From positions 4,306 through 68,305 of the forward strand of contig JBCLLY010000005.1 in the NCBI GenBank assembly GCA_039738415.1: 64,000 bases of DNA. The letters are read 5' to 3'. Below the pieces are notes generated by a model. That model saw nothing but the letters and a program-made list of their open reading frames with translations, had not been told where the DNA came from and searched no databases. A program made the translations under genes and the position numbers. Below, piece by piece: positions 1-64,000 of the stretch. Position 1 is the first letter of the stretch; the number at the start of each line of letters is the position of its first letter. The DNA comes from Candidatus Levyibacteriota bacterium (GTDB lineage: Bacteria > Patescibacteriota > Microgenomatia > Levybacterales > GWA1-39-11).

Positions 1-597
1 GCTTTTGCCGGTGGTGTATTTGGGGGTCTTTTTTCAGTAATTATCGCTTTTGTAATAAGCATCTATCTATTTATAGACTATAACTCTATAAAAGAAGGCT
101 TTCTGGACTTTTTTCCCAAAAACAGGCGGGAGAAAATAGGTTCAACAGTCACTCAGGTTGAGGACAAACTGGGCGCGTGGTTCAGGGGACAAATCGTACT
201 ATCTATTTTTATAGGAGTAATAACTTGGGTTGCGCTATCATTTCTACAGCTCGGTCAATACGCACTTCCCCTTGCGGTTCTTGCTGGAATGCTTGAAATC
301 GTTCCAACAGTAGGACCTATTCTTGCCGCGATTCCTGCTGTAATTATCGGACTTAGTATATCTCCCAGTCTCGCATTAATTCTAGTTCTCGTTTATGCTG
401 GAATTCAAATCCTTGAGAATAATATCCTAGTGCCAAGAATTATGCAGAGGGCGGTGGGGCTCAGTCCAATTGTTGTAATTCTAGGAATTACCATAGGAAG
501 CAAATTCTTCGGTATTGCAGGAGCACTTCTTTCAATTCCATTCATATCACTTCTTATAGTTATTTACAAAAATATTAGAGACGAAAAGCTAGAGTAG
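1..597 (+). CDS. AI-2E family transporter (PerM/UPF0118-like), 5' end outside window
   Basis: Frame 1 is open from nt 1 to the TAG at 595-597. The hydrophobic C-terminal half contains GMLEIVPTVGPILAAIPAVIIG and ILENNILVPRIMQ, which I recognise as the AI-2E/PerM permease region. Confidence 0.7.
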   Translation, partial: AFAGGVFGGLFSVIIAFVISIYLFIDYNSIKEGFLDFFPKNRREKIGSTVTQVEDKLGAWFRGQIVLSIFIGVITWVALSFLQLGQYALPLAVLAGMLEIVPTVGPILAAIPAVIIGLSISPSLALILVLVYAGIQILENNILVPRIMQRAVGLSPIVVILGITIGSKFFGIAGALLSIPFISLLIVIYKNIRDEKLE

Positions 598-642
598 ATT
601 AATTTAGTTGCAAAAAATCCCCCCCCGACATGCAAGGGGGGC

Positions 643-672
643 TTGACAAAGAGTTATCCACATTCCTATACT
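643..672 (+). promoter_or_regulatory. candidate sigma70-type dnaA promoter with embedded DnaA box
   Basis: TTGACA at 643-648, an 18-nt spacer, then TATACT at 667-672. A perfect DnaA box TTATCCACA (654-662) lies in the spacer. The element ends 52 nt upstream of the dnaA ATG. Confidence 0.4.
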
Positions 673-723
673 GCATGTTACCAGTCTTTTGAAAGTATTT
701 ATATCCTGCCGCACATCTTACCT

Positions 724-2064
724 ATGGACGATATTTGGAAGTTAGTTTTAGCAGAAATTGAAGTACAGGTCAGTAGGCCTCAATTTGTAACCTTTTTTAA
801 TGGAACGACGCTCGTTTCTCTTGAAAACTCTGTTGCCACAATTGCGTCTCCAACATATATGACCTCAGACTATATAGCAAAAAGATACTATTCTCTTATC
901 AAACAGTCCCTTGACAAACAAACGGGGGGCAATAACAGCCTTGTTTTTGTAACCAAAAAAATTGTTAAACCTACGAGCGAAGAGGTGGGTCCGCTTTTTA
1001 CCCGACCGCCACAGCCGACAATTGCAAAAAACCGCCCCCCAAGAATCCGAATGGATTATACTTTTGACAACCTAGCGGTTTCTGAAAGCAACCAGCTCGC
1101 CTACACTGCGGCCTCCGCTGTCGCGCTTGAACCGGGTGTTAAATATAATCCCCTATATATGTACGGAACGGTTGGGGTAGGAAAAACTCATTTAATGCAC
1201 GCGATAGCAAATGACCTATTCGAGAAAAATAACAAGGCAAAAATCCTCTATATGACAACGGAGGAGTTTACAAATGATATCGTTGAGTCTATTCGAGACA
1301 AGCAAACAACACAAATGCGTAAAAAGTTTAGGAATGTTGACCTTCTTCTTCTTGACGACATTCAGTTTTTAAGCGGGAAGGAAAAGGTACAGGAAGAGCT
1401 TTTTCACACCTTCAATACGCTCATAGACAGCAAAAAGCAGGTCGTATTCTCCTCAGACCGCCCTCCCCACGAAATAAAAAAAATTGAGGCAAGACTCGCG
1501 TCAAGGCTTGAGGGGGGGCTTAAAATAGACATCCAGGCACCGGATTTTGAGCTAAGAACCGCAATATTACTTATCAAGAGTCAAAAGTTCAACATACCCC
1601 TTCCTGTAGAACTTGCAAAAAGGGCGGCGGAAAAAATTGAGGACACGAGAGCACTTGAGGGATTTATACTAAAATTATCAGGACTTCTTGCCAATTCCTC
1701 AACGAACGAGATAACTGAGGAGATTGTTGACAAGGCAATAGGAATCAGGCGTGAGGAGAGAAAAAGAGTGCATCCTGACGATGTAGTAAATGTGATTTGT
1801 GAGTATTTTGATGTCAGACCCACCCAGCTAAAAGGGGAGAGGAGAACATCAAGCCTCGTACACTCGCGCCAAATATGTATGTACCTGCTTAAAGAAGAGC
1901 TCCATCTTACATATGTAGATATTGGAAATATTTTAGGTGGGCGCGATCACACAACAATAATGCACGGTGTGGATAAGATTAGGAATTTATACTCAAAGGG
2001 GAATGGAGTAAATGAGGAAATCATGTATATAAAAAACCAATTAAAGGAGAGTTATGCACAATGA
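724..2064 (+). CDS. dnaA: chromosomal replication initiator DnaA
   Basis: Walker A GTVGVGKTHL, Walker B LLLLDDIQF, and the C-terminal DNA-binding signature GGRDHTTIMHGVDKI. The track ORF starts at TTG 643; I trimmed it to ATG 724 (MDDIWKLVLAEIE...) because the upstream part overlaps the promoter and DnaA box. Confidence 0.93.
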   Translation: MDDIWKLVLAEIEVQVSRPQFVTFFNGTTLVSLENSVATIASPTYMTSDYIAKRYYSLIKQSLDKQTGGNNSLVFVTKKIVKPTSEEVGPLFTRPPQPTIAKNRPPRIRMDYTFDNLAVSESNQLAYTAASAVALEPGVKYNPLYMYGTVGVGKTHLMHAIANDLFEKNNKAKILYMTTEEFTNDIVESIRDKQTTQMRKKFRNVDLLLLDDIQFLSGKEKVQEELFHTFNTLIDSKKQVVFSSDRPPHEIKKIEARLASRLEGGLKIDIQAPDFELRTAILLIKSQKFNIPLPVELAKRAAEKIEDTRALEGFILKLSGLLANSSTNEITEEIVDKAIGIRREERKRVHPDDVVNVICEYFDVRPTQLKGERRTSSLVHSRQICMYLLKEELHLTYVDIGNILGGRDHTTIMHGVDKIRNLYSKGNGVNEEIMYIKNQLKESYAQ

Positions 2065-2091
2065 AATTGCAATTGTTGGCCTATCAACATT

Positions 2092-2165
2092 CTTTCCACA
2101 AAAATATCCACTACTTATACACAGTTTTTCACGCACGCCTGATTGCCTTTATCCACTTATCCACC
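2092..2165. promoter_or_regulatory. DnaA-box cluster in the dnaA-dnaN spacer (candidate oriC core)
   Basis: Five 9-mers resembling TTATCCACA lie within 74 nt: cTtTCCACA 2092-2100, aTATCCACt 2104-2112, TTATaCACA 2115-2123, TTATCCACt 2149-2157 and TTATCCACc 2157-2165. An AT-rich stretch follows at 2166-2193. Confidence 0.55.
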
Positions 2166-2193
2166 TATACTACTACTAGTACTATTAATATAT

Positions 2194-3288
2194 ATGGAAG
2201 TTGAACTTTTAACGGAGAACATTGAGAAACACCTATCTACATTATTGAGAATGCTTCCAAGCAATTCTCAGGTTCCTATACTTTCAAACATTCTCTTAAC
2301 TGCTGACAAGAGCGGTTTTTATTTAAAGGCAACAGATCTTGAAATAGGAATAATAATAAAAATTCCCGCAAAAATAAACAAAGAGGGGAGTATTACGATT
2401 CCCGGAAAACAATTTATTGAAACAATTACAAACCTTCCCAAAGACAAGCTGCTAATAGTGGAGGAAAAAGAGAAGCTTAGGATATCTATAAGGGAGAGTA
2501 ATATTACATTCCAAACTTTAAGCTCTCTAGAATTTCCAGACCTGATGAAAAGAAAAGGGGAAAAAATAATTTCCCTTAAAAAAACCGCCTTTGATAAGCT
2601 CTTTGACCATCTCTGCTTCTCCGCATCAACGGACGATATCAGGCCCCACCTGACGGGCGTATACATAGCGAAAATTGAAGGACTGGTAGAGCTTGTTACA
2701 ACAGATGGGTATAGGCTGACTGTTAAGTCTATTGAAATGGATACCATCTCTAAAATTGAAGAGCCGATAATCGTATCCGTTCAGGTAATTAACGAGGCAA
2801 TGAATATAAAGGCAGAAGAGATTACAATGAGCATAAATCTAGATGAAAATCAGGTAGTTTTTGAAGGCGGGGATGTGGTTTTGGTAGGAAGGTTAATAAA
2901 TGGTAAGTTCCCTCCGTACGAAAAGGTTATTCCCAGTGCTTCAATAACAAAGGTTACCATTGATAGGGATGAGTTTATACAAAGCGTCCGCCTGGCAAGC
3001 GTTTTTGCAAAAGACCAATCAAACATCGTTAACGTTAATATAGAAGGTGGAGTATTAAAATTAAGTGCAAAGACTTCGGGAGTGGGAGAGGGGGAATTTG
3101 TGGTAGATGTGCAAAAAGAAGGGGAGGATAATAATATAGCCTTTAACATAAGATACCTTGCCGACGTGTTGAAAAATTTTGAGGGGGAAAGGGTTGTTAT
3201 GGAGATGAGCGGACCCCTGCAGCCTGCATTATTTAAAGACAACAAGAATTCCTTCAAACACGTAATAATGCCGATAAAAACGGATTAG
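2194..3288 (+). CDS. dnaN: DNA polymerase III beta sliding clamp
   Basis: Located directly after dnaA. The approximately 365-aa length and N-terminal pattern (PILSNILLTADKSGFYLKATDLEIG...IPGKQFIETITNLP) are typical of DnaN. The start was trimmed from 2143 to ATG 2194 because the upstream codons are the DnaA boxes. Confidence 0.88.
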   Translation: MEVELLTENIEKHLSTLLRMLPSNSQVPILSNILLTADKSGFYLKATDLEIGIIIKIPAKINKEGSITIPGKQFIETITNLPKDKLLIVEEKEKLRISIRESNITFQTLSSLEFPDLMKRKGEKIISLKKTAFDKLFDHLCFSASTDDIRPHLTGVYIAKIEGLVELVTTDGYRLTVKSIEMDTISKIEEPIIVSVQVINEAMNIKAEEITMSINLDENQVVFEGGDVVLVGRLINGKFPPYEKVIPSASITKVTIDRDEFIQSVRLASVFAKDQSNIVNVNIEGGVLKLSAKTSGVGEGEFVVDVQKEGEDNNIAFNIRYLADVLKNFEGERVVMEMSGPLQPALFKDNKNSFKHVIMPIKTD

Positions 3289-3911
3289 GGGTGAATTGGG
3301 CCTTGCCCGCTTGGTGATTCTTGAATATCTCCCCCAAACCTACTTATGTAATTTTCTACACTTGTTGGTTCAAAAAAATGAATCTCAAATACTTCATCAG
3401 TGTAAGGATTGGTAATTGCAGCAAGGCCCAATTGTGAATAAATAAGAGTTTGCGCATACCAATCGTAGTAAGCCGACCCCTTAATAATCCCATCTGGATC
3501 TCCGATAGCATTTTTAAGACTGGTGACGGTTTTAAAATATGGTCCTTCTTGGTCTTCGGGTATTAATACTTTTTCAAAAACAACAACGCCATTTTCTACA
3601 ATAACCTCATTAGGACGAAGGATAAGAGGTGAGGGGTAGCTATAGGTGTTTCCGTTTTGTGAAATATTTGGTATAGATTTTAGCTCCTCTTCCGTAGTTA
3701 TACCAATATGTGTTTTTTTAAGGGGCGATATATTTTGTGCCTGGATTATTAGTGCCCCTTTGTCCGGGACCTGATAAATGGTTGGGGTGGGGAACCCGTT
3801 TTGAGTGACTGGAGGAGTGTTTGTTATATTCCTAAGGCTAGATATAATAAAGAAAAGTCCGCCAAGAAGCGCAAAGAGTAGCGTAATTATTATTAAGATT
3901 TTTTTATTCAT
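3285..3911 (-). CDS. hypothetical membrane-anchored/secreted protein (last gene of the T4SS-like operon)
   Basis: 208-aa ORF with an N-terminal hydrophobic anchor (MNKKILIIITLLFALLGGLFFII). Only a 1-nt gap separates it from the upstream gene. No domain recognised. Confidence 0.5.
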   Translation of the reverse strand: MNKKILIIITLLFALLGGLFFIISSLRNITNTPPVTQNGFPTPTIYQVPDKGALIIQAQNISPLKKTHIGITTEEELKSIPNISQNGNTYSYPSPLILRPNEVIVENGVVVFEKVLIPEDQEGPYFKTVTSLKNAIGDPDGIIKGSAYYDWYAQTLIYSQLGLAAITNPYTDEVFEIHFFEPTSVENYISRFGGDIQESPSGQGPIHP

Positions 3912-3912
3912 A

Positions 3913-4644
3913 TTAATTTAATAGTGCGGAAGTCATTGCAGCCGCACGCAAGGGAAATCCTCCATTGATGTATGGGTTTGGAGGATTTGATGGTCCTCCA
4001 CACCGTATTGTAGTTACAAATCCAGATGATCTGTCAAGAAAGTACGCAATAGTGTCTGCGTGATCCTCATTTATTGCGATGGTTTCTGGAATACAGATAG
4101 GTCCTTGACGTCCATATTCGCTTATGGCCCCCTCTAGCGCATACGCGTTTTCATGCGCTGCTCTTTGCGTTGACTCACGAGGATTACACTTCTGCGCAAC
4201 GTGTCCCAGTTCATGGAGTAGGTGAAATTTAAAATAAGAGCCTTGTCCCGGAAATTGTCTTAGGTTAAGCGAGGTATCACCAGAATAGCATCCTGACTGA
4301 GCTTGGGAGTATTCATTGTTCCACTTTTCAATAGTTGCTCCCCTTACCAGGTTGGGGAACTTTGTACCGGAAACCTCGTGGAGTCTTTCCCACGTCCACA
4401 GAAGGTGTTGTTGGTCAAATCCATTCATGGTAATCCCAAAAGTGTCAATAATCCCCCGCCTAATGTCACTTGGCGCAGGAGGAACGGTCCCTGGTTCAAG
4501 GTCTGATATTGGTGGGTTTCCGACGCGGGTCTTCCATGTTGAGCTGCTTTGGGCATTAACCGTTTGAAATAAAACAATGCTAGCTAATGCAAAAACAACT
4601 ATTGTTAATGATATTGATATTATTAGTTTTTTCATCATTTGCAA
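3913..4644 (-). CDS. secreted putative zinc metalloprotease (HExxH)
   Basis: Signal-peptide-like N-terminus ending in VNAQ, and an HELGH motif (FHLLHELGHVAQKC). Overlaps the upstream gene by 10 nt, consistent with an operon. Confidence 0.5.
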   Translation of the reverse strand: MQMMKKLIISISLTIVVFALASIVLFQTVNAQSSSTWKTRVGNPPISDLEPGTVPPAPSDIRRGIIDTFGITMNGFDQQHLLWTWERLHEVSGTKFPNLVRGATIEKWNNEYSQAQSGCYSGDTSLNLRQFPGQGSYFKFHLLHELGHVAQKCNPRESTQRAAHENAYALEGAISEYGRQGPICIPETIAINEDHADTIAYFLDRSSGFVTTIRCGGPSNPPNPYINGGFPLRAAAMTSALLN

Positions 4645-5111
4645 AAGCTTAGTCCATGTCTTCTTCCTGCTTCATCTGGATTAACGCCCTGTGGAGTGCC
4701 GATGCTGACGTCAAGAAGGCACGCCTCGTCAGCGCTTATTTCGAGTCTATTAAGCAGCGCCTGTTCTGCAATTTGACGATAGGTTTCAAACGGAGTCATC
4801 ATTATAGTAATAATGAATTGGCTTGATTCCCTTATGTACACAAGGTCGTATCCCTTATCTCGCGTCATGAGTGAATCGCCGGTTGTATTTGTCTCAACGG
4901 GAGATATGTATGGATTTTTAATAGGGATTCCTGATATTTCTATTTTCTCTCCCTCTGGGATATCAAATCGAATAGGCGACTTCGTAGGAAGGGGTATTTC
5001 TTCAATTATTTCTTTAGGACTTGATGAGCGCATTATTATAAGAATAACAAAAACAATTGCAGTAAAAATGACAAGTAAAAATAATATTCCTAAATAAATT
5101 GTTTTTTTCAT
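4635..5111 (-). CDS. hypothetical membrane-anchored protein
   Basis: 158-aa ORF with a single N-terminal TM helix (IYLGILFLLVIFTAIVFVILII). Its start overlaps the upstream gene's stop by 4 nt (5108-5111). Confidence 0.5.
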   Translation of the reverse strand: MKKTIYLGILFLLVIFTAIVFVILIIMRSSSPKEIIEEIPLPTKSPIRFDIPEGEKIEISGIPIKNPYISPVETNTTGDSLMTRDKGYDLVYIRESSQFIITIMMTPFETYRQIAEQALLNRLEISADEACLLDVSIGTPQGVNPDEAGRRHGLSFCK

Positions 5112-6205
5112 ATGTTTATATTACACGACGCCAAATCTCTTTGCACAAAAGGCCATGTAGACCATTCTGTCCACGCATTTCCGTTAGATGATATGGAAAC
5201 CATTTTTTGGACATTTGCCTCAACGGGTTTTAATGCTACCCTGCAGGTAGATCTATTCTGCTCGTTTACCAAGTATTGGCAGCGTTCAAGGGGGGGATTA
5301 ATGGAGGAATCATAAGCATATGGCGCTTCACTACATGTATGCCAGACAAGATTTATTTGATAAAGTCCAATAGAGTAATCATCGTTATTTTTATTGTCGT
5401 TGTTACATCCTGTTCCGCTTGTTAATTTCTCTCCAAAGGGATTACTCGTGCTTTCACGCTGGCAAATCATTGAAGCAATGATGGCTTTTTGCTCATCCCC
5501 ACCAAGGTATGGTAAAAGCTTTTGTACAGAGCAAGGGCCTGTTCCTTCGAACTGCTGCGTGCAAGTATTTGATGAAGCGCCGCCGGTTGTGCTGTCAGCA
5601 ACTGATGACCGTCCATAGACAGTGTTTGCTATTTCAATCTTATCTATAGTTGGTTTAACTACCAGTGAGAAAGTATAGCTGGTAGTTCCTGCAGTAAGCG
5701 GCCATTCGATAGTCCCTCCTGTTTGAACATATGGATCTGTGGCTGAGACAAATTCTACATTTGCGGGAAGCTTGTCGGTAATAACTATTTTATCAATTGG
5801 TGTTCCTCCCTGGGGCTGTATGTACGTAACAGAAATAGAGTATGTTATTGTTTGGCCGAATTCAACTTGAGCATCACCTGTTTTTGTAACGGTTAGACCA
5901 GGGATTGGCGGTAGGGATGGTACGCTGCCGCCTGGAAGAGGAATTGGTGTAGGTTCATCTGCGCCAGGACTCAAACCAGCCCCAGTACCACCATCCATAA
6001 AAAAGAAAAAAATAATTATTATGAAAAAAAATGTTCCCCCAAGAATTATTGGAAGCTTCGAGGCGACTTGTCTGATTACAAAGCGCTTTAGTTTCTTTTC
6101 TAAGAAATCTGCCGGAGCACTTCTTCTCCGATCCTTCCCTCGTTGGTTATAATTGCGCTGCTGAGGCGGAGTTTGGCTTGGTTGATTTTGTTCTCTCTCA
6201 TCCAT
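5108..6205 (-). CDS. VirB1-like lytic transglycosylase with DUF11-like repeat domain
   Basis: N-terminal TM helix. A DUF11-type beta domain (LTVTKTGDAQVEFGQTITYSISV...ITDKLPANVEFVSAT). A C-terminal SLT/lysozyme-like motif pair (MICQRES...YSIGLYQIN). Overlaps the virB4-like gene by 8 nt. Confidence 0.6.
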   Translation of the reverse strand: MDEREQNQPSQTPPQQRNYNQRGKDRRRSAPADFLEKKLKRFVIRQVASKLPIILGGTFFFIIIIFFFFMDGGTGAGLSPGADEPTPIPLPGGSVPSLPPIPGLTVTKTGDAQVEFGQTITYSISVTYIQPQGGTPIDKIVITDKLPANVEFVSATDPYVQTGGTIEWPLTAGTTSYTFSLVVKPTIDKIEIANTVYGRSSVADSTTGGASSNTCTQQFEGTGPCSVQKLLPYLGGDEQKAIIASMICQRESTSNPFGEKLTSGTGCNNDNKNNDDYSIGLYQINLVWHTCSEAPYAYDSSINPPLERCQYLVNEQNRSTCRVALKPVEANVQKMVSISSNGNAWTEWSTWPFVQRDLASCNINI

Positions 6206-8465
6206 TGTTTAGTGTTGGTGTGTTGTTTTGGGTAGGCTGAGTGTGGGTTGGGTTAGGCGCTTGTGCCCGAGAAGAACCCTGAGCTATTTGTGGGCTTTGT
6301 GTAGTCGTTGTGTATTGTTTAAAGTGGTTTTCTGATTGGTGACTTTGTGTTTGAAAGTATCCCTGTTTCGGTTCTATGTTAACCTCTGTTCCTTGAGCGA
6401 CAGCTGAAGCATTGGTTACAGGAGGAGTTTGTTGAACTGGTTCCTGTGGTTGTTCAAATGTCTGACCATTTGTTTTAGGGACAAGCGTTTGTGCATTCTG
6501 ATTTTGCACAAATGTTTCACCGGGTTCCGGAGGTACTGCTTCCGGCTCTATAGGTGGGGTTGGTGGTGGAGGATTGCTCGCGTCTTCTACTTGTTGATCT
6601 AAAATATCCTGAGGTTTTGAGGTTATTAAATCATATTCAAATTGAGAGGAAATAAATTGTGCGGTTACATGATTTTGACCCGCAAACAAAAGTCCTTCCC
6701 CGACTTGCGCAGTTAGCAGATACTGCTTTTCTCCACCTGACAGGTTAAGTGTCTTTGCAAGAGTTTCTACCTCAGAGGCTCCCTGCTTTAAAAGAATTTG
6801 GATAGATGAGTTAGAAAGAATTGATTTTCCATAATCACTTGCCAAAAAGTCTTCAATATCTTGAGTAAGAGTTGTAACTCCCAGATAATATTTTCGCGCG
6901 CGCTTGGCAATTCCCTGCAAAAATGCAGCAGAGTCAGGGTAGCGCATCAGATACCACGCCTCATCAACCACCAGAATTCTTTTCTTAAGCTTTGTTCTAA
7001 CTCTGCTCCAAACGAAGTCGAGAATTACGTGCATAGCAATTGGGCGCAGCACATCTTCAAGCTGTTTAAGTGAAAATACTGTCATTTTGTTTTGCACGTC
7101 ATAGTTGGTTTGTTGATTAAAAAGACCGGAAAATCCTCCTTTTACATACTTTTCAAGTCTAAATGCAAGCTCCTTTGCCTCAGGCTCTTCCATGTTTAGA
7201 AGTGTTTTGTATAAATCTTCAAGAATAGGGGGCTCGTTTTTATAGGTTGCGGGATTTGGAGTAATGCCTTTTTGTTTATAGGCAAGAACAAGAGACCTAT
7301 CCATAATCGCCTCTTGTGTTGGAGTCATTTCCCCAAGCATTGTTTTTAAAAGTCCATGAACGGATAAAATCTTAAGACTTAATTGATTTTCAGACATATC
7401 GTCGGGTAGGAGTGCGAATGGGTTAATTTTTACCTCCGAACTCTTGGAAAAAGTAATATATTCTCCACCCAGAGACTGACAAAGCGCTCTGTATTCATCC
7501 TCAGGATCTATAATTATTATTTCAGTGCCAAATATATACTGGCGCATTAACTCAAGTTTTACCAGAAAAGATTTTCCCGAACCGCTCTTTCCAAAAACAA
7601 CCTCATTTGCATTTTCCAGCGAGAACCTATCAACAATAACTAAAGAGTTGTTCAACGTATTTATTCCGTACAAAATTCCATTTGGGTGAGAAATTTCATA
7701 GCTTGTGAATGGAAAAGTTGAGGCAACGGATGTAGTATCCATGTTGCGAGTTATCATAAGCTTGTCGTCTCCTTTTGGAAGAGTAGTTTTAAACCCGTCT
7801 TCCATTTGCAGCGTTGCCGGTTTTACAACCAAAAGATCTGAAGCAAGAAGAGAAGTGAGCTCTTTTGTTTTTAGGTTTAACTCCTCCAGGTTGTCTGCGG
7901 AAATTGTTATGTATAGTCCGAATTGGAAGAACCGCTCAAGTCCCCGGGCAAGTTCTTCGCGGAGCGAAATAGCGTCTTCAAGTGATGCTTGAACTTTAGG
8001 GTCGGCAACAATACCATTTTGAGCATCAGACTGTAAAGTTGCCTCCATTTCTGCAATTTTACGCCTCAAATTAGACAAAACGTCTTTACTCTCAACAGGG
8101 TAAAGAAACATAGAAATATTCATCGTTTCCTTGTAGTCAATAAGTATAGATAGCCAATTAGGAGATACTTGTCGGGGGTAATCGACTACAAAAAATGTTC
8201 TGTAATATTTGTCTCCAACCCTTATGTGGCGGAAATCGACCTCAACTGATGAGGGTGCGATAATATCAACAATTGACACAGACCCTTTTCTCAACTCTTC
8301 CAGATGTTGATCGGGGTGAGGTTTTTTTGCATTCTTTTTCTCGTTTTTGCCTTTTGGGGGTTGGGGAGTTTGTGCTTGCACAGGAGAACCAACTACTGGT
8401 GTACCAGGAGCGAGTGCCGGTGCCTGCTGTGTATTTTGTTGTTTTTTATTTCCTAGTCCAAACAT
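6198..8465 (-). CDS. virB4: VirB4/TrbE-family type IV secretion ATPase with low-complexity N- and C-terminal extensions
   Basis: Walker A FGKSGSGKSF, Walker B ILVVDEAWYLM, and DPEDEY. Size and domain order are typical of VirB4. About 60 aa at the N-terminus and about 140 aa at the C-terminus are P/Q/T-rich tails. Confidence 0.85.
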   Translation of the reverse strand: MFGLGNKKQQNTQQAPALAPGTPVVGSPVQAQTPQPPKGKNEKKNAKKPHPDQHLEELRKGSVSIVDIIAPSSVEVDFRHIRVGDKYYRTFFVVDYPRQVSPNWLSILIDYKETMNISMFLYPVESKDVLSNLRRKIAEMEATLQSDAQNGIVADPKVQASLEDAISLREELARGLERFFQFGLYITISADNLEELNLKTKELTSLLASDLLVVKPATLQMEDGFKTTLPKGDDKLMITRNMDTTSVASTFPFTSYEISHPNGILYGINTLNNSLVIVDRFSLENANEVVFGKSGSGKSFLVKLELMRQYIFGTEIIIIDPEDEYRALCQSLGGEYITFSKSSEVKINPFALLPDDMSENQLSLKILSVHGLLKTMLGEMTPTQEAIMDRSLVLAYKQKGITPNPATYKNEPPILEDLYKTLLNMEEPEAKELAFRLEKYVKGGFSGLFNQQTNYDVQNKMTVFSLKQLEDVLRPIAMHVILDFVWSRVRTKLKKRILVVDEAWYLMRYPDSAAFLQGIAKRARKYYLGVTTLTQDIEDFLASDYGKSILSNSSIQILLKQGASEVETLAKTLNLSGGEKQYLLTAQVGEGLLFAGQNHVTAQFISSQFEYDLITSKPQDILDQQVEDASNPPPPTPPIEPEAVPPEPGETFVQNQNAQTLVPKTNGQTFEQPQEPVQQTPPVTNASAVAQGTEVNIEPKQGYFQTQSHQSENHFKQYTTTTQSPQIAQGSSRAQAPNPTHTQPTQNNTPTLNNG

Positions 8466-8469
8466 AAAA

Positions 8470-8559
8470 TTATATTGCTGAATTGTTATAGTGTTAAACT
8501 GTTAAATTGTAATAATGATTTTTTTAGCAATTTAATGTTTTATCAATTTGACAGTTTAT
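8470..8559. repeat. phased 8-nt repeat arrays in inverted arrangement (intergenic)
   Basis: Five in-phase units at 8470-8509: ttatattg, ctgaattg, ttatagtg, ttaaactg, ttaaattg. These read CAATTTAA-like on the gene strand and lie 4 nt from the virB4 ATG. Units of the opposite orientation occupy 8528-8559 (caatttaa, tgttttat, caatttga, cagtttat) and overlap the stop of the upstream gene. Confidence 0.8.
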
Positions 8560-9197
8560 AGTATTACATTCTTAATATCCCTAGACTCAAAATTCAAATT
8601 TATAACGTCATCGTTAAGAAGCTCGTAAAATACTTTAATTAACTCTTCGTGCGTAAGTCTTCTGGGTGCAAGCCCCATGCGTTCAACTTGGGACATAATC
8701 ACACTTGACTTTGACAGGAGTGCTCCCTTTGCTTGGTCTGCAAAACTTTGCTTTGAGACAGTTTTATTAGCGTTTTGTGCAACATTTGTTGCGCCTCCTT
8801 CTAGATAATTATAAGGAATAATTATATAGATTTTTTTGTCTAAAAGTCCCTCGCCCTTAACTAGTTCTTGTATAAATTCTTTATAATATAAAAGATGTTC
8901 TTTCGTTTGTTGTTGTTGAGTTGTGGTGATTCTCTTGTCTATTGTGTCAATATAGGCATCCATATCTATTTTTTTAGAAACAATAAGTATTTGTATCGCG
9001 AAAGAAAGAGAATTTAGAAGAGACATATATCCATAAACCCTTGAATTCTGCTCGTCAGATGACAGTAAAAAGAAATTAACAGAAGATACTTCAAGCATCA
9101 TACACGCTCTTTTATTTTTAAATAAAACTACATCGTCAACGATATCAACTATTTCAGTAAAACCTTGTGTTGTTGATTTTATTTCCTTTTTTGCCAT
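8556..9197 (-). CDS. hypothetical protein, T4SS-locus associated
   Basis: 213-aa soluble ORF between the prgI-like and virB4-like genes. No motif recognised with confidence. Confidence 0.5.
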   Translation of the reverse strand: MAKKEIKSTTQGFTEIVDIVDDVVLFKNKRACMMLEVSSVNFFLLSSDEQNSRVYGYMSLLNSLSFAIQILIVSKKIDMDAYIDTIDKRITTTQQQQTKEHLLYYKEFIQELVKGEGLLDKKIYIIIPYNYLEGGATNVAQNANKTVSKQSFADQAKGALLSKSSVIMSQVERMGLAPRRLTHEELIKVFYELLNDDVINLNFESRDIKNVIL

Positions 9198-9202
9198 ATA
9201 GA

Positions 9203-9289
9203 TTAAATTGATAAATTGTTAAACTGCCAAAGCGTTAAATTGTTTTTCAGAGTTTAGCAATTTGACAATTCAGCAGTTTGGCAATTACG
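9203..9289. repeat. phased 8-nt repeat arrays in inverted arrangement (intergenic)
   Basis: Units at 9203-9242 (ttaaattg, ataaattg, ttaaactg, ccaaagcg, ttaaattg) lie 5 nt from the ATG at 9197. Opposite-orientation units at 9258-9289 (caatttga, caattcag, cagtttgg, caattacg) overlap the stop at 9285. Confidence 0.8.
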
Positions 9290-10367
9290 CGCTTTGCGTA
9301 TTTCCAAATAATTCTTGTCTTAGTTTTTCTCTTTGATCTGTGGAAATAATTTCTAAAGGCTGGAATATTTCGTTATTCATCTCTATATCAATTGGACTAA
9401 ATTCGTGAATATGCCTAGTGTCCTCAAGCAATATTTGATAATTTCCAGCAGAAAGAGTAGTTGCTGATGAGAATTGACCAAGAGCGTTTGTTTTAAAAGC
9501 TCTAACAGGGTTACCGCCAGAGTCAATTACTTCAACTATTATATTTGGCAAAACTTTTCCGCGCGCGTCTTTTACAATCCCCAAAACTACATTTGGGGTG
9601 TCGGGAATTTGTGGAAAACCACTGGCTAGTTGATTTTCCGGCGCAACAGAAACACCGGGCATTGACGGTTCTTGAATTTGAGGTTTAGGCGCTGGAGCTA
9701 GTACGGGTACAATGTTTTGTGTTAGAACGGTCGCGCTTTGTGGGATAGGCAAAGGCGCTTGTTCTACAGGTTCGGGTGGGGGAGTTACCTGAATGGGCTC
9801 CTGCGGCAAGTCTACAGGAAGTCTTACATAAGTGCCTTGTGGAGTTTGAGGTGTATCAATTGCCACCATACCCGTAACGGGAATGTTTGACTCGCTAAAT
9901 AGTCCATTTATACCCTTAAGCTGTTCGCGCTCATTCTCATCCACTTTATATGGGACATTTTTTCTGACGAGCTGATTTAGTAGAAGCTCGCGTCGGTTGT
10001 CCTTTTGTGCTACTTGGTTTATGGGGGTAGCTTTGTGTATTGTTTGTGGAGTAAAGTAATCGAAAAGTAATGCTTCGGCACCTTTTTTATGGAACATAAA
10101 GCGGTTTTCGGCAGGCAATGCTTTTAAAAAATTCATGAGCATTACGTCCATTGGTCTTCCCTCAATCGGTAAGAAAGCAAGTCCCGCGCCAATTGAACCA
10201 ATGAGTATAATAGCGGGCCACTTCAAGAGAAATGATATGGGCATTATGAAAAAAACTCCACATAAAGCCCCAGCCGCCAGGATATAAAGGAACTGTTTTA
10301 CTGTGACCGAGCCAATGAGCCTAAATTTAAATCCGGTAACATCTTGCGGTATAGGATGATTTTCCAT
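9285..10367 (-). CDS. PrgI/VirB3-like membrane protein fused to a Pro-rich linker and CarboxypepD_reg-like beta domain
   Basis: The N-terminus (IPQDVTGFKFRLIGSVTVKQFLYILAAGAL plus two TM helices) resembles the PrgI family of Gram-positive T4SS. The C-terminus (GIVKDARGKVLPNIIVEVIDSGGNPVRAFKTNALGQFSS) resembles a carboxypeptidase-regulatory-like fold. Confidence 0.6.
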   Translation of the reverse strand: MENHPIPQDVTGFKFRLIGSVTVKQFLYILAAGALCGVFFIMPISFLLKWPAIILIGSIGAGLAFLPIEGRPMDVMLMNFLKALPAENRFMFHKKGAEALLFDYFTPQTIHKATPINQVAQKDNRRELLLNQLVRKNVPYKVDENEREQLKGINGLFSESNIPVTGMVAIDTPQTPQGTYVRLPVDLPQEPIQVTPPPEPVEQAPLPIPQSATVLTQNIVPVLAPAPKPQIQEPSMPGVSVAPENQLASGFPQIPDTPNVVLGIVKDARGKVLPNIIVEVIDSGGNPVRAFKTNALGQFSSATTLSAGNYQILLEDTRHIHEFSPIDIEMNNEIFQPLEIISTDQREKLRQELFGNTQSA

Positions 10368-10372
10368 ATGTG

Positions 10373-10412
10373 TTAAATTGATAAACTGTTAAATTGATAA
10401 ACTGTTAAATTG
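10373..10412. repeat. phased 8-nt repeat array (16-mer x 2.5)
   Basis: Units ttaaattg, ataaactg, ttaaattg, ataaactg, ttaaattg begin 5 nt from the ATG at 10367. Confidence 0.85.
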
Positions 10413-10431
10413 TCGTTTTTAGGATTTGGCT

Positions 10432-10806
10432 TCATTCTTTTAATCTTTCATTTGTGAATTTTATAAGTTGATTTAATTCTTTTGGCAAAACACCCAAAGA
10501 CTCGTTGAGCATCTTGTATTCACTCTCTGAAATTAAATCACGAGCTTTAGCTTTTTCTGGCCAATCTATCGATTCAAGCAATGAGCCGAAGCTTATCTTG
10601 TAAAACCTTACCTTATCCTTTTTTGAATATCTACCAAACCCTTCGGCGATATTTGCTGAAATGGAATCAATTGCAGTAACAAATTGTGAACCTACTGTCT
10701 TTTTTTCAAACCATTTCCATTTACAAACTATATTCCAAACACTGTTTGATAATCTAAACGCTTCTTTATAGCTACTAATGTTATCTAACGTTAAATAAGT
10801 TCTCAT
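10432..10806 (-). CDS. four-helix-bundle protein (23S rRNA intervening-sequence protein family)
   Basis: The motif SISANIAEGFGRYSKKDKVRFYKISFGSLLE is characteristic of this family. Length is 124 aa. Confidence 0.75.
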   Translation of the reverse strand: MRTYLTLDNISSYKEAFRLSNSVWNIVCKWKWFEKKTVGSQFVTAIDSISANIAEGFGRYSKKDKVRFYKISFGSLLESIDWPEKAKARDLISESEYKMLNESLGVLPKELNQLIKFTNERLKE

Positions 10807-10810
10807 TTAG

Positions 10811-10834
10811 CAATTTGGCAATATAACAATTTAG
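10811..10834. repeat. 8-nt repeat units (caatttgg, caatataa, caatttag)
   Basis: Three phased units start 4 nt from the ATG at 10806. Here they are in the opposite orientation relative to the gene. Confidence 0.6.
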
Positions 10835-11087
10835 CTGAGTTGTTCTACATATCAGCTTATCCCGTGAAAATATTCAAATCAAGAGTATCAGAGTAGTGCA
10901 AACTATACGATATTTTGAGGCTAGTGTGAAAAGAGGCTAGGTTGTTCTGACGAAATCAACGACTACACTTCTACCATTTACTGAAAAACCTCGAACCTTC
11001 CAGCCTGGAGTGAGCAGACTTTCTAGAAGATTTCTAAGCTCTGTATTTAGGTTAGCGAGCCTAGATTAAATATCTATAATAGCGTTT

Positions 11088-12518
11088 TTATGTAGTCGGC
11101 GTAGCCGGTGGCGTACCAGGGTTAGTGGTTGGTGGGGCTAGTGTGTGAGGTCGAAACGGATTTGTTCTTGGTGCGGTTGTTACCTGGGGGGGATTATGGG
11201 GTGCGATTGGTTTCGAAAGTGCATCATTGAGTTTTTGTGCGCTGGTTATTGTCACATGTCCATTCTTGATTTCGTATTCTACTCCCATAAGGCCCATTAT
11301 ACGACTAAATATGGGATCAAACCTGTCTCCTAGCCATTTATATTGGCCGTTTGGTCCCTTTGCTGCCTGCCAAAGTGCATCTGCTTCTTTTTCAAAACGC
11401 TTAATATCAAAAGTATTAGGAATTTGATTCAATAAATCTTGGTTATTAAGCTGTCTTATTGACGTGTTTTCGTGGAAGCCTCCATACATTTGAATAAAGG
11501 GAACGCCTTGTACCATAGATGCTAAAAACCGCCGAGGATTTGAGGTTACTTCTGCGCGGTTAATAAATCCCATCCGTCCTTTTTTGGCCGCATCATATCC
11601 CCTGGCAGAATCAATCATCCAGCCAACTTCAAGATCTTCCGCAATTTTTGCGTTAGGATTGTATCCTCCAATTGCCGCGTAGATAGATGAGCGGAAAGCT
11701 GCATTTCTTCCTACAAGACTAGGACTGCGAGGGTTTCTTTCGCTTGGTGTACCTTCTGCATCTTTTTGAATCATCCTGTCAAGAAGATACCAAAGTCTTT
11801 GACCGGCTCTTAAATTAGGTTTCGCCAGTGCTTCCGGTGGAAGAGTCCATTTTCCTGCAACAGCGTCAAGTTTTGGTTTGTTATCAAACTCAGTCACCAA
11901 ATCTGAAATATATTTATCGTTGATTCCATCCAAATCAGCATCAAAACTTACCAGAATAAGATCTCCATTACGTCTTGTTCTCTTTGAATTTCTTAATAAG
12001 GCTAAATCATTGGCGTACTTTCGTGCATTTCCAACTCCTGCAACATCGCCTTCTTTCCATGTCTTGTCAACATATTGAACGTTTAATTCCGGATGTAGGT
12101 TTTTAAATCTCTGAACTTCTGCCTCCGTAGAATCTTTTGCAACGTTTTCGGGGTAGTTGTCAACGATAATAAATTCATATGTGGATGGGTCAAGCGGGTT
12201 TCCATTTTGATCTTTTTGAGCAAGGAAGTGGTTGAGAGTTTTAAAGATGTTGCCTCCCTCACCATAGGCGGGTACCGTAACAACAAGCTTGCAGTTCCCC
12301 TTCATTTCCGGAAGATTTTCATTATATATTTCAAGTTCTTTTCGATACGAATCAGGGAGCTTCTCCAAATACTCCTTCGTTTCCTGGCTCTCATCCAGCT
12401 CAGCGTCTGGATTTTCAAGCAGGCGTTTTGATCTTCGCTTTTTATAACCTTCATCATTCACCCCTCTATCAACGAGGCCTATGTTACCCCCGGAATAATC
12501 ACCGCCATACCCATACAT
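11088..12518 (-). CDS. family-2-like glycosyltransferase with Pro/Thr-rich C-terminal tail
   Basis: GT-A-like features: LVVTVPAYGEGGNIFKTLNHF, FIIVDNYPEN and VSFDADLDG (DxD). GGAGGT lies 11 nt upstream of ATG 12518. Confidence 0.6.
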   Translation of the reverse strand: MYGYGGDYSGGNIGLVDRGVNDEGYKKRRSKRLLENPDAELDESQETKEYLEKLPDSYRKELEIYNENLPEMKGNCKLVVTVPAYGEGGNIFKTLNHFLAQKDQNGNPLDPSTYEFIIVDNYPENVAKDSTEAEVQRFKNLHPELNVQYVDKTWKEGDVAGVGNARKYANDLALLRNSKRTRRNGDLILVSFDADLDGINDKYISDLVTEFDNKPKLDAVAGKWTLPPEALAKPNLRAGQRLWYLLDRMIQKDAEGTPSERNPRSPSLVGRNAAFRSSIYAAIGGYNPNAKIAEDLEVGWMIDSARGYDAAKKGRMGFINRAEVTSNPRRFLASMVQGVPFIQMYGGFHENTSIRQLNNQDLLNQIPNTFDIKRFEKEADALWQAAKGPNGQYKWLGDRFDPIFSRIMGLMGVEYEIKNGHVTITSAQKLNDALSKPIAPHNPPQVTTAPRTNPFRPHTLAPPTTNPGTPPATPTT

Positions 12519-12716
12519 TGATAGCAGTACCTCCAGTGGGAAGCGGGGGGTGATAACCCACGGGATTATTGGAATTGGAATTTCATAGTCTGAGCTAGTA
12601 TCAACAGGAGGGACGAGCTCGGTAACAGGTATTTCTGAAGTTATAATAATAGGTTCTGCGATTTTTATTTCAGGCCCACCAAATACTGTAGTGGGGGGGG
12701 GCCCTGGACGGGTACA
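12519..12716 (-). other. open -1 frame bridging the 1236-aa ORF and the glycosyltransferase ORF, entered at a poly-C(9) tract
   Basis: The glycosyltransferase reading frame has no stop from 12716 down to ATG 12518. It overlaps the last 17 codons of the 1236-aa ORF. The C9 run on the coding strand is at 12693-12701. Confidence 0.7.
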
Positions 12717-15700
12717 TCAACCATTGTCGGAGTAGGACTCGCACCATTTGCTGTTGCAAATGCCTGTAGCACCTTCCCATCACCTCTATCAACAAGCCTT
12801 CCGGTTTCGATAAAGCCCATTTTTCCATTTCGACCGAGATTAAATACATCTTGATGTCCATAAACTTCTGACGCGAGACTTCCTTCAGGAAGGGAAGCAA
12901 GTTTTTCTTGATTTAGGACGATTCGTGAGAATTCTCCAACGGTCATACTGTTGGGGTTAGAGGGGTCAACTTTATTTGTAAAATCAGTTGGGTCGAGTCG
13001 TATTTTTCCATCAAGTTTTCCATCAGAAATATCCGATACCCAAATCGGATTTTTCTGATCATCGGGCAGGGTGAAAGCAAATCCTGCTTGACCGTCGCGT
13101 ATGACCTGCTGAATGTCTATCGGGTTTGGTTCAATTCCTGATTGATAACCAAGTTTCATATCAGACATATCCCACTCAACGCCTTTTTGTCCATTTCCCG
13201 CGTCAAACACGGAGTTGTAGGCGCGAAGTTCGTTATGATCTGAATATGGAGTATCGTATGCGTACCATTCGCGTCCAGAAATAGGCGTTGTTTCCTTTGA
13301 CCATAATCCCTCAGGTCCAAACACTTCTGTGGGTGTAGAAATTGTCTCTCCGGGTATAGTGTCTGCGTCTTGGGTGAAAGTAGCAATTGATGATTCAAAG
13401 GTCATTTTTCCGCTTTCATCAAATTGTGCATTGTCGACGAGCACGTGTTCAGGATGACTTGTTACCACCAAATCAAACTTTGAAGGATCGGAAGCATCTG
13501 GTACCCAGTTAGTTCCCTCGGGGACTAGCGTAGGGCGTCCATTTAACATCTCAGTTGTTTGTGGAGCAGATGGACCAATAATTATGTCCTCCTTTTTTAT
13601 CGGGTCAAGATTTTTTATTTCAAATCCCTCCATATCAAATTCGTCCCTGATGTCGGTCGGAATGTCTCCCTCAACTCTCAAACTGCCCGTATCGGTAATT
13701 TTCGCGTTTGGTAAAAGCTTTTCACTTCCATCAGGGAGTTTTACGGATACGTTATTTTCAGAACCGGGGATAATTGTCATATCTCCGACATCCACAGGTT
13801 TTCTGTCTTTGAGTAGCTGTGCTATATTGGCACGCGCTTCATTTGTTTTACCAAAAACCTTATCAGCGTAAGGTATATTTTCAAGACCCGTAACGTAAGC
13901 ATTTTTACCTGTAGCTTCAATAATCCCACGTACAGCAGCTGCGGCTCCTAGACCACTTGCAAGTCCTATGGCGCCTCCAATACCCGCTGAAACGAGAGAA
14001 GAGCGGACTCTATACATATTAAAAGCTCTGTCTTGATCCCTGACGTCTTGATTAAATTGAACATTCCATTCTCCCTGAAATTCAGTAAGCCGGGCGTCTA
14101 TCATGTCGTTGTCCATTCCAGAATCTCTTAGTTTTACTCTCGCTTCAGCAATTGACCTGACAAGAGACATTCTGTTTTGCTCAACTGCTTCTCTGCTTTC
14201 ATAAGTAATTAGCCCCTTTTGATTGTTAAATCCATAATCAAGTCGTGCTCTTATCTCCGCTGCTCGCCTTAAAATAGCTTGTTGATTTGTGTCTGTGTTT
14301 GTTGGGTTATCAGGTGAGAGGCTGAGCTCCATAAGCTCTCTCATACCTCGCGAATCACCAAAGACATTTTCTCGCTCCTGACCTCCATTAATAAGAGTAT
14401 TGAACGAAACGTTTTCGTATTGATAATTATCAAGTTGTCGTCTTCTCCTATCGCTTTCAAGACTTGAAGCGTTATATTCTCTATCTGCTTGATGCGCGGC
14501 TCTGTCCACCTTTAAATCGTGCGCACGTCTCAGGCCGGCAAGGGCGGCTCCAAGTACACTTCCTGCTACGGGCGCTGCAAGAAGCGCTCTTCCAGACATG
14601 CCTGCAGCACTCATTCCACCATAAATTCCGATCGAGACAGCAGCACCGACAACTGCAGGATTTGTGAACCAGCGGCGTTTATTATTTCGTTGAGACCAGG
14701 CTATGGCCCTGTCTGCAAGTGTCCATTGAGTTGCAGAATCTGCAGCCCAGTTAGCGTTTGCAAGTTTTATCGTGGTAAGCTCTTTTAGACGCTCCATAGA
14801 GTAGTTGTGAGCTTCTCTATCTTGCCTAAGTTGATTACCAACCTCGAGTAGATCTGACGCGAAAAGTTCAGCTATCGTGCCAAATCTAGTTGCATCACGT
14901 CCAAATAGAGCTGCAACTTGCGCGTCGTCCTGATGGTTTTGTACAAATTCTCTCAGCGCTTGCTGAATCTGGTCATTATTAGTTATCTGCCCGTCTACAA
15001 TGGGTGCGATTATTTCATCAAAAACGAAATCCTTGAGATTTCCATCGAGAGTTACATCGAGATTTACATCGATTTCAACCACTCGATTTCCCGCAATATT
15101 TTCTCCGGTTTTAAGTTCTTGTACTTTTGATCTTTCAGACGTGCTTTGCTGATCGCGCGCAGTATTTATATTTGTTGCCGCTTGCGAAAAAAGATCAAGC
15201 TCGAGATAAGTGTTATTTGCTGCTATCATCTCTCTTAGGGCCTCAGATATATATCGTTGTCTGTAAAATTCCTCAAGCACTCTCAGGCGGGTTTTTCGGG
15301 CCCAATTTAAAGGATTAAGCATATTTCCCCTGCGTTGTTCGGCTCTCAGGTGTTCTTCGGCGCGCTCCCTGGCTCTTTGATGAAGATCCAATGTCCTGTT
15401 GACAATCATTGCCTCTCGTTGTACGTCCTCGATCGAAGTGGAAGTAGGGGTTGTTTTAACTTCGGCAGCTTCAGCTTTTGGTTCTTTTGTTGCACTATCT
15501 GTCTTAACTTCTTCCGAGGTTATTTCAATTTCTGAAGGAGTAGCAGCTATATCATCGGGCGTTATCTCAATTGCATCGCCTTCTTTAGGAGGCGAAGGGG
15601 GCGGAGATTCTTCCTCTCCCAAATATTCTGCTATTTTGTGCGCAGGTATTTCTCCGGCTCCATCCGGAAACTCTTCCGGTTGTTTTACTTGTGATCCGTC

Positions 15701-16375
15701 AGCGTTATGTTGGGGTTTGAAACGGTCGGGGTTTTTAACAATGGGTAGATCTTTGGGTTGGATTTCCTTGTTTGCTTCCTTTTTTGGAAGAAGTAAGTCA
15801 AATCTGAAAGCGAATACTTCTGATACAATTCTGTTATCTGCTTCACGGGATCCTGTTGAAATCCCTGAAGCTTTCTGAAGAAGATTTAGCTCGTAATCTA
15901 TTCTTGCCTCCATATCTGAAGGACTATATGCCCGCAAGATACTGTTGTTGTATAGAATTTTTTGATACGACTCGAGTTTTTGTCTCTCGGTGGGCGGTAA
16001 ATCCGGATTGTTCAGCTTACGCGTCAAATGTTCGAGAAGCGGTCTTATTGGAACGGATTCGCGGAGTCTCCTTTCACGTCCGGTCCTGTCGGTATAAGTA
16101 GCAGTGTGTGTATTTTTCCCTTTGTCTAGTGTTTGTGCTTTTATTCGTTCAATAAGATTAAGCGCTAGAAGGTGTGGACGGGCCTTGTCTGAATTTGAGT
16201 TAGCGAAAATTTCTTCGTGATATGAGGTAAGTGTGTTATTGAATGCCTCAAGTACTGAAGAACGGCTATCTCGTTCTTTACCGTCAGGGATTTCCGTTGT
16301 ATTTTTACCACTAAAAGATATATCCTCGGGTACACCTGAGGATTTTCCTGTTATCTCTGGTCCGTCACCTTCCAT
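12665..16375 (-). CDS. large (1236 aa) hypothetical membrane protein of the T4SS-like locus
   Basis: Long ORF. The first approximately 570 aa are charged and coiled-coil-like. Two Gly/Ala-zipper hydrophobic segments follow (VVGAAVSIGIYGGMSAAGMSGRALLAAPVAGSVLGAALAGL and LVSAGIGGAIGLASGLGAAAAV). The remaining approximately 430 aa form a C-terminal domain with no recognised family. Confidence 0.6.
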   Translation of the reverse strand: MEGDGPEITGKSSGVPEDISFSGKNTTEIPDGKERDSRSSVLEAFNNTLTSYHEEIFANSNSDKARPHLLALNLIERIKAQTLDKGKNTHTATYTDRTGRERRLRESVPIRPLLEHLTRKLNNPDLPPTERQKLESYQKILYNNSILRAYSPSDMEARIDYELNLLQKASGISTGSREADNRIVSEVFAFRFDLLLPKKEANKEIQPKDLPIVKNPDRFKPQHNADGSQVKQPEEFPDGAGEIPAHKIAEYLGEEESPPPSPPKEGDAIEITPDDIAATPSEIEITSEEVKTDSATKEPKAEAAEVKTTPTSTSIEDVQREAMIVNRTLDLHQRARERAEEHLRAEQRRGNMLNPLNWARKTRLRVLEEFYRQRYISEALREMIAANNTYLELDLFSQAATNINTARDQQSTSERSKVQELKTGENIAGNRVVEIDVNLDVTLDGNLKDFVFDEIIAPIVDGQITNNDQIQQALREFVQNHQDDAQVAALFGRDATRFGTIAELFASDLLEVGNQLRQDREAHNYSMERLKELTTIKLANANWAADSATQWTLADRAIAWSQRNNKRRWFTNPAVVGAAVSIGIYGGMSAAGMSGRALLAAPVAGSVLGAALAGLRRAHDLKVDRAAHQADREYNASSLESDRRRRQLDNYQYENVSFNTLINGGQERENVFGDSRGMRELMELSLSPDNPTNTDTNQQAILRRAAEIRARLDYGFNNQKGLITYESREAVEQNRMSLVRSIAEARVKLRDSGMDNDMIDARLTEFQGEWNVQFNQDVRDQDRAFNMYRVRSSLVSAGIGGAIGLASGLGAAAAVRGIIEATGKNAYVTGLENIPYADKVFGKTNEARANIAQLLKDRKPVDVGDMTIIPGSENNVSVKLPDGSEKLLPNAKITDTGSLRVEGDIPTDIRDEFDMEGFEIKNLDPIKKEDIIIGPSAPQTTEMLNGRPTLVPEGTNWVPDASDPSKFDLVVTSHPEHVLVDNAQFDESGKMTFESSIATFTQDADTIPGETISTPTEVFGPEGLWSKETTPISGREWYAYDTPYSDHNELRAYNSVFDAGNGQKGVEWDMSDMKLGYQSGIEPNPIDIQQVIRDGQAGFAFTLPDDQKNPIWVSDISDGKLDGKIRLDPTDFTNKVDPSNPNSMTVGEFSRIVLNQEKLASLPEGSLASEVYGHQDVFNLGRNGKMGFIETGRLVDRGDGKVLQAFATANGASPTPTMVDVPVQGPPPLQYLVGLK

Positions 16376-16377
16376 AG

Positions 16378-16791
16378 CTAGTTAACTTTTTGAGGATCAA
16401 GTGTTTCATTTTCAGAGGCACTACCGTCATTTGTTGCAGGTGGTGCGTTTCTTGCAACAGCAACATTTCCAAGATACATATCCCGAAAATCTATCATTGC
16501 CTGTGAGAACACTTCTTGCGCATTTGGAATTTTGTCCGTTATAAATTTCTCAATTTCCTCTTTGCCTTTTCCCTCGCTCCCCATCTTGATGAATTCCTCC
16601 ATATCTTCTTCTTTTAAATTCTCTACAATTGAGGAAGTCATATAATTATCGAGTCTAGCAAAAAGCTCCTTTATCATTTCCTCACGAACCTGCGAGTCAA
16701 GGGTAGACATATTGGTATCGTCTAGTAAGCCTTCTAAAAAAGCTCTGATATCATTTGGGATAACAAGTTGATTATCGTTATTAATATACAT
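16378..16791 (-). CDS. small acidic hypothetical protein
   Basis: 137-aa ORF with a strong SD (GGAGGTGA directly before the ATG). Its stop is 2 nt from the next gene's start. Confidence 0.55.
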   Translation of the reverse strand: MYINNDNQLVIPNDIRAFLEGLLDDTNMSTLDSQVREEMIKELFARLDNYMTSSIVENLKEEDMEEFIKMGSEGKGKEEIEKFITDKIPNAQEVFSQAMIDFRDMYLGNVAVARNAPPATNDGSASENETLDPQKVN

Positions 16792-16870
16792 TCACCTCCA
16801 TATTTAGCCTAACATGGATAGAACCTTCAAGTCAATGATTTAACGCGTATTAATATTAAATGAAGTGGGA

Positions 16871-17167
16871 TTAGAACGTGGGTCTGGTGATTTGACCTAC
16901 GCCTGTAACTGTTGCGATAAGATTTAAAATTGCAAAAGAAAAGAATATAAGCAATAGTCCGATTATCGCGTAGGTTAGGGTCTTTTTTGCATTATCTACT
17001 TCCTGAGGGTCGCCCTTGCTGGTGACAAATTTAAATCCTGCGTAAATTATAAGAGCCAGTGCTACAACTCCTGCAAAAATGAGCGCCCAGTTAATAAGAT
17101 TTTTTATAACTATCGGAATACACCTAAGTGTGGCGACTTCGCCTTCAAGACATGATGCCCATTCCAT
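16871..17167 (-). CDS. T4SS pilin-like (TrbC/VirB2-type) small membrane protein
   Basis: Two TM helices flank the shared module YAGFKFVTSKGDPQEVDNAKKTLTYAIIGLLLIFFSF. The same module occurs in three neighbouring ORFs. Confidence 0.65.
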   Translation of the reverse strand: MEWASCLEGEVATLRCIPIVIKNLINWALIFAGVVALALIIYAGFKFVTSKGDPQEVDNAKKTLTYAIIGLLLIFFSFAILNLIATVTGVGQITRPTF

Positions 17168-17182
17168 AGTTAGTGGTAGTTA

Positions 17183-17602
17183 TTAAAAGTTAGGAAGTTT
17201 AGGAATAGTAAGAGTTGTTAAGCTTAGTCCGAATATTCCCAGTATAAAATTCAGTATGAAGAATGATAAAAAGACGATAATTAGACCGATTACAGCCGCA
17301 ATTATTTGATTTCTGGCACCTTCTACTTTTGTAGTGTCACCGCTTGAGGTAATCCACTTCATTCCTCCAATGACTAACCAAATAAGCGCAATTACAATTG
17401 CAATTATAAACATGATTATGATTATTGTTCCAATAATACCCCCAAAATCAGCGGTTTGAATATTGCAAAATTCTTTATAGGGCCCATCTGGGCAAAGATC
17501 TAATGGTGTTCCTGTGCCTGAACCTGGTGTGGGGGTTGCAAAAGCAAGCTTAGGAGAAATAAAATAAAGTATCGGTGAGAGAAGTGCAATTAGTCGTTTC
17601 AT
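17183..17602 (-). CDS. T4SS pilin-like small membrane protein
   Basis: Signal peptide (…KLAFA/TP) followed by the module IGGMKWITSSGDTTKVEGARNQIIAAVIGLIIVFLSF. Confidence 0.65.
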   Translation of the reverse strand: MKRLIALLSPILYFISPKLAFATPTPGSGTGTPLDLCPDGPYKEFCNIQTADFGGIIGTIIIIMFIIAIVIALIWLVIGGMKWITSSGDTTKVEGARNQIIAAVIGLIIVFLSFFILNFILGIFGLSLTTLTIPKLPNF

Positions 17603-17652
17603 AATAACTATTTTTTATTGTTACAGCTTTTATTTAATTTGTCAAGGACAAG

Positions 17653-17973
17653 TTAAACAAACTTGACGTTGAATATTGATCCAAAGAACGTCATTATTCC
17701 AAAAGAGAGTAGTGCGACTAGAAGACCGATAATTGCATAAACTATTTGCGTGCGCGCAGCCTCTATTTTTTGAGGGTCTCCGCTCGAGCGTATCCAGTTG
17801 GTGCCTGCCCAGACGATATATAGTAGGGAGGCAATAATAACTACTATTAGAAAAATCTGAAGCCCTACGGCAATAGCACTGGATAGTGTTCCTGCGCCTC
17901 CTGTCGGAATTCCAGGAGGCGCCTTAATTACTCCGTATCCTGGAATTTTGAGTTGTGCTAAATTTTCTGTCAT
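17653..17973 (-). CDS. T4SS pilin-like small membrane protein
   Basis: Contains the module WAGTNWIRSSGDPQKIEAARTQIVYAIIGLLVALLSF between two TM helices. Confidence 0.65.
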   Translation of the reverse strand: MTENLAQLKIPGYGVIKAPPGIPTGGAGTLSSAIAVGLQIFLIVVIIASLLYIVWAGTNWIRSSGDPQKIEAARTQIVYAIIGLLVALLSFGIMTFFGSIFNVKFV

Positions 17974-17979
17974 ATTTAT

Positions 17980-19746
17980 TTAAAATCCTCCGGGTGGAAT
18001 TTCACCTGCAGACCCTGTACCATCATCAACCCTATCCACCCCAGTATTTGTTTTTGCGGGTACGTCAAATTCCGGAATTCTTAAAATATCTCCAGCAATA
18101 ACCTGAAGTATGACGAATGAGAAGATAATGAATAAAAGTCCGATTATGGCAGCTGTTAATATTTCGCGGGCGTGTTTAATCCTCTCAGGATCCCCGCGGG
18201 AAATCATATAATAGTAGCCCCCGTAGATAATAAGACCGAGTGCTGCAATGAACGCAATAGATAAGACATATGAAAAAATGTTGTTGATGAAATCAAGAGG
18301 TTTAAGTCCTATCTTTCCTATCGCAGTATCAAGGGTTTTGCAGTCAAGGGGATCGTCAGGTAGTCTTTTGCCTTCTCCTCCGATAATACAGGGTAGGCGT
18401 GTACTTCTATATCCAAGCGCCTCTAATAAATCAGGTATTTTGCCAATATTCTCGCCATTTGGATCATAAATTCCGTTACTGCAGTAACTTTTTGATAAAT
18501 CTGATGTAACACTGCAAGCCATACGAAAATAGACATAACCTCCTTGGCAAATAGGCCCCTCATCAGCACCAACATCGCTATAAAATTCTCTCACCTGCTC
18601 CTTAACCTCAATAATATAAGGCTGATCAGACTCTTGAAGGGTAATATTTGTTGGCAAAGTTACCGTTCCCATATGAGCGTTTTTGTCTCTACTAAGAGTG
18701 ACGCACGCTTCACCATTACTTGGAATAAATTTAACATAATCTTTAGGATCCCACCGACCTGCTGCAATACCTTTGCCCTTTATGACAATCTGATAATTAT
18801 TTCTAAGTTTCTCCTGTTCTTTCGCCTTGTTACTGTTGAGATCGCTTTGACCGTGTCCTCTCAAATTAACAGGTAATTGATTAACAGGTAATTGACCCTG
18901 AAGCTTTCTGAAGAAGCTCATTATTATTTTCCCCTGTTCATTATATATTGTAGAAACGTCTACTTTTGCCCTAGCTTCAATTTTTATAACTAATTTATCA
19001 CCAGGGATTACTGGTATAAGCCCGTTTGGTCCCTTACCCGGGAGTATTTTTCCACCTTTTTCTTTACTCACGGTAATAACAGGGGCACCGTAGTTTATAT
19101 AAAATCCTGCGATATCGACTAATGAGTAAAGAGGATTATCCTTTCCAATCTTTTCGTAAAGCGTTAGTACGTATATTTTTCCCGGGTGGAAATAGTCGCG
19201 TCCGTTTAGGCACCCTACTTTGCCCTTACCTTTTTCACTTGGTGCGTGGTCTTTCCAATAGTTTCCGTTTTGCCCCTTCCAGTGTTCATGACTACCCTCA
19301 GTTCCCACCGCCCTTAATTTAGACGAACTATCCGCGCATACTTCTATGCTTCCCCCCACGAGTGTAAAGCGCATTATTGTCGGCTCGTCAGCCTGTTTAT
19401 TATCGAGACCATTCCTAGCGACACTTCGTGCAGTAGGGTCCCCGTCAAGTATTCCCTTTCGGATATCCTTGTCATTTATACACAAATCACGCTCTAAACA
19501 CACATAAATTTCATTTTCCCCTATGCTATTCATGGTTTCCGGTGAAAATGTTACCTTTACAGTAGTTTTATAATCATCTATAAATTGCGGTTCGGGGACA
19601 GTAGTAAATGTTTGAGCAAAGGAAGTACCTGCAAATAAGAAAAAGAAAAAGAAAAGAAAAGAGGTAATTGTTACAATTGTTTTTAACATATCTCTATCAT
19701 ACACAGAAAAGAACTCAAAAATCAAAGAAGTTAAATTGTTATACAT
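17980..19746 (-). CDS. large secreted domain fused to a C-terminal pilin-like module
   Basis: Signal or TM segment at the N-terminus, an approximately 470-aa Cys-containing extracellular region, then YGGYYYMISRGDPERIKHAREILTAAIIGLLFIIFSF, which is the same module as the three downstream pilin-like ORFs. Confidence 0.6.
   Translation of the reverse strand: MYNNLTSLIFEFFSVYDRDMLKTIVTITSFLFFFFFLFAGTSFAQTFTTVPEPQFIDDYKTTVKVTFSPETMNSIGENEIYVCLERDLCINDKDIRKGILDGDPTARSVARNGLDNKQADEPTIMRFTLVGGSIEVCADSSSKLRAVGTEGSHEHWKGQNGNYWKDHAPSEKGKGKVGCLNGRDYFHPGKIYVLTLYEKIGKDNPLYSLVDIAGFYINYGAPVITVSKEKGGKILPGKGPNGLIPVIPGDKLVIKIEARAKVDVSTIYNEQGKIIMSFFRKLQGQLPVNQLPVNLRGHGQSDLNSNKAKEQEKLRNNYQIVIKGKGIAAGRWDPKDYVKFIPSNGEACVTLSRDKNAHMGTVTLPTNITLQESDQPYIIEVKEQVREFYSDVGADEGPICQGGYVYFRMACSVTSDLSKSYCSNGIYDPNGENIGKIPDLLEALGYRSTRLPCIIGGEGKRLPDDPLDCKTLDTAIGKIGLKPLDFINNIFSYVLSIAFIAALGLIIYGGYYYMISRGDPERIKHAREILTAAIIGLLFIIFSFVILQVIAGDILRIPEFDVPAKTNTGVDRVDDGTGSAGEIPPGGF
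18866..18895. repeat. perfect 15-nt tandem duplication inside the CDS
   Basis: ttaacaggtaattga occurs twice in tandem, encoding QLPVNQLPVN in the 588-aa protein. Confidence 0.9.
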
Positions 19747-19768
19747 TAAATTGCTCTATTGTTATGCC

Positions 19769-19889
19769 CGAGTTTCGAACTTGTCATTCCGGACTTTGAT
19801 CCGGAATCTATTTTGGATCCCGCATCAAGTGCGGGATGACAAAGGTGTTTGATAAAGTATTCCTATCTTTTAATGGAGTGCGAAACTCG
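19769..19889 (+). repeat. structured palindromic element, copy A (outer stem plus two inner hairpins, GTCAT...GATGAC)
   Basis: The outer stem pairs cgagtttcg (19769-19777) with cgaaactcg (19881-19889). Inner hairpins are attccgga/tccggaat (19786-19807) and atcccgca/tgcgggat (19817-19837). Confidence 0.75.
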
Positions 19890-19907
19890 TGTTATACTGA
19901 CTTTCAA

Positions 19908-19939
19908 CAATTTGACGATTTAACGTTTTATCAATTTAA
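19908..19939. repeat. 8-nt repeat units (caatttga, cgatttaa, cgttttat, caatttaa)
   Basis: Four phased units overlap the stop of the detached wHTH fragment. A near-identical string occurs at 21332-21355. Confidence 0.7.
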
Positions 19940-20077
19940 TTATTGCTGAATTTATATCCTGTGCCTTTTATTGTTTGCAATAACTTTGGATTTGAAGGGT
20001 CAACTTCAATTTTTTTTCTGAGTCTGTAAAGTATTTGGTCGAGTGCTTGGTCAGTTACTCCCTCCTGAGTTTTTTTG
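19936..20077 (-). pseudogene. detached 3' segment of the AAA-wHTH regulator gene, in a different frame
   Basis: This frame reads ...QEGVTDQALDQILYRLRKKIEVDPSNPKLLQTIKGTGYKFSNN*. That is the missing recognition helix and wing of an OmpR/PhoB-type winged helix. The frames meet at an A7 run on the coding strand (T7 at 20070-20076). Confidence 0.65.
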
Positions 20078-21271
20078 TTCGTTCCAGATTGCGGAGATTA
20101 TCTCATCTTTAGTCAAAATTTTTTCTTTATTTTCTATTAAAAATTTCAAGAGCTTAAATTCGGAGGAGGAAAGAGTCTTGGAGATGGAGGTGTTGCCTGT
20201 CAGTATGTCATTTTTGTCAGTATCATAAGTTATGGAAGCGCTGCCTAATTGGATATTTTCTAAATAATTATCAAGTAGCGGAATTGCGATGCCATTTGTT
20301 GTAACAAGTCCTACTTTTACCAAATAGGGGTGTGAGGATAGGATTTTATCGTAGGAAAATTTTTCTTTCAGAGCCTCTTTTTCACCAATCATCAGGCTTT
20401 CCCATATTTCATTTAGAGCAGATATTATCTTAGATTGTTCTAAAAGGAAAGTTTTTAAATTCTTAACTTCATTATTTTCTGAAACAATTATTTCGTAGGA
20501 AAGCTTAGTTAGTTTGGAATGACCGCCGGTGAGTTTTATAATTTCATCGCGGACTTTTTTGTCAACAGAATTTCTTGCAGCCTTTTCAATATAATCAAGC
20601 CGGAATTTTATACCAACCGGGTCTGAAATTGCGATATAGATTTCATTTCCGGCTACTATGTCGGAAAAATCAGATAAAATTTTAACATCAACGGTATCTT
20701 CAAGAGGGCGCTTTAGAGCAAAAACTGCTCCAAATCTATATTTTGCGTGGTTGCGCAAGGTTTTCAAATTGGAAAAAAACTCCTCAGTAAGATTTGGTGC
20801 GATGGTATCAAATCTATCAAAAAGTAAAATTACCGAAAGTTTTTTTTCTATAGTTAAATAATCAATAGCTTTTTTTAGATATGAAAACATCAAAAATTCA
20901 TCGTTTAGACTAAGTCCTTCCTCAAGAAGCGCCTTTACTCTCAATGATTCATCAAGCAGATTTCGCTCACCCAGCGAAAACGAAATAGAGGACAGGATAA
21001 GCTTTATTAAATCCATATGAGGACGACCTTTTGCCTCAGCTGAGTCGATGTAGACAAAATGCGTTAATTTTTCATATCTTTTCAGGTGGTATTTCCTGGC
21101 ATTTATGTTGTAGGCAAGAAGTCTTAAGAGGTTATTTTTTCCGGTTCCCGGAAGAGCGATAATTTGAGCGGACAATCCCTTTTTTAAAAACTCTAGATAC
21201 TGCCGGATTTCTCTTTCCCGGGTATTCTGCGGGTACAAAGACTCAAAATATTTTAGCGGTGTAAGTTGCAT
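20051..21271 (-). CDS. AAA-type ATPase fused to an OmpR-type winged-helix DNA-binding domain, truncated by a frameshift
   Basis: P-loop ALPGTGKNNLLRLL. The C-terminal SSSEFKLLKFLIENKEKILTKDEIISAIW is the start of a trans_reg_C-type wHTH. The ORF stops 10 codons later. Confidence 0.7.
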   Translation of the reverse strand: MQLTPLKYFESLYPQNTREREIRQYLEFLKKGLSAQIIALPGTGKNNLLRLLAYNINARKYHLKRYEKLTHFVYIDSAEAKGRPHMDLIKLILSSISFSLGERNLLDESLRVKALLEEGLSLNDEFLMFSYLKKAIDYLTIEKKLSVILLFDRFDTIAPNLTEEFFSNLKTLRNHAKYRFGAVFALKRPLEDTVDVKILSDFSDIVAGNEIYIAISDPVGIKFRLDYIEKAARNSVDKKVRDEIIKLTGGHSKLTKLSYEIIVSENNEVKNLKTFLLEQSKIISALNEIWESLMIGEKEALKEKFSYDKILSSHPYLVKVGLVTTNGIAIPLLDNYLENIQLGSASITYDTDKNDILTGNTSISKTLSSSEFKLLKFLIENKEKILTKDEIISAIWNEQKNSGGSN

Positions 21272-21275
21272 AGAT

Positions 21276-21355
21276 TTAAATTAATAAATTGTCAAACTGT
21301 TATATTGCTACATTATAATACTGATTTTTAACAATTTGGCGATTTATCAATTTAA
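21276..21355. repeat. 8-nt repeat arrays in the divergent intergenic region
   Basis: Units at 21276-21307 (ttaaatta, ataaattg, tcaaactg, ttatattg) lie 4 nt from the ATG at 21271. Opposite-orientation units occupy 21332-21355 (caatttgg, cgatttat, caatttaa). Confidence 0.75.
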
Positions 21356-21427
21356 TTATTATAACCATTATAGCTGTTTAATTGTCTTTTTGTTAGTAAC
21401 TTATTAACTTCCCGTCAAGTTGAATAT

Positions 21428-24400
21428 ATGGTCCTAATATATAGTTGGGGCATTATGGAACGATTGACACATACACCCGAGCGGGCTTATCCTGTAGAAA
21501 GGACCATTATGGAAGAAGTTAACAAGGAGCTAGAAAAGCAAGACTCTATTGCCTCAGAAGGGGGCAGTAGGGATGATGATAAGAAAAAGATTTCAAAAAA
21601 AAGAGCAATCACCCCGGAGGATAAAAAAAGGATTAAAGAGCAGTATGAAGAGCAGAACCGTCGTAAACGCGCTCAAGGCGAGGATATAACGGAAAAAGAA
21701 CTTGAAGAGCAAAGAGAGTTTATAGAAAAAGGAATACCAATTATATCAGGAGGATCCGAAGACGGTAATTTTTCAAATTTCGACCCTACGCGTTTTGAAA
21801 GCAATAGCTCTCTTGAAGAATTAGCAAGAAAGGTACAGGCTGCAGGGCTACAGAGTAAAGTTGACAGTTCATTACTTGAAAACATACGAGCAGAGCTAAA
21901 TAGGCGCGTCCAATTAGGGCTTGTTTCAGACAATGAAAGCAGGGATTTTACAGCCTATTTAAATGAGTTTGTAAATAAGTCAAATGAAGAGGAGATTCGA
22001 AGGAAGGATGCTCCATCGGGGAGAACGGAGGAGAATTTAAGCGACACAGAGAGGGATGAGTCACAGGAAATGGACCAACTTAATCTTGGGATGGAATGGG
22101 AGCTGGCAAACTCGATAGGCGATAGTGATACTAGTCTTATTATCGATCAATTTAGAGCATCAGCAAGGAAATTAGGTGAAATATTTTCCGATAAAGAATC
22201 TAAGAAAAGCGCTGAAAAGGAGATTTTGAATATATTAAGTAGCAAAAGTGATCTTGGGGCTATGCGGGAAAATCTCAAATCTTTTTTAAGAAAAGCCGCT
22301 GAACAGAGGAAAAGGAATATATCTGAGGGTAAAATCGAAGTGAGCGCACGCGAGATAACCTCTATTCAGGACCTTTCCAAATTTATTATGGCAAGACAAG
22401 AAAGCGCCCTTTATGCCACAGGTAATAAGTATGAGCTTATAGATACTAGGGGCAACTTCAAACCCGAAAATTTTCTTATATGGGTAAGGGAGCAAATAAT
22501 TCAACTCCATGACGACAATAGAACCGCAGAAATGTCTCCACTATCTGCTGTTGCTATAGAAACAGATATCCGCACAATGACAATTTATTCTATGACCAGA
22601 TTTAAGGGGCAGTATTTTAGGGATCAGAGTACTAACGAAATACTTAGAGATCTGGCTGACAATATTGTGAATATGTGTTACTACTTCGGATTTTTTAGGA
22701 ATATGGATCTTGCGTATAGGCAGACCATGAACAGAGACGATGAGCTTCCTGAAACTATAGCAAAAATTCATGCGGGAAGTGATGTTACTCACGATGACAA
22801 CTGGGCGTCATTTCTTTCGATGCCTGATAAATACGGACATACAGTAGAAGAAGGAAGCGACTTAACTGAAACAAAAACAGGTGACGGCATGCTTGTTGCA
22901 AACGACATTTATTACAACATGTCAGATATTGAGGAGTTAAAAGCTATTTTAGGCGAAGAAAGCGGTTTTTTCTCCAAAGAAGGTTTTAAAAAAGCCATGT
23001 ATATTTTACAGGATAAATTACAGTGGCAGAATCTGGACGATTTTGCCGAGCTATATGATGTAAAAAAAGATTATTTTTATATTACAGATAGTATAACCGG
23101 AGAGAAAAAAGCAATTTTTGATAGCGATGGGAGAATTATAGAAAAAAACTTTTTTGAATTAATGAACATATTCAATAAAGCCTCAGCAGACTTTGTCCCT
23201 TTTGTAAGGGAGATGGTAAGACTCGGGGTTGCGGAGAAAACAGGGCTCGACTACGGGTTTTTGCCTACTGAAAGAGTTAATGCAGAAAAAAGTAGGTTTG
23301 AGGAAATAGTTAGCGAGATAAAAGAAGAGGCTGTCAAGAAAAGATGGAATGTCGATGATAAGCTCGCGCGTAAAAAGGCTGAAGAGAAAATTAAGAGGGA
23401 TAGAAAGGCGTCTAGAATTAATCTTACATTTGCTGAATATTCCTCATATGTACAACAAAGACCGCTTCTCGTTGCTTCTAGAAACGACACTAACCGCCGT
23501 GGATACGATGCCATGTCGAAGATGGATATTAATTATGTAATTCGACAATCATCTGAGGGTACGGCAGGATCAATTGGAAATGAAGAGTTTTACCTAAATC
23601 CTATTTTTAAAAATATCGGAGTTGATTTTTTAACAGGGTTAAAAACTAATAGCGGTAGGGCTCCTGTTGAGATATTTAGGGACATAAGAGAGGTGAGAAA
23701 CAACAAGGAACTAAGTCTAACGGAAAAACAAGAGAGGAAAAATAAGTTGCTAGCTGAATTAAGATTTAAGGAAGGTGCAGCGCTTGATTTTACAGCGAAT
23801 CATATCAAAAGGGCGTTTCAGATATTCCACGCTCTTACGGGGGGGGAAGAAATGAATCTGGACAAGATAGTCCAATATAAGCCGATGACTCAAGGGGGAA
23901 TTTTTTTCGATACAGCAGAATTTGAAAAACAAATAAAGGAAGAGCATATAAAGCCTCTGCGTTATGCCTTCGCATCAAACGACGCACTAAATTATGGTGC
24001 TATCATAAGAAGCTTTCAATATCTCGACAAAGATGGCATGCCTGTTTATAAAGACGCAACACTTGTAGAGCATATGTTTGGCGATATAGTGCTTGATGAG
24101 ATAAGACAAAATGCCAGGAGGGGAAGGCTTAAAGGCAAGCGGGTAAATGAGGATGGAAAAGTTGAAGAAAGAAGTCTTTCTTTTGAAGAGTATGTTAATT
24201 CTCGTGAAGGAAGAACTAGAATTGTAAAAAATGTATCCAGGGCGAAAATTGCTGCTGAGTTAAAAAAACACAGAAAGTACGGAGCTCCTGTAGAGCGATG
24301 GAATGCAGGAATGGTCGAGAAATTTATATCAGCACTTGAGTCAATTCACGCTCTTGAGCGCGATCCGAATAACCCCGATAAGATAATCGAAAATCCAAAC

Positions 24401-24565
24401 AAGCGTTTTTACTCCAAGGAAGATATACTGTGGATAAGAAAACATTCGGGAACTGGTAGGATGAGGATGTTTGTGAGAGATATTTTGATTGCGGAGGGGG
24501 GAACCGGACTTATAAAAGGGAGTTACGGAGTAGTAAAGGATTTTATAGAGGATATATTTAAGTAA
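21428..24565 (+). CDS. large (1045 aa) soluble, highly charged hypothetical protein
   Basis: Uninterrupted ORF with no TM segments and no motif I recognise. An alternative start exists at ATG 21455. Divergent from the AAA-wHTH gene and convergent with the VirB6-like gene. Confidence 0.55.
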   Translation: MVLIYSWGIMERLTHTPERAYPVERTIMEEVNKELEKQDSIASEGGSRDDDKKKISKKRAITPEDKKRIKEQYEEQNRRKRAQGEDITEKELEEQREFIEKGIPIISGGSEDGNFSNFDPTRFESNSSLEELARKVQAAGLQSKVDSSLLENIRAELNRRVQLGLVSDNESRDFTAYLNEFVNKSNEEEIRRKDAPSGRTEENLSDTERDESQEMDQLNLGMEWELANSIGDSDTSLIIDQFRASARKLGEIFSDKESKKSAEKEILNILSSKSDLGAMRENLKSFLRKAAEQRKRNISEGKIEVSAREITSIQDLSKFIMARQESALYATGNKYELIDTRGNFKPENFLIWVREQIIQLHDDNRTAEMSPLSAVAIETDIRTMTIYSMTRFKGQYFRDQSTNEILRDLADNIVNMCYYFGFFRNMDLAYRQTMNRDDELPETIAKIHAGSDVTHDDNWASFLSMPDKYGHTVEEGSDLTETKTGDGMLVANDIYYNMSDIEELKAILGEESGFFSKEGFKKAMYILQDKLQWQNLDDFAELYDVKKDYFYITDSITGEKKAIFDSDGRIIEKNFFELMNIFNKASADFVPFVREMVRLGVAEKTGLDYGFLPTERVNAEKSRFEEIVSEIKEEAVKKRWNVDDKLARKKAEEKIKRDRKASRINLTFAEYSSYVQQRPLLVASRNDTNRRGYDAMSKMDINYVIRQSSEGTAGSIGNEEFYLNPIFKNIGVDFLTGLKTNSGRAPVEIFRDIREVRNNKELSLTEKQERKNKLLAELRFKEGAALDFTANHIKRAFQIFHALTGGEEMNLDKIVQYKPMTQGGIFFDTAEFEKQIKEEHIKPLRYAFASNDALNYGAIIRSFQYLDKDGMPVYKDATLVEHMFGDIVLDEIRQNARRGRLKGKRVNEDGKVEERSLSFEEYVNSREGRTRIVKNVSRAKIAAELKKHRKYGAPVERWNAGMVEKFISALESIHALERDPNNPDKIIENPNKRFYSKEDILWIRKHSGTGRMRMFVRDILIAEGGTGLIKGSYGVVKDFIEDIFK

Positions 24566-24566
24566 G

Positions 24567-27068
24567 TTAAGAATTGTTTCCTCGTTCTAATCTTTCCCGT
24601 GCTTTTCTTTGCAATTCAACAATTTCAGATTGACTTAGAAGTTTTCCTTGCTTTTTCTCTTCCTCCTTAATCTTTTCCACCTCTTGATTTATTTGCTCTC
24701 TGGTTGGACCAGTATTTGCAGTAGTCGCTTCACGGCGGAAACCTTCAGGGACAATAAATCGAGAGTTTTCCGAGGATGTTCCACTAGGAGTGTGGGGAAC
24801 TGTTGAGACAGGTGGAGCAATAGGTGGAGCAATAGGGCTTCCTCCTCCAGGGGGGGTTACTCCCGTTCTCCTTTGTTTATCTTTTGCATACCTTTGTTCT
24901 GCCTCCACCCCCACCTCTGTCTGTTGTTCTTCTGTCCTATTCTTTTCATAACCTTTTTCCGTTACTATTGCATGCCTATGTTCTGCAAGACCCTGCACCT
25001 CTGTCTTTTCTCCTTCTGTCATATTCTCTTCATCATAACCCTTTTCTGTTCTTATGGTTTCCTTATGTCTATTGATTGACTTCTCTCTTGCTTTTTCTTT
25101 CAACTTTGCGCTTCTCCCAAATCCAAAAGGCGATAGCATCGAGCCGATTTTACCTGCTGCGCCACCTGCTGCTTTTGCGCCACCCTGGACCTTACCGTAG
25201 TGCTCTCTAGAAAGTCCTCCGCCAGTTAGAGCTCCTGTCAAAAATCCAAGATTTTGACCCACCCACCTGCTTCCGGCGCGGGGATTGCCCATCACATCCT
25301 TACCAAACATTTCACCAAAAGTACTCTTTACTGGCTTGCTGATAAAACCGACACCCATACCCAAAGGTCTTGCCGCTGCTGAAGCGATTCCTACGTCCGG
25401 AGCGCCTATTAGGCTTTTTGCAAGATTAGCTGCTTCAGGCATAATAAGTATTATTCCCAAGGCAATTAGTGATGCTACCGAATTTACGCTTCCTGGATCG
25501 CCTATGAGAGGCGGAACGAAGTTATCTGAATTTGGAGAGAGACTATTTTGAATACTTGCCCCTATCATAAAAAGGACCATAACTATTGGAAATGCAGCAA
25601 GATTTGCAACAAGACTTTTTATCCAGGGAGTAAACCCGGCTTTCTCATTTGAAAAAAGTCCTCCCAAAATCCAAAAAGGCGCAAAGATTACAGCAACTAT
25701 TATCATAATATACGCCTTTATGAGTATAAACCAAGTTCTGAATAGCGCGGATAAAACAGCTACGAGAATTACTAGATAGGCAATTATTGAAGCAACCATT
25801 GCCAGAATAGAGCCGCTTTTCAGAAGACCGATTCCAGCTCCTATAAGAGTTCCGAGTCCAGCTCCTATAGTGGCTCCCGCAGCGGCTCCAGCGGGACCGC
25901 CTAACATACCAACAAGCCCCCCCAGTAGTCCTCCTATTCCGCTTCCCGTCTGTCCACCCAACATAGCGCCAGCTACAGTCGTTACCATTTTTCCAACATT
26001 AGATCCAATATTACCTTTGAAAAGCGAGCTCATAATTTCAGCAGCACTTTCTGCTGGGGGTGAAACAATAGAGTGGAGTCCCCCGACAGGATTAAGGGCG
26101 CCCGTATTTTTTACTACGCCGTCAAGCGGATTAACAAAAGGATCAATAATATCGGTAACGTTTATATTACCAAGACTGCCATCTGTAGGGAGTCCGATTT
26201 CACTCGGACTTATACCGGGATTACCAAAACTGTTGAACATCCCCCCAGCAGCATTTATAGGGTTTGTATCAATAACTGTCATAGGTACTAGCCCTGGAGC
26301 ATTAAATACATTTATAGAAAGATATATGGAAACATACATCATGTCTATAAGAAATCCTGCTATAGCATAGGAAAAGGTAATAAGAACCAGGGTGATAGTT
26401 ATCTTGGGTAATTTATTCTGGATAGTCATAACTGCTTTTGTATCGTTAATACGGAACATTACTCCAAGACCGATAAGAATAAATACGATAATAAATGCCA
26501 GATAAGTAATATTACGGAATGCAGTCCAAATAGGCAGTACGCTTCTTAGTCCATCAAATCCTACTCCTTGGGCATAAGTGTTTTGTGTAATGCCAAAATT
26601 ATTTGCCAAGTATCTTCCATAATTACCCGACGATATCGGAATATCATATGTCGAACCGATAAGATTACCCATGAGTGATACCAGACCACCATTTACTTCC
26701 GCATAGCCCAACTTTTTCGTAACAGGGTCTATGCCCAGGCACCTTCCGTCTATGCTTATCGGGTTATATCCTGACATAAAGCACGATGCTGTTCCTAGAA
26801 GTTCTATAAATACACTTTGGGTATAGGTGGATAAGTTATGCGGAACATCCGGATTTGTGTTCATCGGAAGAGTTTGCGGATTTATGTTCTGATTTTGATT
26901 TAGCGTGTTTTGTGGTGTAGCCAAGTCCTCAACATTTTTAATAAGAATTGGTGACTGTGTATTTTCTGTTTGGGCGCTTTGGGTCTGGGCAAACGCAGAC
27001 CCCGAGTTTGGCAGAAGATATAATAGTGTACCTATTATAATAGTGAGAATTAAAAGAATTTTTTTCAT
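24567..27068 (-). CDS. polytopic membrane protein, putative VirB6/TrbL-like T4SS channel component
   Basis: Signal peptide (…GSAFAQT), at least 6 predicted TM segments and long Gly-rich stretches (GGQTGSGIGGLLGGLVGMLGGPAGAAAGATIGAGLG). The C-terminal tail is charged with an internal repeat (EKGYDEENMTEGEKTEVQ / EKGYEKNRTEEQQTEVG). The VirB6 call rests on architecture and context only. Confidence 0.45.
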   Translation of the reverse strand: MKKILLILTIIIGTLLYLLPNSGSAFAQTQSAQTENTQSPILIKNVEDLATPQNTLNQNQNINPQTLPMNTNPDVPHNLSTYTQSVFIELLGTASCFMSGYNPISIDGRCLGIDPVTKKLGYAEVNGGLVSLMGNLIGSTYDIPISSGNYGRYLANNFGITQNTYAQGVGFDGLRSVLPIWTAFRNITYLAFIIVFILIGLGVMFRINDTKAVMTIQNKLPKITITLVLITFSYAIAGFLIDMMYVSIYLSINVFNAPGLVPMTVIDTNPINAAGGMFNSFGNPGISPSEIGLPTDGSLGNINVTDIIDPFVNPLDGVVKNTGALNPVGGLHSIVSPPAESAAEIMSSLFKGNIGSNVGKMVTTVAGAMLGGQTGSGIGGLLGGLVGMLGGPAGAAAGATIGAGLGTLIGAGIGLLKSGSILAMVASIIAYLVILVAVLSALFRTWFILIKAYIMIIVAVIFAPFWILGGLFSNEKAGFTPWIKSLVANLAAFPIVMVLFMIGASIQNSLSPNSDNFVPPLIGDPGSVNSVASLIALGIILIMPEAANLAKSLIGAPDVGIASAAARPLGMGVGFISKPVKSTFGEMFGKDVMGNPRAGSRWVGQNLGFLTGALTGGGLSREHYGKVQGGAKAAGGAAGKIGSMLSPFGFGRSAKLKEKAREKSINRHKETIRTEKGYDEENMTEGEKTEVQGLAEHRHAIVTEKGYEKNRTEEQQTEVGVEAEQRYAKDKQRRTGVTPPGGGSPIAPPIAPPVSTVPHTPSGTSSENSRFIVPEGFRREATTANTGPTREQINQEVEKIKEEEKKQGKLLSQSEIVELQRKARERLERGNNS

Positions 27069-27132
27069 AGCAAGACCTAATCTTTAGTATGACAATTAAT
27101 ATAGGTAAAAATCAAGTTTTGTTACTAAAATA

Positions 27133-27264
27133 GTAACCGTTCAGGATTTGACAAAACTATATCAAAATTGTCATGCTGAACTTGTTTCAGCATCTCTTTA
27201 GCTCAAGAAATAGATCCCGAAACGAGTTCGGGATGACGATGTGTCAGCAAGTCTGAACTGTTAC
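27133..27264 (+). repeat. structured palindromic element, copy B
   Basis: The outer stem pairs gtaaccgttcag (27133-27144) with ctgaactgttac (27253-27264), with one mismatch. Inner hairpins are atgctgaa/ttcagcat (27173-27193) and atcccgaa/ttcgggat (27214-27234). Same GTCAT...GATGAC frame as copy A. Confidence 0.75.
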
Positions 27265-27310
27265 TAATCTTATAACGGGTTGACTCCGATTAAATCGGGG
27301 TAAATCAGAG

Positions 27311-27339
27311 TTGACAATAATAGCTTCACGCAGTAGTAT
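27311..27339 (+). promoter_or_regulatory. candidate promoter (TTGACA-17-TAGTAT)
   Basis: TTGACA at 27311-27316, a 17-nt spacer, then TAGTAT at 27334-27339. The ATG at 27348 would leave almost no leader. Confidence 0.3.
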
Positions 27340-27341
27340 TA

Positions 27342-27971
27342 GTGGGCATGAAAGAACAACGGTTTTTTTCAGTACTGCTTCTATTATTATTCTTTATTTT
27401 TTCCACATCTTATTCCTATGCGCACTCCGGACATATTGAGCACGACAGAATCGCACAGGCTGGTGAGAATTCGCAGGAAATTTTAGTCGGGGAATCGGCT
27501 AGTCCATCAGCACAAAAAGAGGAAGAAAATGTTTCGTACGAGCTTGCCTATCCGGGAATGCTGCCGGATAACCCTCTTTATTTTTTAAAAACACTAAGGG
27601 ACAAAATCGTAAGATTTTTAATTTCAGATCCTCTGAAGGATGCAGAATTTGATATTTTAACAGCAAATAAAAGAGTCTATGCGAGTTTGCTTTTGGCAGA
27701 AAAAGAAAAGTATGAATTGTCACTGGAAACTTTTTCCAAAAGTAATAATTATTTACACGAAGCGGTTTTCTCGCTATCGAGAGCACAGGAAAAAAACAAA
27801 GATATAAAACCTCTTTTAGGTAAATTGAAAACGTCCGTGAAAAAACATCAGGAAGTCGTTTCACGGCAAATTGCGCCCATTATTCCGGAGAACATGAGAA
27901 AGGATTTTAATAGAGAAATTAAGCGACTTGAAGACATAGAAAAATCGGTAAAAGAATTTGCCTCAGAATAG
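27342..27971 (+). CDS. secreted hypothetical protein (resembles what I recall as the DUF5667 family)
   Basis: Signal peptide (…SYSYA/HS) and the motif YPGMLPDNPLYFLKTLRDKI. The start is GTG 27342 or ATG 27348. Confidence 0.5.
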   Translation: MGMKEQRFFSVLLLLLFFIFSTSYSYAHSGHIEHDRIAQAGENSQEILVGESASPSAQKEEENVSYELAYPGMLPDNPLYFLKTLRDKIVRFLISDPLKDAEFDILTANKRVYASLLLAEKEKYELSLETFSKSNNYLHEAVFSLSRAQEKNKDIKPLLGKLKTSVKKHQEVVSRQIAPIIPENMRKDFNREIKRLEDIEKSVKEFASE

Positions 27972-28124
27972 CTCTCATAATTATACTTTTGATCAATAAA
28001 AGTATGCGAGCAACATCAACCATTTTTTTTTCTTTAAACCTTGAGTTCAAATATAAGATTGGTACAATTTGATATAGATATTAATAGTTGACGCCATGGA
28101 TTTAGTGTACTACGATGAATTGCA

Positions 28125-28140
28125 ACACTAGATAGAGTTC
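28125..28140. promoter_or_regulatory. weak NrdR-box-like site upstream of nrdR
   Basis: acactagatagagttc matches 12 of 16 positions of the NrdR box consensus as I remember it (acaCwAtATaTwGtgt). It is a single copy, not the usual pair. Confidence 0.2.
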
Positions 28141-28240
28141 TTTTACAAGTTACGGTAAGAAAGATTTAAGTAAGTAAAAAGGAAAATTTTTTTGAGATTA
28201 TTCAATTAATACTCTTGCTTAAAAACCTTTAAATTTAATT

Positions 28241-28693
28241 ATGCATTGTCCATACTGTAATAGCGATCAAACAGAAGTAGTAGAAACGAGAGTTTCTGAA
28301 GAGGGAAATAATATCCGAAGAAGACGGCTTTGCAGTTCGTGCAAAAAACGTTTTACTACCTATGAAAGAATTGAAAACATAACTCTTTTAGTTAGGAAAA
28401 GAGACAATAGGACAGAGCAATTTAGCAGGGAAAAATTAAAGGGAGGAATTTTAAAATCGTCCGAAAAAACTACCGTAACGTTAAAAGACGTAGAAGAGAT
28501 AGTAGATGAAGTAGAGCGTGAACTTTTAGGAGGAGAAACAGTTGAGATAGAAAGCACTAAGATCGGAAAAGTTGTTGCGCTTAGGCTTAAAAAAATTGAC
28601 AAAGTAGCATACATCAGATTTGCAAGCGTTTTTAAACGCTTTGTAGATGTAGAAGATTTTGAGAAAGAAGTTAAAAAATTAATTAAAAAATAG
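28241..28693 (+). CDS. nrdR: transcriptional repressor NrdR
   Basis: N-terminal zinc ribbon (MHCPYCNS...CSSCKKRFTTYERIE) followed by an ATP-cone. Length is 150 aa. Lies adjacent to the ribonucleotide reductase gene. Confidence 0.9.
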   Translation: MHCPYCNSDQTEVVETRVSEEGNNIRRRRLCSSCKKRFTTYERIENITLLVRKRDNRTEQFSREKLKGGILKSSEKTTVTLKDVEEIVDEVERELLGGETVEIESTKIGKVVALRLKKIDKVAYIRFASVFKRFVDVEDFEKEVKKLIKK

Positions 28694-28731
28694 AATCTAA
28701 ATTACTAAATGGCTAAATGGCTTAATAACAA

Positions 28732-28779
28732 CAATTTATCAATATAACAATATAACAATATAACAGTTTAACAATATAA
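28732..28779 (+). repeat. six phased 8-nt units directly upstream of nrdJ
   Basis: caatttat, caatataa, caatataa, caatataa, cagtttaa, caatataa, then cttt and ATG 28784. Confidence 0.85.
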
Positions 28780-28783
28780 CTTT

Positions 28784-31700
28784 ATGGATTTAGACGGAAT
28801 AAGAAAAAAAGTATTTTTAGACAGATACGCATTAAAAGATAAAGACGGAACTCTTATAGAGCAAACCCCGGAGGAAATGTGGAAAAGAGTTGCGGGAGGG
28901 ATTGCGCAAAGTGAAAAACGAGCTGACCGTTCAAAATGGGAAAAGGAATTTTACCGCGTAATGGAAGATTTTAAATTTGTTCCCGCAGGCCGTATTCTAT
29001 CCGGTGCAGGAACCGGATATGAAGTGACGTATTTTAATTGTTTTGTAATACCTTCCCCAAAAGATTCCCGTGACGGAATTTTAGAAAGCCTAAAACAGCT
29101 TGTTGAAATTCAATCACGTGCTGGGGGAGTTGGGCTCAATCTTTCATCCCTCAGACCACGAGGTGCTAGGGTTAAAAAGGTAAATGGAACATCCTCGGGT
29201 CCTGTTACATGGGCTGGTCTTTTTTCTTATGCAACGCATGATGTAGTACAACAAGGTGGAAGTAGACGGGGTGCAACGATGATCATGCTTTGGGATTGGC
29301 ATCCTGATATTGAAGAATTTATAACTGTCAAAGAAGATCTCACAAAAATTAATGGCGCAAATTTGTCTGTTTGTGTATCTGACAAATTCATGGAAGCGGT
29401 AAAGGGAGACAAGGATTGGGATCTTATTTATCCTGACATTGATGATCCCGAATACGACCTTAAATGGGATGGGGAAATTGATACGTGGAAGGCATTGGGA
29501 AAGGCTGTCAAAGTTCATAAGACAATAAAAGCCCGGTACCTATGGGATCTTATCTGCAAGGCGGCATGGAGAAGCGCAGAGCCGGGGCTTCACTTCATGG
29601 AGAGATCAAATAAAAGGTCAAATACCTGGTACTTTGAGCGTCTGATCAGTACAAACCCTTGTCTTACAGCTGACACATGGATACATACAGGGAGTGGCCC
29701 AAAGCAGATAGGTGAACTTTTAAATAAGCCATTTTCAGCATTAGTTGATGGAAAAAAGTATAAATCAACAAAACAGGGATTTTTTAAAACTGGAAAGAAA
29801 GATATCGTACGACTACAAACAAAAGAGGGTTATAGTTTGCGACTAACCCACGATCATAAAGTCCGTCGAATTAGTCGTTTGACAAGGTACAACCTAGAAA
29901 CAGAGTGGGTGGAGGTGGGTAATTTGAGGCCTGAAGATAAATTGTTACTACAAAACCACGCAAGTAATAATAATTGGGCAGGAGCATATTCAGAGAATGA
30001 AGGATATCTGATAGGACTTTTAATAGGAGATGGGACCATAAAAAAAGATAAGGCTGTATTATCAGTTTGGGACAAATTCATCGGAGGAGAAGTAGCTAGT
30101 GGTTCTCAATCCATCATGCAACAGGTAATGCTTTCTACTACAGGTATTTCTCATCGAAGTGATTTTTCTGGATGGATTCCTGTCAAAGGACGTAATGAGT
30201 ATAGACTATCCCTGTCTTATATTAAGAAATTAGCAAATGAGCTCGATATATATCCCGGCAATAAAACTATTACTGAAAAAGTAGAAAAAACATCAAGCGA
30301 TTTTTATAAAGGTTTTTTAAGGGGATTATTCGATGCAGATGGATCTGTGCAAGGAACGCATGATAAAGGAATTAGCGTGCGTCTTTCCCAATCAGACTAT
30401 TCATGCTTGGAAGCAGTGCAGCGAATGTTATTGCGTCTCGGGATTGTATCTCGAATATATAAAAATCGTAGATTAGCAAAATTAACAGAATTTCCCGACG
30501 GAAAAGGAGGAAAAGCTTTGTATTCTACAAAAGCACAACACGAGCTCGTTATTAGTGATGAGAACCTGATAACCTTTTCAAAAATTATCAATTTTTCAGA
30601 TAATCAAAAATCGAACAAACTAGAAACTCTTCTTAATACATATAAGAGAACCCTTAATAGGGAAAGATTTATTGTTAGAGTAGATTCAATTATTACTGAT
30701 GGAAATGAAGATGTGTATGACGCACAAATTCCAGAAGTACATGAGTTTGACGCTAATGGTTTACACGCTCATAATTGCGGAGAGCAGCCTCTAGGGGCGT
30801 GGGCAGTCTGTAACTTAGGGGCGATGAATTTGTCAGCGTATGTTATGGATGCAGACCTGACAACAGAAAAAGCGGGCTGGTTTGATTTCGAATCATTTGG
30901 GAAAGATTCAAAAGTTGCGATGAGACTTTTGGATAATGTTATCGACCAGACGTATTACTTTTTCAAGGAAAATGAAAAATGCGCAAAAGACATCCGGCGC
31001 ACAGGTCTTGGAATTATGGGTCTTGGGGACGCACTCATAAAAATGCAGCTTGCTTATGGTTCTGAAGAATCGCTTCCCGTTATTGAAAAGATATTTAAAA
31101 CGCTTCGCGACAGCGCGTATGATGCGTCTTCTGACATAGCAAAAGAGAAGGGGTCATTTCCTAAATTTGACAAAGAAAAATTCATGCAGGGATATCACAT
31201 TAAAGCTCTTCCAAAAAATCTTCGTGAAAAAATAGCAAAACAGGGTATCAGGAATGCAGTTTTGCTCACCATCGCACCAACAGGTACGACATCACTTGTT
31301 TCAGGAGTATCCTCAGGAATAGAGCCTGTATACGAATTTTCTTTCCTACGCCGGTGGAGGGGTGGAGAGGAAATAATTTATCACCCATTATTTGAAGAAT
31401 GGAAAAAAGCTCATCCTACAGCTGAAAGACCTGGCTATTTTGTCAGCGCAAATGATTTGACTCCAATCGAACACGCTAAAGTTCAGGCAGTTGCTCAAGA
31501 CTATATAGACTCTTCAATTTCAAAAACGGTAAATGCTCCGAATTCTCATACAATTGACGACGTAAAAACTTTGTATATGATGGCATATGACATGGGGCTA
31601 AAAGGCGTAACATACATGAGAGACGGTTCACGCCAAGGAGTTTTGGAAAGAATTGACGATAAAAAAGCAGCAGAAGAGGTCAAAAAACAGCCAATTCTAA

Positions 31701-32320
31701 AAAGACCAGCTATTCTTCACGGATTTACTGTCGAGAAAAAAACTCCTATCGGCAATACATTTGTCACAATAAACCAGGACGAGAATGGAGATCCGTTTGA
31801 GGTATTTATGACTATGGGCAAATCAGGTTCTGATATTGCAGCGATGGCTGAGGCTTTAGGGCGTACAATATCACTCGTTCTTCGAATGCAAAGTCCCGTG
31901 GAACACCGCGAAAGAATGCGTCAAATTATCGCACAGCTTAATGGAATCGGTGGACAGAGGTCTGTCGGATTTGGAGAAAATAGAGTCAGGTCTCTTCCTG
32001 ACGCGGTTGCAAAAATACTTGCTGAGGTTTATGAATTTAAGGTAAATGGGAGAGTTGAGGATAAAAATCCGATTGAGCATTCCAACGGAAATGGGAATGG
32101 AAATGGGAATGGGAATAAGGTGCACAAAAAGATTTCTGCCTCAATGCCCGTTGATATGCCTCTTATAGAAAGTTCAGAGGAGCCTGAAATGCTTCAAGCA
32201 TCAGCTGTTATGTCTGAAGAGACTCACCACGGAGATATCTGCCCTGAGTGTGGCTCCGCAAGTTTTGTACATGAAGAAGGCTGTGCCAAGTGCTATTCAT
32301 GCGGTCACGCTGAATGCTAA
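28784..32320 (+). CDS. nrdJ: adenosylcobalamin-dependent (class II) ribonucleotide reductase, intein-containing precursor
   Basis: N-terminal FLDRYALKD...PEEMWKRVA. The active-site motif NP|CGEQPL is split by the insert. The C-terminal Cys-rich zinc ribbon is CPECGS...CAKCYSCGHAEC. An NGNGNGNGNGN linker is encoded at 32084-32116. Confidence 0.88.
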   Translation: MDLDGIRKKVFLDRYALKDKDGTLIEQTPEEMWKRVAGGIAQSEKRADRSKWEKEFYRVMEDFKFVPAGRILSGAGTGYEVTYFNCFVIPSPKDSRDGILESLKQLVEIQSRAGGVGLNLSSLRPRGARVKKVNGTSSGPVTWAGLFSYATHDVVQQGGSRRGATMIMLWDWHPDIEEFITVKEDLTKINGANLSVCVSDKFMEAVKGDKDWDLIYPDIDDPEYDLKWDGEIDTWKALGKAVKVHKTIKARYLWDLICKAAWRSAEPGLHFMERSNKRSNTWYFERLISTNPCLTADTWIHTGSGPKQIGELLNKPFSALVDGKKYKSTKQGFFKTGKKDIVRLQTKEGYSLRLTHDHKVRRISRLTRYNLETEWVEVGNLRPEDKLLLQNHASNNNWAGAYSENEGYLIGLLIGDGTIKKDKAVLSVWDKFIGGEVASGSQSIMQQVMLSTTGISHRSDFSGWIPVKGRNEYRLSLSYIKKLANELDIYPGNKTITEKVEKTSSDFYKGFLRGLFDADGSVQGTHDKGISVRLSQSDYSCLEAVQRMLLRLGIVSRIYKNRRLAKLTEFPDGKGGKALYSTKAQHELVISDENLITFSKIINFSDNQKSNKLETLLNTYKRTLNRERFIVRVDSIITDGNEDVYDAQIPEVHEFDANGLHAHNCGEQPLGAWAVCNLGAMNLSAYVMDADLTTEKAGWFDFESFGKDSKVAMRLLDNVIDQTYYFFKENEKCAKDIRRTGLGIMGLGDALIKMQLAYGSEESLPVIEKIFKTLRDSAYDASSDIAKEKGSFPKFDKEKFMQGYHIKALPKNLREKIAKQGIRNAVLLTIAPTGTTSLVSGVSSGIEPVYEFSFLRRWRGGEEIIYHPLFEEWKKAHPTAERPGYFVSANDLTPIEHAKVQAVAQDYIDSSISKTVNAPNSHTIDDVKTLYMMAYDMGLKGVTYMRDGSRQGVLERIDDKKAAEEVKKQPILKRPAILHGFTVEKKTPIGNTFVTINQDENGDPFEVFMTMGKSGSDIAAMAEALGRTISLVLRMQSPVEHRERMRQIIAQLNGIGGQRSVGFGENRVRSLPDAVAKILAEVYEFKVNGRVEDKNPIEHSNGNGNGNGNGNKVHKKISASMPVDMPLIESSEEPEMLQASAVMSEETHHGDICPECGSASFVHEEGCAKCYSCGHAEC
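29660..30775 (+). mobile_element. intein (372 aa) with LAGLIDADG homing-endonuclease domain
   Basis: Starts with Cys (CLTADTWI), contains the block B motif THDH, and has two LAGLIDADG motifs (LIGLLIGDGTI and LRGLFDADGSV). It ends ...GLHAHN, followed by extein Cys+1 of CGEQPL. Confidence 0.85.
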
Positions 32321-32434
32321 AGTCTCGTCCAAAGGACGATCAGCCTATGGTATGAAACCTTTGGCTGAAGGTAATAGAAATTAGGTAATAGGTAATAGAT
32401 TGAAAAAATAAAGAGTTTAAAGTAATATAACAAC

Positions 32435-32525
32435 TAGTTAATTAAGGTAATTACGGTGTAAATCCGTAGCTGTGCCGCAACTGTAATCCGCCGTCGAGGT
32501 GGGAAGTCAGAAAACTAATTAACTA
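32435..32525 (+). promoter_or_regulatory. cobalamin riboswitch aptamer (compact form)
   Basis: A 10-bp P1 stem pairs tagttaatta (32435-32444) with taattaacta (32516-32525). The core GGTGtaAAtCCgtagCtGtgCCGCaACtGTAA and a B12-box-like GAAGTCAGAAAAC match the conserved cobalamin riboswitch elements. Confidence 0.65.
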
Positions 32526-32568
32526 TTTCGCTCGAGCAAGCCTTTCTACAATAGTTCTTAACTGCAGA

Positions 32569-32597
32569 AATCCTTCTCGAGTAGAGGGATTTTTTTA
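32569..32597 (+). terminator. intrinsic terminator (riboswitch expression platform)
   Basis: An 8-bp stem aatccttc/gagggatt with a 7-nt loop, followed by a T tract at about 32590-32596. Confidence 0.55.
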
Positions 32598-32641
32598 TGG
32601 TTCGGCACGCTCACCATAATTGAACCCGCAATTTTTTTATT

Positions 32642-33196
32642 ATGGCAATATATACTAAAAAAGGAGACAAGGGAAAAACTTCTTTAGGGAGTGGAGTCCG
32701 CGTATGGAAGGACTCTAGGCGCGTTGAGAGTTATGGAACGGTAGACGAGCTAAATGCTCTACTTGGGGTAATTGAGGCAGAATTAAGTTTAACCAATAAA
32801 AAATACGCAAGGTATCTTTCTGAGATTGTTATAACAGTTCAAAACGACCTTTTCTGCATAGGCTCGTATCTTTCAAATCCTGCTAACTCTTCGCTTGTCA
32901 CACATTTATCTAAAAATACTTCCGAATTTGAGCAAAAAATTGACGAAATGACGCAAAACCTGCCGGAGCTTTCTAACTTTATACTTCCCGGAGGAGGAAA
33001 AATTGGAGCAAATTTACAGCTTGCGCGCTCTGTTAGTAGACGGGCAGAGCGAAAGATAGTAACCCTTATTAAAAAAGAGAAAGTGAATAGTGACGTTACG
33101 CAGTACGTTAACCGCCTATCTGACTTATTTTTTACAATGAGCAGGTTTGCAAATTATTCTGAAAAGAAGAAAGAGATTATTTGGAAGAAAAGATAA
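32642..33196 (+). CDS. ATP:cob(I)alamin adenosyltransferase, PduO type
   Basis: N-terminal IYTKKGDKGKTSLGSG.RV.KDSRRVESYGTVDELNALLGV is characteristic of the PduO/MMAB family. Length is 184 aa. Confidence 0.85.
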   Translation: MAIYTKKGDKGKTSLGSGVRVWKDSRRVESYGTVDELNALLGVIEAELSLTNKKYARYLSEIVITVQNDLFCIGSYLSNPANSSLVTHLSKNTSEFEQKIDEMTQNLPELSNFILPGGGKIGANLQLARSVSRRAERKIVTLIKKEKVNSDVTQYVNRLSDLFFTMSRFANYSEKKKEIIWKKR

Positions 33197-34312
33197 ATGG
33201 CAGAAATAATAGGAAATTTTTATATCGGATTTGATGAAGCTCGAGCAGAACGAGTTCAAAATATTACTTCAATTGAAGAATATAGATTTAGGCGTGAGGC
33301 TCTTATTTCATACAACAAAGACCAAATGATTACAAATCTTGGTGAGCGGTTTAATGTAATCCTGAGTACTTATCAATATGAAATAAAAGATGGTGAACTT
33401 TGGGGTAAGGATATGGACGAGCCATTTATGAACTCATTGAAACGTGGGAGGGATTATAGACGGGAAAACGGAAATCCGGTCGATTTCAGGCGTGAAGAGG
33501 CAGAAGTAATAGGATTTGAGAAAATTCAAAATATAATGACAGACGAGGATGCTCCGGTGGGAACTGTTATTTTGTCAGTTTCACCTCCGGGACTTGAGGA
33601 CTCTACTTATACCAATAACTTTATAGATATTCATACTAAAAAAGTTGACGAGAATGGGAGGGTCTATGTAGAAAGTCAGAGAGTTAGCTCGGGGTTGTCC
33701 CTTGACGAGTATAAAGAAAAAATTTCAGCATTTTCTGATATTGAAATAGACGATAGCGATCCATCAGCCTCATTTTTAGAGCAGCCAATTTTAATTGGTA
33801 CGGGTCTTACAGCAGAAGACATTAAATTTTACTTATATAAGGATCATGACTATATGGATGAGAAGACCTTTGAGTTAATTAAAAAAAGTGTCGCCCATTT
33901 AACAGCAGAGTATGCAAGAAGTATTGTTGTTGAGCCCCAAAGTAGAGAGTATCATAGGATTTTGTTTAATACAGTCCTGAATAAGGCAGACGAGGTTTTT
34001 GAGTTAATTAAGAGCGAAGGTTTGGGTATGGTAGAAAAAATTATTCCCATTTCAACCGAGCTTCATGTTGGTCGGGAGATTCAGGATTATGGCTACCGTG
34101 AAGTAAGAGAGGTAAAAGCTGGATGCGGTATGTCGGGCGGGTTTGACGTTGAGGGTAAGGATACAGCAAGTAGTGTTTCTGACTTTGATCCAAAAAAAGA
34201 GAGGATTCTTTGCTGCACCTGTCCTTTTTGTAAAGAAAAAGTTGAGGCAAAAATTGCTAAAGGCAAGATTGAGTGTCCTAATTGCAAAAAATCTGCTAAA
34301 TGGGCAAATTAA
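33197..34312 (+). CDS. hypothetical protein with C-terminal zinc ribbon
   Basis: 371-aa ORF whose ATG directly abuts the upstream TAA. C-terminal CCTCPFCKEK...IECPNCKK. No family recognised. Confidence 0.5.
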   Translation: MAEIIGNFYIGFDEARAERVQNITSIEEYRFRREALISYNKDQMITNLGERFNVILSTYQYEIKDGELWGKDMDEPFMNSLKRGRDYRRENGNPVDFRREEAEVIGFEKIQNIMTDEDAPVGTVILSVSPPGLEDSTYTNNFIDIHTKKVDENGRVYVESQRVSSGLSLDEYKEKISAFSDIEIDDSDPSASFLEQPILIGTGLTAEDIKFYLYKDHDYMDEKTFELIKKSVAHLTAEYARSIVVEPQSREYHRILFNTVLNKADEVFELIKSEGLGMVEKIIPISTELHVGREIQDYGYREVREVKAGCGMSGGFDVEGKDTASSVSDFDPKKERILCCTCPFCKEKVEAKIAKGKIECPNCKKSAKWAN

Positions 34313-34316
34313 AATT

Positions 34317-34478
34317 ATGAATGATTGTGATAAATGCTACAGAATAATTTGCAGAAGTTGCCAGTGGGAAGCAGTGGATGCTGATGTTATTGCTATTAAA
34401 ATTGGAAGTCTGACAAATTGTCCCAATTGCGGATGGAAGCCGGGGGAATTAATAGGGAATGAGGCTAAAACTACATAG
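34317..34478 (+). CDS. small (53 aa) zinc-ribbon protein, tentative
   Basis: MNDCDKCYRIICRSCQWE...TNCPNCGWKPG contains CxxC pairs. This is the non-overlapping distal part of track ORF 34143-34478. Confidence 0.35.
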   Translation: MNDCDKCYRIICRSCQWEAVDADVIAIKIGSLTNCPNCGWKPGELIGNEAKTT

Positions 34479-34599
34479 AGAGCTTATAGTAGCAATGAGG
34501 ATTTGTGGATAACGTGCGGACAATTAAAAACCATAGACCTAGAGTTTGACTTCAAGATATATTTTACAAACTGTTGGCAATACGCAATATAATAAAAGG

Positions 34600-35310
34600 G
34601 TGATTGAATTTATTCTTTCTATTTTTTACCCAAAAAGATGTGTTAATTGTAAAGCTTTTGGGAGATACATTTGTGATAACTGCTTCGTATGGATTAGGTA
34701 TCTGGATTTTTCTAAATGCATAGAGTGTATGAAGCCCTCTGTCAGTAGCCTAGTTCATAATAAGTGTAGGAAGCGTTACGGTATGGATGGTGTATTTGTA
34801 GCTGTAGAGTACAGAACGGTTATTAAAAAAGCCATATATTTATTCAAATATGAGCCCTATATTTTTGGTCTAAGTGATATATTTTCGAGGTTAATGTACG
34901 AGTCTTTTATTCAAAATGAAATACTTCAAAATATACTTATCGCATCCGATAATGTGTGGATAACTTGTGTACCCCTACATGAAAAGCGCTTAAAAAGACG
35001 CGGATATAACCAGAGTGCATTATTAGGAGAGAAATTATCAGAGAAAATGGAGCTAAGATTTAACAAGAATTTACTAATAAGAAATAGAGATACGATACCT
35101 CAATTTAAGCTCAAAAAAGAGCAGAGGGCAAAAAATATATCCGGTGCTTTTGAGGTAAATAAAAAATTTGCGGGGAAAATGCATGGCAAAACGATATTTT
35201 TAGTAGATGATGTTTTCACATCAGGCTCAACCTTGCGTGAATGTGGAAAAGTCCTCAAAAAATCAGGCGCAAAAGCTGTATATGCCCTAGTTCTTTCTAT
35301 GGAGCAGTAG
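34600..35310 (+). CDS. comF: ComF-family protein (phosphoribosyltransferase domain)
   Basis: N-terminal Cys clusters (FYPKRCVNCKAFGRYICDNC) and a PRTase motif (IFLVDDVFTSGSTLREC). The start is uncertain: GTG 34600 is preferred over TTG 34546. Confidence 0.72.
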   Translation: MIEFILSIFYPKRCVNCKAFGRYICDNCFVWIRYLDFSKCIECMKPSVSSLVHNKCRKRYGMDGVFVAVEYRTVIKKAIYLFKYEPYIFGLSDIFSRLMYESFIQNEILQNILIASDNVWITCVPLHEKRLKRRGYNQSALLGEKLSEKMELRFNKNLLIRNRDTIPQFKLKKEQRAKNISGAFEVNKKFAGKMHGKTIFLVDDVFTSGSTLRECGKVLKKSGAKAVYALVLSMEQ

Positions 35311-35491
35311 GAGTTTGATTCTACCTGCTTGATTCTATAGGCTTATTTTAGTATAATATTGCTACCTCTTTAAGCAAAATGCGAAAGTGTTTGCTAATCA
35401 AAATTATGAAATAATTTTGAAGAAGGAGGAGTCGACACAGACTGAAGCTTTGAGTTTACGAGAAGCGAAAGTCGTAGTCGAACTTAGACGC

Positions 35492-35510
35492 GGGGATGTA
35501 TTGATTCGAC
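35492..35510 (+). repeat. 19-nt duplicate of the tmRNA 5' end
   Basis: GGGGATGTATTGATTCGAC is identical to 35596-35614. The sequences diverge immediately afterwards. Confidence 0.9.
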
Positions 35511-35595
35511 CCCACTTCGCTGAAGCTACGAGGGGCGAGAATACAGTCTTTAGATAGTAAGATTTAAACTAACATTGGTTTGAGTTTTACCACCT

Positions 35596-35987
35596 GGGGA
35601 TGTATTGATTCGACAGGATTTGTACTTTAAAAACTGCAAGCCGACTTTGAATAATAGTCGTTAAACAGATTCAAAAACAAATGCTAAATTTAATTTTAGC
35701 GGCGTAAGGCAATTTTTTGCTGATCGCGTCCCAGCAGGTAATACTGTTGGATTCGCTCCAGCTTTTGCCTAAAAGCCTGTTCGTTTTCATTCGCTTCTAG
35801 CACGAGAAAACGGGCATAAACCTGCTAGAAAAACTTAATAGTGTACTGGTCGAACTATTTCGTAATAGACCTTTGTTTAGTTTTTCCTGTCAGTAAGGTT
35901 AGAACTAAACGAGAAAAATTTACTGACTAAGCTTGTAGATGTTTAAAAGGCTTATTTTGGACGTGGGAGCAATACCCACCATCTCCA
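35596..35987 (+). ncRNA. ssrA: tmRNA (ssrA), one-piece
   Basis: The 5' GGGGATG pairs with the 3' CATCTCC, followed by A. T-arm is GTGGG-AGCAATA-CCCAC. TTCGACAGG lies near the 5' end. The tag reading frame after UAGUC is GTT...TTA GCG GCG TAA (35660-35707), encoding VKQIQKQMLNLILAA*. smpB is adjacent. Confidence 0.8.
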
Positions 35988-36035
35988 CACTTCGCCCCTA
36001 TATATTGTTCGGGCTTTGCGTGGCACAGCCACAAA

Positions 36036-36488
36036 TTAGATTAACTCTTTGAGTTCGCGTTCTTGGACGCGCTCAATAGTGGCTCTTTTTGAGTCTTTTC
36101 TTTTTTCGTATTCCTTTTTACCTTTAGAAAGCGCAATCTCCAGTTTGAAGTTATTTTTACTTATAAACATTTTTATAGGAACTAAGGTGAAGTTTCCTGT
36201 TTCAAGCTTGCTTTTAAGCGCCTGAATTTCCTTTTTGTGAAGAAGAAGCTTTCTGCTCCTATCCTCTTGATAATTTTGTGTGCGGGAGAATTTATACGGA
36301 AATATTTTTGCATTAATTAACATCGCTTCACGGTTAACTATTTTTACATAGGCAGAATTAAGGTCGACGTGGCCTTGTCTGGCGGCTTTTACCTCCGAGC
36401 CAAGCAGGACGATGCCTGCCGTTATTTTTTCAACAATATTAAAGTTTCTTGGTGCAGTTTTATTAAATATTTTTACTTTAGATTCCAT
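36036..36488 (-). CDS. smpB: SsrA-binding protein SmpB
   Basis: Contains GIVLLGSEVKAARQG, RSRKLLLHKKEI, TLVPIKMF and LSKGKKEYEKR, which match conserved SmpB blocks. Confidence 0.9.
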   Translation of the reverse strand: MESKVKIFNKTAPRNFNIVEKITAGIVLLGSEVKAARQGHVDLNSAYVKIVNREAMLINAKIFPYKFSRTQNYQEDRSRKLLLHKKEIQALKSKLETGNFTLVPIKMFISKNNFKLEIALSKGKKEYEKRKDSKRATIERVQERELKELI

Positions 36489-36622
36489 ACCAGTTGTTAT
36501 TATAGCGCATTATATGGAGCAGAGGGGAGTAGTAACTGCTAATTTGAGGGTATAATCACTATAGAACATATCAAACCATATCAACATTTCACGGCAATGT
36601 GGATAACTTTTCACGGAAATAA

Positions 36623-38464
36623 TTATAGGTCGTAAGAATAAACCTGATCATCTACAACAACATAAGCTTTAGACTCATCAGAGTTAACTGTAAATGATTT
36701 CGCGCTTTGAAGTTCTAATGAATTAAATTGTTTACTAATAGCACCCTTAGTATCAAGTTGAATTATCCTCGCGTTATCTATGTCCAGAACATAAATGTTT
36801 GACAAATTTTCATTTGCATACAACAGGGCATTTTCAGATATTTTCACATCTTTTCCAAGCTTGAAATCATCGTTTCTTTCCCCACGTGTAAATTTTTCAA
36901 TTGAATCCTTATCTGTAAGTATATAAACAGAGCTATCTATTCCAAATGAAATAGGCTTTCCTGAAAGAGTTGGATTATTTGAAAAATATTTTGCACTTAG
37001 GTAAGATGCGCCGGAATATTTATTCATTAGGTCTCCCCTACTATTTAATAAATATATATTTGAACCAAAATATGAAATATCCAGGGCATCAGACGTGTCT
37101 TTTATAACCTCAATATTTTTACCGCTTTGTATAGTTATTCTTGTAACGTTATTACCCAGAAGATATATGTAGGTATCGTCACTTATAATTCTTTTTATAT
37201 TGGAGAGTTTAACCTCTTTCTCAGACTCAACTTTTCCGTCTTCGCTTATAATTGCATACCCGTTGCTTCCGGTAATAACTAAGTTCCCATCACTGAATGA
37301 AATATGGCTAATATTACTTAAAATCTTTGCGTCTGATGCTGTAAATATAATATTTCCCGCGACTTGACTACCACCACCCAATTCATCGCGGAGTGCTTTC
37401 AGCTCATTTAAGAGCTCGCTTAACTGTTTGTGCTCATTGGAGCCTTCTTTGAATTTGCCTAGATTATCTTCAAGGTTTGATATCGCTTGATTTACTTCTT
37501 CAAGCGCCCTACCCCGATTTAGGCTGGAAAGATTATTTGCATTCTCAAATTTTTCTGAAGAGAAGCTATAGACTGTCTGAAATTTTTTATCTGACACACG
37601 CTTTGAATCCATAATTTTTTCACCAAACAAGCTCCCTGCAATAAGAAGCAGGATAATGATCGCAAAAACGATAATTATTTTTTGCTTTTTGGGTATAGAT
37701 GAAAGTTTTTTTTGCAAAAACCCGAGCACATTTAAATTTAAGGGGCTTTTTGCAGGCTCCTCGTTTTCATTTACACCTTCAACTTCATAGCTTGTATACT
37801 CTTCTTCTATTTCCTGCCCAAAAGACTTATTCCCATAAGTCTCATCAATGTTTGGGACATCTGTGGGCAATTCTTTTTTGAGATTTTTGAAGTGGATAAT
37901 TATTGCAGCCTCCTGACCTTTTGAATCTTCGAGTATAAAAGGAGCCAGATCTTCAGCAAGTTTTGCGCCATTTTGACTGCCGGAATATTGGGCAAGCAGC
38001 TTGTTTGAGATTTTTTTATTAAAATCCTCTGTCTCTAAGATAATTATGTCGTTATGTTTGATACGGCCTGAGAATCCAACAATTTTGTTCTCCTCCCCCC
38101 TGGCCACTTCGGCAAGATTATTTTCTCTTTCTATAAGAACAACACCGGAGGAGGCTGTAACAATATACAAAACATCCTCTTTTATAGTGGCAACAATCGC
38201 AGAGTATTTAATTTCCTTATCAAGAGAAAGGAATACATTTTCAACCGCAGTCTTAATATCTGAAAGTTTTTTCTCGTCAAGCGCAAAAAACTCTCTTTGA
38301 ATTTGTTCTAATGTTTCTTTTCCCAGCGCAATAATCCCGCTTCTTTCTGTCTGTGAGAAAAGGCTTACTACAACATAAAGTTTGCCTGTAGAGCTTGCTT
38401 GAGACCAAGCGTTTTCATTTGGAGAGCCAACTATTTTTGAAACTAAAATATCATCGTTAATCAT
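36623..38464 (-). CDS. hypothetical single-pass membrane protein (PP2C-like N-domain?, C-terminal beta-propeller-like repeats)
   Basis: 613-aa ORF with a central TM segment (IIIVFAIIILLLIAGSLFG). The C-terminal half has repeated IYLL/VYIL/IYVL/AYVV blade-like motifs. Domain calls are tentative. Confidence 0.5.
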   Translation of the reverse strand: MINDDILVSKIVGSPNENAWSQASSTGKLYVVVSLFSQTERSGIIALGKETLEQIQREFFALDEKKLSDIKTAVENVFLSLDKEIKYSAIVATIKEDVLYIVTASSGVVLIERENNLAEVARGEENKIVGFSGRIKHNDIIILETEDFNKKISNKLLAQYSGSQNGAKLAEDLAPFILEDSKGQEAAIIIHFKNLKKELPTDVPNIDETYGNKSFGQEIEEEYTSYEVEGVNENEEPAKSPLNLNVLGFLQKKLSSIPKKQKIIIVFAIIILLLIAGSLFGEKIMDSKRVSDKKFQTVYSFSSEKFENANNLSSLNRGRALEEVNQAISNLEDNLGKFKEGSNEHKQLSELLNELKALRDELGGGSQVAGNIIFTASDAKILSNISHISFSDGNLVITGSNGYAIISEDGKVESEKEVKLSNIKRIISDDTYIYLLGNNVTRITIQSGKNIEVIKDTSDALDISYFGSNIYLLNSRGDLMNKYSGASYLSAKYFSNNPTLSGKPISFGIDSSVYILTDKDSIEKFTRGERNDDFKLGKDVKISENALLYANENLSNIYVLDIDNARIIQLDTKGAISKQFNSLELQSAKSFTVNSDESKAYVVVDDQVYSYDL

Positions 38465-38691
38465 AAAGTTAATAAAGTTAATAAGATTAAAGATATTGAT
38501 ATTGCGACGTTAATATATCCAATTGTTTTAAAAATCGGAGCAAAGCCTTCCTGAGTCATTATCCTATTATACGTTGTTATTTGAATTGAAAGTGCAACCG
38601 CAAAAAATCCGTAAAAAATAATAAGTGTTAATAGCACTAAAGATATAAATAAATCTTGCGAAAAAAATTGTAAAAATTCAGGGAATATCAT
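38461..38691 (-). CDS. small two-TM membrane protein
   Basis: 76-aa hydrophobic ORF, overlapping the downstream gene by 4 nt. Confidence 0.4.
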   Translation of the reverse strand: MIFPEFLQFFSQDLFISLVLLTLIIFYGFFAVALSIQITTYNRIMTQEGFAPIFKTIGYINVAISISLILLTLLTL

Positions 38692-38693
38692 AT

Positions 38694-39371
38694 TTAGTTT
38701 TTTCTTAGCATATCTCCTATTATTCTTGCAATATTTGCGGGCTGGGGTGCTTTGTCAAATTGAATATTTTGTTCGACACCAGCAGTTTGAATAAATACTT
38801 CTCCAAAATTAAACAGCGACGGGATAAGCCCTATTTGTTGATATTTTACGTCTTGAATTAGATTAATCCGGGTCTCAGAAACATCCTTAAGCAATATTCC
38901 GTGAATATCGATATCCTTAATTCTTTTGTTGGTAACAATTCCAATATGAAAGTACCATAAAGTAAATTTCATAAGCAAAAATCCAAAGACAACAAGATAA
39001 TAAAATAAAATAGTTATAAGAGTTTGTATGGGAGTAAAGGCGTGAATAGGAAGCGCATTAGTTACAAGCGGAAAAAGAAAGGGAGGTAGGAGTGCGAAAA
39101 AAGCACCAGATAAAATCCATGGAAGGTTAACAACAAAGCGCCTTCTAATTATAAGTATTATTTCCTCATCCGCCTCTTGGTCTAAGAACTTAATTCTTTT
39201 TGGATAATAATCAAAGGATGAATAAAAATGTGGGTTTGATTTATTAACGACCTTTTTTATTTGGGGTAAGGGATTTTCATTTTTTATACTCTCCTCCATG
39301 TCAGAAATAGAGCTTTTAGGCTCAGGATTACTATTTAGCTCAAATTCTCCAGAAAGAATATCTTCGGGCAT
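38694..39371 (-). CDS. membrane protein with bacterial PH-like (YdbS/YdbT-type) domain
   Basis: Two TM helices followed by GIVTNKRIKDIDIHGILLKDVSETRINLIQDV, a pattern typical of membrane-flanked bPH domains. Confidence 0.45.
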   Translation of the reverse strand: MPEDILSGEFELNSNPEPKSSISDMEESIKNENPLPQIKKVVNKSNPHFYSSFDYYPKRIKFLDQEADEEIILIIRRRFVVNLPWILSGAFFALLPPFLFPLVTNALPIHAFTPIQTLITILFYYLVVFGFLLMKFTLWYFHIGIVTNKRIKDIDIHGILLKDVSETRINLIQDVKYQQIGLIPSLFNFGEVFIQTAGVEQNIQFDKAPQPANIARIIGDMLRKN

Positions 39372-39420
39372 ATAATAGATTATAGCAAATATATGGTGCT
39401 TAAATTAACTTTTTATGAGA

Positions 39421-41142
39421 TTATTTTTTCTCGATGTTAAAAAAGGCAAATGAGCTTTGGGGAATAGAGAGATATCCAGGTGCTCTTAAGTTAAACGTTT
39501 CCTTAAACTCGCTTCCCGGAACATCAACCGTCCCTCTGTTAGTCTGAAAGGAGACATTAGTCGTTTGCCCGCTGTTGTTGTTTGACGTTGAGACAGATGA
39601 AATAGAGGTAACCGCACCCCCTGACCCGTTTGCCTTGTCGCGCAACTCACTCATCGAGTAAGGCTCACCCGAAACCCCGCTTATAGCGCACGAATTAATA
39701 GTTACAGGAATAATTCGATTTGTATCTGCCCCGTTGGGGTTTTTTCGAACCAACCAGGCGTTAATAATATCGGACATTTCCTCACCTGATAGCCATGGAT
39801 GTGCTCTTCCGCAGCTGTTGCCTGAATTTGTATACCCTTGCCTGTACCACCCCTTATAAAACCACGGGGACCCGGCTTGGCTCTCATAGGCTCTTGACGT
39901 CCAGTCACCACTATTTGACTTGTCCGTTGTGTCCCACCCGCTAGTATTGATATACCCACCTGTCGTTGATGAATATTGAGAAGATACGTCTCCGTCAATT
40001 ATTTCCTTATTAGTATCGTCAACCGCCTGTTTCCAAGGACCTGGAGGGCTGTCAGACTTGCTTTTCAAAAAGACCTGGCAGGCCTCTGTTGTACAAATTG
40101 GTTTTCCTGCGCGATTGGCGTACGTTCTTGCGGCAACTGCTTGTGCCTTTAAAGCCTCTATTGGCCAGTCAGATGGCATTTCAGCAATTCCGTATAGGTA
40201 CGTTTGAAAGTCCATCGTCCCATACCCTTGAACGTCAATTGTTGATGCCATTCCATCGTCTTTGCGAACACCGTGGCCATAGTACCATTGAATAATTGCC
40301 TTGTAATCCTTACTTTCAGCGTGCTTTTTAGCCCCATACTGGCTCATTCCGTTGCGATGCGTGTACGCTCCGAAAGAGAACGCGGAAAAACTTCCTGAGG
40401 GGGCTTGGGACTTGAAAGCAATTGAAGCATTAAAGTCAGAGCCAATAGGAACTGACCCGACGCTTGTAATTGTGGTTCCTGAGCGGGCATTTATTATTTC
40501 GTTCTGTTTTGCGGAAAGCTCTGCAATCTGACCGCTTAGCCCTGACTGATAGTCTTTTGCTCCGAGAACAATCTTTTCTATTTCAGCTCTTTCTTTATCC
40601 AGTATAGTCTTTGCGTTTGCAAGAGTTTTTTCCTCGACTTCAAGTGTAGCTTCTCTTTGTTCTAAGTCCACAAGTTTTAGGGCGGTACTTATAATTTCAG
40701 ATTTATCGCGCTCAGTGTCTCTTTGCTGATAAGTCAAAAATTTTATAAATTCTGCTGGGTCTGTGCTTGAGAAAAACAGCAATAAAGGCGAAAGTGAGTA
40801 AGTTTTTATGTATGAGTTTTTGACAATTAAATTAAAATTAGTCTGTTTCTCTCCTAGCTCTAAATAACCTTTAGCTATATTTTCGCGTTTAACTGTCAAG
40901 TCATTCTCAATAGTTCTTACCCGTGTTTCAATACTATTAAGACGGGTTGTAAGATTATTGAGCTGGGATTCGAGCGGAACGGTTGCTTTTTTTGAAGCCT
41001 CTAAAGCCTGTTGCAGCTCTGCAATTTCCTTTGTTATATTATCAAGCTCGTCAGCGTTTGCAAGGCTATGAACATAGAATGTGGAAATTGCTAGTGCAAA
41101 AATTAGTACAAAAAACACTAACAGCCTTTTCATATTACTCAA
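39421..41142 (-). CDS. SpoIID/LytB-domain peptidoglycan-remodelling protein with N-terminal coiled coil
   Basis: Signal peptide, a long coiled-coil region, and a SpoIID-type block (GIAEMPSDWPIEALKAQAVAARTYA). Confidence 0.72.
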   Translation of the reverse strand: MSNMKRLLVFFVLIFALAISTFYVHSLANADELDNITKEIAELQQALEASKKATVPLESQLNNLTTRLNSIETRVRTIENDLTVKRENIAKGYLELGEKQTNFNLIVKNSYIKTYSLSPLLLFFSSTDPAEFIKFLTYQQRDTERDKSEIISTALKLVDLEQREATLEVEEKTLANAKTILDKERAEIEKIVLGAKDYQSGLSGQIAELSAKQNEIINARSGTTITSVGSVPIGSDFNASIAFKSQAPSGSFSAFSFGAYTHRNGMSQYGAKKHAESKDYKAIIQWYYGHGVRKDDGMASTIDVQGYGTMDFQTYLYGIAEMPSDWPIEALKAQAVAARTYANRAGKPICTTEACQVFLKSKSDSPPGPWKQAVDDTNKEIIDGDVSSQYSSTTGGYINTSGWDTTDKSNSGDWTSRAYESQAGSPWFYKGWYRQGYTNSGNSCGRAHPWLSGEEMSDIINAWLVRKNPNGADTNRIIPVTINSCAISGVSGEPYSMSELRDKANGSGGAVTSISSVSTSNNNSGQTTNVSFQTNRGTVDVPGSEFKETFNLRAPGYLSIPQSSFAFFNIEKK

Positions 41143-41175
41143 TTATAACAGGATGATAAAATCTTTAGTGGGTAG

Positions 41176-41247
41176 TGGGCATGCTTGGAATTGGACCAAG
41201 GACATCCACTTTATAAGAGTGGCGCTCTACCCCTGAGCTACATGCCC
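41176..41247 (-). tRNA. tRNA-Ile, anticodon UAU
   Basis: A hand-folded 72-nt cloverleaf. Acceptor GGGCATG/CATGCCC plus A. D arm GCTC-AGGGGTA-GAGC. Anticodon arm CCACT-CTTATAA-AGTGG. T arm CTTGG-TCCAATT-CCAAG. No encoded CCA. Confidence 0.8.
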
Positions 41248-41288
41248 AAAATAAGTTTTATTACGTTGTTTATTATAACAAAGTTTTT

Positions 41289-43673
41289 TTATCTTCTAGG
41301 TAGAGCCGGAATACCTCCCGTTGGAGGCGGAATAGATAAATCCGAGCGGGAATTGATTTCCTCCTCGACAATTTCACGTGAGCGTCCATATCTCAAACGT
41401 GACAGTTCCTTTATTAGCTCTGCAACTTTTGGATTTTCGGTTCTTTTTTCTGCTTCAATATCACGCGTTAAGTCCATAGAAAATGGAGTTGTCGGTTCTC
41501 CATCGACTAGTGTTTTAACATAAGCGTGGTAGCGTTCGATATTTATAAGGTCAGCTTCTGAAAACGTGGGCTGGAATTCATGTTGGAGATAATTTGCGTC
41601 ACTTACTCCTACTCTAAAGGATGCTATTGTTCCTACATTTCCAAATATTGCATTCTTTACTTCCTCGTCAATTTGACCTATAAATTGATTTGCAACAGTA
41701 AGATTTAATCTATACTTTCTTGCCTCTGATAAAATTTGAGCAAAGTCGGGAGTTGCAAAATTTTGAAACTCATCAACGTATAAGAAAAAGTCCCGTCTTT
41801 TTTCCTGTGGGATGTCTTGTCTACTCATTGCAGCAACTAAAATTCTAGGAATCATAAGAAGCCCTAAGAAACTCGAGTTTTCCTCACCTATTTTCCCTTT
41901 TGCAAGAGAGATTAGAAGAATTTTTCCCTCATCCATAACAGTTCTGAAATCAAAAGAGCTTTTGCTCTGTCCTATCATATTTCTCATCATTTTGTTCGTT
42001 ACAAACCTTCCAAATTTTGAAACGATATAACCCAAAACTTCTGATTTATGGAAATCATTTGTCTGTGCGATTTCATCTGTCCAATAGCGTCTGACTATTG
42101 GGTCTTCAACTTTTGGTAAAAGTCTTTGAACGTAATTTTGATCAGTTAGTACGCGGACCAACTCTACAAATGTAGTTCCGGGCTCACTCATGACAGTTAG
42201 CATCGCATTTCTGACCGCATGCTCAAAGCGGGGTCCGATAATTCCGGTTCTCTGAGGATCGTAAAGTTTGTAAAACAAATTAATAAGAGAAGCGGTTACA
42301 AGGTGCTTCTGATCCTCAGTCTTTGCATCAAGCATGTTTATACCCATAGGGCGCTCTGTATCCGAAGGGTCAAAAAGAATTACGTCTTCAATGCGCTCTG
42401 GCGGGATAAGAGGTAAAATTTGCTCAATTGTATCGTGCGGATCGATAAAACAAACCCCCTCACCATTTCGTATGTCTTGCAGGATCATGTCTTTTAGAAA
42501 TTCTGATTTTCCTACACCAGTTTTTCCGACGATGTACATATGGCGTCTTCTGTCATCGCGTCCGATATAGACCTTTTTTTCCTGACTTCGGTAAATACTT
42601 TTCCCTAAATATAATCCTGATGTTGGAATTTTGGCTGGAGCTGGTGCAGTTCGGGCTGCAAGCCAGTTGATATGCGGATTTTCTATAGCTTTATTAGGGA
42701 AATGAAAAATGGTAGCCAGCTCCTCAGAATTTAGAATAGACCCCTTTTTAAGAAGAGGTACATGCCGATAGATAAAATCAACCATCATCATTCCTTTATA
42801 AAAAGCGGGAGTGTACTTAGTGAGAGAATTGAAAGAAGAAAATTGCGTAAATGCTCCAACAATGTTTGAAAGATGGGCATCAGCTGCTTCCTTACTGGAG
42901 GATACTGTAACGACTCTAATATAGGTGCTAAATCCGGGTTTTGAAATTTTATTTTCAATTCCCTCAAGCTCCTTTTGATCAATTGAATAGCTTGCGGTTT
43001 CAGGATCTGCTTCTGATTTTTTTTCACTTGAAATATGAGAGCGTCCAGACCTACTCCATTTAGAGCCTGATGGAGAAATTAGTATCTGGATTGCTGCAGA
43101 TTCCCCCTCCTGCATTTTTCCTAATGTGCTTACGATAGTTGCAAGCGGATCTACAGGTAAGTCTTTGTAAAATTTAATAGGGAGATAGTCAGATTTTTTG
43201 AGATGAAGGCTAGTGAACGCGACTTTTCCGTTTTCCGTGTCAAACATATTGTAGTCTTCAACTTCCTGGATGTGCGCGTCAGGATAAGCTCCATTTATTT
43301 GTTTTTCGACCATATCCTGAAGCTTTTTAGAAACTCCAACGTAAAATCTTATATCGCCTGCTTTTGCAACTATTTCAAATGTGAGACTGTCCGGTACTTT
43401 AGAAAAACTTAATAATCCTTCCGATTTTGAAAGGGACGCAAAGCTTGAGAATAATTGTTCTGCCGCATCAATTTTTATTTCGTTGTCCCGGGGAAGTTTT
43501 ACCTCCATAAGAACTGACTCAAGCGATCTTTTGTGACGGTCGCGTGCACGGAACCAAATTCCGGACAAGACTACAGACAACACACCACCTCCGACGATAA
43601 GCGAGGAAATAAATATTCCAATTATTAGCGTTTGAATTAGTTGTAAGATACCGGACGTATTTAAAATTTCCAT
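41289..43673 (-). CDS. VirD4/TraD-like type IV coupling ATPase (T4CP-like)
   Basis: N-terminal TM hairpin. Walker A YIVGKTGVGKSE and Walker B FFLYVDEFQNF. The 794-aa size and architecture are typical of T4CP/TraD-family ATPases. Confidence 0.68.
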   Translation of the reverse strand: MEILNTSGILQLIQTLIIGIFISSLIVGGGVLSVVLSGIWFRARDRHKRSLESVLMEVKLPRDNEIKIDAAEQLFSSFASLSKSEGLLSFSKVPDSLTFEIVAKAGDIRFYVGVSKKLQDMVEKQINGAYPDAHIQEVEDYNMFDTENGKVAFTSLHLKKSDYLPIKFYKDLPVDPLATIVSTLGKMQEGESAAIQILISPSGSKWSRSGRSHISSEKKSEADPETASYSIDQKELEGIENKISKPGFSTYIRVVTVSSSKEAADAHLSNIVGAFTQFSSFNSLTKYTPAFYKGMMMVDFIYRHVPLLKKGSILNSEELATIFHFPNKAIENPHINWLAARTAPAPAKIPTSGLYLGKSIYRSQEKKVYIGRDDRRRHMYIVGKTGVGKSEFLKDMILQDIRNGEGVCFIDPHDTIEQILPLIPPERIEDVILFDPSDTERPMGINMLDAKTEDQKHLVTASLINLFYKLYDPQRTGIIGPRFEHAVRNAMLTVMSEPGTTFVELVRVLTDQNYVQRLLPKVEDPIVRRYWTDEIAQTNDFHKSEVLGYIVSKFGRFVTNKMMRNMIGQSKSSFDFRTVMDEGKILLISLAKGKIGEENSSFLGLLMIPRILVAAMSRQDIPQEKRRDFFLYVDEFQNFATPDFAQILSEARKYRLNLTVANQFIGQIDEEVKNAIFGNVGTIASFRVGVSDANYLQHEFQPTFSEADLINIERYHAYVKTLVDGEPTTPFSMDLTRDIEAEKRTENPKVAELIKELSRLRYGRSREIVEEEINSRSDLSIPPPTGGIPALPRR

Positions 43674-43676
43674 ATT

Positions 43677-43982
43677 TTAATTAAATAGCTTTTTGATAAT
43701 AGATTTTTTAAAAGAGCTGTTTTGTCCGTCAGGATGTTTCTGATTTTCAAACTGGTGTTCGTTAATCTCTATGTTCTCAGTTATAAGTACAGACTCTCCT
43801 ATGTGTTTTGCGTTGAGTTCAAAAAGCTCTTCGTGCAACATGTGAGCATCTAGGTGTTCGTGGAGAACTTTTATAAATTCATTCAGTTCTATATCAACTT
43901 CAGGAATTAGTGCTTCACTAGCATACTCTATTTGTAAATGTAAGTTTTTAGGCTGGTGCATATTATAATGATAACATAGCAT
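43677..43982 (-). CDS. small acidic hypothetical protein
   Basis: 101-aa ORF ending 3 nt upstream of the T4CP-like start. No motif recognised. Confidence 0.4.
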   Translation of the reverse strand: MLCYHYNMHQPKNLHLQIEYASEALIPEVDIELNEFIKVLHEHLDAHMLHEELFELNAKHIGESVLITENIEINEHQFENQKHPDGQNSSFKKSIIKKLFN

Positions 43983-44109
43983 GGGGTATCAAAAACAGCA
44001 AATTAGATTACAAAAAAGTGCGTATTTGCCCAATTCTTTGTTATAATAGTACGAATCACTTGGAGGTGTGCCTCTTCGGCACATCCGCCGTTGAGGCGGA
44101 AGTTGGAAT

Positions 44110-44370
44110 ATGTATTACTTTTATGTTTTACAATTAGAACACAACAAGAAGCTTTATAAAGGATTTACAAACGATCTGAAAAGAAGAATTGCAGAACACC
44201 AGATTGGAAAATCGAAGTATACATCTTTGCAAGGAAAATTTGATCTCATCTTCTACGAAGCTTATAAGGATAAACGGGATGCAAGATCAGCGGAAGTGTA
44301 CTTTAAAAGTGGTCATGGAAGAGAGGTTTTAAAAGGAAAACTGAAAAATTATTTTGGAGGAGTCGCGTAG
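44110..44370 (+). CDS. GIY-YIG nuclease-domain protein
   Basis: MYYFYVLQLEHNKKLYKGFTNDLKRRIAEH... has the GIY...YxG...R...H pattern of stand-alone GIY-YIG (UPF0213-like) proteins. Its last 15 nt overlap tRNA-Ser. Confidence 0.72.
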   Translation: MYYFYVLQLEHNKKLYKGFTNDLKRRIAEHQIGKSKYTSLQGKFDLIFYEAYKDKRDARSAEVYFKSGHGREVLKGKLKNYFGGVA

Positions 44371-44441
44371 TGGCCAATCGCGGGAGTTTGCTAAATTCCT
44401 GAGTCGTAAGGCTCACGTGGGTTCGAATCCCACCTCCTCCG
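44356..44441 (+). tRNA. tRNA-Ser, anticodon GCU
   Basis: Acceptor GGAGGAG/CTCCTCC plus G. Anticodon arm GGAGT-TTGCTAA-ATTCC. Long variable arm TGAGTCGTAAGGCTCAC. T arm GTGGG-TTCGAAT-CCCAC. Confidence 0.9.
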
Positions 44442-44443
44442 CA

Positions 44444-44480
44444 TTTAATTATTTAACTCCTTGTGAGTTAAATAATTAAA
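44444..44480 (+). terminator. perfect 16-bp AT-rich hairpin after tRNA-Ser
   Basis: tttaattatttaactc, loop cttgt, gagttaaataattaaa. There is no clear U tract, so terminator function is tentative. Confidence 0.35.
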
Positions 44481-44547
44481 TATGAATAGAAAAGGATGAG
44501 AAGTAAGGCACATGCAGAGCATGTGACAATCCCGAGCATTCTCGGGA

Positions 44548-44668
44548 AATCCCACCTCCTCCGCCGAAGCTAAAGCTTCTCTGGACTACGGACGCTTGCG
44601 CCAAAGCTTCAGCGTCGGAGCACGGACGCAGTCCGCTTTAAAATTAAAGCTTTAGCGAAGGAGGATTA
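44548..44668 (+). repeat. GC-rich palindromic element, copy A, headed by a 17-nt duplicate of the tRNA-Ser(GCU) 3' end
   Basis: aatcccacctcctccgc at 44548-44564 is identical to 44426-44442. It is followed by ccgaagctaaagcttc...ctacgg...agtccgc...aaagctttagcgaaggagg, which is shared with 52253-52346. Confidence 0.8.
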
Positions 44669-44673
44669 GAACA

Positions 44674-44916
44674 ATGTATTACGTCTACATTTTATCGTGT
44701 GTTGATAATAAACCTTATACGGGTTGTACAGACGATTGGGAAAGTAGATTGATAAGACATCAGAAAGGATACGTTCCTGCAACTAAGGATCGATTACCTG
44801 TTCGGTTAGTTTCATACATTGCTTTTTCTAACAAATACACTGCTTTTAATTTTGAAAAGTATCTTAAGTCAGGATCAGGACGAGCTTTTATTAGGAAGCA
44901 TAAACTTGTAGAATAG
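44674..44916 (+). CDS. GIY-YIG nuclease-domain protein (second copy)
   Basis: MYYVYILSCVDNKPYTGCTDDWESRLIRHQKG... is GIY-YIG type. The SD AAGGAGG (44657-44663) is supplied by the upstream repeat element. Confidence 0.72.
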   Translation: MYYVYILSCVDNKPYTGCTDDWESRLIRHQKGYVPATKDRLPVRLVSYIAFSNKYTAFNFEKYLKSGSGRAFIRKHKLVE

Positions 44917-44935
44917 TTGGTGTTAAGTATGACTT

Positions 44936-45439
44936 ATGAAAAAGATTAAAATTTTGTTACATGAAGATTACCTCCGCTCGCTTATGTTTGGTCTTCAAGA
45001 TGGAATTGTCTCAACGACGGGTGTGGTTGTTGGAATCTCTATAGGTATAGATAATAAAGCTGTAATTGTGTTGGCAGCTTTGGTTGCTGTTATGGTTGAG
45101 GCTTCATCTATGGCAGCGGGACAATACTCAAGTGAAAAAGCTGTTCATCAAATGGATAAAAGCGGTAAACACACAGACAATCTTTACATAGGCGCATTGA
45201 TCATGTTTTTCGCATATTTATTTGGAGGAATGTTCTCTGTTGTTCCAACGATTATTCTGGATCAGCCGGTTGCACGGTATGTGGCGATTATATCAGCCTT
45301 TGTCGGACTATTTGTAATAGGTTATCTCAAGGGCCAAATAGTAGAACATAAGCCATGGAGAAGTGCTATAGAGTTGTTTGTAATTGGAGCTATAGCCACA
45401 ATAGTAGGTATAATTGTGGGGCATTTCTTGAAGGTTTAA
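44936..45439 (+). CDS. VIT1/CCC1-family iron/manganese transporter
   Basis: LRSLMFGLQDGIVSTTGVVVGISIG and AAGQYSSEKA, with 4-5 TM helices, as in VIT-family proteins. Confidence 0.72.
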   Translation: MKKIKILLHEDYLRSLMFGLQDGIVSTTGVVVGISIGIDNKAVIVLAALVAVMVEASSMAAGQYSSEKAVHQMDKSGKHTDNLYIGALIMFFAYLFGGMFSVVPTIILDQPVARYVAIISAFVGLFVIGYLKGQIVEHKPWRSAIELFVIGAIATIVGIIVGHFLKV

Positions 45440-45504
45440 AGTTCTTCTTCGAGCAGATTTTCATAAATTTTGGTATACTCAGTAGGTTCAAATAATTGAC
45501 ACTT

Positions 45505-45588
45505 GGAGGGGTCGCATAGTTGGTCTAGTGCAATGGTCTTGAAAACCATCATCCGAAAGGATCGCGAGTTCGAATCTCGCCCCCTCCG
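45505..45588 (+). tRNA. tRNA-Ser, anticodon UGA
   Basis: Acceptor GGAGGGG/CCCCTCC plus G. Anticodon arm ATGGT-CTTGAAA-ACCAT. Long variable arm. T arm GCGAG-TTCGAAT-CTCGC. An extended -10-like TGGTATACT lies at 45471-45479. Confidence 0.9.
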
Positions 45589-45665
45589 CCTTCGCCAGTA
45601 GTAGCTGGCTTCGGCGGATACAATCCGCAAAGACAGCGAAGGCTGGATTCGCCCGCCGAATGCGA
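45581..45665 (+). repeat. GC-rich palindromic element, copy B, continuous with the tRNA-Ser(UGA) 3' end
   Basis: ccccctccgccttcgcc...ggcttcggcggatacaatccgca...gcgaagg. The outer stem pairs ccttcgc with gcgaagg, with two inner hairpins. Related to copies A and C. Confidence 0.7.
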
Positions 45666-45729
45666 ATTACGTTCAACGCTGCTGGAACGCTTAATGTCTT
45701 TGAAATTATTTCAGAATTTTACAGAGAAA

Positions 45730-46266
45730 TTAATTAATAACCTTATATTTCAATAGAAGAGTTCCTTTTTCGTTTAGTCTTTCGCTAGAAATTAATTCTA
45801 ACGAAAATTCAACTACCTCATCTCCAACTATCCCATTTCCACTTCCTAAAATTTTTGGTTCTAAGGTCTGCCAGAGTTCAGTCACGAGTCCCTGTTTGAA
45901 AAACTTTGTATTTGTATTTGCTCCACCGACGAGAAGCCCTTCCGTAAAACCCCTATCTTCAAGTCTTTTAATTAAATCAGTAGGATTTTCATTTGTAAAT
46001 TCCAGTTTGTTTGGGACAGCGTCTCCTGAATACTTCTCAGGAGTTCTTGTGATAACAACTCTCAGTCGCCCATCTCGGTGTTGCATCAAATGTCTAGAAG
46101 TTTCATATGTTGTAGATCCCATTATGATAAGTTTTGCTTTATTTATTATTTCATTGAAAAAAAATTCCTGATCTTCCTTCGATGCCCACGTGACATAATG
46201 GTTGATCTCACTTCCGTGAGTTGTTTTTCCGTCAATGGACGTGACAATGACTAGTGTTACTTTCAT
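45730..46266 (-). CDS. RibD C-terminal domain / dihydrofolate-reductase-like protein
   Basis: MKVTLVIVTSIDGKTTHG...LIIMGSTTYE...LLVGGANT matches the RibD_C/DHFR-like fold pattern. The start was trimmed to ATG 46266. Confidence 0.68.
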   Translation of the reverse strand: MKVTLVIVTSIDGKTTHGSEINHYVTWASKEDQEFFFNEIINKAKLIIMGSTTYETSRHLMQHRDGRLRVVITRTPEKYSGDAVPNKLEFTNENPTDLIKRLEDRGFTEGLLVGGANTNTKFFKQGLVTELWQTLEPKILGSGNGIVGDEVVEFSLELISSERLNEKGTLLLKYKVIN

Positions 46267-46328
46267 ACAGTATTTTAACAGAAATTTTGTAATTGACGGC
46301 ACATTACACTTACTGCTAATCTTATTGT

Positions 46329-46880
46329 ATGAAAAAGGTAGCAAGAATTTTACTGATTGCGAATTTTTTAAACATTTTCGGGTATTTTTTATTCGCTCCT
46401 TTATACGCTATTTTTACTCAGAAAATTGATTCGAATCTATTTATAATTGCCAGTACTTATGGAATCTACGCTTTTGTAACCGGTGTTTCGTTACTGTTTT
46501 TTGGTAAAATCGAAGATTCTATACGCAATAAAAAAAGATTGGTTGTTGTTGGATACCTCATTCTCGCTTTTGGAGCATTTTCTTTTATTTTTGTAACAAC
46601 AATTTCTCAATTAATCATTGTTCAAATTGTAAATGCGATAGGCACAGGAATAGTGACCCCTATATGGAAAGCGCTTTATTCTCAGTATCAAGATAAGGGA
46701 AAAGAAGCGAGAGAGTGGTCTTTCTATGATGGGGGAAACGCAATTATTATTGGAATAGCATCCATAGTTGGAGGGTTTATTGTGAGTAGATACGGATTTC
46801 CTAGCGTGATATTTACAATGGGAGTGATGCAATTATTATCTGCTTTTATTTCTATAAGGTTATTAAAGCTTGCAAAATAA
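46329..46880 (+). CDS. half-size MFS-like membrane protein (possibly truncated)
   Basis: 183 aa with about 6 TM helices and an MFS motif-A-like loop (GKIEDSIRNKKRL). No second six-helix half follows. Confidence 0.45.
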   Translation: MKKVARILLIANFLNIFGYFLFAPLYAIFTQKIDSNLFIIASTYGIYAFVTGVSLLFFGKIEDSIRNKKRLVVVGYLILAFGAFSFIFVTTISQLIIVQIVNAIGTGIVTPIWKALYSQYQDKGKEAREWSFYDGGNAIIIGIASIVGGFIVSRYGFPSVIFTMGVMQLLSAFISIRLLKLAK

Positions 46881-46983
46881 ACTTCTCGCTTTAACCGCAT
46901 GTAAGACTAGTCACCATAACAAGAATTAATTTCATAAATAAATTTTAACACAAGTTTGAAAAAGTCTATTGTGAGAGCTATAA

Positions 46984-47490
46984 TTGTTCATTATGAGCTC
47001 GCCAGAATTTGATTTAGGATTACAACTAGAAGAGAAAGACCTAGGGCCCTTTGGGTTCTTAGACATTGGATATGGTGAAGTTAAAAAGACATTTTTGCTA
47101 GCAAATGCGGATAGAGATTATAGCGTTGGATGTGTGCTTCTTGACGATGATAAATCCATAGTCGCGTGTTATGAGAATCCCAAGCTTGATGAGGATCCTC
47201 TACAGGGATTAAGCGTAGTGGGTGGTTTTACTTGGGAAGAAGGACTTCTTATGGTAGGACATTTACTTCAGGGGTGGATTAATAAAGCTCAAATGAAACA
47301 TAGTCCCTTTCTCACTTCTTCTCTTGCGACAAAATTTAATCCCCATGTGACAGAACCGAATGCATTTATACACCTAAATGGACAAAGACTTAGTGGTATA
47401 GATAATCAGACTTCTCAGATGAAGATGAGTAGACTTAGAAGGTCAGGATTTTACGTTCCTACAGAAACGATTATAGAACTAGCGGAATAA
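46984..47490 (+). CDS. hypothetical protein
   Basis: 168-aa ORF with no recognised motif. Convergent with the methyltransferase gene. Confidence 0.4.
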   Translation: MFIMSSPEFDLGLQLEEKDLGPFGFLDIGYGEVKKTFLLANADRDYSVGCVLLDDDKSIVACYENPKLDEDPLQGLSVVGGFTWEEGLLMVGHLLQGWINKAQMKHSPFLTSSLATKFNPHVTEPNAFIHLNGQRLSGIDNQTSQMKMSRLRRSGFYVPTETIIELAE

Positions 47491-47491
47491 T

Positions 47492-48229
47492 CTACGCCTT
47501 TTTAGCAATGATGATGATGTTTGAATAACCGAATAATGGTATTGTTGCGTTGTCTGCGAAGGTTACGATATCAGATATAAAGAATTTAAAAAAACGAATA
47601 AGCTTTCCTGCAATTGGATTTACGAATAAAAAATTTCTTAATATCCCTTCCGTCTTTTGAATTTCAATAATTTCAAATCCAGATTTGTTAACCATTTTTT
47701 CTATCTTCTCTAATGAATAACGCCTCAAGTGCCCCACTTCCTCATCGAATTTTTTGGTAATTCCGAGTCTGTGAAGAGGTGCAGTATTAGAGGGCGTTGA
47801 TAGAACCATTATGCCTTTTGTCTCCAACATATTATGGATTGCTTTTAATGCCTTTTTATCATCTTCCAAATGCTCTATAACTTCTGTAAATATTACGACA
47901 TCAAATTTTTTGCTTGCTAATTTACTATGAAAATCCAACTGTTTAAAATCCACATTTTTTAGTCCCAGTTCTTTTTTGCTAGCAATACAAGCCTTAACGG
48001 CTTTTGAAGAAATATCAATTCCTAAAACATTGTTCCCCTTACTTGCAAGATAAAATGACAGAGTTCCTGCGCCGCATCCGATATCTAAGATTTTATTATT
48101 TGATTTTTTGAGATACCGATTAATTACAGAAATTAGTAGTCTATATGTAAAATTATTATCTTTAATAATCTTTCTTTGCAATTTTGTATTAGAATGATAC
48201 TTTTCGTGCAGTTTTTTTCTTGTTGACAT
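47492..48229 (-). CDS. class I SAM-dependent methyltransferase
   Basis: Motif I ILDIGCGAGTLSFYLA, followed by VLGIDIS and DVVIFTEVIEHL. Confidence 0.8.
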   Translation of the reverse strand: MSTRKKLHEKYHSNTKLQRKIIKDNNFTYRLLISVINRYLKKSNNKILDIGCGAGTLSFYLASKGNNVLGIDISSKAVKACIASKKELGLKNVDFKQLDFHSKLASKKFDVVIFTEVIEHLEDDKKALKAIHNMLETKGIMVLSTPSNTAPLHRLGITKKFDEEVGHLRRYSLEKIEKMVNKSGFEIIEIQKTEGILRNFLFVNPIAGKLIRFFKFFISDIVTFADNATIPLFGYSNIIIIAKKA

Positions 48230-48285
48230 ATATTAGTATATGTTGATTATATAAGAAAAGAAATTATTGTTTATTTTTCTGTCCA

Positions 48286-48750
48286 ATGAAGAAAATATTA
48301 TACTCTTTTGTTATTTTTTTGTTTCTTTTTCTTCTACCTATCCCCTCATACGCACAAGATATTACATCTGATTGGTTTACGACGACTTCTCTTCCATATG
48401 CAATTTCAAGTCATACCTCTTTTTCTGCAGGAGAAAAAGTGTCAGTTGTGGGAGGTTCCGCAGTTACTGGTCAGAGTAAGTTTGATGTTAAAACATCAGC
48501 GCCTTCTTCAGGCGGAAGTTTGGGAAGCTGGAATACTACATTATATGTTCCAAATGCGCTAATTTGGCACACTACCACACTAAAAGATAATTATGTATAC
48601 GTGCTTGGTGGTAGAGAGGAAAATCCTGGATCTGGCGGAGGCCCGAATTTGACGCGTGGTTCGCAATTTACTCGTGATCCAGTAGATGACATTGGATTAT
48701 ATCGTGGTACCTCAGAAATAATTGATAAGTTACAAAAGAAATTCTTTTAA
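48286..48750 (+). CDS. secreted hypothetical protein (Kelch-like fragment?)
   Basis: Signal peptide (…PSYAQD) and a Kelch-like NYVYVLGG motif. The short length suggests a fragment. Confidence 0.4.
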   Translation: MKKILYSFVIFLFLFLLPIPSYAQDITSDWFTTTSLPYAISSHTSFSAGEKVSVVGGSAVTGQSKFDVKTSAPSSGGSLGSWNTTLYVPNALIWHTTTLKDNYVYVLGGREENPGSGGGPNLTRGSQFTRDPVDDIGLYRGTSEIIDKLQKKFF

Positions 48751-48757
48751 TAAGCAC

Positions 48758-50377
48758 CTACTTAACTTCAAATGCCTTGTAGGCATTTGTGCCATCGGAT
48801 CTTTTAATAATTACTTCCGTTTTAAATCCAAAATCTTGGCAATTGCCATCTATTATAACCAATGAATCGGAAGGAACACTTAGCTCTTTTGTTTTAATCA
48901 AAGAATTAATGCATAAATTATTGATAAAATTTATTGTATGCAATTGTCCTCCAAATTTTATTTTTCTGATTTGATCTTTCTCCAATATATCAAAATTATG
49001 GGTGTAAAATAGATAGTACACGGGAAGGTCATCAGCTGAAGGCATGTATATATGTTTGTATTTATTTTTATTTTCAATAACAAAATTTACTAAAGCTTTA
49101 TTGCCTTCATTTCTATATACTGGATAAAAAGTTCTTTCATGTATTGAATACATATGCCAGAAGTAAATAAACTCAAGTGATATTAAAATACAGAAGGCTA
49201 CAATTAATAGTTTTTTTAATTTAAATATTTTTACTTTACTATACAAGGCAATTGCTCCAAAACTCCCTAAAATGACTAATGGAGGTATCATCATTGAAGC
49301 CCTAGATAAATTAGGAGAGTCTTCATAAGTAAAAGCTGCCGGTATCACAGCTATTGCAAGAATATAAAATATTATCCATGCATTTTTATCTTTATTAGGA
49401 TAAGAAAGGAATAGTGCTAAAGCGGCGATTAACAATGGAATGAATAAATAGAATAATGGTCCCTGTTCTGGAGAAACATATCTGGTAGGTAATCCTTTGT
49501 TATTAAATAGAAAGCTAGGTGAGAAGTAGGATAGGTATTGGTTAATAAAATCCCGACCGTAAACGACGATTTTATTATGAAAAATTCTAGCGGTAAGTAT
49601 GTTGTTATTCCCTTCTCCCGCTTTCAAAAATTCAATTGTATTAAGTGGAACGGTATTGTTATAGAAAGCAACTTGATTTAATCTGCCAGAACCTTGTTTT
49701 GTTAAAATAGTTCCTAATGTTATTAGGATAACAACCATTAGTACAACCAAGGCGATTGTCTTTGTTTTACCTTTGTTGGCTATCAAAAATAGAGGCAAGA
49801 TAAGAATTGGTAAGATAATTCTAAAAGAATGGTAAAATAGATAGGTTGTAAACCCAGCAATTAAAGATCCCAATATATATTTAAGCTTTCCATTTTTAGC
49901 AAATAAAAGCATAAAATAAATAGATATTAATAAGATAAAATTACCTACTACCGCTTCTGAGGTAGTTCGGGATAAAATTATGTGCCATGGTAGAAGGGCA
50001 ATAAGTAGAGATGATAATAGAGCCATGCTGTTTTGTTTAAAAAGTAGTCTTGTAACAAAAAACATGGGAAAAACAGTTAATGCCCCAATTAAAGCTGAAG
50101 GAAATCTAATGGCAAATTCATTTACACCAAATATAAAAGTAGATAATCCAGACAAAAGAAAAATTCCAATTGGTCTAAAATCTCCAAATTTGTCTATGTA
50201 AAAAGGAAGGTTATTTCCATAAATATCTTGACCATGGAGAAATATATATCTTCCAACATAACCCGCAAATAGTTCATCAGTATGAAGGCTAAAAGGAAGG
50301 GAGTTCAGGTTAATTGTTCTTATTAGTAGCGATAAAAAGAAAATTCCAAATAAAATAAATAGAATCTTTTTTTCCAT
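48758..50377 (-). CDS. GT-C fold glycosyltransferase (family 39 / ArnT-PMT-like)
   Basis: 539 aa with more than 10 TM helices and a first-loop DE motif (LHTDELFAGYVGRY), as in ArnT/PMT_2 enzymes. Confidence 0.68.
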   Translation of the reverse strand: MEKKILFILFGIFFLSLLIRTINLNSLPFSLHTDELFAGYVGRYIFLHGQDIYGNNLPFYIDKFGDFRPIGIFLLSGLSTFIFGVNEFAIRFPSALIGALTVFPMFFVTRLLFKQNSMALLSSLLIALLPWHIILSRTTSEAVVGNFILLISIYFMLLFAKNGKLKYILGSLIAGFTTYLFYHSFRIILPILILPLFLIANKGKTKTIALVVLMVVILITLGTILTKQGSGRLNQVAFYNNTVPLNTIEFLKAGEGNNNILTARIFHNKIVVYGRDFINQYLSYFSPSFLFNNKGLPTRYVSPEQGPLFYLFIPLLIAALALFLSYPNKDKNAWIIFYILAIAVIPAAFTYEDSPNLSRASMMIPPLVILGSFGAIALYSKVKIFKLKKLLIVAFCILISLEFIYFWHMYSIHERTFYPVYRNEGNKALVNFVIENKNKYKHIYMPSADDLPVYYLFYTHNFDILEKDQIRKIKFGGQLHTINFINNLCINSLIKTKELSVPSDSLVIIDGNCQDFGFKTEVIIKRSDGTNAYKAFEVK

Positions 50378-50573
50378 AATATAAGACTAACATATATGGC
50401 AAAATTTACAATGTTTTTTATGAAGCCCGATTCCTATTTTGAGAATTGACAACTTATTCAAGAAGAATTAAAGTTAGTTAGGTGTTTTAGTAGTAAATGA
50501 AGCTAAAAACAGAGTATGCCTAAGATATTCCTGCATTTCCAAGGCATAAATTTCTACTTTTATAAACTCTCCA

Positions 50574-50774
50574 TTGATTTCAGAATTTAAACATCTTCTA
50601 AGTAAAGCAAAAGTTGCAAAAGGGCTTAGTGGTAATATTTGGACTAAAAAAGCCTCTGTTAATATTCTTAAAGCTATGCTTAAGGAACTAAAAGCCCAAA
50701 GGGGGAAAAAGATTAGTGAGTATGCTTACAATATTCTCACAAACGACATAAGAGTTTTAATTTCCCAACTCTAG
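50574..50774 (+). CDS. small hypothetical protein (doubtful)
   Basis: 66-aa ORF with a TTG start, no SD and no recognised motif. Confidence 0.2.
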   Translation: MISEFKHLLSKAKVAKGLSGNIWTKKASVNILKAMLKELKAQRGKKISEYAYNILTNDIRVLISQL

Positions 50775-50808
50775 CTATCCCTACATAGCAGTTTTTCATT
50801 TGGATTTC

Positions 50809-50839
50809 TTGACAAATGTATTATATATCGATATATAAT
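50809..50839 (+). promoter_or_regulatory. candidate promoter overlapped by an 18-nt perfect palindrome
   Basis: TTGACA at 50809-50814. The -10 candidates are TATATA (50832-50837, 17-nt spacer) or TATAAT (50834-50839). The palindrome ttatatatcgatatataa occupies 50821-50838. The ATG is at 50847. Confidence 0.45.
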
Positions 50840-50846
50840 TCTAGAT

Positions 50847-51236
50847 ATGCCGCATATTTCCAAAAACAGATTAAAACCATTTGAGGAAGAAAAGTTAAAA
50901 GCAACTTTGAAAATAATTCTTGCAAAAATCAATAATAAGAAAGACATGGATAATTTTCTAAAATTTCTACTTTCTGATACCGAACAGATTATGTTTTCAA
51001 AAAGAATTGCAATTGCGGTTCTTCTCAAAGATGGTCTTTCTGAAGTAGAAATTGGTGATAAGCTTGGAGTTACAAGAGAAACAGTGAATAGAATAAACCT
51101 TTTAATGCAGATTCGTGGAAACGGTTTCGAAACTGCCATTAGTAAGCTTGAGCAGGAAAAGATGCTCAATGAGTTTAAAAAGTTCTTGTCTTCCCTTGCC
51201 AAGTACTCTGTTAGAGCAGCTTCGGGTCGCATATAG
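50847..51236 (+). CDS. TrpR/YerC/YecD-like helix-turn-helix protein
   Basis: SKRIAIAVLLKDGLSEVEIGDKLGVTRETVNRINLL resembles the TrpR-related YerC/YecD HTH. Preferred over the antisense ORF 50771-51232. Confidence 0.6.
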   Translation: MPHISKNRLKPFEEEKLKATLKIILAKINNKKDMDNFLKFLLSDTEQIMFSKRIAIAVLLKDGLSEVEIGDKLGVTRETVNRINLLMQIRGNGFETAISKLEQEKMLNEFKKFLSSLAKYSVRAASGRI

Positions 51237-51290
51237 GTTAGTTAATCAGTCAATGCTTCAAATCCCGTTCATTTTTACAGAGTGTTTATT

Positions 51291-51326
51291 CTTTATGTAT
51301 GATATATCGATATATCATACATAAAG
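51291..51326. repeat. perfect 36-nt palindrome sharing its core with the upstream operator-like palindrome
   Basis: ctttatgtatgatatatcgatatatcatacataaag is its own reverse complement. Its core atatatcgatatat is also present at 50823-50836. Confidence 0.9.
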
Positions 51327-51444
51327 GTGGATTTTTTAGATATAGATAAGAAAAATATTGTTGTCCTCAGAATCGATCACAGAAGAGAAATTTATAAGAA
51401 ATAACTCCTTGTTCTCTGAATAATTTTACTGATAAGATGTTTAT

Positions 51445-52332
51445 ATGGCTGAAATTACTGTTGTTAAAAGAAATGGGGAGAGTGAGCCTTTTTCAGAGGA
51501 TAAAGTTTTTCGTTCTATGAGGAGGGTTGGAGTTTCTCACGAATTGAGGCATGAGGTGATGAATCATATCCGGGAAAAAATTACCGGTAATGAAATAACT
51601 ACAGATGAAATCTTCCGCCATATATTAGAATTCTTAGAGCCAAGAGACAGGAAATCCTCGCTGCGATTTAATTTACGTCAGTCAATTTTTGATTTGGGTC
51701 CGACCGGATATCCATTTGAGCAGTACTTGGCGAGAATTTTCCGTGACCAGGGATATGAGGTAGAAGTAGGAACTACTATGCAGGGAGACTGTGTAACACA
51801 TGAAATTGATTTACTAATTATGAAAGACAACACCAGGCAAATTGTTGAGGCGAAATTTCATAATTCGCATAACACAAAATCTGATATTCAGACAGCGCTT
51901 TACACATATGCCAGATTTCTAGACGTAAAGCAAAAAAACGATATTGATAATGTTTGGCTTATTACAAATACGAAGCTTTCTCAGGATGCAATAGTTTATA
52001 TGCAGTGTAAAGGAATGCCCGCTATTGCGTGGAATTATCCAAATGAGGGAAATTTACAGGATTTCGTAGAACAGCCGCAAATGTATCCGGTAACAATTCT
52101 TAATTCCCTATCCGATAAAGAAAAACAGCGTTTGGTTGAAAAAGATATAGTTTTGTGCCGTGATTTACTGGAGAGAAAAGATGAAGCATTTGCGGACGTT
52201 CTGATAAATAATGAAAATCTGGAAAGAGCAAAAAATGACGCGCAAATGATCTGCCCCCTTCCGCCTTCGCCCGCCGAAGCTAAAGCTTCTTTGGGCTACG
52301 GCGGACAAAGTCCGCATATTATAAAGCTTTAG
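51445..52332 (+). CDS. ATP-cone domain fused to a PD-(D/E)XK (Mrr-like) restriction-endonuclease domain
   Basis: N-terminal ATP-cone (ITVVKRNGESEPFSEDKVFRSMRRVG). The nuclease core is GYEVEVG...HEIDLLI...IVEAKFH. The last approximately 25 codons lie in repeat copy C. Confidence 0.68.
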   Translation: MAEITVVKRNGESEPFSEDKVFRSMRRVGVSHELRHEVMNHIREKITGNEITTDEIFRHILEFLEPRDRKSSLRFNLRQSIFDLGPTGYPFEQYLARIFRDQGYEVEVGTTMQGDCVTHEIDLLIMKDNTRQIVEAKFHNSHNTKSDIQTALYTYARFLDVKQKNDIDNVWLITNTKLSQDAIVYMQCKGMPAIAWNYPNEGNLQDFVEQPQMYPVTILNSLSDKEKQRLVEKDIVLCRDLLERKDEAFADVLINNENLERAKNDAQMICPLPPSPAEAKASLGYGGQSPHIIKL

Positions 52333-52346
52333 CGAAGGAGGGATTG
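52253..52346 (+). repeat. GC-rich palindromic element, copy C
   Basis: gcccccttccgccttcgcc resembles the tRNA-Ser(UGA) 3' end plus its flank at 45579-45597. It is followed by cgccgaagctaaagcttc...ctacggcggacaaagtccgca...aaagctttagcgaaggaggg. Confidence 0.75.
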
Positions 52347-52401
52347 AAATAATTTTTATAAATTGACGCCGAATTAATTTTTTGGTATCGTAGTGTCAAT
52401 A

Positions 52402-52905
52402 ATGAAACTCTCAAATCTTCTCTTAAAATTTCTTCCGGATGAAATTGCCTATGCACACTGTGACGTTCCATGTGGAATTTACGATCCGTATCTTGCTCAA
52501 GTTGCAGCCTTCACTGTAATTCGAATGACTCAGATGCTTGAAGAGACCTCTGTATCCTCAGCAGAGCCGCCTTTTGATGAAAGAAAGAGATTAATTTCAC
52601 AGATTGCTAGATTAACAAAGGTTAAAGAAGACCATGCTGAAATTGTAAAACATGAAGTAGGAGTTATTTGGGGTGATTATTTTAAGGAAGAGAATATGAA
52701 GGAGGTGCCTGACTTGCACGAGAAAGTATTTAAAATAATGAAACTTTCATCAGCTGTAAAGCAAAACGTTAGTATGGATATAGCAAATAAATTGCTTACA
52801 GCAGTTCAGGAATTTTCAGAAATCTTTTACAAGTCAAAAGGGCTTACAGTTGTAAAAATCCCCTCTGGTTTTCCAACGGGTGGAGAACTCGTTTCTCATA
52901 AATAA
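52402..52905 (+). CDS. sodN: nickel superoxide dismutase precursor
   Basis: The Ni-hook motif HCDVPCGIYDP follows a short leader (…DEIAYA|H). Size is appropriate for SodN. A maturation protease gene is adjacent. Confidence 0.85.
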   Translation: MKLSNLLLKFLPDEIAYAHCDVPCGIYDPYLAQVAAFTVIRMTQMLEETSVSSAEPPFDERKRLISQIARLTKVKEDHAEIVKHEVGVIWGDYFKEENMKEVPDLHEKVFKIMKLSSAVKQNVSMDIANKLLTAVQEFSEIFYKSKGLTVVKIPSGFPTGGELVSHK

Positions 52906-53181
52906 ATGCTTTTTAAAGTATTTAAAATCTCAGGGCACAGTATGATGCCCACTTTTAATCCAGGAGAAACAATAATTGCAAGCTCCATACCTTATTTTTT
53001 TTCAAAACCAAAAATTGGAGACATAATTTTATTTAAGAATAACAACAAAACATTAGTTAAGAGAATAAAAAGAATTATTGACGGTGAATATTACTTGTCA
53101 GGAGATAACATTAACGATAGCTTGGAAGTAGGAGAAATTAAAAGAAAAGAAATTCTTGGGAAAGTGATTATGAAAATTTAG
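52906..53181 (+). CDS. sodX: S26-family Ni-SOD maturation protease (SodX-like)
   Basis: ISGHSMMPTFNPGE is the catalytic-Ser motif of signal peptidase I-type proteases. Length is 91 aa. The gene starts immediately after the sodN stop. Confidence 0.72.
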   Translation: MLFKVFKISGHSMMPTFNPGETIIASSIPYFFSKPKIGDIILFKNNNKTLVKRIKRIIDGEYYLSGDNINDSLEVGEIKRKEILGKVIMKI

Positions 53182-54229
53182 ATTTTAACCTTAAGATTCC
53201 CCAGCGGAGTTTATCCGCGATTTTGTAAAGCTCATACATAGGTTTGTTTATCACTAAATCATAACTTCCTACAAATTCCACGTGGCGGGGATTATATCCC
53301 AATTTAAATTTATGAAATCCGTACCATGGATCGTTCTCATCAGCATCCGGTCCTAGAGAACCCCAAAGGTCGAATTTTTTAAGCCCTAATTTTTTCCCAA
53401 ATTTTATTGCTTCCCACATAATCAAATTTGACGCCATTAAATTCTTATATTTTGTAGTACTTGCGCCATACGGATAGTAAAGTGTTTCTTTAAAAACAAA
53501 AAGAATCCAAGCTGTCAACATTTCATTTTGAAATTTTGCAGTTAACAAGCTTGCAGACAGTTTCTTTCCATTCTCCATTCTCCATTCTCCATTTGTCATT
53601 CTCAACTCTTCCCACATTTTCCTGTGGTAGTTACTTGTGTGGGCATAAAAACCTTGTCTTTTTGTTGTTTCATTTGTTAGTTCTAAATACTTTTTAAATG
53701 CTTTATCTGAATTATCTATTTCTACTTTTACCTGCTTTTTTTCTGCAAGACGAATGTTGTATCTAGTTTTAGAATTAAATTCTTTAAGCAGCTCTTCTTC
53801 TGATTTTTCTAGATTAATTTCAAATGAATATTTTGTAAATAGGGGACGCGCTGCGGGAATTAAGTTGAAAGTTGAAAGTTGAAAGTTGAGAGATTGCTTC
53901 TCCGCCAGCTGGCGGATCGCAATGACGTTAGGTTCGAGTTGAATAAATATGCAGTTTTGACTTTTTCCGATTTTTTCTAATTCTTCAAGAATTTCCTTCG
54001 TTGGCATATTTCCTTTTGGTAAATAGCCAATGGTAAATTTTGTTTTTGGAACTTTGTGAATTGTTAGAGTAAACCCGTCAATTATATTGCCGTTTTCTTC
54101 AATTCCCCGACGAATTACTTTAACTTCAGTTTTTTCACGGAACTCCCCCCACTCAAAGCTTTGAAGCGGATGAAAAATAACATTATTATATTCCTCTCTG
54201 TTTTTTTCAGTTATATCTATAAAGTTCAT
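53168..54229 (-). CDS. FemAB-family peptidoglycan interpeptide-bridge aminoacyltransferase
   Basis: FHPLQSFEWGEF, SKTRYNIRLAEKK and YYPYGAST blocks are typical of FemAB/MurM-type enzymes. Confidence 0.72.
   Translation of the reverse strand: MNFIDITEKNREEYNNVIFHPLQSFEWGEFREKTEVKVIRRGIEENGNIIDGFTLTIHKVPKTKFTIGYLPKGNMPTKEILEELEKIGKSQNCIFIQLEPNVIAIRQLAEKQSLNFQLSTFNLIPAARPLFTKYSFEINLEKSEEELLKEFNSKTRYNIRLAEKKQVKVEIDNSDKAFKKYLELTNETTKRQGFYAHTSNYHRKMWEELRMTNGEWRMENGKKLSASLLTAKFQNEMLTAWILFVFKETLYYPYGASTTKYKNLMASNLIMWEAIKFGKKLGLKKFDLWGSLGPDADENDPWYGFHKFKLGYNPRHVEFVGSYDLVINKPMYELYKIADKLRWGILRLKSKFS
53568..53602. repeat. heptanucleotide tandem repeat inside the femAB-like CDS
   Basis: ccattct x3 perfect (53568-53588), then two degenerate units. 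Encodes ...NGEWRMENG... Confidence 0.85.
53864..53891. repeat. heptanucleotide tandem repeat inside the femAB-like CDS
   Basis: gttgaaa x3 perfect plus gttgaga. Encodes ...LNFQLSTFNL... The palindrome ccgccagctggcgg is adjacent. Confidence 0.85.
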
Positions 54230-56061
54230 AAAAAATCTGGTGAGCCTGCATCAAACGAAATATTGTTCATTTCGCGTACCTCCTCCGGTAGTTCAAAAAT
54301 AAATCTAGATGGGGTTGAATTTGAGCGCTGACCAAAAATTGTCCTTTCTTTTACATATGTTAAGTATAAATGATCTTTTGCCCGGGTTATTCCTACATAG
54401 CAAAGACGTCTTTCCTCCTCAACGTCTGAGATACTAAATAAAGACTTACTGTGTGGAAAAATTCCCTCTTCCATTCCGACTAAAAATATCACACGAAATT
54501 CCAGTCCTTTTGCAGCGTGCAGAGTCATAAGAGTTATCGCATCATTTGGGTCTCCCTGTTTTTGGTCCGGTAAGTACTCTGCTTCAACGAGTGCTACATT
54601 TTCTAAAAATTGAATAAGATTAGGAAATTCTATAGCAACAGACCGGAGTTCTTTTATATTTTCAAGTCTCCCTAAATCTTCCAAATCATTTTCATCATAT
54701 TTTTCTAAATATGTAGTTTCTTTGAGAACTTCGTCTAGAATATCAATTGTTGTTTTGGCTTCTACATAATTATTCTTATTGAATTCTTTTTGATACTTTT
54801 CAAATAATTTTAATTTTCTTTTCCCTACTTTTTCAAGTCTTTTAACAGCAATTTTATCTTTCGGATTTGATAGAAGACTTAAATAAGAAAGAACATCTTT
54901 TACTTCGCGTCTATCGTAAAAACGAACACCTCCCACTAGCTTGTAGAGAACTCCCAGATGAAGAAACACTTCCTCAATTGTCCTGGATTGGGCATTCATC
55001 CGGTATAAAACTGCAACATCGGAGAGTTTTAGAGTTGGATCATTATCCTGCAAGACTTTTATTTTTGTAATGATATATTCTGCCTCACGGTGTCCGTCGT
55101 TTGCTTCGTGAATAACCAAATCCGAACCGGCCCCGTTTTCTGTCCAGAGTTTTAAAATAGGATGTAGGGAATTATTCGCAATTATCGAATACGCGGCGCT
55201 TAAGATAGATTGAGTAGAGCGGTAATTTTGGGAAAGGCTAAAAGTTTTTGCATCTGGAAAGTCCTTTTTAAATTTTTCAAGATTTCTAAAGTCAGCGCCC
55301 CGGAAGCTATAAATACTTTGAGAAAAATCACCGACGATACAAATATTTTTATATTTTCCGCCCAAAAGTTTTGTAAGCTGATACTGTGCGTGATTTGTAT
55401 CCTGGTATTCATCTATAAGAATATATTTGAAAGAGTTTTGGTAAAAAGATAAAGTATTTGCGTCTTTCCTGAGAAGCTTGATGGTTTTTAATAATAAGTC
55501 GTCAAAATCCAGAGCGTTATATTCTGCAAGCATTCCTTCATATACGGGGTAAATGTTTGCGACAAATTCCTGAAAATATCCCTTGGCAAAATCGCTGTAA
55601 GTATTTGCATCTATCATTTGATTTTTTGCGGACGAAATTGTCTCAAGGACTGCTTTTGGGCGGGCTTGTTTGGGGTCTATATCCAGTAGACTAAGACATT
55701 CTTTAATTGTTGAGAGCTGGTCTTGAGTATCATAAATAACAAAATTGTGAGCAATTCCAATATTTACTCCATGACGCCTTAAAATTCTTGCGCAAAGAGA
55801 GTGAAAGGTGCTGACTGTTGGGAGAACCGGACTATCTAGAGCTGCTTCCATACGCTCCTTCATTGCTCCTGCAGCTTTATTGGAAAAAGTCATCATAAGA
55901 ATTTCAGTTGGATCAAGTCCTTTTTCTTGAATCAAATATAAGACTTTATGTATAAGAACCCTTGTCTTTCCGCTTCCCGCCCCAGCCAAAATTATCATAG
56001 GTCCTTGCGTGTACAAAACTGCATCTTGCTGGTCTTTATTTAGTTGATTGAGAATGTCCAT
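54226..56061 (-). CDS. UvrD/PcrA-family superfamily-1 DNA helicase (compact, 611 aa)
   Basis: Walker A AGAGSGKTRVL, motif II ILIDEYQDTN, and later helicase motifs (LHAAKGLEF, VGITRAK). Confidence 0.85.
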   Translation of the reverse strand: MDILNQLNKDQQDAVLYTQGPMIILAGAGSGKTRVLIHKVLYLIQEKGLDPTEILMMTFSNKAAGAMKERMEAALDSPVLPTVSTFHSLCARILRRHGVNIGIAHNFVIYDTQDQLSTIKECLSLLDIDPKQARPKAVLETISSAKNQMIDANTYSDFAKGYFQEFVANIYPVYEGMLAEYNALDFDDLLLKTIKLLRKDANTLSFYQNSFKYILIDEYQDTNHAQYQLTKLLGGKYKNICIVGDFSQSIYSFRGADFRNLEKFKKDFPDAKTFSLSQNYRSTQSILSAAYSIIANNSLHPILKLWTENGAGSDLVIHEANDGHREAEYIITKIKVLQDNDPTLKLSDVAVLYRMNAQSRTIEEVFLHLGVLYKLVGGVRFYDRREVKDVLSYLSLLSNPKDKIAVKRLEKVGKRKLKLFEKYQKEFNKNNYVEAKTTIDILDEVLKETTYLEKYDENDLEDLGRLENIKELRSVAIEFPNLIQFLENVALVEAEYLPDQKQGDPNDAITLMTLHAAKGLEFRVIFLVGMEEGIFPHSKSLFSISDVEEERRLCYVGITRAKDHLYLTYVKERTIFGQRSNSTPSRFIFELPEEVREMNNISFDAGSPDFL

Positions 56062-56109
56062 TGTTAGTTGCTATACTATGTAATTATAACGTAGATTCAT
56101 TGTCTTTCT

Positions 56110-56772
56110 ATGGATAAAAAATTAATTATAGCCAACTGGAAATCTTACAAAAATATTTCTGACGCAAATGATTTTATTGTGGAGTTATCTGGAAATATTA
56201 ACAAAATTAACCTTGAGAATAAAGAAATAGTTCTTGCCCCCTCTTTTCAATTACTACATCTTTGTAAAAATTTAATTGAAAAATATAATCTTCCGGTTCA
56301 ACTTTGTGCACAAGACGTCTCGCCTTTTGGTGAGGGAGCCTATACGGGTGCGGTCAATGCCAGTCAAATTAAAGAGTTTTGCGATATGGTTATAATTGGT
56401 CACTCTGAAAGAAGGGAATTTTTTAACGAGAGCGATGAAGTTTTAAATAAAAAAGTAGAGGAGGCTAAAAAAAACAATCAAAGGATAGTTTATTGCGTCC
56501 AAAATGAAATACAGAATATCCCTTCAGGTGTAGATGTTGTTGCATTTGAGCCCCCTACTGCAATTGGAACAGGTAATCCTGACAATCCAGAACATATAGA
56601 AAAGGTTTTTACGCAACTGGGCAAGAGATTTTCCGGGAAAATATTATATGGGGGAAGTATAGAGTCTGATAACGTCAGAGACTATATTCATATTAATTCG
56701 TGCGCAGGTCTTCTAATAGGAGGTGCTAGTCTGGAGGCAAAGTCTTTTATAGAAATTCTTTCACAATGGTAA
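56110..56772 (+). CDS. tpiA: triose-phosphate isomerase
   Basis: IANWK, IIGHSERR, AFEPPTAIGTG and ILYGGSI, the canonical TIM motifs. Confidence 0.9.
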   Translation: MDKKLIIANWKSYKNISDANDFIVELSGNINKINLENKEIVLAPSFQLLHLCKNLIEKYNLPVQLCAQDVSPFGEGAYTGAVNASQIKEFCDMVIIGHSERREFFNESDEVLNKKVEEAKKNNQRIVYCVQNEIQNIPSGVDVVAFEPPTAIGTGNPDNPEHIEKVFTQLGKRFSGKILYGGSIESDNVRDYIHINSCAGLLIGGASLEAKSFIEILSQW

Positions 56773-57935
56773 AAATAAGACGCTTAGATTCAAAAAAAAA
56801 CTTACAAAAATATAAATATTATTTGCTTGCAGGAGTAATGGTATTAATATTAATTGGAGTTTTCCAAGTTCAATTTCGCCAAATAGGCACATTTTTATTT
56901 GGAGTAACTATTGACAGAACAATTGATCTTCTAACTAAAAAAGAGTCTTTTAATATTTTACTGTTGGGAATAGCGGGAGGAGGACACGATGGTCCGAAAT
57001 TGACCGATACAATAATTCTTGCAAACGTAAATATTGATCAAAATAAAGTACATATGTTTTCAGTCCCAAGAGACCTATGGGTTCCGCCACTTGAGAGAAA
57101 AATTAACAGCGTCTATGCCATTGGTGAGAAAGAGGGAAAAGGGATAGAACTGTCACGAAGTGCAATTGAGGATTTAACAGGACAAAAAGTTGATTATGTT
57201 TTGGTCTTAGATTTTCAAGGGTTTACTAAAATAATTGATTACCTGGGAGGAATTGACGTAAGGGTTGAGAATTCATTTATAGACAAGCAGTATCCAATTA
57301 CCGGTAAAGAAGAGGATATATGTGGAAAATCAGAGGAAGAGTTTGAAGCTTTAGCAACCGCAGCGTCTCAGCTTGACGCATTTCCATGCCGGTACAAAAC
57401 TATAGCTTTTGAAAGAGGGATTCAAAAAATGAATGGTGAGACAGCGCTTGAATTTGTAAGAAGCAGACACGGCACAAGTGGTGAGGGAAGCGACTTTGCG
57501 AGAAGTAAACGCCAGCAGGTGATAATTGCTGCTTTAAGGGAAAAAGTATTTTCGCTTGGGGTGATATTAAATCCTGTGAAATTGTTAGGGATTTACAATA
57601 TTTTAACCGATAACATCAATACGGATATCGATACGGAAAAAATTGATGACTTCGTAAAGCTTGCTGACAAGATGAAGGATGGACAAATAAAAAGTTATGT
57701 AATTGATGATGGGAACAAAGCGGATGAAAGATGGGGTCTTTTAATAAATCCTCCGATTTCAAAGGATTACGGATTCCAATACGTATTAATACCAAGGAAG
57801 GGAATAGGTAATTATTCCGAGATTCACGAATATGTTCAATGCATAATGGATGGAAAAGATTGCTTGATTGGGCAGGAGCAGTTAATTATTGAAACAATTA
57901 CTCCATCCAAAACTGAAAATAATACTGCTAATTAA
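56766..57935 (+). CDS. LytR-CpsA-Psr (LCP) family protein
   Basis: N-terminal TM helix, then NILLLGIAGGGHDGPKLTDTIILANVN, FSVPRDLWV and ALEFVRSRHG. Confidence 0.8.
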   Translation: MVKIRRLDSKKNLQKYKYYLLAGVMVLILIGVFQVQFRQIGTFLFGVTIDRTIDLLTKKESFNILLLGIAGGGHDGPKLTDTIILANVNIDQNKVHMFSVPRDLWVPPLERKINSVYAIGEKEGKGIELSRSAIEDLTGQKVDYVLVLDFQGFTKIIDYLGGIDVRVENSFIDKQYPITGKEEDICGKSEEEFEALATAASQLDAFPCRYKTIAFERGIQKMNGETALEFVRSRHGTSGEGSDFARSKRQQVIIAALREKVFSLGVILNPVKLLGIYNILTDNINTDIDTEKIDDFVKLADKMKDGQIKSYVIDDGNKADERWGLLINPPISKDYGFQYVLIPRKGIGNYSEIHEYVQCIMDGKDCLIGQEQLIIETITPSKTENNTAN

Positions 57936-60064
57936 TTTATCTCATAAATCCGAGTAGTTCCATTTTCATAAACAATATCTCCAAGACTATCAAATTTTGA
58001 CTCATCTAAATTGGTATATTTTTCCCTTTCCAGTTTTCCGATAAAGACGTATTGGACATTATATTTATCTATAATTTCTTGTGTTTTTGATAAGCCGTCT
58101 TCGTATAGTGCGCGTACTTCGTCAATTCGTGGTTCCGGCACGGAGTAGTCTCCCCGCCAAAGCCATTGGTGTACTGTCCATCCCAGAATAGTTGGAAGAC
58201 CTGTATTTGAAGAAACGCGCGCATAGTCCGTATACGAGTCACCTTGAGCTTCGGCAATAACCGGTTGTCCTTTTATGTTTTCATTTATCCACAGAATTGC
58301 TCCATAGTCTTCCGGATATCTGAACTCTAGATACTTTATACCATTTAGTCCCTGATAGCGCTCTGGCTTTATTTCCCCAAAATAGGATTTAACTGAAAAA
58401 TATGGATAAATTAAGACGAGTCCTAAAAGTGATGTAAAAAGTGGTATCAGTATCCACTTATTCCAGTATTTGAGCAAGAACACAATAGCAAATCCGCTAG
58501 CTAGTGAAAACATTATAAATGCTTGATATCCAAGCTTAAACATAGTATTTGCTCTGTAATGTGCCGGGTAGATATCTTTTACATAAAGAAATTCAGGAAT
58601 AAGAATAAGAACTGAAGCAAAAAAGAATAAAATCAGGTAGAAAACAATAGGTTTTTTTGTAAGAATTTTTTTTCCTCTAGCTAATAAATAAGAAATGAAA
58701 ATTAACAAAGTAATATAAAAGAATCCCCAAAGAATTAGTAGTTGATATAAAGGAGATCTTTGACAATGATCTGCTTCAAACAGAAAAGGCCCGAAAGTTT
58801 TTCCCTCTAAAAATTCCGGAGCACAAAGAAATCCTACACCTGTAGCAAAAGGTTTAAAGTAAATGTTAAATGGAAGAGTAAAAAGAAAAAATCCAAATCC
58901 CAGAATTGCAATCCCAATCCCTGAATTTAGTACAAAACGTCTCACTTTTTTTGATTGAAGGATTTTTTTAAACTTTAATTTTGAAAGAAAATGTAAATTT
59001 TTAATTAAAATAACCATTACTATTAGCCCTGAATAAATAATTCCATCCCAAGCGTTTGTCATATACATAACCGCAGTTAAAAAAGAAAAAAGAAAAATAT
59101 CAATCTTTTCAATCCGCTTTTTCTTAATGAGAATATATGTTACTGAAAGAGATAGTAGAACAATTGGAATATCTAGAACGTGACCATGAAGATCTGATAC
59201 TACAAATGAATAAGAGGGAAATTCGTGAATTGTGTTTTGTATAAAGCGGGTTGCATTTGGGTACCAATATCCCAATCCGAATTGATCCAGCGGTAGAGGT
59301 TTTAATACCCAGAATGGTACAGGATTTTCACCTGTATAACTTTGGAAAAAAGCATAAACAGTGTGAAGGTTCCCCCCCATTGTAGCCAGCAATGCTGAAA
59401 GAATTCCGGCAAAAAAGCTTGTTTTTATTTTCTTGAAAAAATCAAATGCTACTGAGAATACTAAGGAAAAACTTCCTACGAGGGTAAAAGCAAAAATTGT
59501 AGCAATCATAATATTGTATGTTATGTATGAATGAATTCCCGTAAGCTTTGTCAGAAAGGCTGTTTGAAGATGACCGAAATAGTAATAATTTATAGACTCA
59601 GGAGCAAACCACATATCTGCTGCCGGAAAGTAGTTGGTTCTTAAGACTGAATTTATAAAACCAAAATCCATAAATTTTTCCAGACCATTTATATCAGGCT
59701 GAAAGCCCTTTATATATGACCAAAAGAGTAACGCAACAAGAAATAACAATTCTTCAAAAACCCAAATTCGCCTGGTTTTTTTATCCGGCAGTTTAGGCAT
59801 TTTAAAACGGAAGAAAAAGAGTAAAATCGCAACGTAAATAAAAATTAATAAAAGAATTGAGGAGATATTGAATGGAAGGATATGCAGCGTCCCCATGACA
59901 AACAATACGTATGAAAATAAAATAAGACTTATTACCTTTGAAAAAATATATCCTTTATCAATCAACTGGGAAAAAATTCTAGTTGTAATCGGTAGCAATA
60001 ATATTCCCAGAATTAGAAATACAAACCAAAATTTTATGATAAGTCCTAAATCAAAAAAATACAT
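57932..60064 (-). CDS. DUF2298 / YYY-motif polytopic membrane protein (GT-C-like)
   Basis: 710 aa with many TM helices, the INYYYFGH motif and a soluble C-terminal domain. Confidence 0.68.
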   Translation of the reverse strand: MYFFDLGLIIKFWFVFLILGILLLPITTRIFSQLIDKGYIFSKVISLILFSYVLFVMGTLHILPFNISSILLLIFIYVAILLFFFRFKMPKLPDKKTRRIWVFEELLFLVALLFWSYIKGFQPDINGLEKFMDFGFINSVLRTNYFPAADMWFAPESINYYYFGHLQTAFLTKLTGIHSYITYNIMIATIFAFTLVGSFSLVFSVAFDFFKKIKTSFFAGILSALLATMGGNLHTVYAFFQSYTGENPVPFWVLKPLPLDQFGLGYWYPNATRFIQNTIHEFPSYSFVVSDLHGHVLDIPIVLLSLSVTYILIKKKRIEKIDIFLFSFLTAVMYMTNAWDGIIYSGLIVMVILIKNLHFLSKLKFKKILQSKKVRRFVLNSGIGIAILGFGFFLFTLPFNIYFKPFATGVGFLCAPEFLEGKTFGPFLFEADHCQRSPLYQLLILWGFFYITLLIFISYLLARGKKILTKKPIVFYLILFFFASVLILIPEFLYVKDIYPAHYRANTMFKLGYQAFIMFSLASGFAIVFLLKYWNKWILIPLFTSLLGLVLIYPYFSVKSYFGEIKPERYQGLNGIKYLEFRYPEDYGAILWINENIKGQPVIAEAQGDSYTDYARVSSNTGLPTILGWTVHQWLWRGDYSVPEPRIDEVRALYEDGLSKTQEIIDKYNVQYVFIGKLEREKYTNLDESKFDSLGDIVYENGTTRIYEIN

Positions 60065-60066
60065 AT

Positions 60067-60774
60067 TTATAAATATTTTGTATAAAGTTCTTTAATACTT
60101 TTTATTATTTTAATATTTTTTGGAAGAGATTTATACCCGTGTTTTTTATTATCAGTAAGCCAAAAAAATGTATTCTCAGGAAGTTTTTTTGAAAGGTAAA
60201 CTAACAGGTCCAAATCGTCATCAATATAGTGAGAAATACCCTTTTTTATAATCACCCTTTCTTTAAATATGTGGGGTTGAATATTGTTAAAATTAAAATG
60301 AATTCCGTTAAAGTCGTTTTTCATTTTATTTTTATCCAGCCAGCTGTTAGTTTTCTCCTTTAAAAAACCAAATCTGCTGGAAATTAGATAAAGCTCACAT
60401 TTTGTTTTTTTATTTATCTCTCTAAGAGATTTAATATTATTTTTTATGGGGGGGCGGAATATATAATTGTGGGAAATTATTCTTATTTTTTGCTCAAAAA
60501 GACCCGGAATTCTATACTTGAGTTTGAAATTATCAGCGCTTTTCTCTTTTTTTATTGCAAAGCTTCCTTTATAGAGAAAATCAATTAATTTGTCAGGAAT
60601 TATCGGCGGGTAACTAACGAAAACTTTATCAAAATCAAACCCAATGCGGAATGTAGAAGGATTATTTATAAGTGTTTTCGTATCATTCCGGACTCGATCC
60701 TGAATCTTTGCGGATCCTGAATCAAGTTCAGGATGACGGGGTGGGGAATAGTGAGATCTTCTTTTTATAGCCAT
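60067..60774 (-). CDS. hypothetical protein, HAD-like DxD start motif; N-terminus doubtful
   Basis: IGFDFDKVF resembles HAD motif I. The first approximately 30 codons (…HPELDSGSAKIQDRVRNDT) are translated from repeat copy C of the two-hairpin element, so the true start is probably downstream. Confidence 0.45.
   Translation of the reverse strand: MAIKRRSHYSPPRHPELDSGSAKIQDRVRNDTKTLINNPSTFRIGFDFDKVFVSYPPIIPDKLIDFLYKGSFAIKKEKSADNFKLKYRIPGLFEQKIRIISHNYIFRPPIKNNIKSLREINKKTKCELYLISSRFGFLKEKTNSWLDKNKMKNDFNGIHFNFNNIQPHIFKERVIIKKGISHYIDDDLDLLVYLSKKLPENTFFWLTDNKKHGYKSLPKNIKIIKSIKELYTKYL
60682..60737 (+). repeat. structured palindromic element, copy C (degenerate, no outer stem)
   Basis: atcattccggactcgatcctgaatc...ggatcctgaatcaagttcaggatgac. 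The second hairpin atcctgaa/ttcaggat is intact and the first is decayed. Confidence 0.65.
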
Positions 60775-61811
60775 TTTGTAATTATATCTAAAATTTTAAA
60801 GTTCCATATAGTCCTGTGAGTTTTTCCTTCTCTCCCAAGAAATTCTTTTCTGTGTTTTTTATACCAGTCGTAGCTCTCTATAAGAATCTCCGTGTTGGAT
60901 TTAGTTGGCTTAAAGCCAAGTTTTTTCTGGGCTTTTTCGGTAGAAACATATGAATTAACGGGAAAAGTTTTATAGTGCCATGCGACAATTGGAGATATAC
61001 GGAGTTTTTCAAGAACGGCAAGTATCAGTTGAGATGGAATTACGGGAAGTCCGATTATTTTTGATTTAGACCTTGCGTGTTTAATAAGTGCGGAAAGATC
61101 ATCGCGCCAAGTTCCAAATTTATCAGTCCCTGCATTGAATATCTCACCCTTTATTTTTGTTGTTAATGTTTTTTCGATAAGACTGCATAAGTCCAAAACC
61201 TCAAGAAGTTGATATAAATTCTTTCCAGCTCCCAAAATAAAAACAGGCTTATTGTTAAATATCGCCTCAAACCAAATAGTAAAAACTCCTAAGCGCTCTG
61301 GACCTAAAAAGGTTTTCGGGCGGATAATATTTATACTAAGTCCTTTTTTAAAATACTGCATGCATAGTTTTTCACCCTCAGCCTTTGACTCGCCGTAAAA
61401 TCCTATCGGGTGAAGTGCACTAGTTTCTCTTTCCGGTAAATCATCCGGGATTCCATACATTGCAGTTGTTGAAATAAAGGTTAGTTTTTTTACTTTGTTT
61501 TTAAGTGATGCCTCGAGAATATTTCTAGTGCCGTCAATGTTTACTTTAAATATATAATCGCGGTCGTTGTGAATTGGGAGTGCTGCTGCTGCATGGACAA
61601 CAAAGTCAGGTTTTAATTTAGAAAAAAATTGATTAACACTTTTTCTATCTGTGATATTTACATTTATTACATCAACTTTATTTTTAATGTCATCTGCGGT
61701 AAGAGGTGCAGTATCAAGAAGAATTACTTTATACTTTTGTTTGAGAAAATGACGCGCAAGATGAACTCCTAAAAATCCCGTACCTCCTGTAACAAGAACT
61801 GTTTTTTCCAT
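60765..61811 (-). CDS. NAD-dependent epimerase/dehydratase (SDR family)
   Basis: VLVTGGTGFLGVHLARH Rossmann motif and the YGESK catalytic YxxxK. Confidence 0.85.
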   Translation of the reverse strand: MEKTVLVTGGTGFLGVHLARHFLKQKYKVILLDTAPLTADDIKNKVDVINVNITDRKSVNQFFSKLKPDFVVHAAAALPIHNDRDYIFKVNIDGTRNILEASLKNKVKKLTFISTTAMYGIPDDLPERETSALHPIGFYGESKAEGEKLCMQYFKKGLSINIIRPKTFLGPERLGVFTIWFEAIFNNKPVFILGAGKNLYQLLEVLDLCSLIEKTLTTKIKGEIFNAGTDKFGTWRDDLSALIKHARSKSKIIGLPVIPSQLILAVLEKLRISPIVAWHYKTFPVNSYVSTEKAQKKLGFKPTKSNTEILIESYDWYKKHRKEFLGREGKTHRTIWNFKILDIITKWL

Positions 61812-61934
61812 AGGGATTATTCTACAATTAACTTTTGCTCAAAACAACAATAAAAATTAATATCATACAATAAATAATTTATTTTCTTTTTCATTCTTTT
61901 TCAAAATTACATAAAAAAAATCAAAATTAGAGAA

Positions 61935-63566
61935 TTATTTTAATACATAAATCATAAGCGGTTCATCACTACTGAATAAAAAGGTGTTAATCAATTGTGC
62001 ATTATTTATGTAATTACTTAAACATTCATGTCTCTTGATGTTTGTGGTAAAAAGTATTATATTTTTTTGTCTTAATATCGTATTGCTACAGTCATCAGCA
62101 ATATTTTCTGCGTTTAATCCGGGATAATAGTAATGAAGATTATCATTTATAGATATGTAGTAAGAAGGATTAGTATCAAACAGCAGGATTCCGCTTTGTA
62201 ATATTTCCTTCTGAAAATTTGTCTCGAGCCATTTAATAAGTACAAAATGGCGGTGCCGTTCTCCTCCGATTTTTGAATTTAAATAGATATACTGATAATA
62301 TAGACCTAAAGACAACATAAAAATCACAATAACTATAATAATTTTTTTTGCCTGCGGTAGATGTAGGAGTATTTGATGTACAATGATTCCGGCGAACGTT
62401 ATTATTATAGGAATGATAATAAGTGAACGGTGGATGCGAAAATCAATTGAGTTAAAAGAATACCCATGAGATATGGTGGCAAAAATAATTACCCCAATTG
62501 CCCATACTCCTGCAACAAAATATTTTTTTCCGAACTGAAAGGATAAAAGAGCAAGAATAACAACAAAAATCGTAAGGGATAATAGTGAGGTACTAAAGGG
62601 ATTTAAGGCGTGTCCGTTAATAAAATATGCAAATGAATTGTTAAGTTCAGTAAAAATATCAATCGACTCTGTGCTCGCACTAATTATATGAATATCATTT
62701 CTAATAAATAACGAAGATATAAATAGTAATAATGTTATAACCGTGCTAAGCATAAATAAAAGCTTGTGTAATTTTGGTACTGATTTTTCAAAAATGAAAA
62801 AGAACATATAAAAAGAAGAAAGAAAAACTACAGCTAGTCCCGTAGTGTAAGAAAATATTAGGTAATAATTTACAGCAAGTAAGAGAAGTATGTATCTAAT
62901 ATTTCCTTTGCTTAAATATAATAGATAGAAGCCTATTTGAATTAGGGTGAATATTGTTGGAAAAATTCCCAATTCGTATGCAAACAAAAAATAATTAAAG
63001 TAGTAAAAATTAGGAAGCATTGCAATGGAAAAAGAAGTAGCAATGTCAGTATTTCTTTTCTCTCGAAAATATTCTATTAATGAAGAAGAAAAGATGGTAA
63101 TACCGCAAAAAATATAAATCCACCCACCGAAATTCAGAGCAAAAAGAGAGCGGCCTAGAATTAATGAAGGCAAAGATGGGAGAATAAATATTCTAGCGGG
63201 ATATCCAAAGTGACATGTTGAATTATATCCAAATCCCGAAAGAGAATACTGAGAAAGCTTGCAAGTAATTTCTTGAGCAGCTTCATAGTGACTATTAATA
63301 GGAAGGATAATAGCTAATAAACTGACTCCGACTAATATTGAATAGGCACAAAGAGTGAGTATGTACTTTTTGTGAAAAGCAAAAAAAATTAGTCCTTTGA
63401 ATTTTTTTAGCGCTTCGATTAAAATAAATAGAAATAGACATGCCCATAGGACTGTCCCTATTTCTCCAAACGAGGTAAATTTATACGACAGCGGCTCAAT
63501 GATGAAGAGCGAGAGAAGAATAAATAGTAAAGTAAAATTGTATATTGAAGACGTATTTTTCCCCAT
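61935..63566 (-). CDS. polytopic membrane protein, possible GT-C-type glycosyltransferase
   Basis: 543 aa with more than 10 TM helices and a small soluble C-terminal domain. The function call rests on architecture only. Confidence 0.5.
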   Translation of the reverse strand: MGKNTSSIYNFTLLFILLSLFIIEPLSYKFTSFGEIGTVLWACLFLFILIEALKKFKGLIFFAFHKKYILTLCAYSILVGVSLLAIILPINSHYEAAQEITCKLSQYSLSGFGYNSTCHFGYPARIFILPSLPSLILGRSLFALNFGGWIYIFCGITIFSSSLIEYFREKRNTDIATSFSIAMLPNFYYFNYFLFAYELGIFPTIFTLIQIGFYLLYLSKGNIRYILLLLAVNYYLIFSYTTGLAVVFLSSFYMFFFIFEKSVPKLHKLLFMLSTVITLLLFISSLFIRNDIHIISASTESIDIFTELNNSFAYFINGHALNPFSTSLLSLTIFVVILALLSFQFGKKYFVAGVWAIGVIIFATISHGYSFNSIDFRIHRSLIIIPIIITFAGIIVHQILLHLPQAKKIIIVIVIFMLSLGLYYQYIYLNSKIGGERHRHFVLIKWLETNFQKEILQSGILLFDTNPSYYISINDNLHYYYPGLNAENIADDCSNTILRQKNIILFTTNIKRHECLSNYINNAQLINTFLFSSDEPLMIYVLK

Positions 63567-63587
63567 CAGTTCTAATAGTAGCAGTTT

Positions 63588-64000
63588 TTAACGAGAAATA
63601 CTTACACCATTGATATTAAATAACCCTGCAATTACTGAATAAAATTTTACTAATAATTGTCCCTGCTCTGTAATTCTATATCTACTTCCAGTTTTCTTAA
63701 TATCGCCAGTAATTTCTTGCTCATGAAATCGTTTACTTACCCCTCCATATTCACGTAGATATTTTTCCGTAATCGCTTGTTCAATTTCTTGATTAGTAAA
63801 AGATTTATGTGCATATTTATCCATATATTTGAGTATAAAAATTGAAAGAGATCGATCTTCCGTTACTGGAATATGAGTAAATAAAACCATATTAAGAGAG
63901 AAAAGTATAACAATACTTAAGAGCACATCTTTATATGTGAAAAAACTATTGTGTACAAAACGCTTGAATAACAATAATGATATGAAGATTATAGTGCAAG
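63588..64000 (-). CDS. hypothetical protein with N-terminal TM segment; the frame remains open upstream to the window edge, so the 5' end may lie outside the window
   Basis: The track ORF starts at TTG 63974, but the frame remains open to nt 64000. Confidence 0.4.
   Translation of the reverse strand, partial: CTIIFISLLLFKRFVHNSFFTYKDVLLSIVILFSLNMVLFTHIPVTEDRSLSIFILKYMDKYAHKSFTNQEIEQAITEKYLREYGGVSKRFHEQEITGDIKKTGSRYRITEQGQLLVKFYSVIAGLFNINGVSISR

Follow-up and report, generated by a model that had tools for sequence, protein, structure and literature searches.

Inverted octamer arrays between genes of a Levyibacteriota genome: probable arms of IVS-type cassettes

Introduction

What are the arrays of tandem octamers that end a few nucleotides before several start codons in a genome of Candidatus Levyibacteriota, and why are the same units found, inverted, at the ends of the genes upstream? 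The arrays lie in a stretch of 64,000 nt (contig JBCLLY010000005.1, positions 4,306-68,305, forward strand), referred to below as the window. An initial annotation had offered three possibilities, namely leaders for translation without an SD, a tandem array of sites for a binding protein, and RNA hairpins between cistrons. A literature search for the exact octamer arrays gave no relevant report, and an Rfam gathering search of the window yielded a tmRNA, three tRNAs and an AdoCbl-II riboswitch only, with no known RNA family at the arrays. The explanation preferred here, which we judge probable rather than secure, is that the arrays are the arms of IVS-type selfish cassettes and of gene-less miniature derivatives of such cassettes, co-transcribed with the host genes.

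Octamer arrays in the window

The unit takes the form CAAT[T/G/A][T/A]A[A/G], its 4-bp core being strongly conserved and its tail variable, and the five start codons reported to be preceded by in-phase octamers and a gap of 4-5 nt do carry them as described. Enrichment in the window was confirmed by a scan for three in-phase CARTWTAW units with up to three mismatches, which gave 17 matches against 0.09 +/- 0.35 expected from 100 dinucleotide-preserving shuffles, none of which reached that number, and Tandem Repeats Finder confined 8-nt arrays of the octamer kind to 8.4-28.8 kb of the window. The arrays noted in inverse orientation at the 3' ends of upstream genes are equally real, and the common architecture, (NNNNATTG)n, a short spacer and (CAATNNNN)n, faces inward in identical fashion at all six window sites.

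The first site, on the minus strand, has a start-proximal arm of 5-6 units of the CAATNNNN type (8470-8517), in which caatttaa, cagtttaa, cactataa, caattcag and caatataa are followed by the 4 nt TTTT and the ATG of a virB4-like gene at 8465, and a distal arm of the NNNNATTG type in gene sense (8528-8559), the outermost unit of which holds the stop codon (8556-8558) of a 213-aa TraC-like gene. That gene is itself preceded on the minus strand by five units (9203-9242), ending in caatttat and caatttaa, then by the 5 nt TCTAT and its ATG at 9197, and the distal arm (9258-9289, minus strand) overlaps the stop codon of the PrgI-like gene at 9285-9287. The five units before the prgI-like ATG at 10367, which are separated from it by CACAT, belong to a sixth site that had been overlooked, with arrays at 10373-10412 and 10811-10842 around a 124-aa gene. 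A further overlooked array (19730-19766, minus strand) spans the ATG at 19746 of a 588-aa pilin-like gene; in the loop between this start-proximal array and its distal arm (19908-19939, minus strand) there is a 130-nt hairpin-rich insert (19766-19895, no strand assigned) with terminal inverted repeats CCCGAGTTTCG...CGAAACTCGTG, 94% identical in the relative L001. The statement that this distal arm lies over a stop codon holds only if the AAA-wHTH gene, which appears to be frameshifted at an A7 run, is corrected, and in L001 the AAA-wHTH reading frame is intact and terminates within the array. The AAA-wHTH gene starts (ATG 21271) 4 nt after a four-unit arm (21276-21307, minus strand) that ends in caatttat and taatttaa and is followed by ATCT; with its distal arm (21332-21355, minus strand) it sits between a -10-like TATAAT and the ATG, and a promoter scan found CTAACA-18-TATAAT (21396-21367) upstream of the pair. 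On the plus strand a diverged distal arm, CTAAATTA CTAAATGG CTAAATGG CTTAATAA (28697-28728), begins 3 nt past the nrdR stop, and a start-proximal arm of six units (28732-28779) is separated by the 4 nt CTTT from the nrdJ ATG at 28784.

Five of the sites are gene-less and consist of an arm, a loop of 3-25 nt and a second arm, one of them carrying the 130-nt insert in its loop, and the loops of three have a TAAAAAWTCAGTAT-like motif in common. In this lineage the elements take up the entire spacer that separates a start codon from the stop codon, or -10 box, ahead of it; for this reason the upstream stop is overlapped by one arm, and only 4-5 nt remain between the other arm and the ATG.

A complete copy and its homologues

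The element at 10373-10842 is complete in that a gene for a 124-aa four-helix-bundle protein (10432-10806, minus strand) lies between both arms. The protein belongs to PF05635 (23S_rRNA_IVP; 76.4 bits against a cutoff of 33.8) and TIGR02436 (83 bits against a cutoff of 24), and over 2200 homologues, about 60-70% identical, occur across phyla. The 5' arm (10811-10842, minus strand) reads CAACTCAG CTAAATTG TTATATTG CCAAATTG in gene sense, followed by CTAA and the ATG at 10806; the 3' arm (10373-10412, minus strand), (CAATTTAA CAGTTTAT)x2.5, has perfect 16-nt periodicity and ends 5 nt before the start of the PrgI-like gene. The arms pair across the ORF in MFE and centroid folds. A phmmer search gave no direct PDB match for the protein, and a profile search from it reached 2gsc and 2rld, both uncharacterised proteins. 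The element encodes this protein only, which has no known catalytic domain. Upstream there is a promoter-like site, TTCACA-17-TATAGT (10902-10930, minus strand), within a conserved block that relatives share whether or not they have the element, and if this is the operon promoter the element would lie in the 5' leader of prgI.

The association of gene and arms was examined in 80 metagenomic loci encoding proteins 58-67% identical to the window PF05635 protein. At least three in-phase CAAT-core octamers were present in 67 of 76 upstream and 67 of 78 downstream flanks (about 88%), compared with 4 of 232 control windows, and in about half of these loci the downstream arm begins at the first base past the stop codon. 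The two arms of a locus resemble each other in their unit tails more than arms of different loci do (2.93 within loci against 2.58 between) and their mean duplex energy over 53 loci is -21.0 kcal/mol within loci against -16.8 kcal/mol between; neither value was reached in any of 5000 permutations. In 34 of 48 loci both neighbours run in the direction of the cassette, and arrays fill the spacers. Other PF05635 subfamilies have inverted arrays of 7-8-nt units with a sequence different from the CAAT-core octamers: (CCTACGS)n in L041, GACTAGN units in L208, where the locus lies between atpH and atpA, and inverted arrays in L209, between ruvX and greA. Flanking arrays were absent from a PF05635 gene on a Pseudanabaena plasmid. 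The idea that the units are selected to provide stop codons in all frames was discarded, since stops occur in 70% of units, against 69% after column shuffling of the arms, and all three frames are closed in only 34% of arms.

Distribution among relatives and across phyla

Comparison with related loci indicates how the arrays came to be where they are. The closest, L001 (VirB4 89% identical), has the same arrays as the window, with no difference seen in copy number, and L005 (79%) has some of them; its virB4 is preceded by heptamers, (NNNACTA)5, similar to the TAACTGA repeat family. In L002 and L004 (76-81%) the prgI, traC and virB4 genes abut with gaps of 1-6 nt and the PF05635 gene is absent, and at the AAA-wHTH start relatives have a -10 box, 6 nt and the ATG, with no insert. 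The lack of arrays in distant Levybacteria, in which orthologous genes abut, implies that the arrays are lineage-specific insertions. Judged from these sequence comparisons, the window arrays are recent insertions and not conserved regulatory sites of the adjacent genes. The element is probably mobile, mobility being read solely from its distribution; the elements come without a transposase or recombinase, and the three comparable sites showed no clear target-site duplication.

When the octamer array pattern was scanned across phyla, with one genome per species, arrays were also found in Bacteroidota, many Patescibacteria, Omnitrophota, Gammaproteobacteria and Ignavibacteria. An inward partner lay within 250 nt in 48 of 124 arrays, whereas outward partners (9 of 124) occurred at the background rate. 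In other Patescibacteria the loops have ATGCATA in common, and the sharing of loop motifs between copies argues for copied units over independent slippage. A jackhmmer search found no PF05635 gene adjoining an array in 120 genome loci derived from the pattern, which rules out that arrays always flank such a gene and indicates that gene-less arrays far outnumber complete elements; 88 gene-less inward pairs were counted in the fetched loci and the window together. The gene-less arrays may therefore have a life of their own. Phages were considered as carriers and rejected, as the arrays on viral contigs were simple AT-rich tandem repeats whose inward partners were no commoner than background (7 of 65).

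Folding, transcription and translation

The suggestion that the arrays form RNA hairpins between cistrons is borne out in part: there is pairing potential at most sites, but not at all. In the window, folding of the intergenic RNAs gave -21.6 kcal/mol (z -2.4) for 9203-9242 with 9258-9289, -18.3 kcal/mol (z -3.5) for 21276-21307 with 21332-21355 and a modest -10.1 kcal/mol (z -1.3) for 8528-8559 with 8470-8509 before virB4; the hairpin is absent at nrdJ, where the distal arm (28697-28728) pairs poorly with the proximal one. In other genomes, four of five gene-less pairs that were folded had z between -2.8 and -4.4. No selection on the stem specific to the RNA strand was detected (duplex -20.97 kcal/mol in sense, -20.83 in antisense, p = 0.80), nor was there an excess of G-U pairs on the sense strand (71 against 75).

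The proposal of SD-independent leaders can likewise be kept in part. The arrays do form the whole leader of genes that lack an SD, but starts without an SD are the rule here, and the contrast drawn with SD-bearing genes fails: when any GGAG, GAGG or AGGA within 20 nt of the start was accepted, only 5 of the 55 long ORFs of the window had an SD, which makes its absence the norm in this genome.

On the preferred explanation, each arm is a set of 3-6 tandem octamers with the CAAT core, the two arms being mutually inverted, with the 124-aa PF05635 gene between them in the complete copy. The elements are presumed to be transcribed within host mRNAs, and at two window sites both arms lie downstream of promoter-like sequences. 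By analogy with rRNA IVSs and Correia/ERIC elements, the arms might pair in these mRNAs into an A-U-rich stem that could be an RNase III substrate or could stabilise the message. The G-poor start-proximal arm would then act as a leader without an SD, and such a leader would be tolerated because most genes of the genome lack one.

Comparison with known systems

The nearest counterparts of the complete element are the IVSs of 23S rRNA in Leptospira and Coxiella burnetii (Warrier et al. 2016, PMC4990558), which likewise contain a PF05635 ORF within stem-forming inverted repeats. In Coxiella the S23p ORF lies within a 28-bp inverted-repeat stem that RNase III cleaves, and its ATG is preceded by GACAGAT heptamers in tandem (PMC4990558); these 7-nt direct repeats immediately before the ORF start are comparable to the window arms. 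Both kinds of element are patchily distributed and horizontally spread. The window has a PF05635/TIGR02436 ORF at one site, the other five being gene-less, and in predicted folds terminal inverted repeats form a stem around that ORF. The Salmonella and Campylobacter IVSs include short forms without an ORF. The differences are that IVSs occupy helix 25 or 45 of 23S rRNA, whereas all of the window sites lie between protein-coding genes in mRNAs and the window contains no rRNA, that the window arms, unlike those of rRNA IVSs, are explicit arrays of 3-6 CAAT-core octamers, and that RNase III cleavage was observed for the Coxiella stem while the window stem is predicted from folds.

The gene-less copies recall the Correia/NEMIS and ERIC elements, which are gene-less inverted-repeat elements of about 100 nt beside genes, co-transcribed with them and hairpin-forming; Correia elements are cut by RNase III and ERIC elements alter mRNA stability. 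As with such miniature elements, several similar gene-less inverted-repeat units are dispersed in the window (five pairs), and their presence is polymorphic, L002 and L004 being empty where the window, L001 and L005 are filled. Unlike the tandem short repeats of the window, the arms of Correia/NEMIS and ERIC elements are unique sequences, and each of these families is limited to one genus or family and has no four-helix-bundle gene.

Heptamer repeats of the TAACTGA type are found before start codons in Beggiatoaceae, Cyanobacteria and Bacteroidetes, and a role as translation leaders has been proposed for those of Beggiatoaceae (MacGregor 2015, PMC4679880). Like the window arrays they run in tandem in the forward direction and end a few nucleotides before the start with no SD between, as seen at five window sites, some reach into the end of the ORF upstream, and their phylogenetic distribution is scattered. 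They differ in having a 7-nt unit of unrelated sequence in place of the octamer and in almost never forming inverted pairs (1 of 170 sets), and no link to PF05635 has been reported. In Geobacter metallireducens, 53 pairs of tandem octa- or heptanucleotide sites were read as sites for IHF/HU-type proteins (Aklujkar 2009, PMC2700814). These have 3-5 tandem 7-8-nt repeats per strand at a variable distance, come in dozens of copies, some within operons (nifD/nifK, proB/proA), and are absent from the sister species, all as with the window arrays; unlike the latter, their units (GTTGCTYN, TCTCCGTS, MTYCTGA) are GC-rich, IS110-family insertions often lie between them, and no link to PF05635 was noted.

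Alternative explanations

An alternative that we consider unlikely, but the most serious, is that the arrays are dedicated translation leaders, in which a G-poor, unstructured (CAAUUUAA)n before the AUG recruits ribosomes without an SD, possibly through protein S1 or by re-initiation after the upstream stop. The array-led genes have no SD, the inserts lie before the ATG of T4SS and nrdJ genes that are likely to be important and must therefore permit translation, and the TAACTGA repeats show the same positional pattern. Across phyla, roughly 38 of 124 arrays lie in sense within -6 to +13 nt of an ORF start, and of 83 solo arrays 22 lie within 15 nt of a start codon in sense and one in antisense, a bias that a purely selfish model does not predict. 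On the other hand, 50 of the 55 window genes are without an SD and without arrays, the orthologues in L002 and L004 manage without them, and about two thirds of the gene-less pairs lie farther than 15 nt from any ORF start. A greater length of the start-proximal arm (5.0 units, against 4.3 in the distal arm) was not significant (p = 0.13), and neither the mirror arm nor the PF05635 association is explained.

It has also to be asked whether the arrays are DNA operators, whose 8-bp units would be bound cooperatively by a small protein, conceivably the PF05635 protein itself, that regulates genes or organises the chromosome; we rate this as quite improbable. The contiguous units with their conserved core and variable tail, the direct and inverted arrangement, and an arm complementarity without strand asymmetry, as expected of a feature at the DNA level, would all suit it. 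So would a weak tendency for similar PF05635 proteins to have similar units (Mantel r = 0.19, 9 of 2000 permutations) and the reading of the Geobacter pairs as putative sites of a global regulator. Contiguous 7-bp units in direct and inverted orientation are read unit by unit by the omega repressor of pSM19035 and by ParR/ParG, but their arrays lie over plasmid promoters or centromeres, with a known ribbon-helix-helix binder encoded nearby. No binding protein was identified for the window arrays; no ribbon-helix-helix gene was noticed beside arrays in the loci examined, and the PF05635 relatives in the PDB are uncharacterised. The AAA-wHTH protein had been put forward for binding tests. That it is the binder is unlikely, as its gene is kept in L002 and L004, which lack arrays at the sites examined (T4SS gene junctions among them), and as the same arrays occur in many phyla. 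The arrays moreover lie past the promoter, within operons between stop and start, and not over promoters, and an 8-bp period places successive sites on different faces of the helix.

Equating the start-proximal unit with a -10 element, so that the arrays would be promoters of leaderless or near-leaderless mRNAs, is very improbable. CAATWT or TAATTT does stand 6-7 nt before the ATG in the last unit at all five sites, TANNNT boxes in the window peak 6 nt before the ATG (6 genes), and TTAACA-17-TATAAT (an 11/12 match) lies inside the virB4 array. That TATAAT, though, ends just 3 nt before the ATG, CAATWT makes a poor -10 box with neither a -35 nor an extended -10, and the same arrays are found inside rRNA IVSs and, within operons, after the PF05635 stop. 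The region has 6 promoter-like matches against 8.1 by shuffle, not above expectation, and sigma-70-type promoters in the arrays were rejected on this ground. That the arrays are neutral, microsatellite-like slippage expansions of AT-rich intergenic DNA with no identity as elements is hardly credible, for although the degenerate pattern also picks up simple tandem repeats on viral and giant-virus contigs rich in AT, where partners are at background, slippage is largely refuted by the near-universal PF05635 association, the co-variation of the arms and the about six-fold enrichment of inward pairs, besides the loop motifs common to different copies and the unchanged copy number in L001.

Wider implications

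The preferred reading, of IVS-type cassettes and their miniature derivatives, can be extended into a bolder one that is doubtful at present: PF05635 genes and inverted arms of 7-8-nt tandem repeats might together constitute one large unrecognised class of mobile cassettes that takes in rRNA IVSs, the Geobacter pairs and perhaps the heptamers of cyanobacteria and Beggiatoa, in which a pentameric protein would read the units, as RNA or DNA, and direct spread or processing, while the arms would serve as portable SD-independent starts before essential genes. The origin of rRNA IVSs and S23p, the paired sites of Geobacter and the repeats at start codons have been reported separately and may have one explanation. 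The signature is recognisable, tandem units of 7-8 nt in inverted arrays, whether or not a PF05635 gene accompanies them, and makes genome-wide censuses possible. For genome evolution in the candidate phyla it would mean that parasitic elements can colonise operon junctions of 1-6 nt without destroying expression. Repeats of this kind also break assemblies, and they can mislead the calling of start codons and promoters during annotation.

Repeat arrays in the window

The tandem octamers of the window, whose G+C content is 37.7%, are inverted arms belonging to a family of PF05635-associated elements that has spread across phyla. The best matches to the VirB4 of the window come from Patescibacteria, Candidatus Levybacteria among them. 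The arrays listed in the initial annotation, described there as phased units next to ATG codons, were all borne out on reading the region, being in phase and 4-5 nt from the ATG. Three successive CARTWTAW units with at most 3 mismatches occurred 17 times, the expectation from dinucleotide-preserving shuffles being 0.09, and Tandem Repeats Finder confined 8-nt arrays of this kind to 8.4-28.8 kb of the window; the arrays are real and non-random. At 6 of 6 sites the layout on the + strand is [NNNNATTG]n, a short spacer and [CAATNNNN]n, and because this is its own reverse complement the strand of the genes makes no difference: in every case the start-adjacent (proximal) arm has the CAAT... reading in the downstream gene's direction, and the (distal) arm adjoining the upstream stop codon has the ...ATTG reading.

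One copy in the window is complete, enclosing a 124-aa gene between a distal arm at 10811-10842 and a proximal arm at 10373-10412 before the PrgI-like ATG, and five are gene-less. These lie between the TraC-like stop and the virB4-like ATG (distal 8528-8559, proximal 8470-8517), between the PrgI-like stop and the TraC-like ATG (9258-9289 and 9203-9242), before a pilin-like gene (19908-19939 and 19730-19766, the loop holding a 130-nt insert), in a divergent region before the AAA-wHTH ATG (21332-21355 and 21276-21307) and between the nrdR stop and the nrdJ ATG (28697-28728 and 28732-28779). An inverse array had also been claimed to overlie a stop codon at 19908-19939, which holds only once an apparent A7-run frameshift in the AAA-wHTH gene is corrected and not for the uncorrected sequence; in the related locus L001 the frame is intact and ends in the array. 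The apparent frameshift of this (Trans_reg_C) gene relative to L001 falls at 19990-20070, with the A7 run near 20060 and the window ORF stopping at 20051; with a -1/+1 shift in the run, about 38 more winged-helix residues follow and the frame closes at a TAA within the array at 19932-19939. It could be an assembly error or real.

The hairpin-rich 130-nt insert in the same loop (19766-19895) is 94% conserved in L001 and recurs as a partial copy at 60683-60737. It is bounded by the inverted repeats CCCGAGTTTCG...CGAAACTCGTG, contains GTCAT...GGGATGAC palindromes and appears to be a further miniature element, unrelated to the one in which it is nested. Another hairpin-rich stretch, at 27120-27275, is loosely similar to it, with no match by blastn.

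The PF05635 gene and gene-less copies

The 124-aa ORF (10432..10806) fits exactly between an ATTG-type and a CAAT-type arm and encodes a PF05635 "23S rRNA intervening sequence protein", named by NCBI a TIGR02436 four-helix-bundle protein. Its homologues number more than 2200, at about 60-70% identity; the named sources include Levybacteria, Andersenbacteria, WWE3 and Bacteroidales, and many homologues lie on very short contigs, as one would expect if the gene moves horizontally and its repeat flanks break assemblies. Scanning metagenomes with an alignment of the homologues gave 80 loci, and at least three in-phase CAAT-core octamers were present in 67 of 76 upstream and 67 of 78 downstream flanks, compared with 4 of 232 control windows taken on those contigs. 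At these loci the commonest distance from the end of the upstream arm to the PF05635 ATG is 2 nt, the downstream arm begins at the first base past the stop codon in about half, and the unit consensus is C-A-A-T-[T/G/A]-[T/A]-A-[A/G]. The unit tail varies among loci (CAATTTAA, CAATGAAA, CAATATAA and others), yet agrees between the two arms at any one locus. When arms were permuted among loci, none of 5000 permutations reached the tail similarity or the arm duplex energy seen within loci (for the energy, -21.0 kcal/mol within loci against -16.8 between them). Similarity of the proteins shows a weak correlation with that of the units (Mantel r = 0.19, 9/2000). The cassette was co-directional with both neighbours at 34 of 48 loci, the spacers being filled by arrays.

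Other PF05635 subfamilies keep the arm architecture with different units. A divergent gene on a Patescibacteria contig lies between inverted (CCTACGS)n heptamers, a Phycisphaerales copy between atpH and atpA has perfect inverted arms of GACTAGN heptamers, and a copy between ruvX and greA has GGGAC-type units. One copy, on a Pseudanabaena plasmid, is free of flanking arrays and makes an exception to the rule.

A scan of the exact array pattern against one genome per species yielded at least 120 stretches, the named matches listed coming from Bacteroidota, Moranii-, Peri-, Peregrini-, Magasanikii- and Staskawiczbacteria, Omnitrophota, Gammaproteobacteria, Ignavibacteria and others. None of the matches listed had a PF05635 ORF next to the array, so complete elements are far fewer than gene-less arrays. 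Of 124 arrays among the same matches, 48 had an inward partner no more than 250 nt away and 9 an outward one, the latter being the background rate. TAAAAAWTCAGTAT-like loop motifs are common to three window copies and an ATGCATA loop motif to several Patescibacteria among the matches listed; such shared loops point to copied units rather than independent slippage. Viral contigs served as a useful negative control, the pattern there matching mostly plain AT-rich tandem repeats without partners (7/65).

Filled and empty gene junctions

Judged by comparison of related Levybacteria loci, the arrays are lineage-specific insertions filling gene junctions, not conserved sites. L001 (VirB4 identity 89%) has nearly identical arrays and the PF05635 gene. 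L005/L006 (79%) carry the gene before prgI, both arms, with different units, before traC, and a solo 7-nt (NNNACTA)5 array before virB4. L002 and L004 (76-81%) are without the gene, and their prgI, traC and virB4 abut (TAA-AT-ATG, TAA-T-ATG). In L002 and L005 the AAA-wHTH ATG stands 6 nt after a -10 box; the window has TATAAT, AA, an 80-nt arm pair, ATCT and ATG. Compared in this way, the junctions indicate that elements take up the few nucleotides immediately preceding start codons, in contexts of three kinds: stop/start junction, 5' leader and promoter/ATG junction. The traC/virB4 junction holds different repeat families in related genomes: five solo heptamers (NNNACTA, e.g. ATAACTA) run up to the ATG at 9960-10000 of L005, in place of the octamer arm pair of the window.

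A promoter-like TTCACA-17-TATAGT (10930..10902) ahead of the complete element is kept in all relatives, and if it is the operon promoter the complete element is transcribed in the prgI leader. Elements are probably co-transcribed with host genes. The conserved non-coding block around the promoter-like site, upstream of the prgI operon (10845-10935, minus strand; L001 7520-7620, L002 8155-8225, L004 8070-8140, L005 7590-7665) is common to all relatives, combines this site with two TTTTCAC(A/G) copies about 75 nt apart, and may be where the T4SS operon is actually regulated, e.g. as an AAA-wHTH target.

Folding and translation

The earlier suggestion of RNA hairpins stood in part: stems are predicted at most arm pairs, with none at the nrdJ site. 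Window sites folded at -21.6 (z -2.4), -18.3 (z -3.5) and -10.1 kcal/mol (z -1.3), the arms of the complete element pair over its 375-nt ORF in the MFE structure as well as in the centroid, and gene-less pairs of other genomes gave z of -2.8 to -4.4 in 4 of 5 folded. The arms may form a stem that is a possible RNase III target, as in rRNA intervening sequences (IVSs) and Correia elements, whose stem is cut by that enzyme. No RNA-specific signature was found in arm complementarity, sense and antisense duplex energies being equal and G-U pairs numbering 71 vs 75, so the stem may be maintained at the DNA level or by how the arms are generated.

Partnerless arrays among the matches listed had an ATG-ORF start within 15 nt in 22 of 83 cases in the sense direction and 1 of 83 in antisense, a strong bias in direction across phyla, beyond what element geometry alone explains. 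This bias suggests that a CAAT-sense array is, at the least, tolerated as a leader and perhaps favourable as one, and the proximal arm could work as a leader without a Shine-Dalgarno (SD) motif. The contrast originally drawn with SD-bearing genes carries little weight, as only 5 of 55 long ORFs of the window have an SD-like motif and SD-less initiation is the norm. TANNNT boxes stand 5-8 nt before the ATG in 12 of 45 ORFs, about a quarter, vs 6 at control spacing; the few SDs and the -10 boxes near ATGs suggest frequent leaderless or SD-independent initiation in the host. Good -10 boxes occur 6-8 nt before the ATG of several ORFs, e.g. 38694..39371, 60067..60774 and 36036..36488. Selection of units for stop codons, a longer start-proximal than distal arm and promoter enrichment in arrays all failed on test.

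Comparison with published repeats

The Coxiella burnetii IVS is similar in joining an S23p ORF to a 28-bp, RNase III-cut inverted-repeat stem, with tandem GACAGAT heptamers of variable number directly before the ORF start (PMC4990558). Geobacter metallireducens likewise has paired tandem repeats, 24 + 21 + 8 pairs of 3-5 octa- or heptanucleotides on opposite strands, some inside operons (nifD/nifK, proB/proA), which were read as global-regulator sites (PMC2700814). Copies of ISGme8 (IS110 family) adjoin many of its octanucleotide pairs, reportedly at a fixed distance (PMC2700814, Table S4), which suggests that octanucleotide arm pairs are able to serve as IS110 insertion targets. TAACTGA heptamers also stand close before start codons, ending 1 to a few nt ahead of them in Beggiatoaceae, Cyanobacteria and Bacteroidetes (PMC4679880); the NNNACTA array of L005 resembles those of Beggiatoaceae. 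These cases fit the picture of repeat-armed PF05635 elements. Literature searches found no paper joining IVSs, Geobacter pairs and start-proximal heptamers, and no tandem CAATTTAA octamer copies in a relevant context. The element is best read as one of IVS type that lies outside rRNA, has arms of tandem octamers and has given rise to miniature derivatives.

Other features of the window

The ORFs 643..2064 and 2143..3288 are dnaA and dnaN by synteny with L001-L005, and between them lie tandem DnaA-box-like TTATCCAC units (2149-2168), so that the T4SS operon adjoins the likely replication origin. An AdoCbl-II riboswitch match at 32435-32525, barely at the gathering score (36.6 vs 36.5 bits), is downstream of the B12-dependent nrdJ and upstream of a 184-aa ORF at 32642. 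ARAGORN placed a tRNA-Ile at 41175-41247 whose anticodon, TAT, is unusual among bacteria, AUA being read by most of them via a lysidine-modified CAT.

Follow-up and report, generated by a model that had tools for sequence, protein, structure and literature searches.

The minus strand of the window (by which we mean the whole 64-kb stretch of DNA analysed here) carries two called ORFs, of 1236 and 476 aa, lying in different frames and separated by a spacer of 146 nt (12519-12664). Close to the 3' end of the upstream ORF lies the longest G/C homopolymer of the window, a run of nine C residues that reads as G9 on the plus strand. The arrangement raises the question of whether the two ORFs are separate genes, one gene whose frame was broken by the loss of a base (in the DNA or in the consensus), or one gene whose full-length product is made conditionally by slippage on the tract. 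The features of the locus and of its surroundings are collected in Table 1.

Table 1. Coordinates of the features discussed in the text. Positions are those of the window.
Feature	Position	Strand	Remarks
dnaA	about 725		
SLT_3 hydrolase	5108-6205		
TraG P-loop / CagE_TrbE_VirB ATPase	6198-8465		
PrgI	9285-10367		
C-terminal module as called, 476 aa	11088..12518	-	distant GT-A/GT2-like domain, conserved DAD (DxD-like) motif, Pro/Thr-rich tail
Reconstructed single gene, C10, 1762 aa	11088..16375	-	C10 or C7 gives one ORF; homologues single across junction
Spacer, 58 codons coding in the -1 frame (TTVFGG...PLEVLLS)	12519..12692	-	aligns with all orthologues
SD-like GGAGGT	12529..12534	-	10 nt upstream of ATG 12518
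Invariant family motif IIPWVITPRFPLE, consensus IIPIPFAPRHPLE	12531..12569	-	nine invariant alignment columns
N-terminal part as called, 1236 aa	12665..16375	-	conserved N region, three hydrophobic segments, variable region
C9 homopolymer (GGC CCC CCC CCA), frame-break site	12693..12701	-	in-frame lengths C10, C7, C13
Third hydrophobic segment, aa 795-818	13922..13993	-	Kyte-Doolittle; conserved GG..G...G columns
Hydrophobic hairpin, aa 573-616, two predicted membrane helices	14528..14659	-	Kyte-Doolittle; conserved in alignment
T4SS_pilin domain ORFs (four)	16871-17167, 17183-17602, 17653-17973, 17980-19746		

On the minus strand, the end of the 1236-aa ORF reads GTC CAG GGC CCC CCC CCA CTA CAG TAT TTG GTG GGC CTG AAA TAA. 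The tract is where the initial annotation had placed it, with its last C 26 nt upstream of the first base of the stop codon (12667-12665). The final eight residues of the ORF (LQYLVGLK, 12668-12691) constitute an out-of-frame tail, immediately followed by the TAA. The frame of the 476-aa ORF is -1 relative to that of the 1236-aa ORF. Its nearest upstream stop is at 12719-12717, and it is open from 12716 to 12519 (66 codons), running alongside the last 52 nt of the upstream ORF. The open frame reads CTRPGPPPTTVFGGPEIKIAEPIIITSEIPVTELVPPVDTSSDYEIPIPIIPWVITPRFPLEVLLS-MYGYGG, exactly as first translated, and the other facts given in the initial annotation hold as well. Since none of the 58 codons between the tract and the ATG at 12518 is ATG, GTG or TTG, the translation of this stretch has to come from ribosomes already reading the upstream part. 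Inserting one C in the tract (C10) generates a single uninterrupted ORF of 1762 aa, and deleting two (C7) generates one of 1761 aa. The predicted tryptic peptide spanning the junction of the fusion is VLQAFATANGASPTPTMVDVPVQGPPPTTVFGGPEIK; the truncated protein would have the C-terminus VLQAFATANGASPTPTMVDVPVQGPPPLQYLVGLK. Of the 51 ORFs, none but the 476-aa one has an open, start-less 5' extension running into the 3' end of an upstream ORF on the same strand. The combination of such an extension with the presence of an invariant motif inside it is far beyond chance.

Comparison with related proteins indicates that the two called ORFs are the halves of one ancestral gene. A search with the hypothetical fusion yielded five homologues beyond the window's own 1236-aa product, all five of them single long proteins. 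The best full-length relative, P0002 (2089 aa, 40% identity), spans 96% of the fusion, and both halves are also covered by P0003-P0006 (1805-2370 aa). Scanning one genome per species identified 16 loci in MAGs of Patescibacteria, Levyibacteriota and Daviesbacteria, with identities between 26% and 43%. In at least five of these (L001, L002, L003, L004 and L010) a single ORF of 1624-2442 aa, motif included, spans the junction. A DUF5663 gene lies directly upstream in all six loci checked and a pilin ORF further up in both loci scanned for it; as this is the neighbourhood found in the window, the loci are positional orthologues. Matches to a profile of the junction region among 1.84 billion representative proteins numbered 2452 at E <= 1e-3. 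Within the best 148 of these, one HMM stretch runs from the motif into the GT module in 118; the module is present in 145 of the 148, and in 129 of these 145 it is preceded by at least 400 aa on the same chain.

The alignment also locates the break. The residues flanking the tract, QGPPP in frame 0 and TTVFGG in the -1 frame, align contiguously with PGGPTTIFE in L004 and GAPKTIFE in P0004, so that the frame break sits inside the tract itself. Further downstream, nine invariant alignment columns (I1270, I1271, P1272, P1277, R1278, P1280, L1281, E1282 and L1284) lie in the spacer, in the -1 frame. The initial annotation had envisaged a single gene of about 1760 aa as one of its explanations; this explanation is borne out by the ORFs obtained at C10 and C7, by the single-ORF homologues and orthologues and by the location of the motif within the spacer. 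A single-gene architecture of about 1760 aa is ancestral and, to judge from the alignments, it is almost certainly the functional one. In the annotation, the two ORFs should be merged into one gene bearing a frameshift flag; the 146-nt spacer is coding sequence.

A few loci presented apparent splits of their own. Two short GT-only matches, P0139 (439 aa) and P0056 (467 aa), start where the GT ORF of the window starts, and these are the short matches whose contigs were read; both begin 18-23 nt from a contig end. In L017, the end of the motif, PLENIL, is encoded in the 18 nt just ahead of the called Met. These matches were discarded as signs of stand-alone GT genes in nature. The split in L009 was discarded as a natural split, the break being a run of N. 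In L014, a different frame change is found about 175 aa upstream of the motif, at an unrelated site and without a homopolymer.

The 476-aa ORF has what looks like a translation start of its own, a GGAGGT sequence 10 nt before an ATG, and its GT product had initially been thought able to coexist with the fused one. This raises the alternative that the lineage has fixed the split and that two truly separate genes are now present, with the GT module translated alone from ATG 12518. The swapping of C-terminal modules in the family makes a free-standing module conceivable. However, GGAGGT is formed by CTG GAG GTA, the Leu-Glu-Val codons of the invariant PLE motif, and the ATG encodes the Met of MYGYG, a conserved stretch found in the interior of the proteins of L003 (EFMYGYGL), L001 (FPMYGG) and P0139/L017 (ILMLYGYG). 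GGAGG and ATG are by-products of conserved coding and give no independent sign of a separate cistron; the case for separate products coexisting with fused ones is not supported by this comparison. Moreover, a split of this kind would leave the invariant motif untranslatable in a 58-codon start-less stretch, and yet that stretch is perfectly preserved, while the two short GT-only matches whose contigs were read are contig-edge fragments. We find the existence of two separate genes very hard to credit.

How unusual is the tract? When synonymous codons were shuffled over 50 ORFs, a G/C run of at least nine arose in 13% of the shuffles, so that a tract of this length can come about without any special selection. 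In the same type of analysis, G/C runs of at least 7 turned out to be in excess in the window (9 observed against 2.4 expected, P about 0.001), whereas A/T runs of at least 8 were depleted. The excess runs are built from CCC-CCC and GGG-GGG codon pairs, which the genome prefers, and the tract is a Gly-Pro-Pro-Pro stretch written in the genome's preferred codons. No G/C run of 6 or more is found in the linker of the orthologues, and over the whole length of nine orthologous genes runs reach 7 at most; by this comparison, the C tract is lineage-specific. A candidate for a second homopolymer frameshift, the C8 run at 619-626, was rejected: the run forms part of a C8...G6 hairpin in the intergenic region that separates dnaA from a membrane-protein gene. 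An exact look-up of P0001 retrieved no other assembly of the locus, and the two ORF products, P0001 and P0007, are singleton clusters. Scanning metagenomes with the 457-aa junction protein gave no confirmed match, and a degenerate DNA pattern for IPWVITPRFPLE matched nothing in a second scan.

The sequence at the tract has some of the attributes of a recoding site. It could thus be argued that C9 is the true sequence and that the fusion is made conditionally, either by -1 ribosomal frameshifting or by RNA-polymerase slippage adding a C, with the truncated and the fused products both being evolved outputs. The formal X_XXY_YYZ heptamer reported in the initial annotation is confirmed: both C_CCC_CCC and C_CCC_CCA are in the zero-frame register. 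C_CCC_CCC has been listed with the efficient -1 motifs of E. coli (PMC4066793), and what the open -1 frame encodes is conserved. Nevertheless, neither the tract nor the two-ORF layout is conserved, all orthologues being contiguous. The stimulators of frameshifting considered were a hairpin or pseudoknot 5-9 nt downstream and an SD-like sequence about 10 nt upstream. No SD-like sequence occurs near the tract at such a distance (~10 nt), nor is there a stimulatory structure, with z values relative to shuffles of +0.40 for the fold of the 12600-12730 segment and of -0.06 for the 100 nt downstream. The only local hairpin near the tract (7 bp) consumes the tract's last three C's. In E. coli, C_CC.C_CC.A promotes >0.10% frameshifting without stimulators, against a background of ~0.055% (PMC4066793); the yield expected here in the same condition, well below 1%, would amount to a leak and not to a programme. 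As for slippage by the RNA polymerase, the requirement is for a run of about nine or more A or T residues, whereas the run in question is made of C, with G on the template. Transcriptional insertions in homopolymers of E. coli and Buchnera are 100% in A/T runs, with none in G/C runs (PMC5574713). Given the absence of the tract from orthologues, the lack of a stimulatory structure and the lack of transcriptional insertions in G/C runs, the proposal of a conditional fusion made by evolved slippage is not supported. We rate this whole scenario as quite improbable and programmed frameshifting as an evolved mechanism as unlikely; some sub-percent synthesis of full-length protein by unprogrammed -1 slippage is plausible and would be incidental. 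The break is best regarded as an everyday homopolymer frameshift, not as a device evolved for recoding.

An ordinary frameshift may reside in the consensus or in the DNA. If in the consensus, the organism would carry C10 and an intact 1762-aa gene, the assembled sequence being short by one base. The break falls exactly in the window's longest G/C homopolymer, where any platform is most liable to err. With a single base added, the ORF becomes full-length and can be aligned with the orthologues over its entire extent, and there is no decay downstream, with open frame, invariant motif and GT module all intact. On the other hand, the frame is kept at each of the 20 further long homopolymers that lie in ORFs (12 A/T runs of at least 8 and 8 G/C runs of at least 7), and no second ORF pair displays a frameshift signature. 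These two observations, the second of which makes the locus the sole case among 51 ORFs, imply that the assembly is not generally prone to homopolymer errors. Furthermore, most public Patescibacteria MAGs are short-read assemblies, and consensus miscounts of 9-10-nt runs are uncommon in such assemblies when depth is adequate. An expectation in favour of an artefact comes from the survey of 1106 genomes by Antonov et al., where homologue-validated singleton frameshifts were judged to be mostly sequencing errors (PMC3711429). On these prior grounds, a miscount is a serious possibility, if not the one we lean to. Also from priors, we give about an even chance to a genuine slipped-strand variant, that is, to a hypermutable tract caught at its OFF length. 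Operationally, phase-variable loci are recognised by G/C tracts of 7 or more, and all tracts of at least 8 vary in C. jejuni NCTC 11168 (PMC6321876). The C9 tract, which lies within the reading frame of the reconstructed ORF, is above this threshold of 7.

The sequence of events that would lead to a genuine variant can be outlined as follows. The use of CCC codons for a Pro-rich linker created the C homopolymer in this lineage, and at the length C9 the frame is broken 42 codons before the motif. A slipped-strand indel at the DNA level, in what would now be a hypermutable tract, would have produced C9, and the OFF length would be the dominant genotype of the sampled population. OFF cells would make the truncated protein of 1236 aa, comprising the membrane-anchored body without the motif and the GT module, while cells regaining C10 would make the full protein of 1762 aa. 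A trickle of full-length protein might still be made in OFF cells through unprogrammed -1 ribosomal slippage on C_CCC_CCC or C_CCC_CCA, again as an incidental effect. In this scheme, C9 would be real in the DNA and presumably reversible, and any adaptive value would be a further supposition. A more ambitious version, in which the tract is a real reversible switch that attaches the GT-like module and the PRxPLE motif to a giant T4SS-like membrane protein, in a family acting as a modular carrier of swappable enzymatic cargo domains, appears unlikely.

The protein interrupted by the tract belongs to a large Patescibacteria family of giant proteins (~1300-2900 aa), whose genes are found just downstream of pilin and DUF5663 genes in T4SS-like loci. 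The layout typical of the family begins with a conserved N-terminal region, followed by three hydrophobic segments, a variable region and a proline-rich linker; the motif and one or more swappable enzymatic modules come last. The membrane topology of the 1236-aa body is a prediction from the hydrophobicity scan, and the body of the giant protein has no match in Pfam or NCBIfam. The motif (IIPxPFxPRxPLE) is identical, IIPWVITPRFPLE, in the window and in P0002, while the other members have IIPIPFAPRHPLE or close variants of it; it was also found in L001-L004, L009, L010 and L014. What follows the motif varies: a GT2-like module in the window and L001, GT2-like plus PP2C in P0002, a Ser/Thr kinase in L002, GT9 in L010 and GT9 plus PP2C in P0006. 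Taken together, the sequences indicate that the motif marks the boundary between a conserved body and swappable C-terminal enzymatic modules.

The module present in the window had been labelled a GT2 glycosyltransferase. Its score against the Pfam GT2 model (20.4 bits, E = 5e-4) is under the cut-off of 23.3, whereas the orthologous module in L001 scores above it (25.5 bits). A PDB profile search matched the window's module to 6yv7 with E = 0.004. The AlphaFold model of the spacer plus GT module, built on a 6-row alignment, is of low confidence (mean pLDDT 48.9), with values of 66-90 attained only at residues 110-260, where the model displays a beta-alpha-beta pattern ending in VSFDADLDG. When this low-confidence model was used in Foldseek, the top matches were GT2 enzymes, with low TM-scores. 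The DAD sequence is conserved in four of the five homologues that carry a GT-like module. A distant GT-A/GT2-like fold is plausible for the window's module in the light of L001, 6yv7 and the Foldseek matches; by Pfam, the GT2 label is weak for this copy.

The gene lies in a T4SS-like cluster, recognisable by a VirB4-like ATPase, a PrgI/VirB3-like protein, VirB2-like pilins and a cell-wall hydrolase grouped near dnaA; the cluster also holds a 23S-IVP gene, besides the giant gene and the DUF5663 gene. T4SS-like loci of Patescibacteria have been described as lying in proximity to dnaA, with VirB6 homologues being scarce in Microgenomatia (PMC12102498), and the arrangement in the window matches that description, which is of an MPF-FATA-related locus. 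The giant-protein family occupies the PrgH/VirB6 position of the locus in Microgenomatia.

Several known systems resemble the locus in part. Like the simple-sequence contingency loci of Campylobacter jejuni, Neisseria, Haemophilus and Helicobacter, it combines an intragenic G/C tract of at least 7 with a truncating frameshift, and the ON length, C10 in the present case, is the one that gives the longest reading frame of the three. As in many Campylobacter loci, the gene is of the cell-surface/host-interaction type and the switched part is glycosyltransferase-like (PMC6321876). Unlike in contingency loci, the tract is placed about 70% into the gene, so that the OFF state would remove only the C-terminal module and would not silence the protein; furthermore, contingency loci vary in tract length, whereas a single consensus length is known here. 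In the literature searched, no paper brought together phase variation, homopolymeric tracts and the Candidate Phyla Radiation. The locus equally resembles the singleton fs-genes of GeneTack, a class attributed to sequencing errors or recent indels, in having a single homologue-confirmed frame transition at a homopolymer that is not common to the orthologues (PMC3711429). As far as the sequence allows us to judge, the tract finding falls into this null category, no difference from singleton fs-genes being visible. The register of the heptamer and an open -1 frame that extends the protein recall programmed -1 frameshifting in dnaX and in IS3/IS911 orfAB; in contrast to dnaX and IS3, where both products and the signals are conserved across relatives, the site is not conserved here, there is no stimulator and the orthologues are single ORFs. 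A run of nine at the break of an intact conserved gene is likewise reminiscent of rescue by transcriptional slippage, as with poly-A in Buchnera and Blochmannia, with dnaX in Thermus and with mxiE in Shigella, except that the runs in those cases are of A or T and this one is of C.

An analogy of a different kind concerns the architecture of the protein. In CdiA, with its VENN motif, and in other polymorphic toxin systems, a conserved body is joined through a boundary motif to a variable C-terminal module. The giant protein resembles CdiA in having a large conserved N-terminal body, a short invariant motif and differing C-terminal modules. In sequence, however, it is unrelated to CdiA and the polymorphic toxins; none of its modules can be recognised as a toxin, no immunity gene was identified and the locus is T4SS-like rather than T5SS or T6SS.

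As to what the finding means, if C9 is real the protein keeps its body and membrane segments, ends in LQYLVGLK and loses the motif together with the enzymatic module. Should C9 and C10 prove to be mixed, this would be evidence that an ultrasmall episymbiotic bacterium has phase variation of the SSR type, with a T4SS-associated protein as its target. If a switch truly exists, it would operate by module trimming and not by gene silencing, on a T4SS-like apparatus that is thought to mediate the epibiotic lifestyle. The gene family that the tract interrupts is a more noteworthy object than the frameshift: it is an undescribed family of more than 2400 clusters, with a body for which there is no Pfam model.

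Runs of at least 7 G or C residues are overrepresented in the coding sequences of the window: nine were observed across all ORFs, against 2.4 from synonymous-codon shuffles (an approximately 4-fold excess, P about 0.001). Codon pairs of the type CCC-CCC or GGG-GGG make up these runs; every one of them is in frame except the C9 tract of the giant gene, which encodes a 1762-aa protein when the tract is read as C10. A/T runs of at least 8 in ORFs were scarcer than in the shuffles (12 observed versus 19.6). By the phase-variation criteria applied in Campylobacter, all of these coding G/C runs would qualify as candidate phase-variable tracts.

Features of the window, with coordinates, strand and basis of identification
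Feature	Position	Strand	Basis
23S rRNA intervening-sequence protein gene	10432-10806	(-)	PF05635, E = 2e-21
588-aa protein with C-terminal T4SS_pilin domain (aa 486-550)	17980-19746	(-)	domain match
C8, 9-nt gap, then G6 (CCCCCCCC GACATGCAA GGGGGG)	619-641	(+)	sequence
AdoCbl-II (cobalamin) riboswitch match	32435-32525	(+)	Rfam, 36.6 bits vs gathering score 36.5
tmRNA, full-length	35596-35990	(+)	117.8 bits
tRNA-Ile, anticodon TAT	41175-41247	(-)	
Other coding G/C runs of at least 7, examples	1512-1518, 5290-5296, 11186-11192, 23839-23846		homopolymer scan
Other coding G/C runs of at least 7, further examples	24850-24856, 25917-25923, 59372-59378, 60448-60454		homopolymer scan

Two orthologous loci are also interrupted. 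In Candidatus Daviesbacteria STC_54 (locus L014, on a 1.1-Mb contig), a frame change splits the giant gene at L014:5250-5550. It falls in the conserved stretch REWY...NELRAYN, some 175 aa upstream of the IIPxPFxPRxPLE motif and at a site different from that of the break in the window. A long homopolymer is absent there, only a T6 lying nearby. The split could be a frameshift that arose independently, or else an assembly error, the contig having 10.6x coverage. At the second locus the interruption is a scaffolding gap, not a biological split: it consists of a run of 100 N (L009:3796-3895) bordered by a duplicated segment of about 60 nt.

The giant gene occupies the site expected for PrgH/VirB6 in the T4SS-like cluster. 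Immediately 5' of it, in six of six loci checked, lies a DUF5663 gene adjoining the T4SS pilins; no mention of DUF5663 was found in the literature searched. The PF05635 gene sits within the cluster, with the PrgI-like gene on one side and the giant gene on the other. The 588-aa protein, whose sole recognisable domain is T4SS_pilin, far exceeds the length of its three small adjoining pilin paralogues.

The C8/G6 element forms an intergenic G/C-clamp hairpin between a membrane-protein gene (289-597) and a dnaA-like ORF (start at about 725, N-terminus MDDIWKLVL); it resembles a terminator that lacks a clear T-run. The AdoCbl-II match, upstream of ORF 32642-33196, scores right at the Rfam gathering threshold and, if real, would be unexpected in a metabolically reduced Patescibacteria genome.

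The giant protein (11088-16375(-)) has relatives at loci L001-L016 and among proteins P0002-P0152, and a profile search with its junction region gathered 2452 cluster representatives with E of 1e-3 or better. From N to C terminus, a conserved N region is followed by three hydrophobic segments, then by a Pro-rich linker, the invariant IIPxPFxPRxPLE motif and finally enzymatic modules, the latter interchangeable among members (GT2-like, GT9, PP2C or Ser/Thr kinase). Searches of Pfam and NCBIfam returned no model matching the body. The giant Patescibacteria proteins apparently constitute a large family not yet described.
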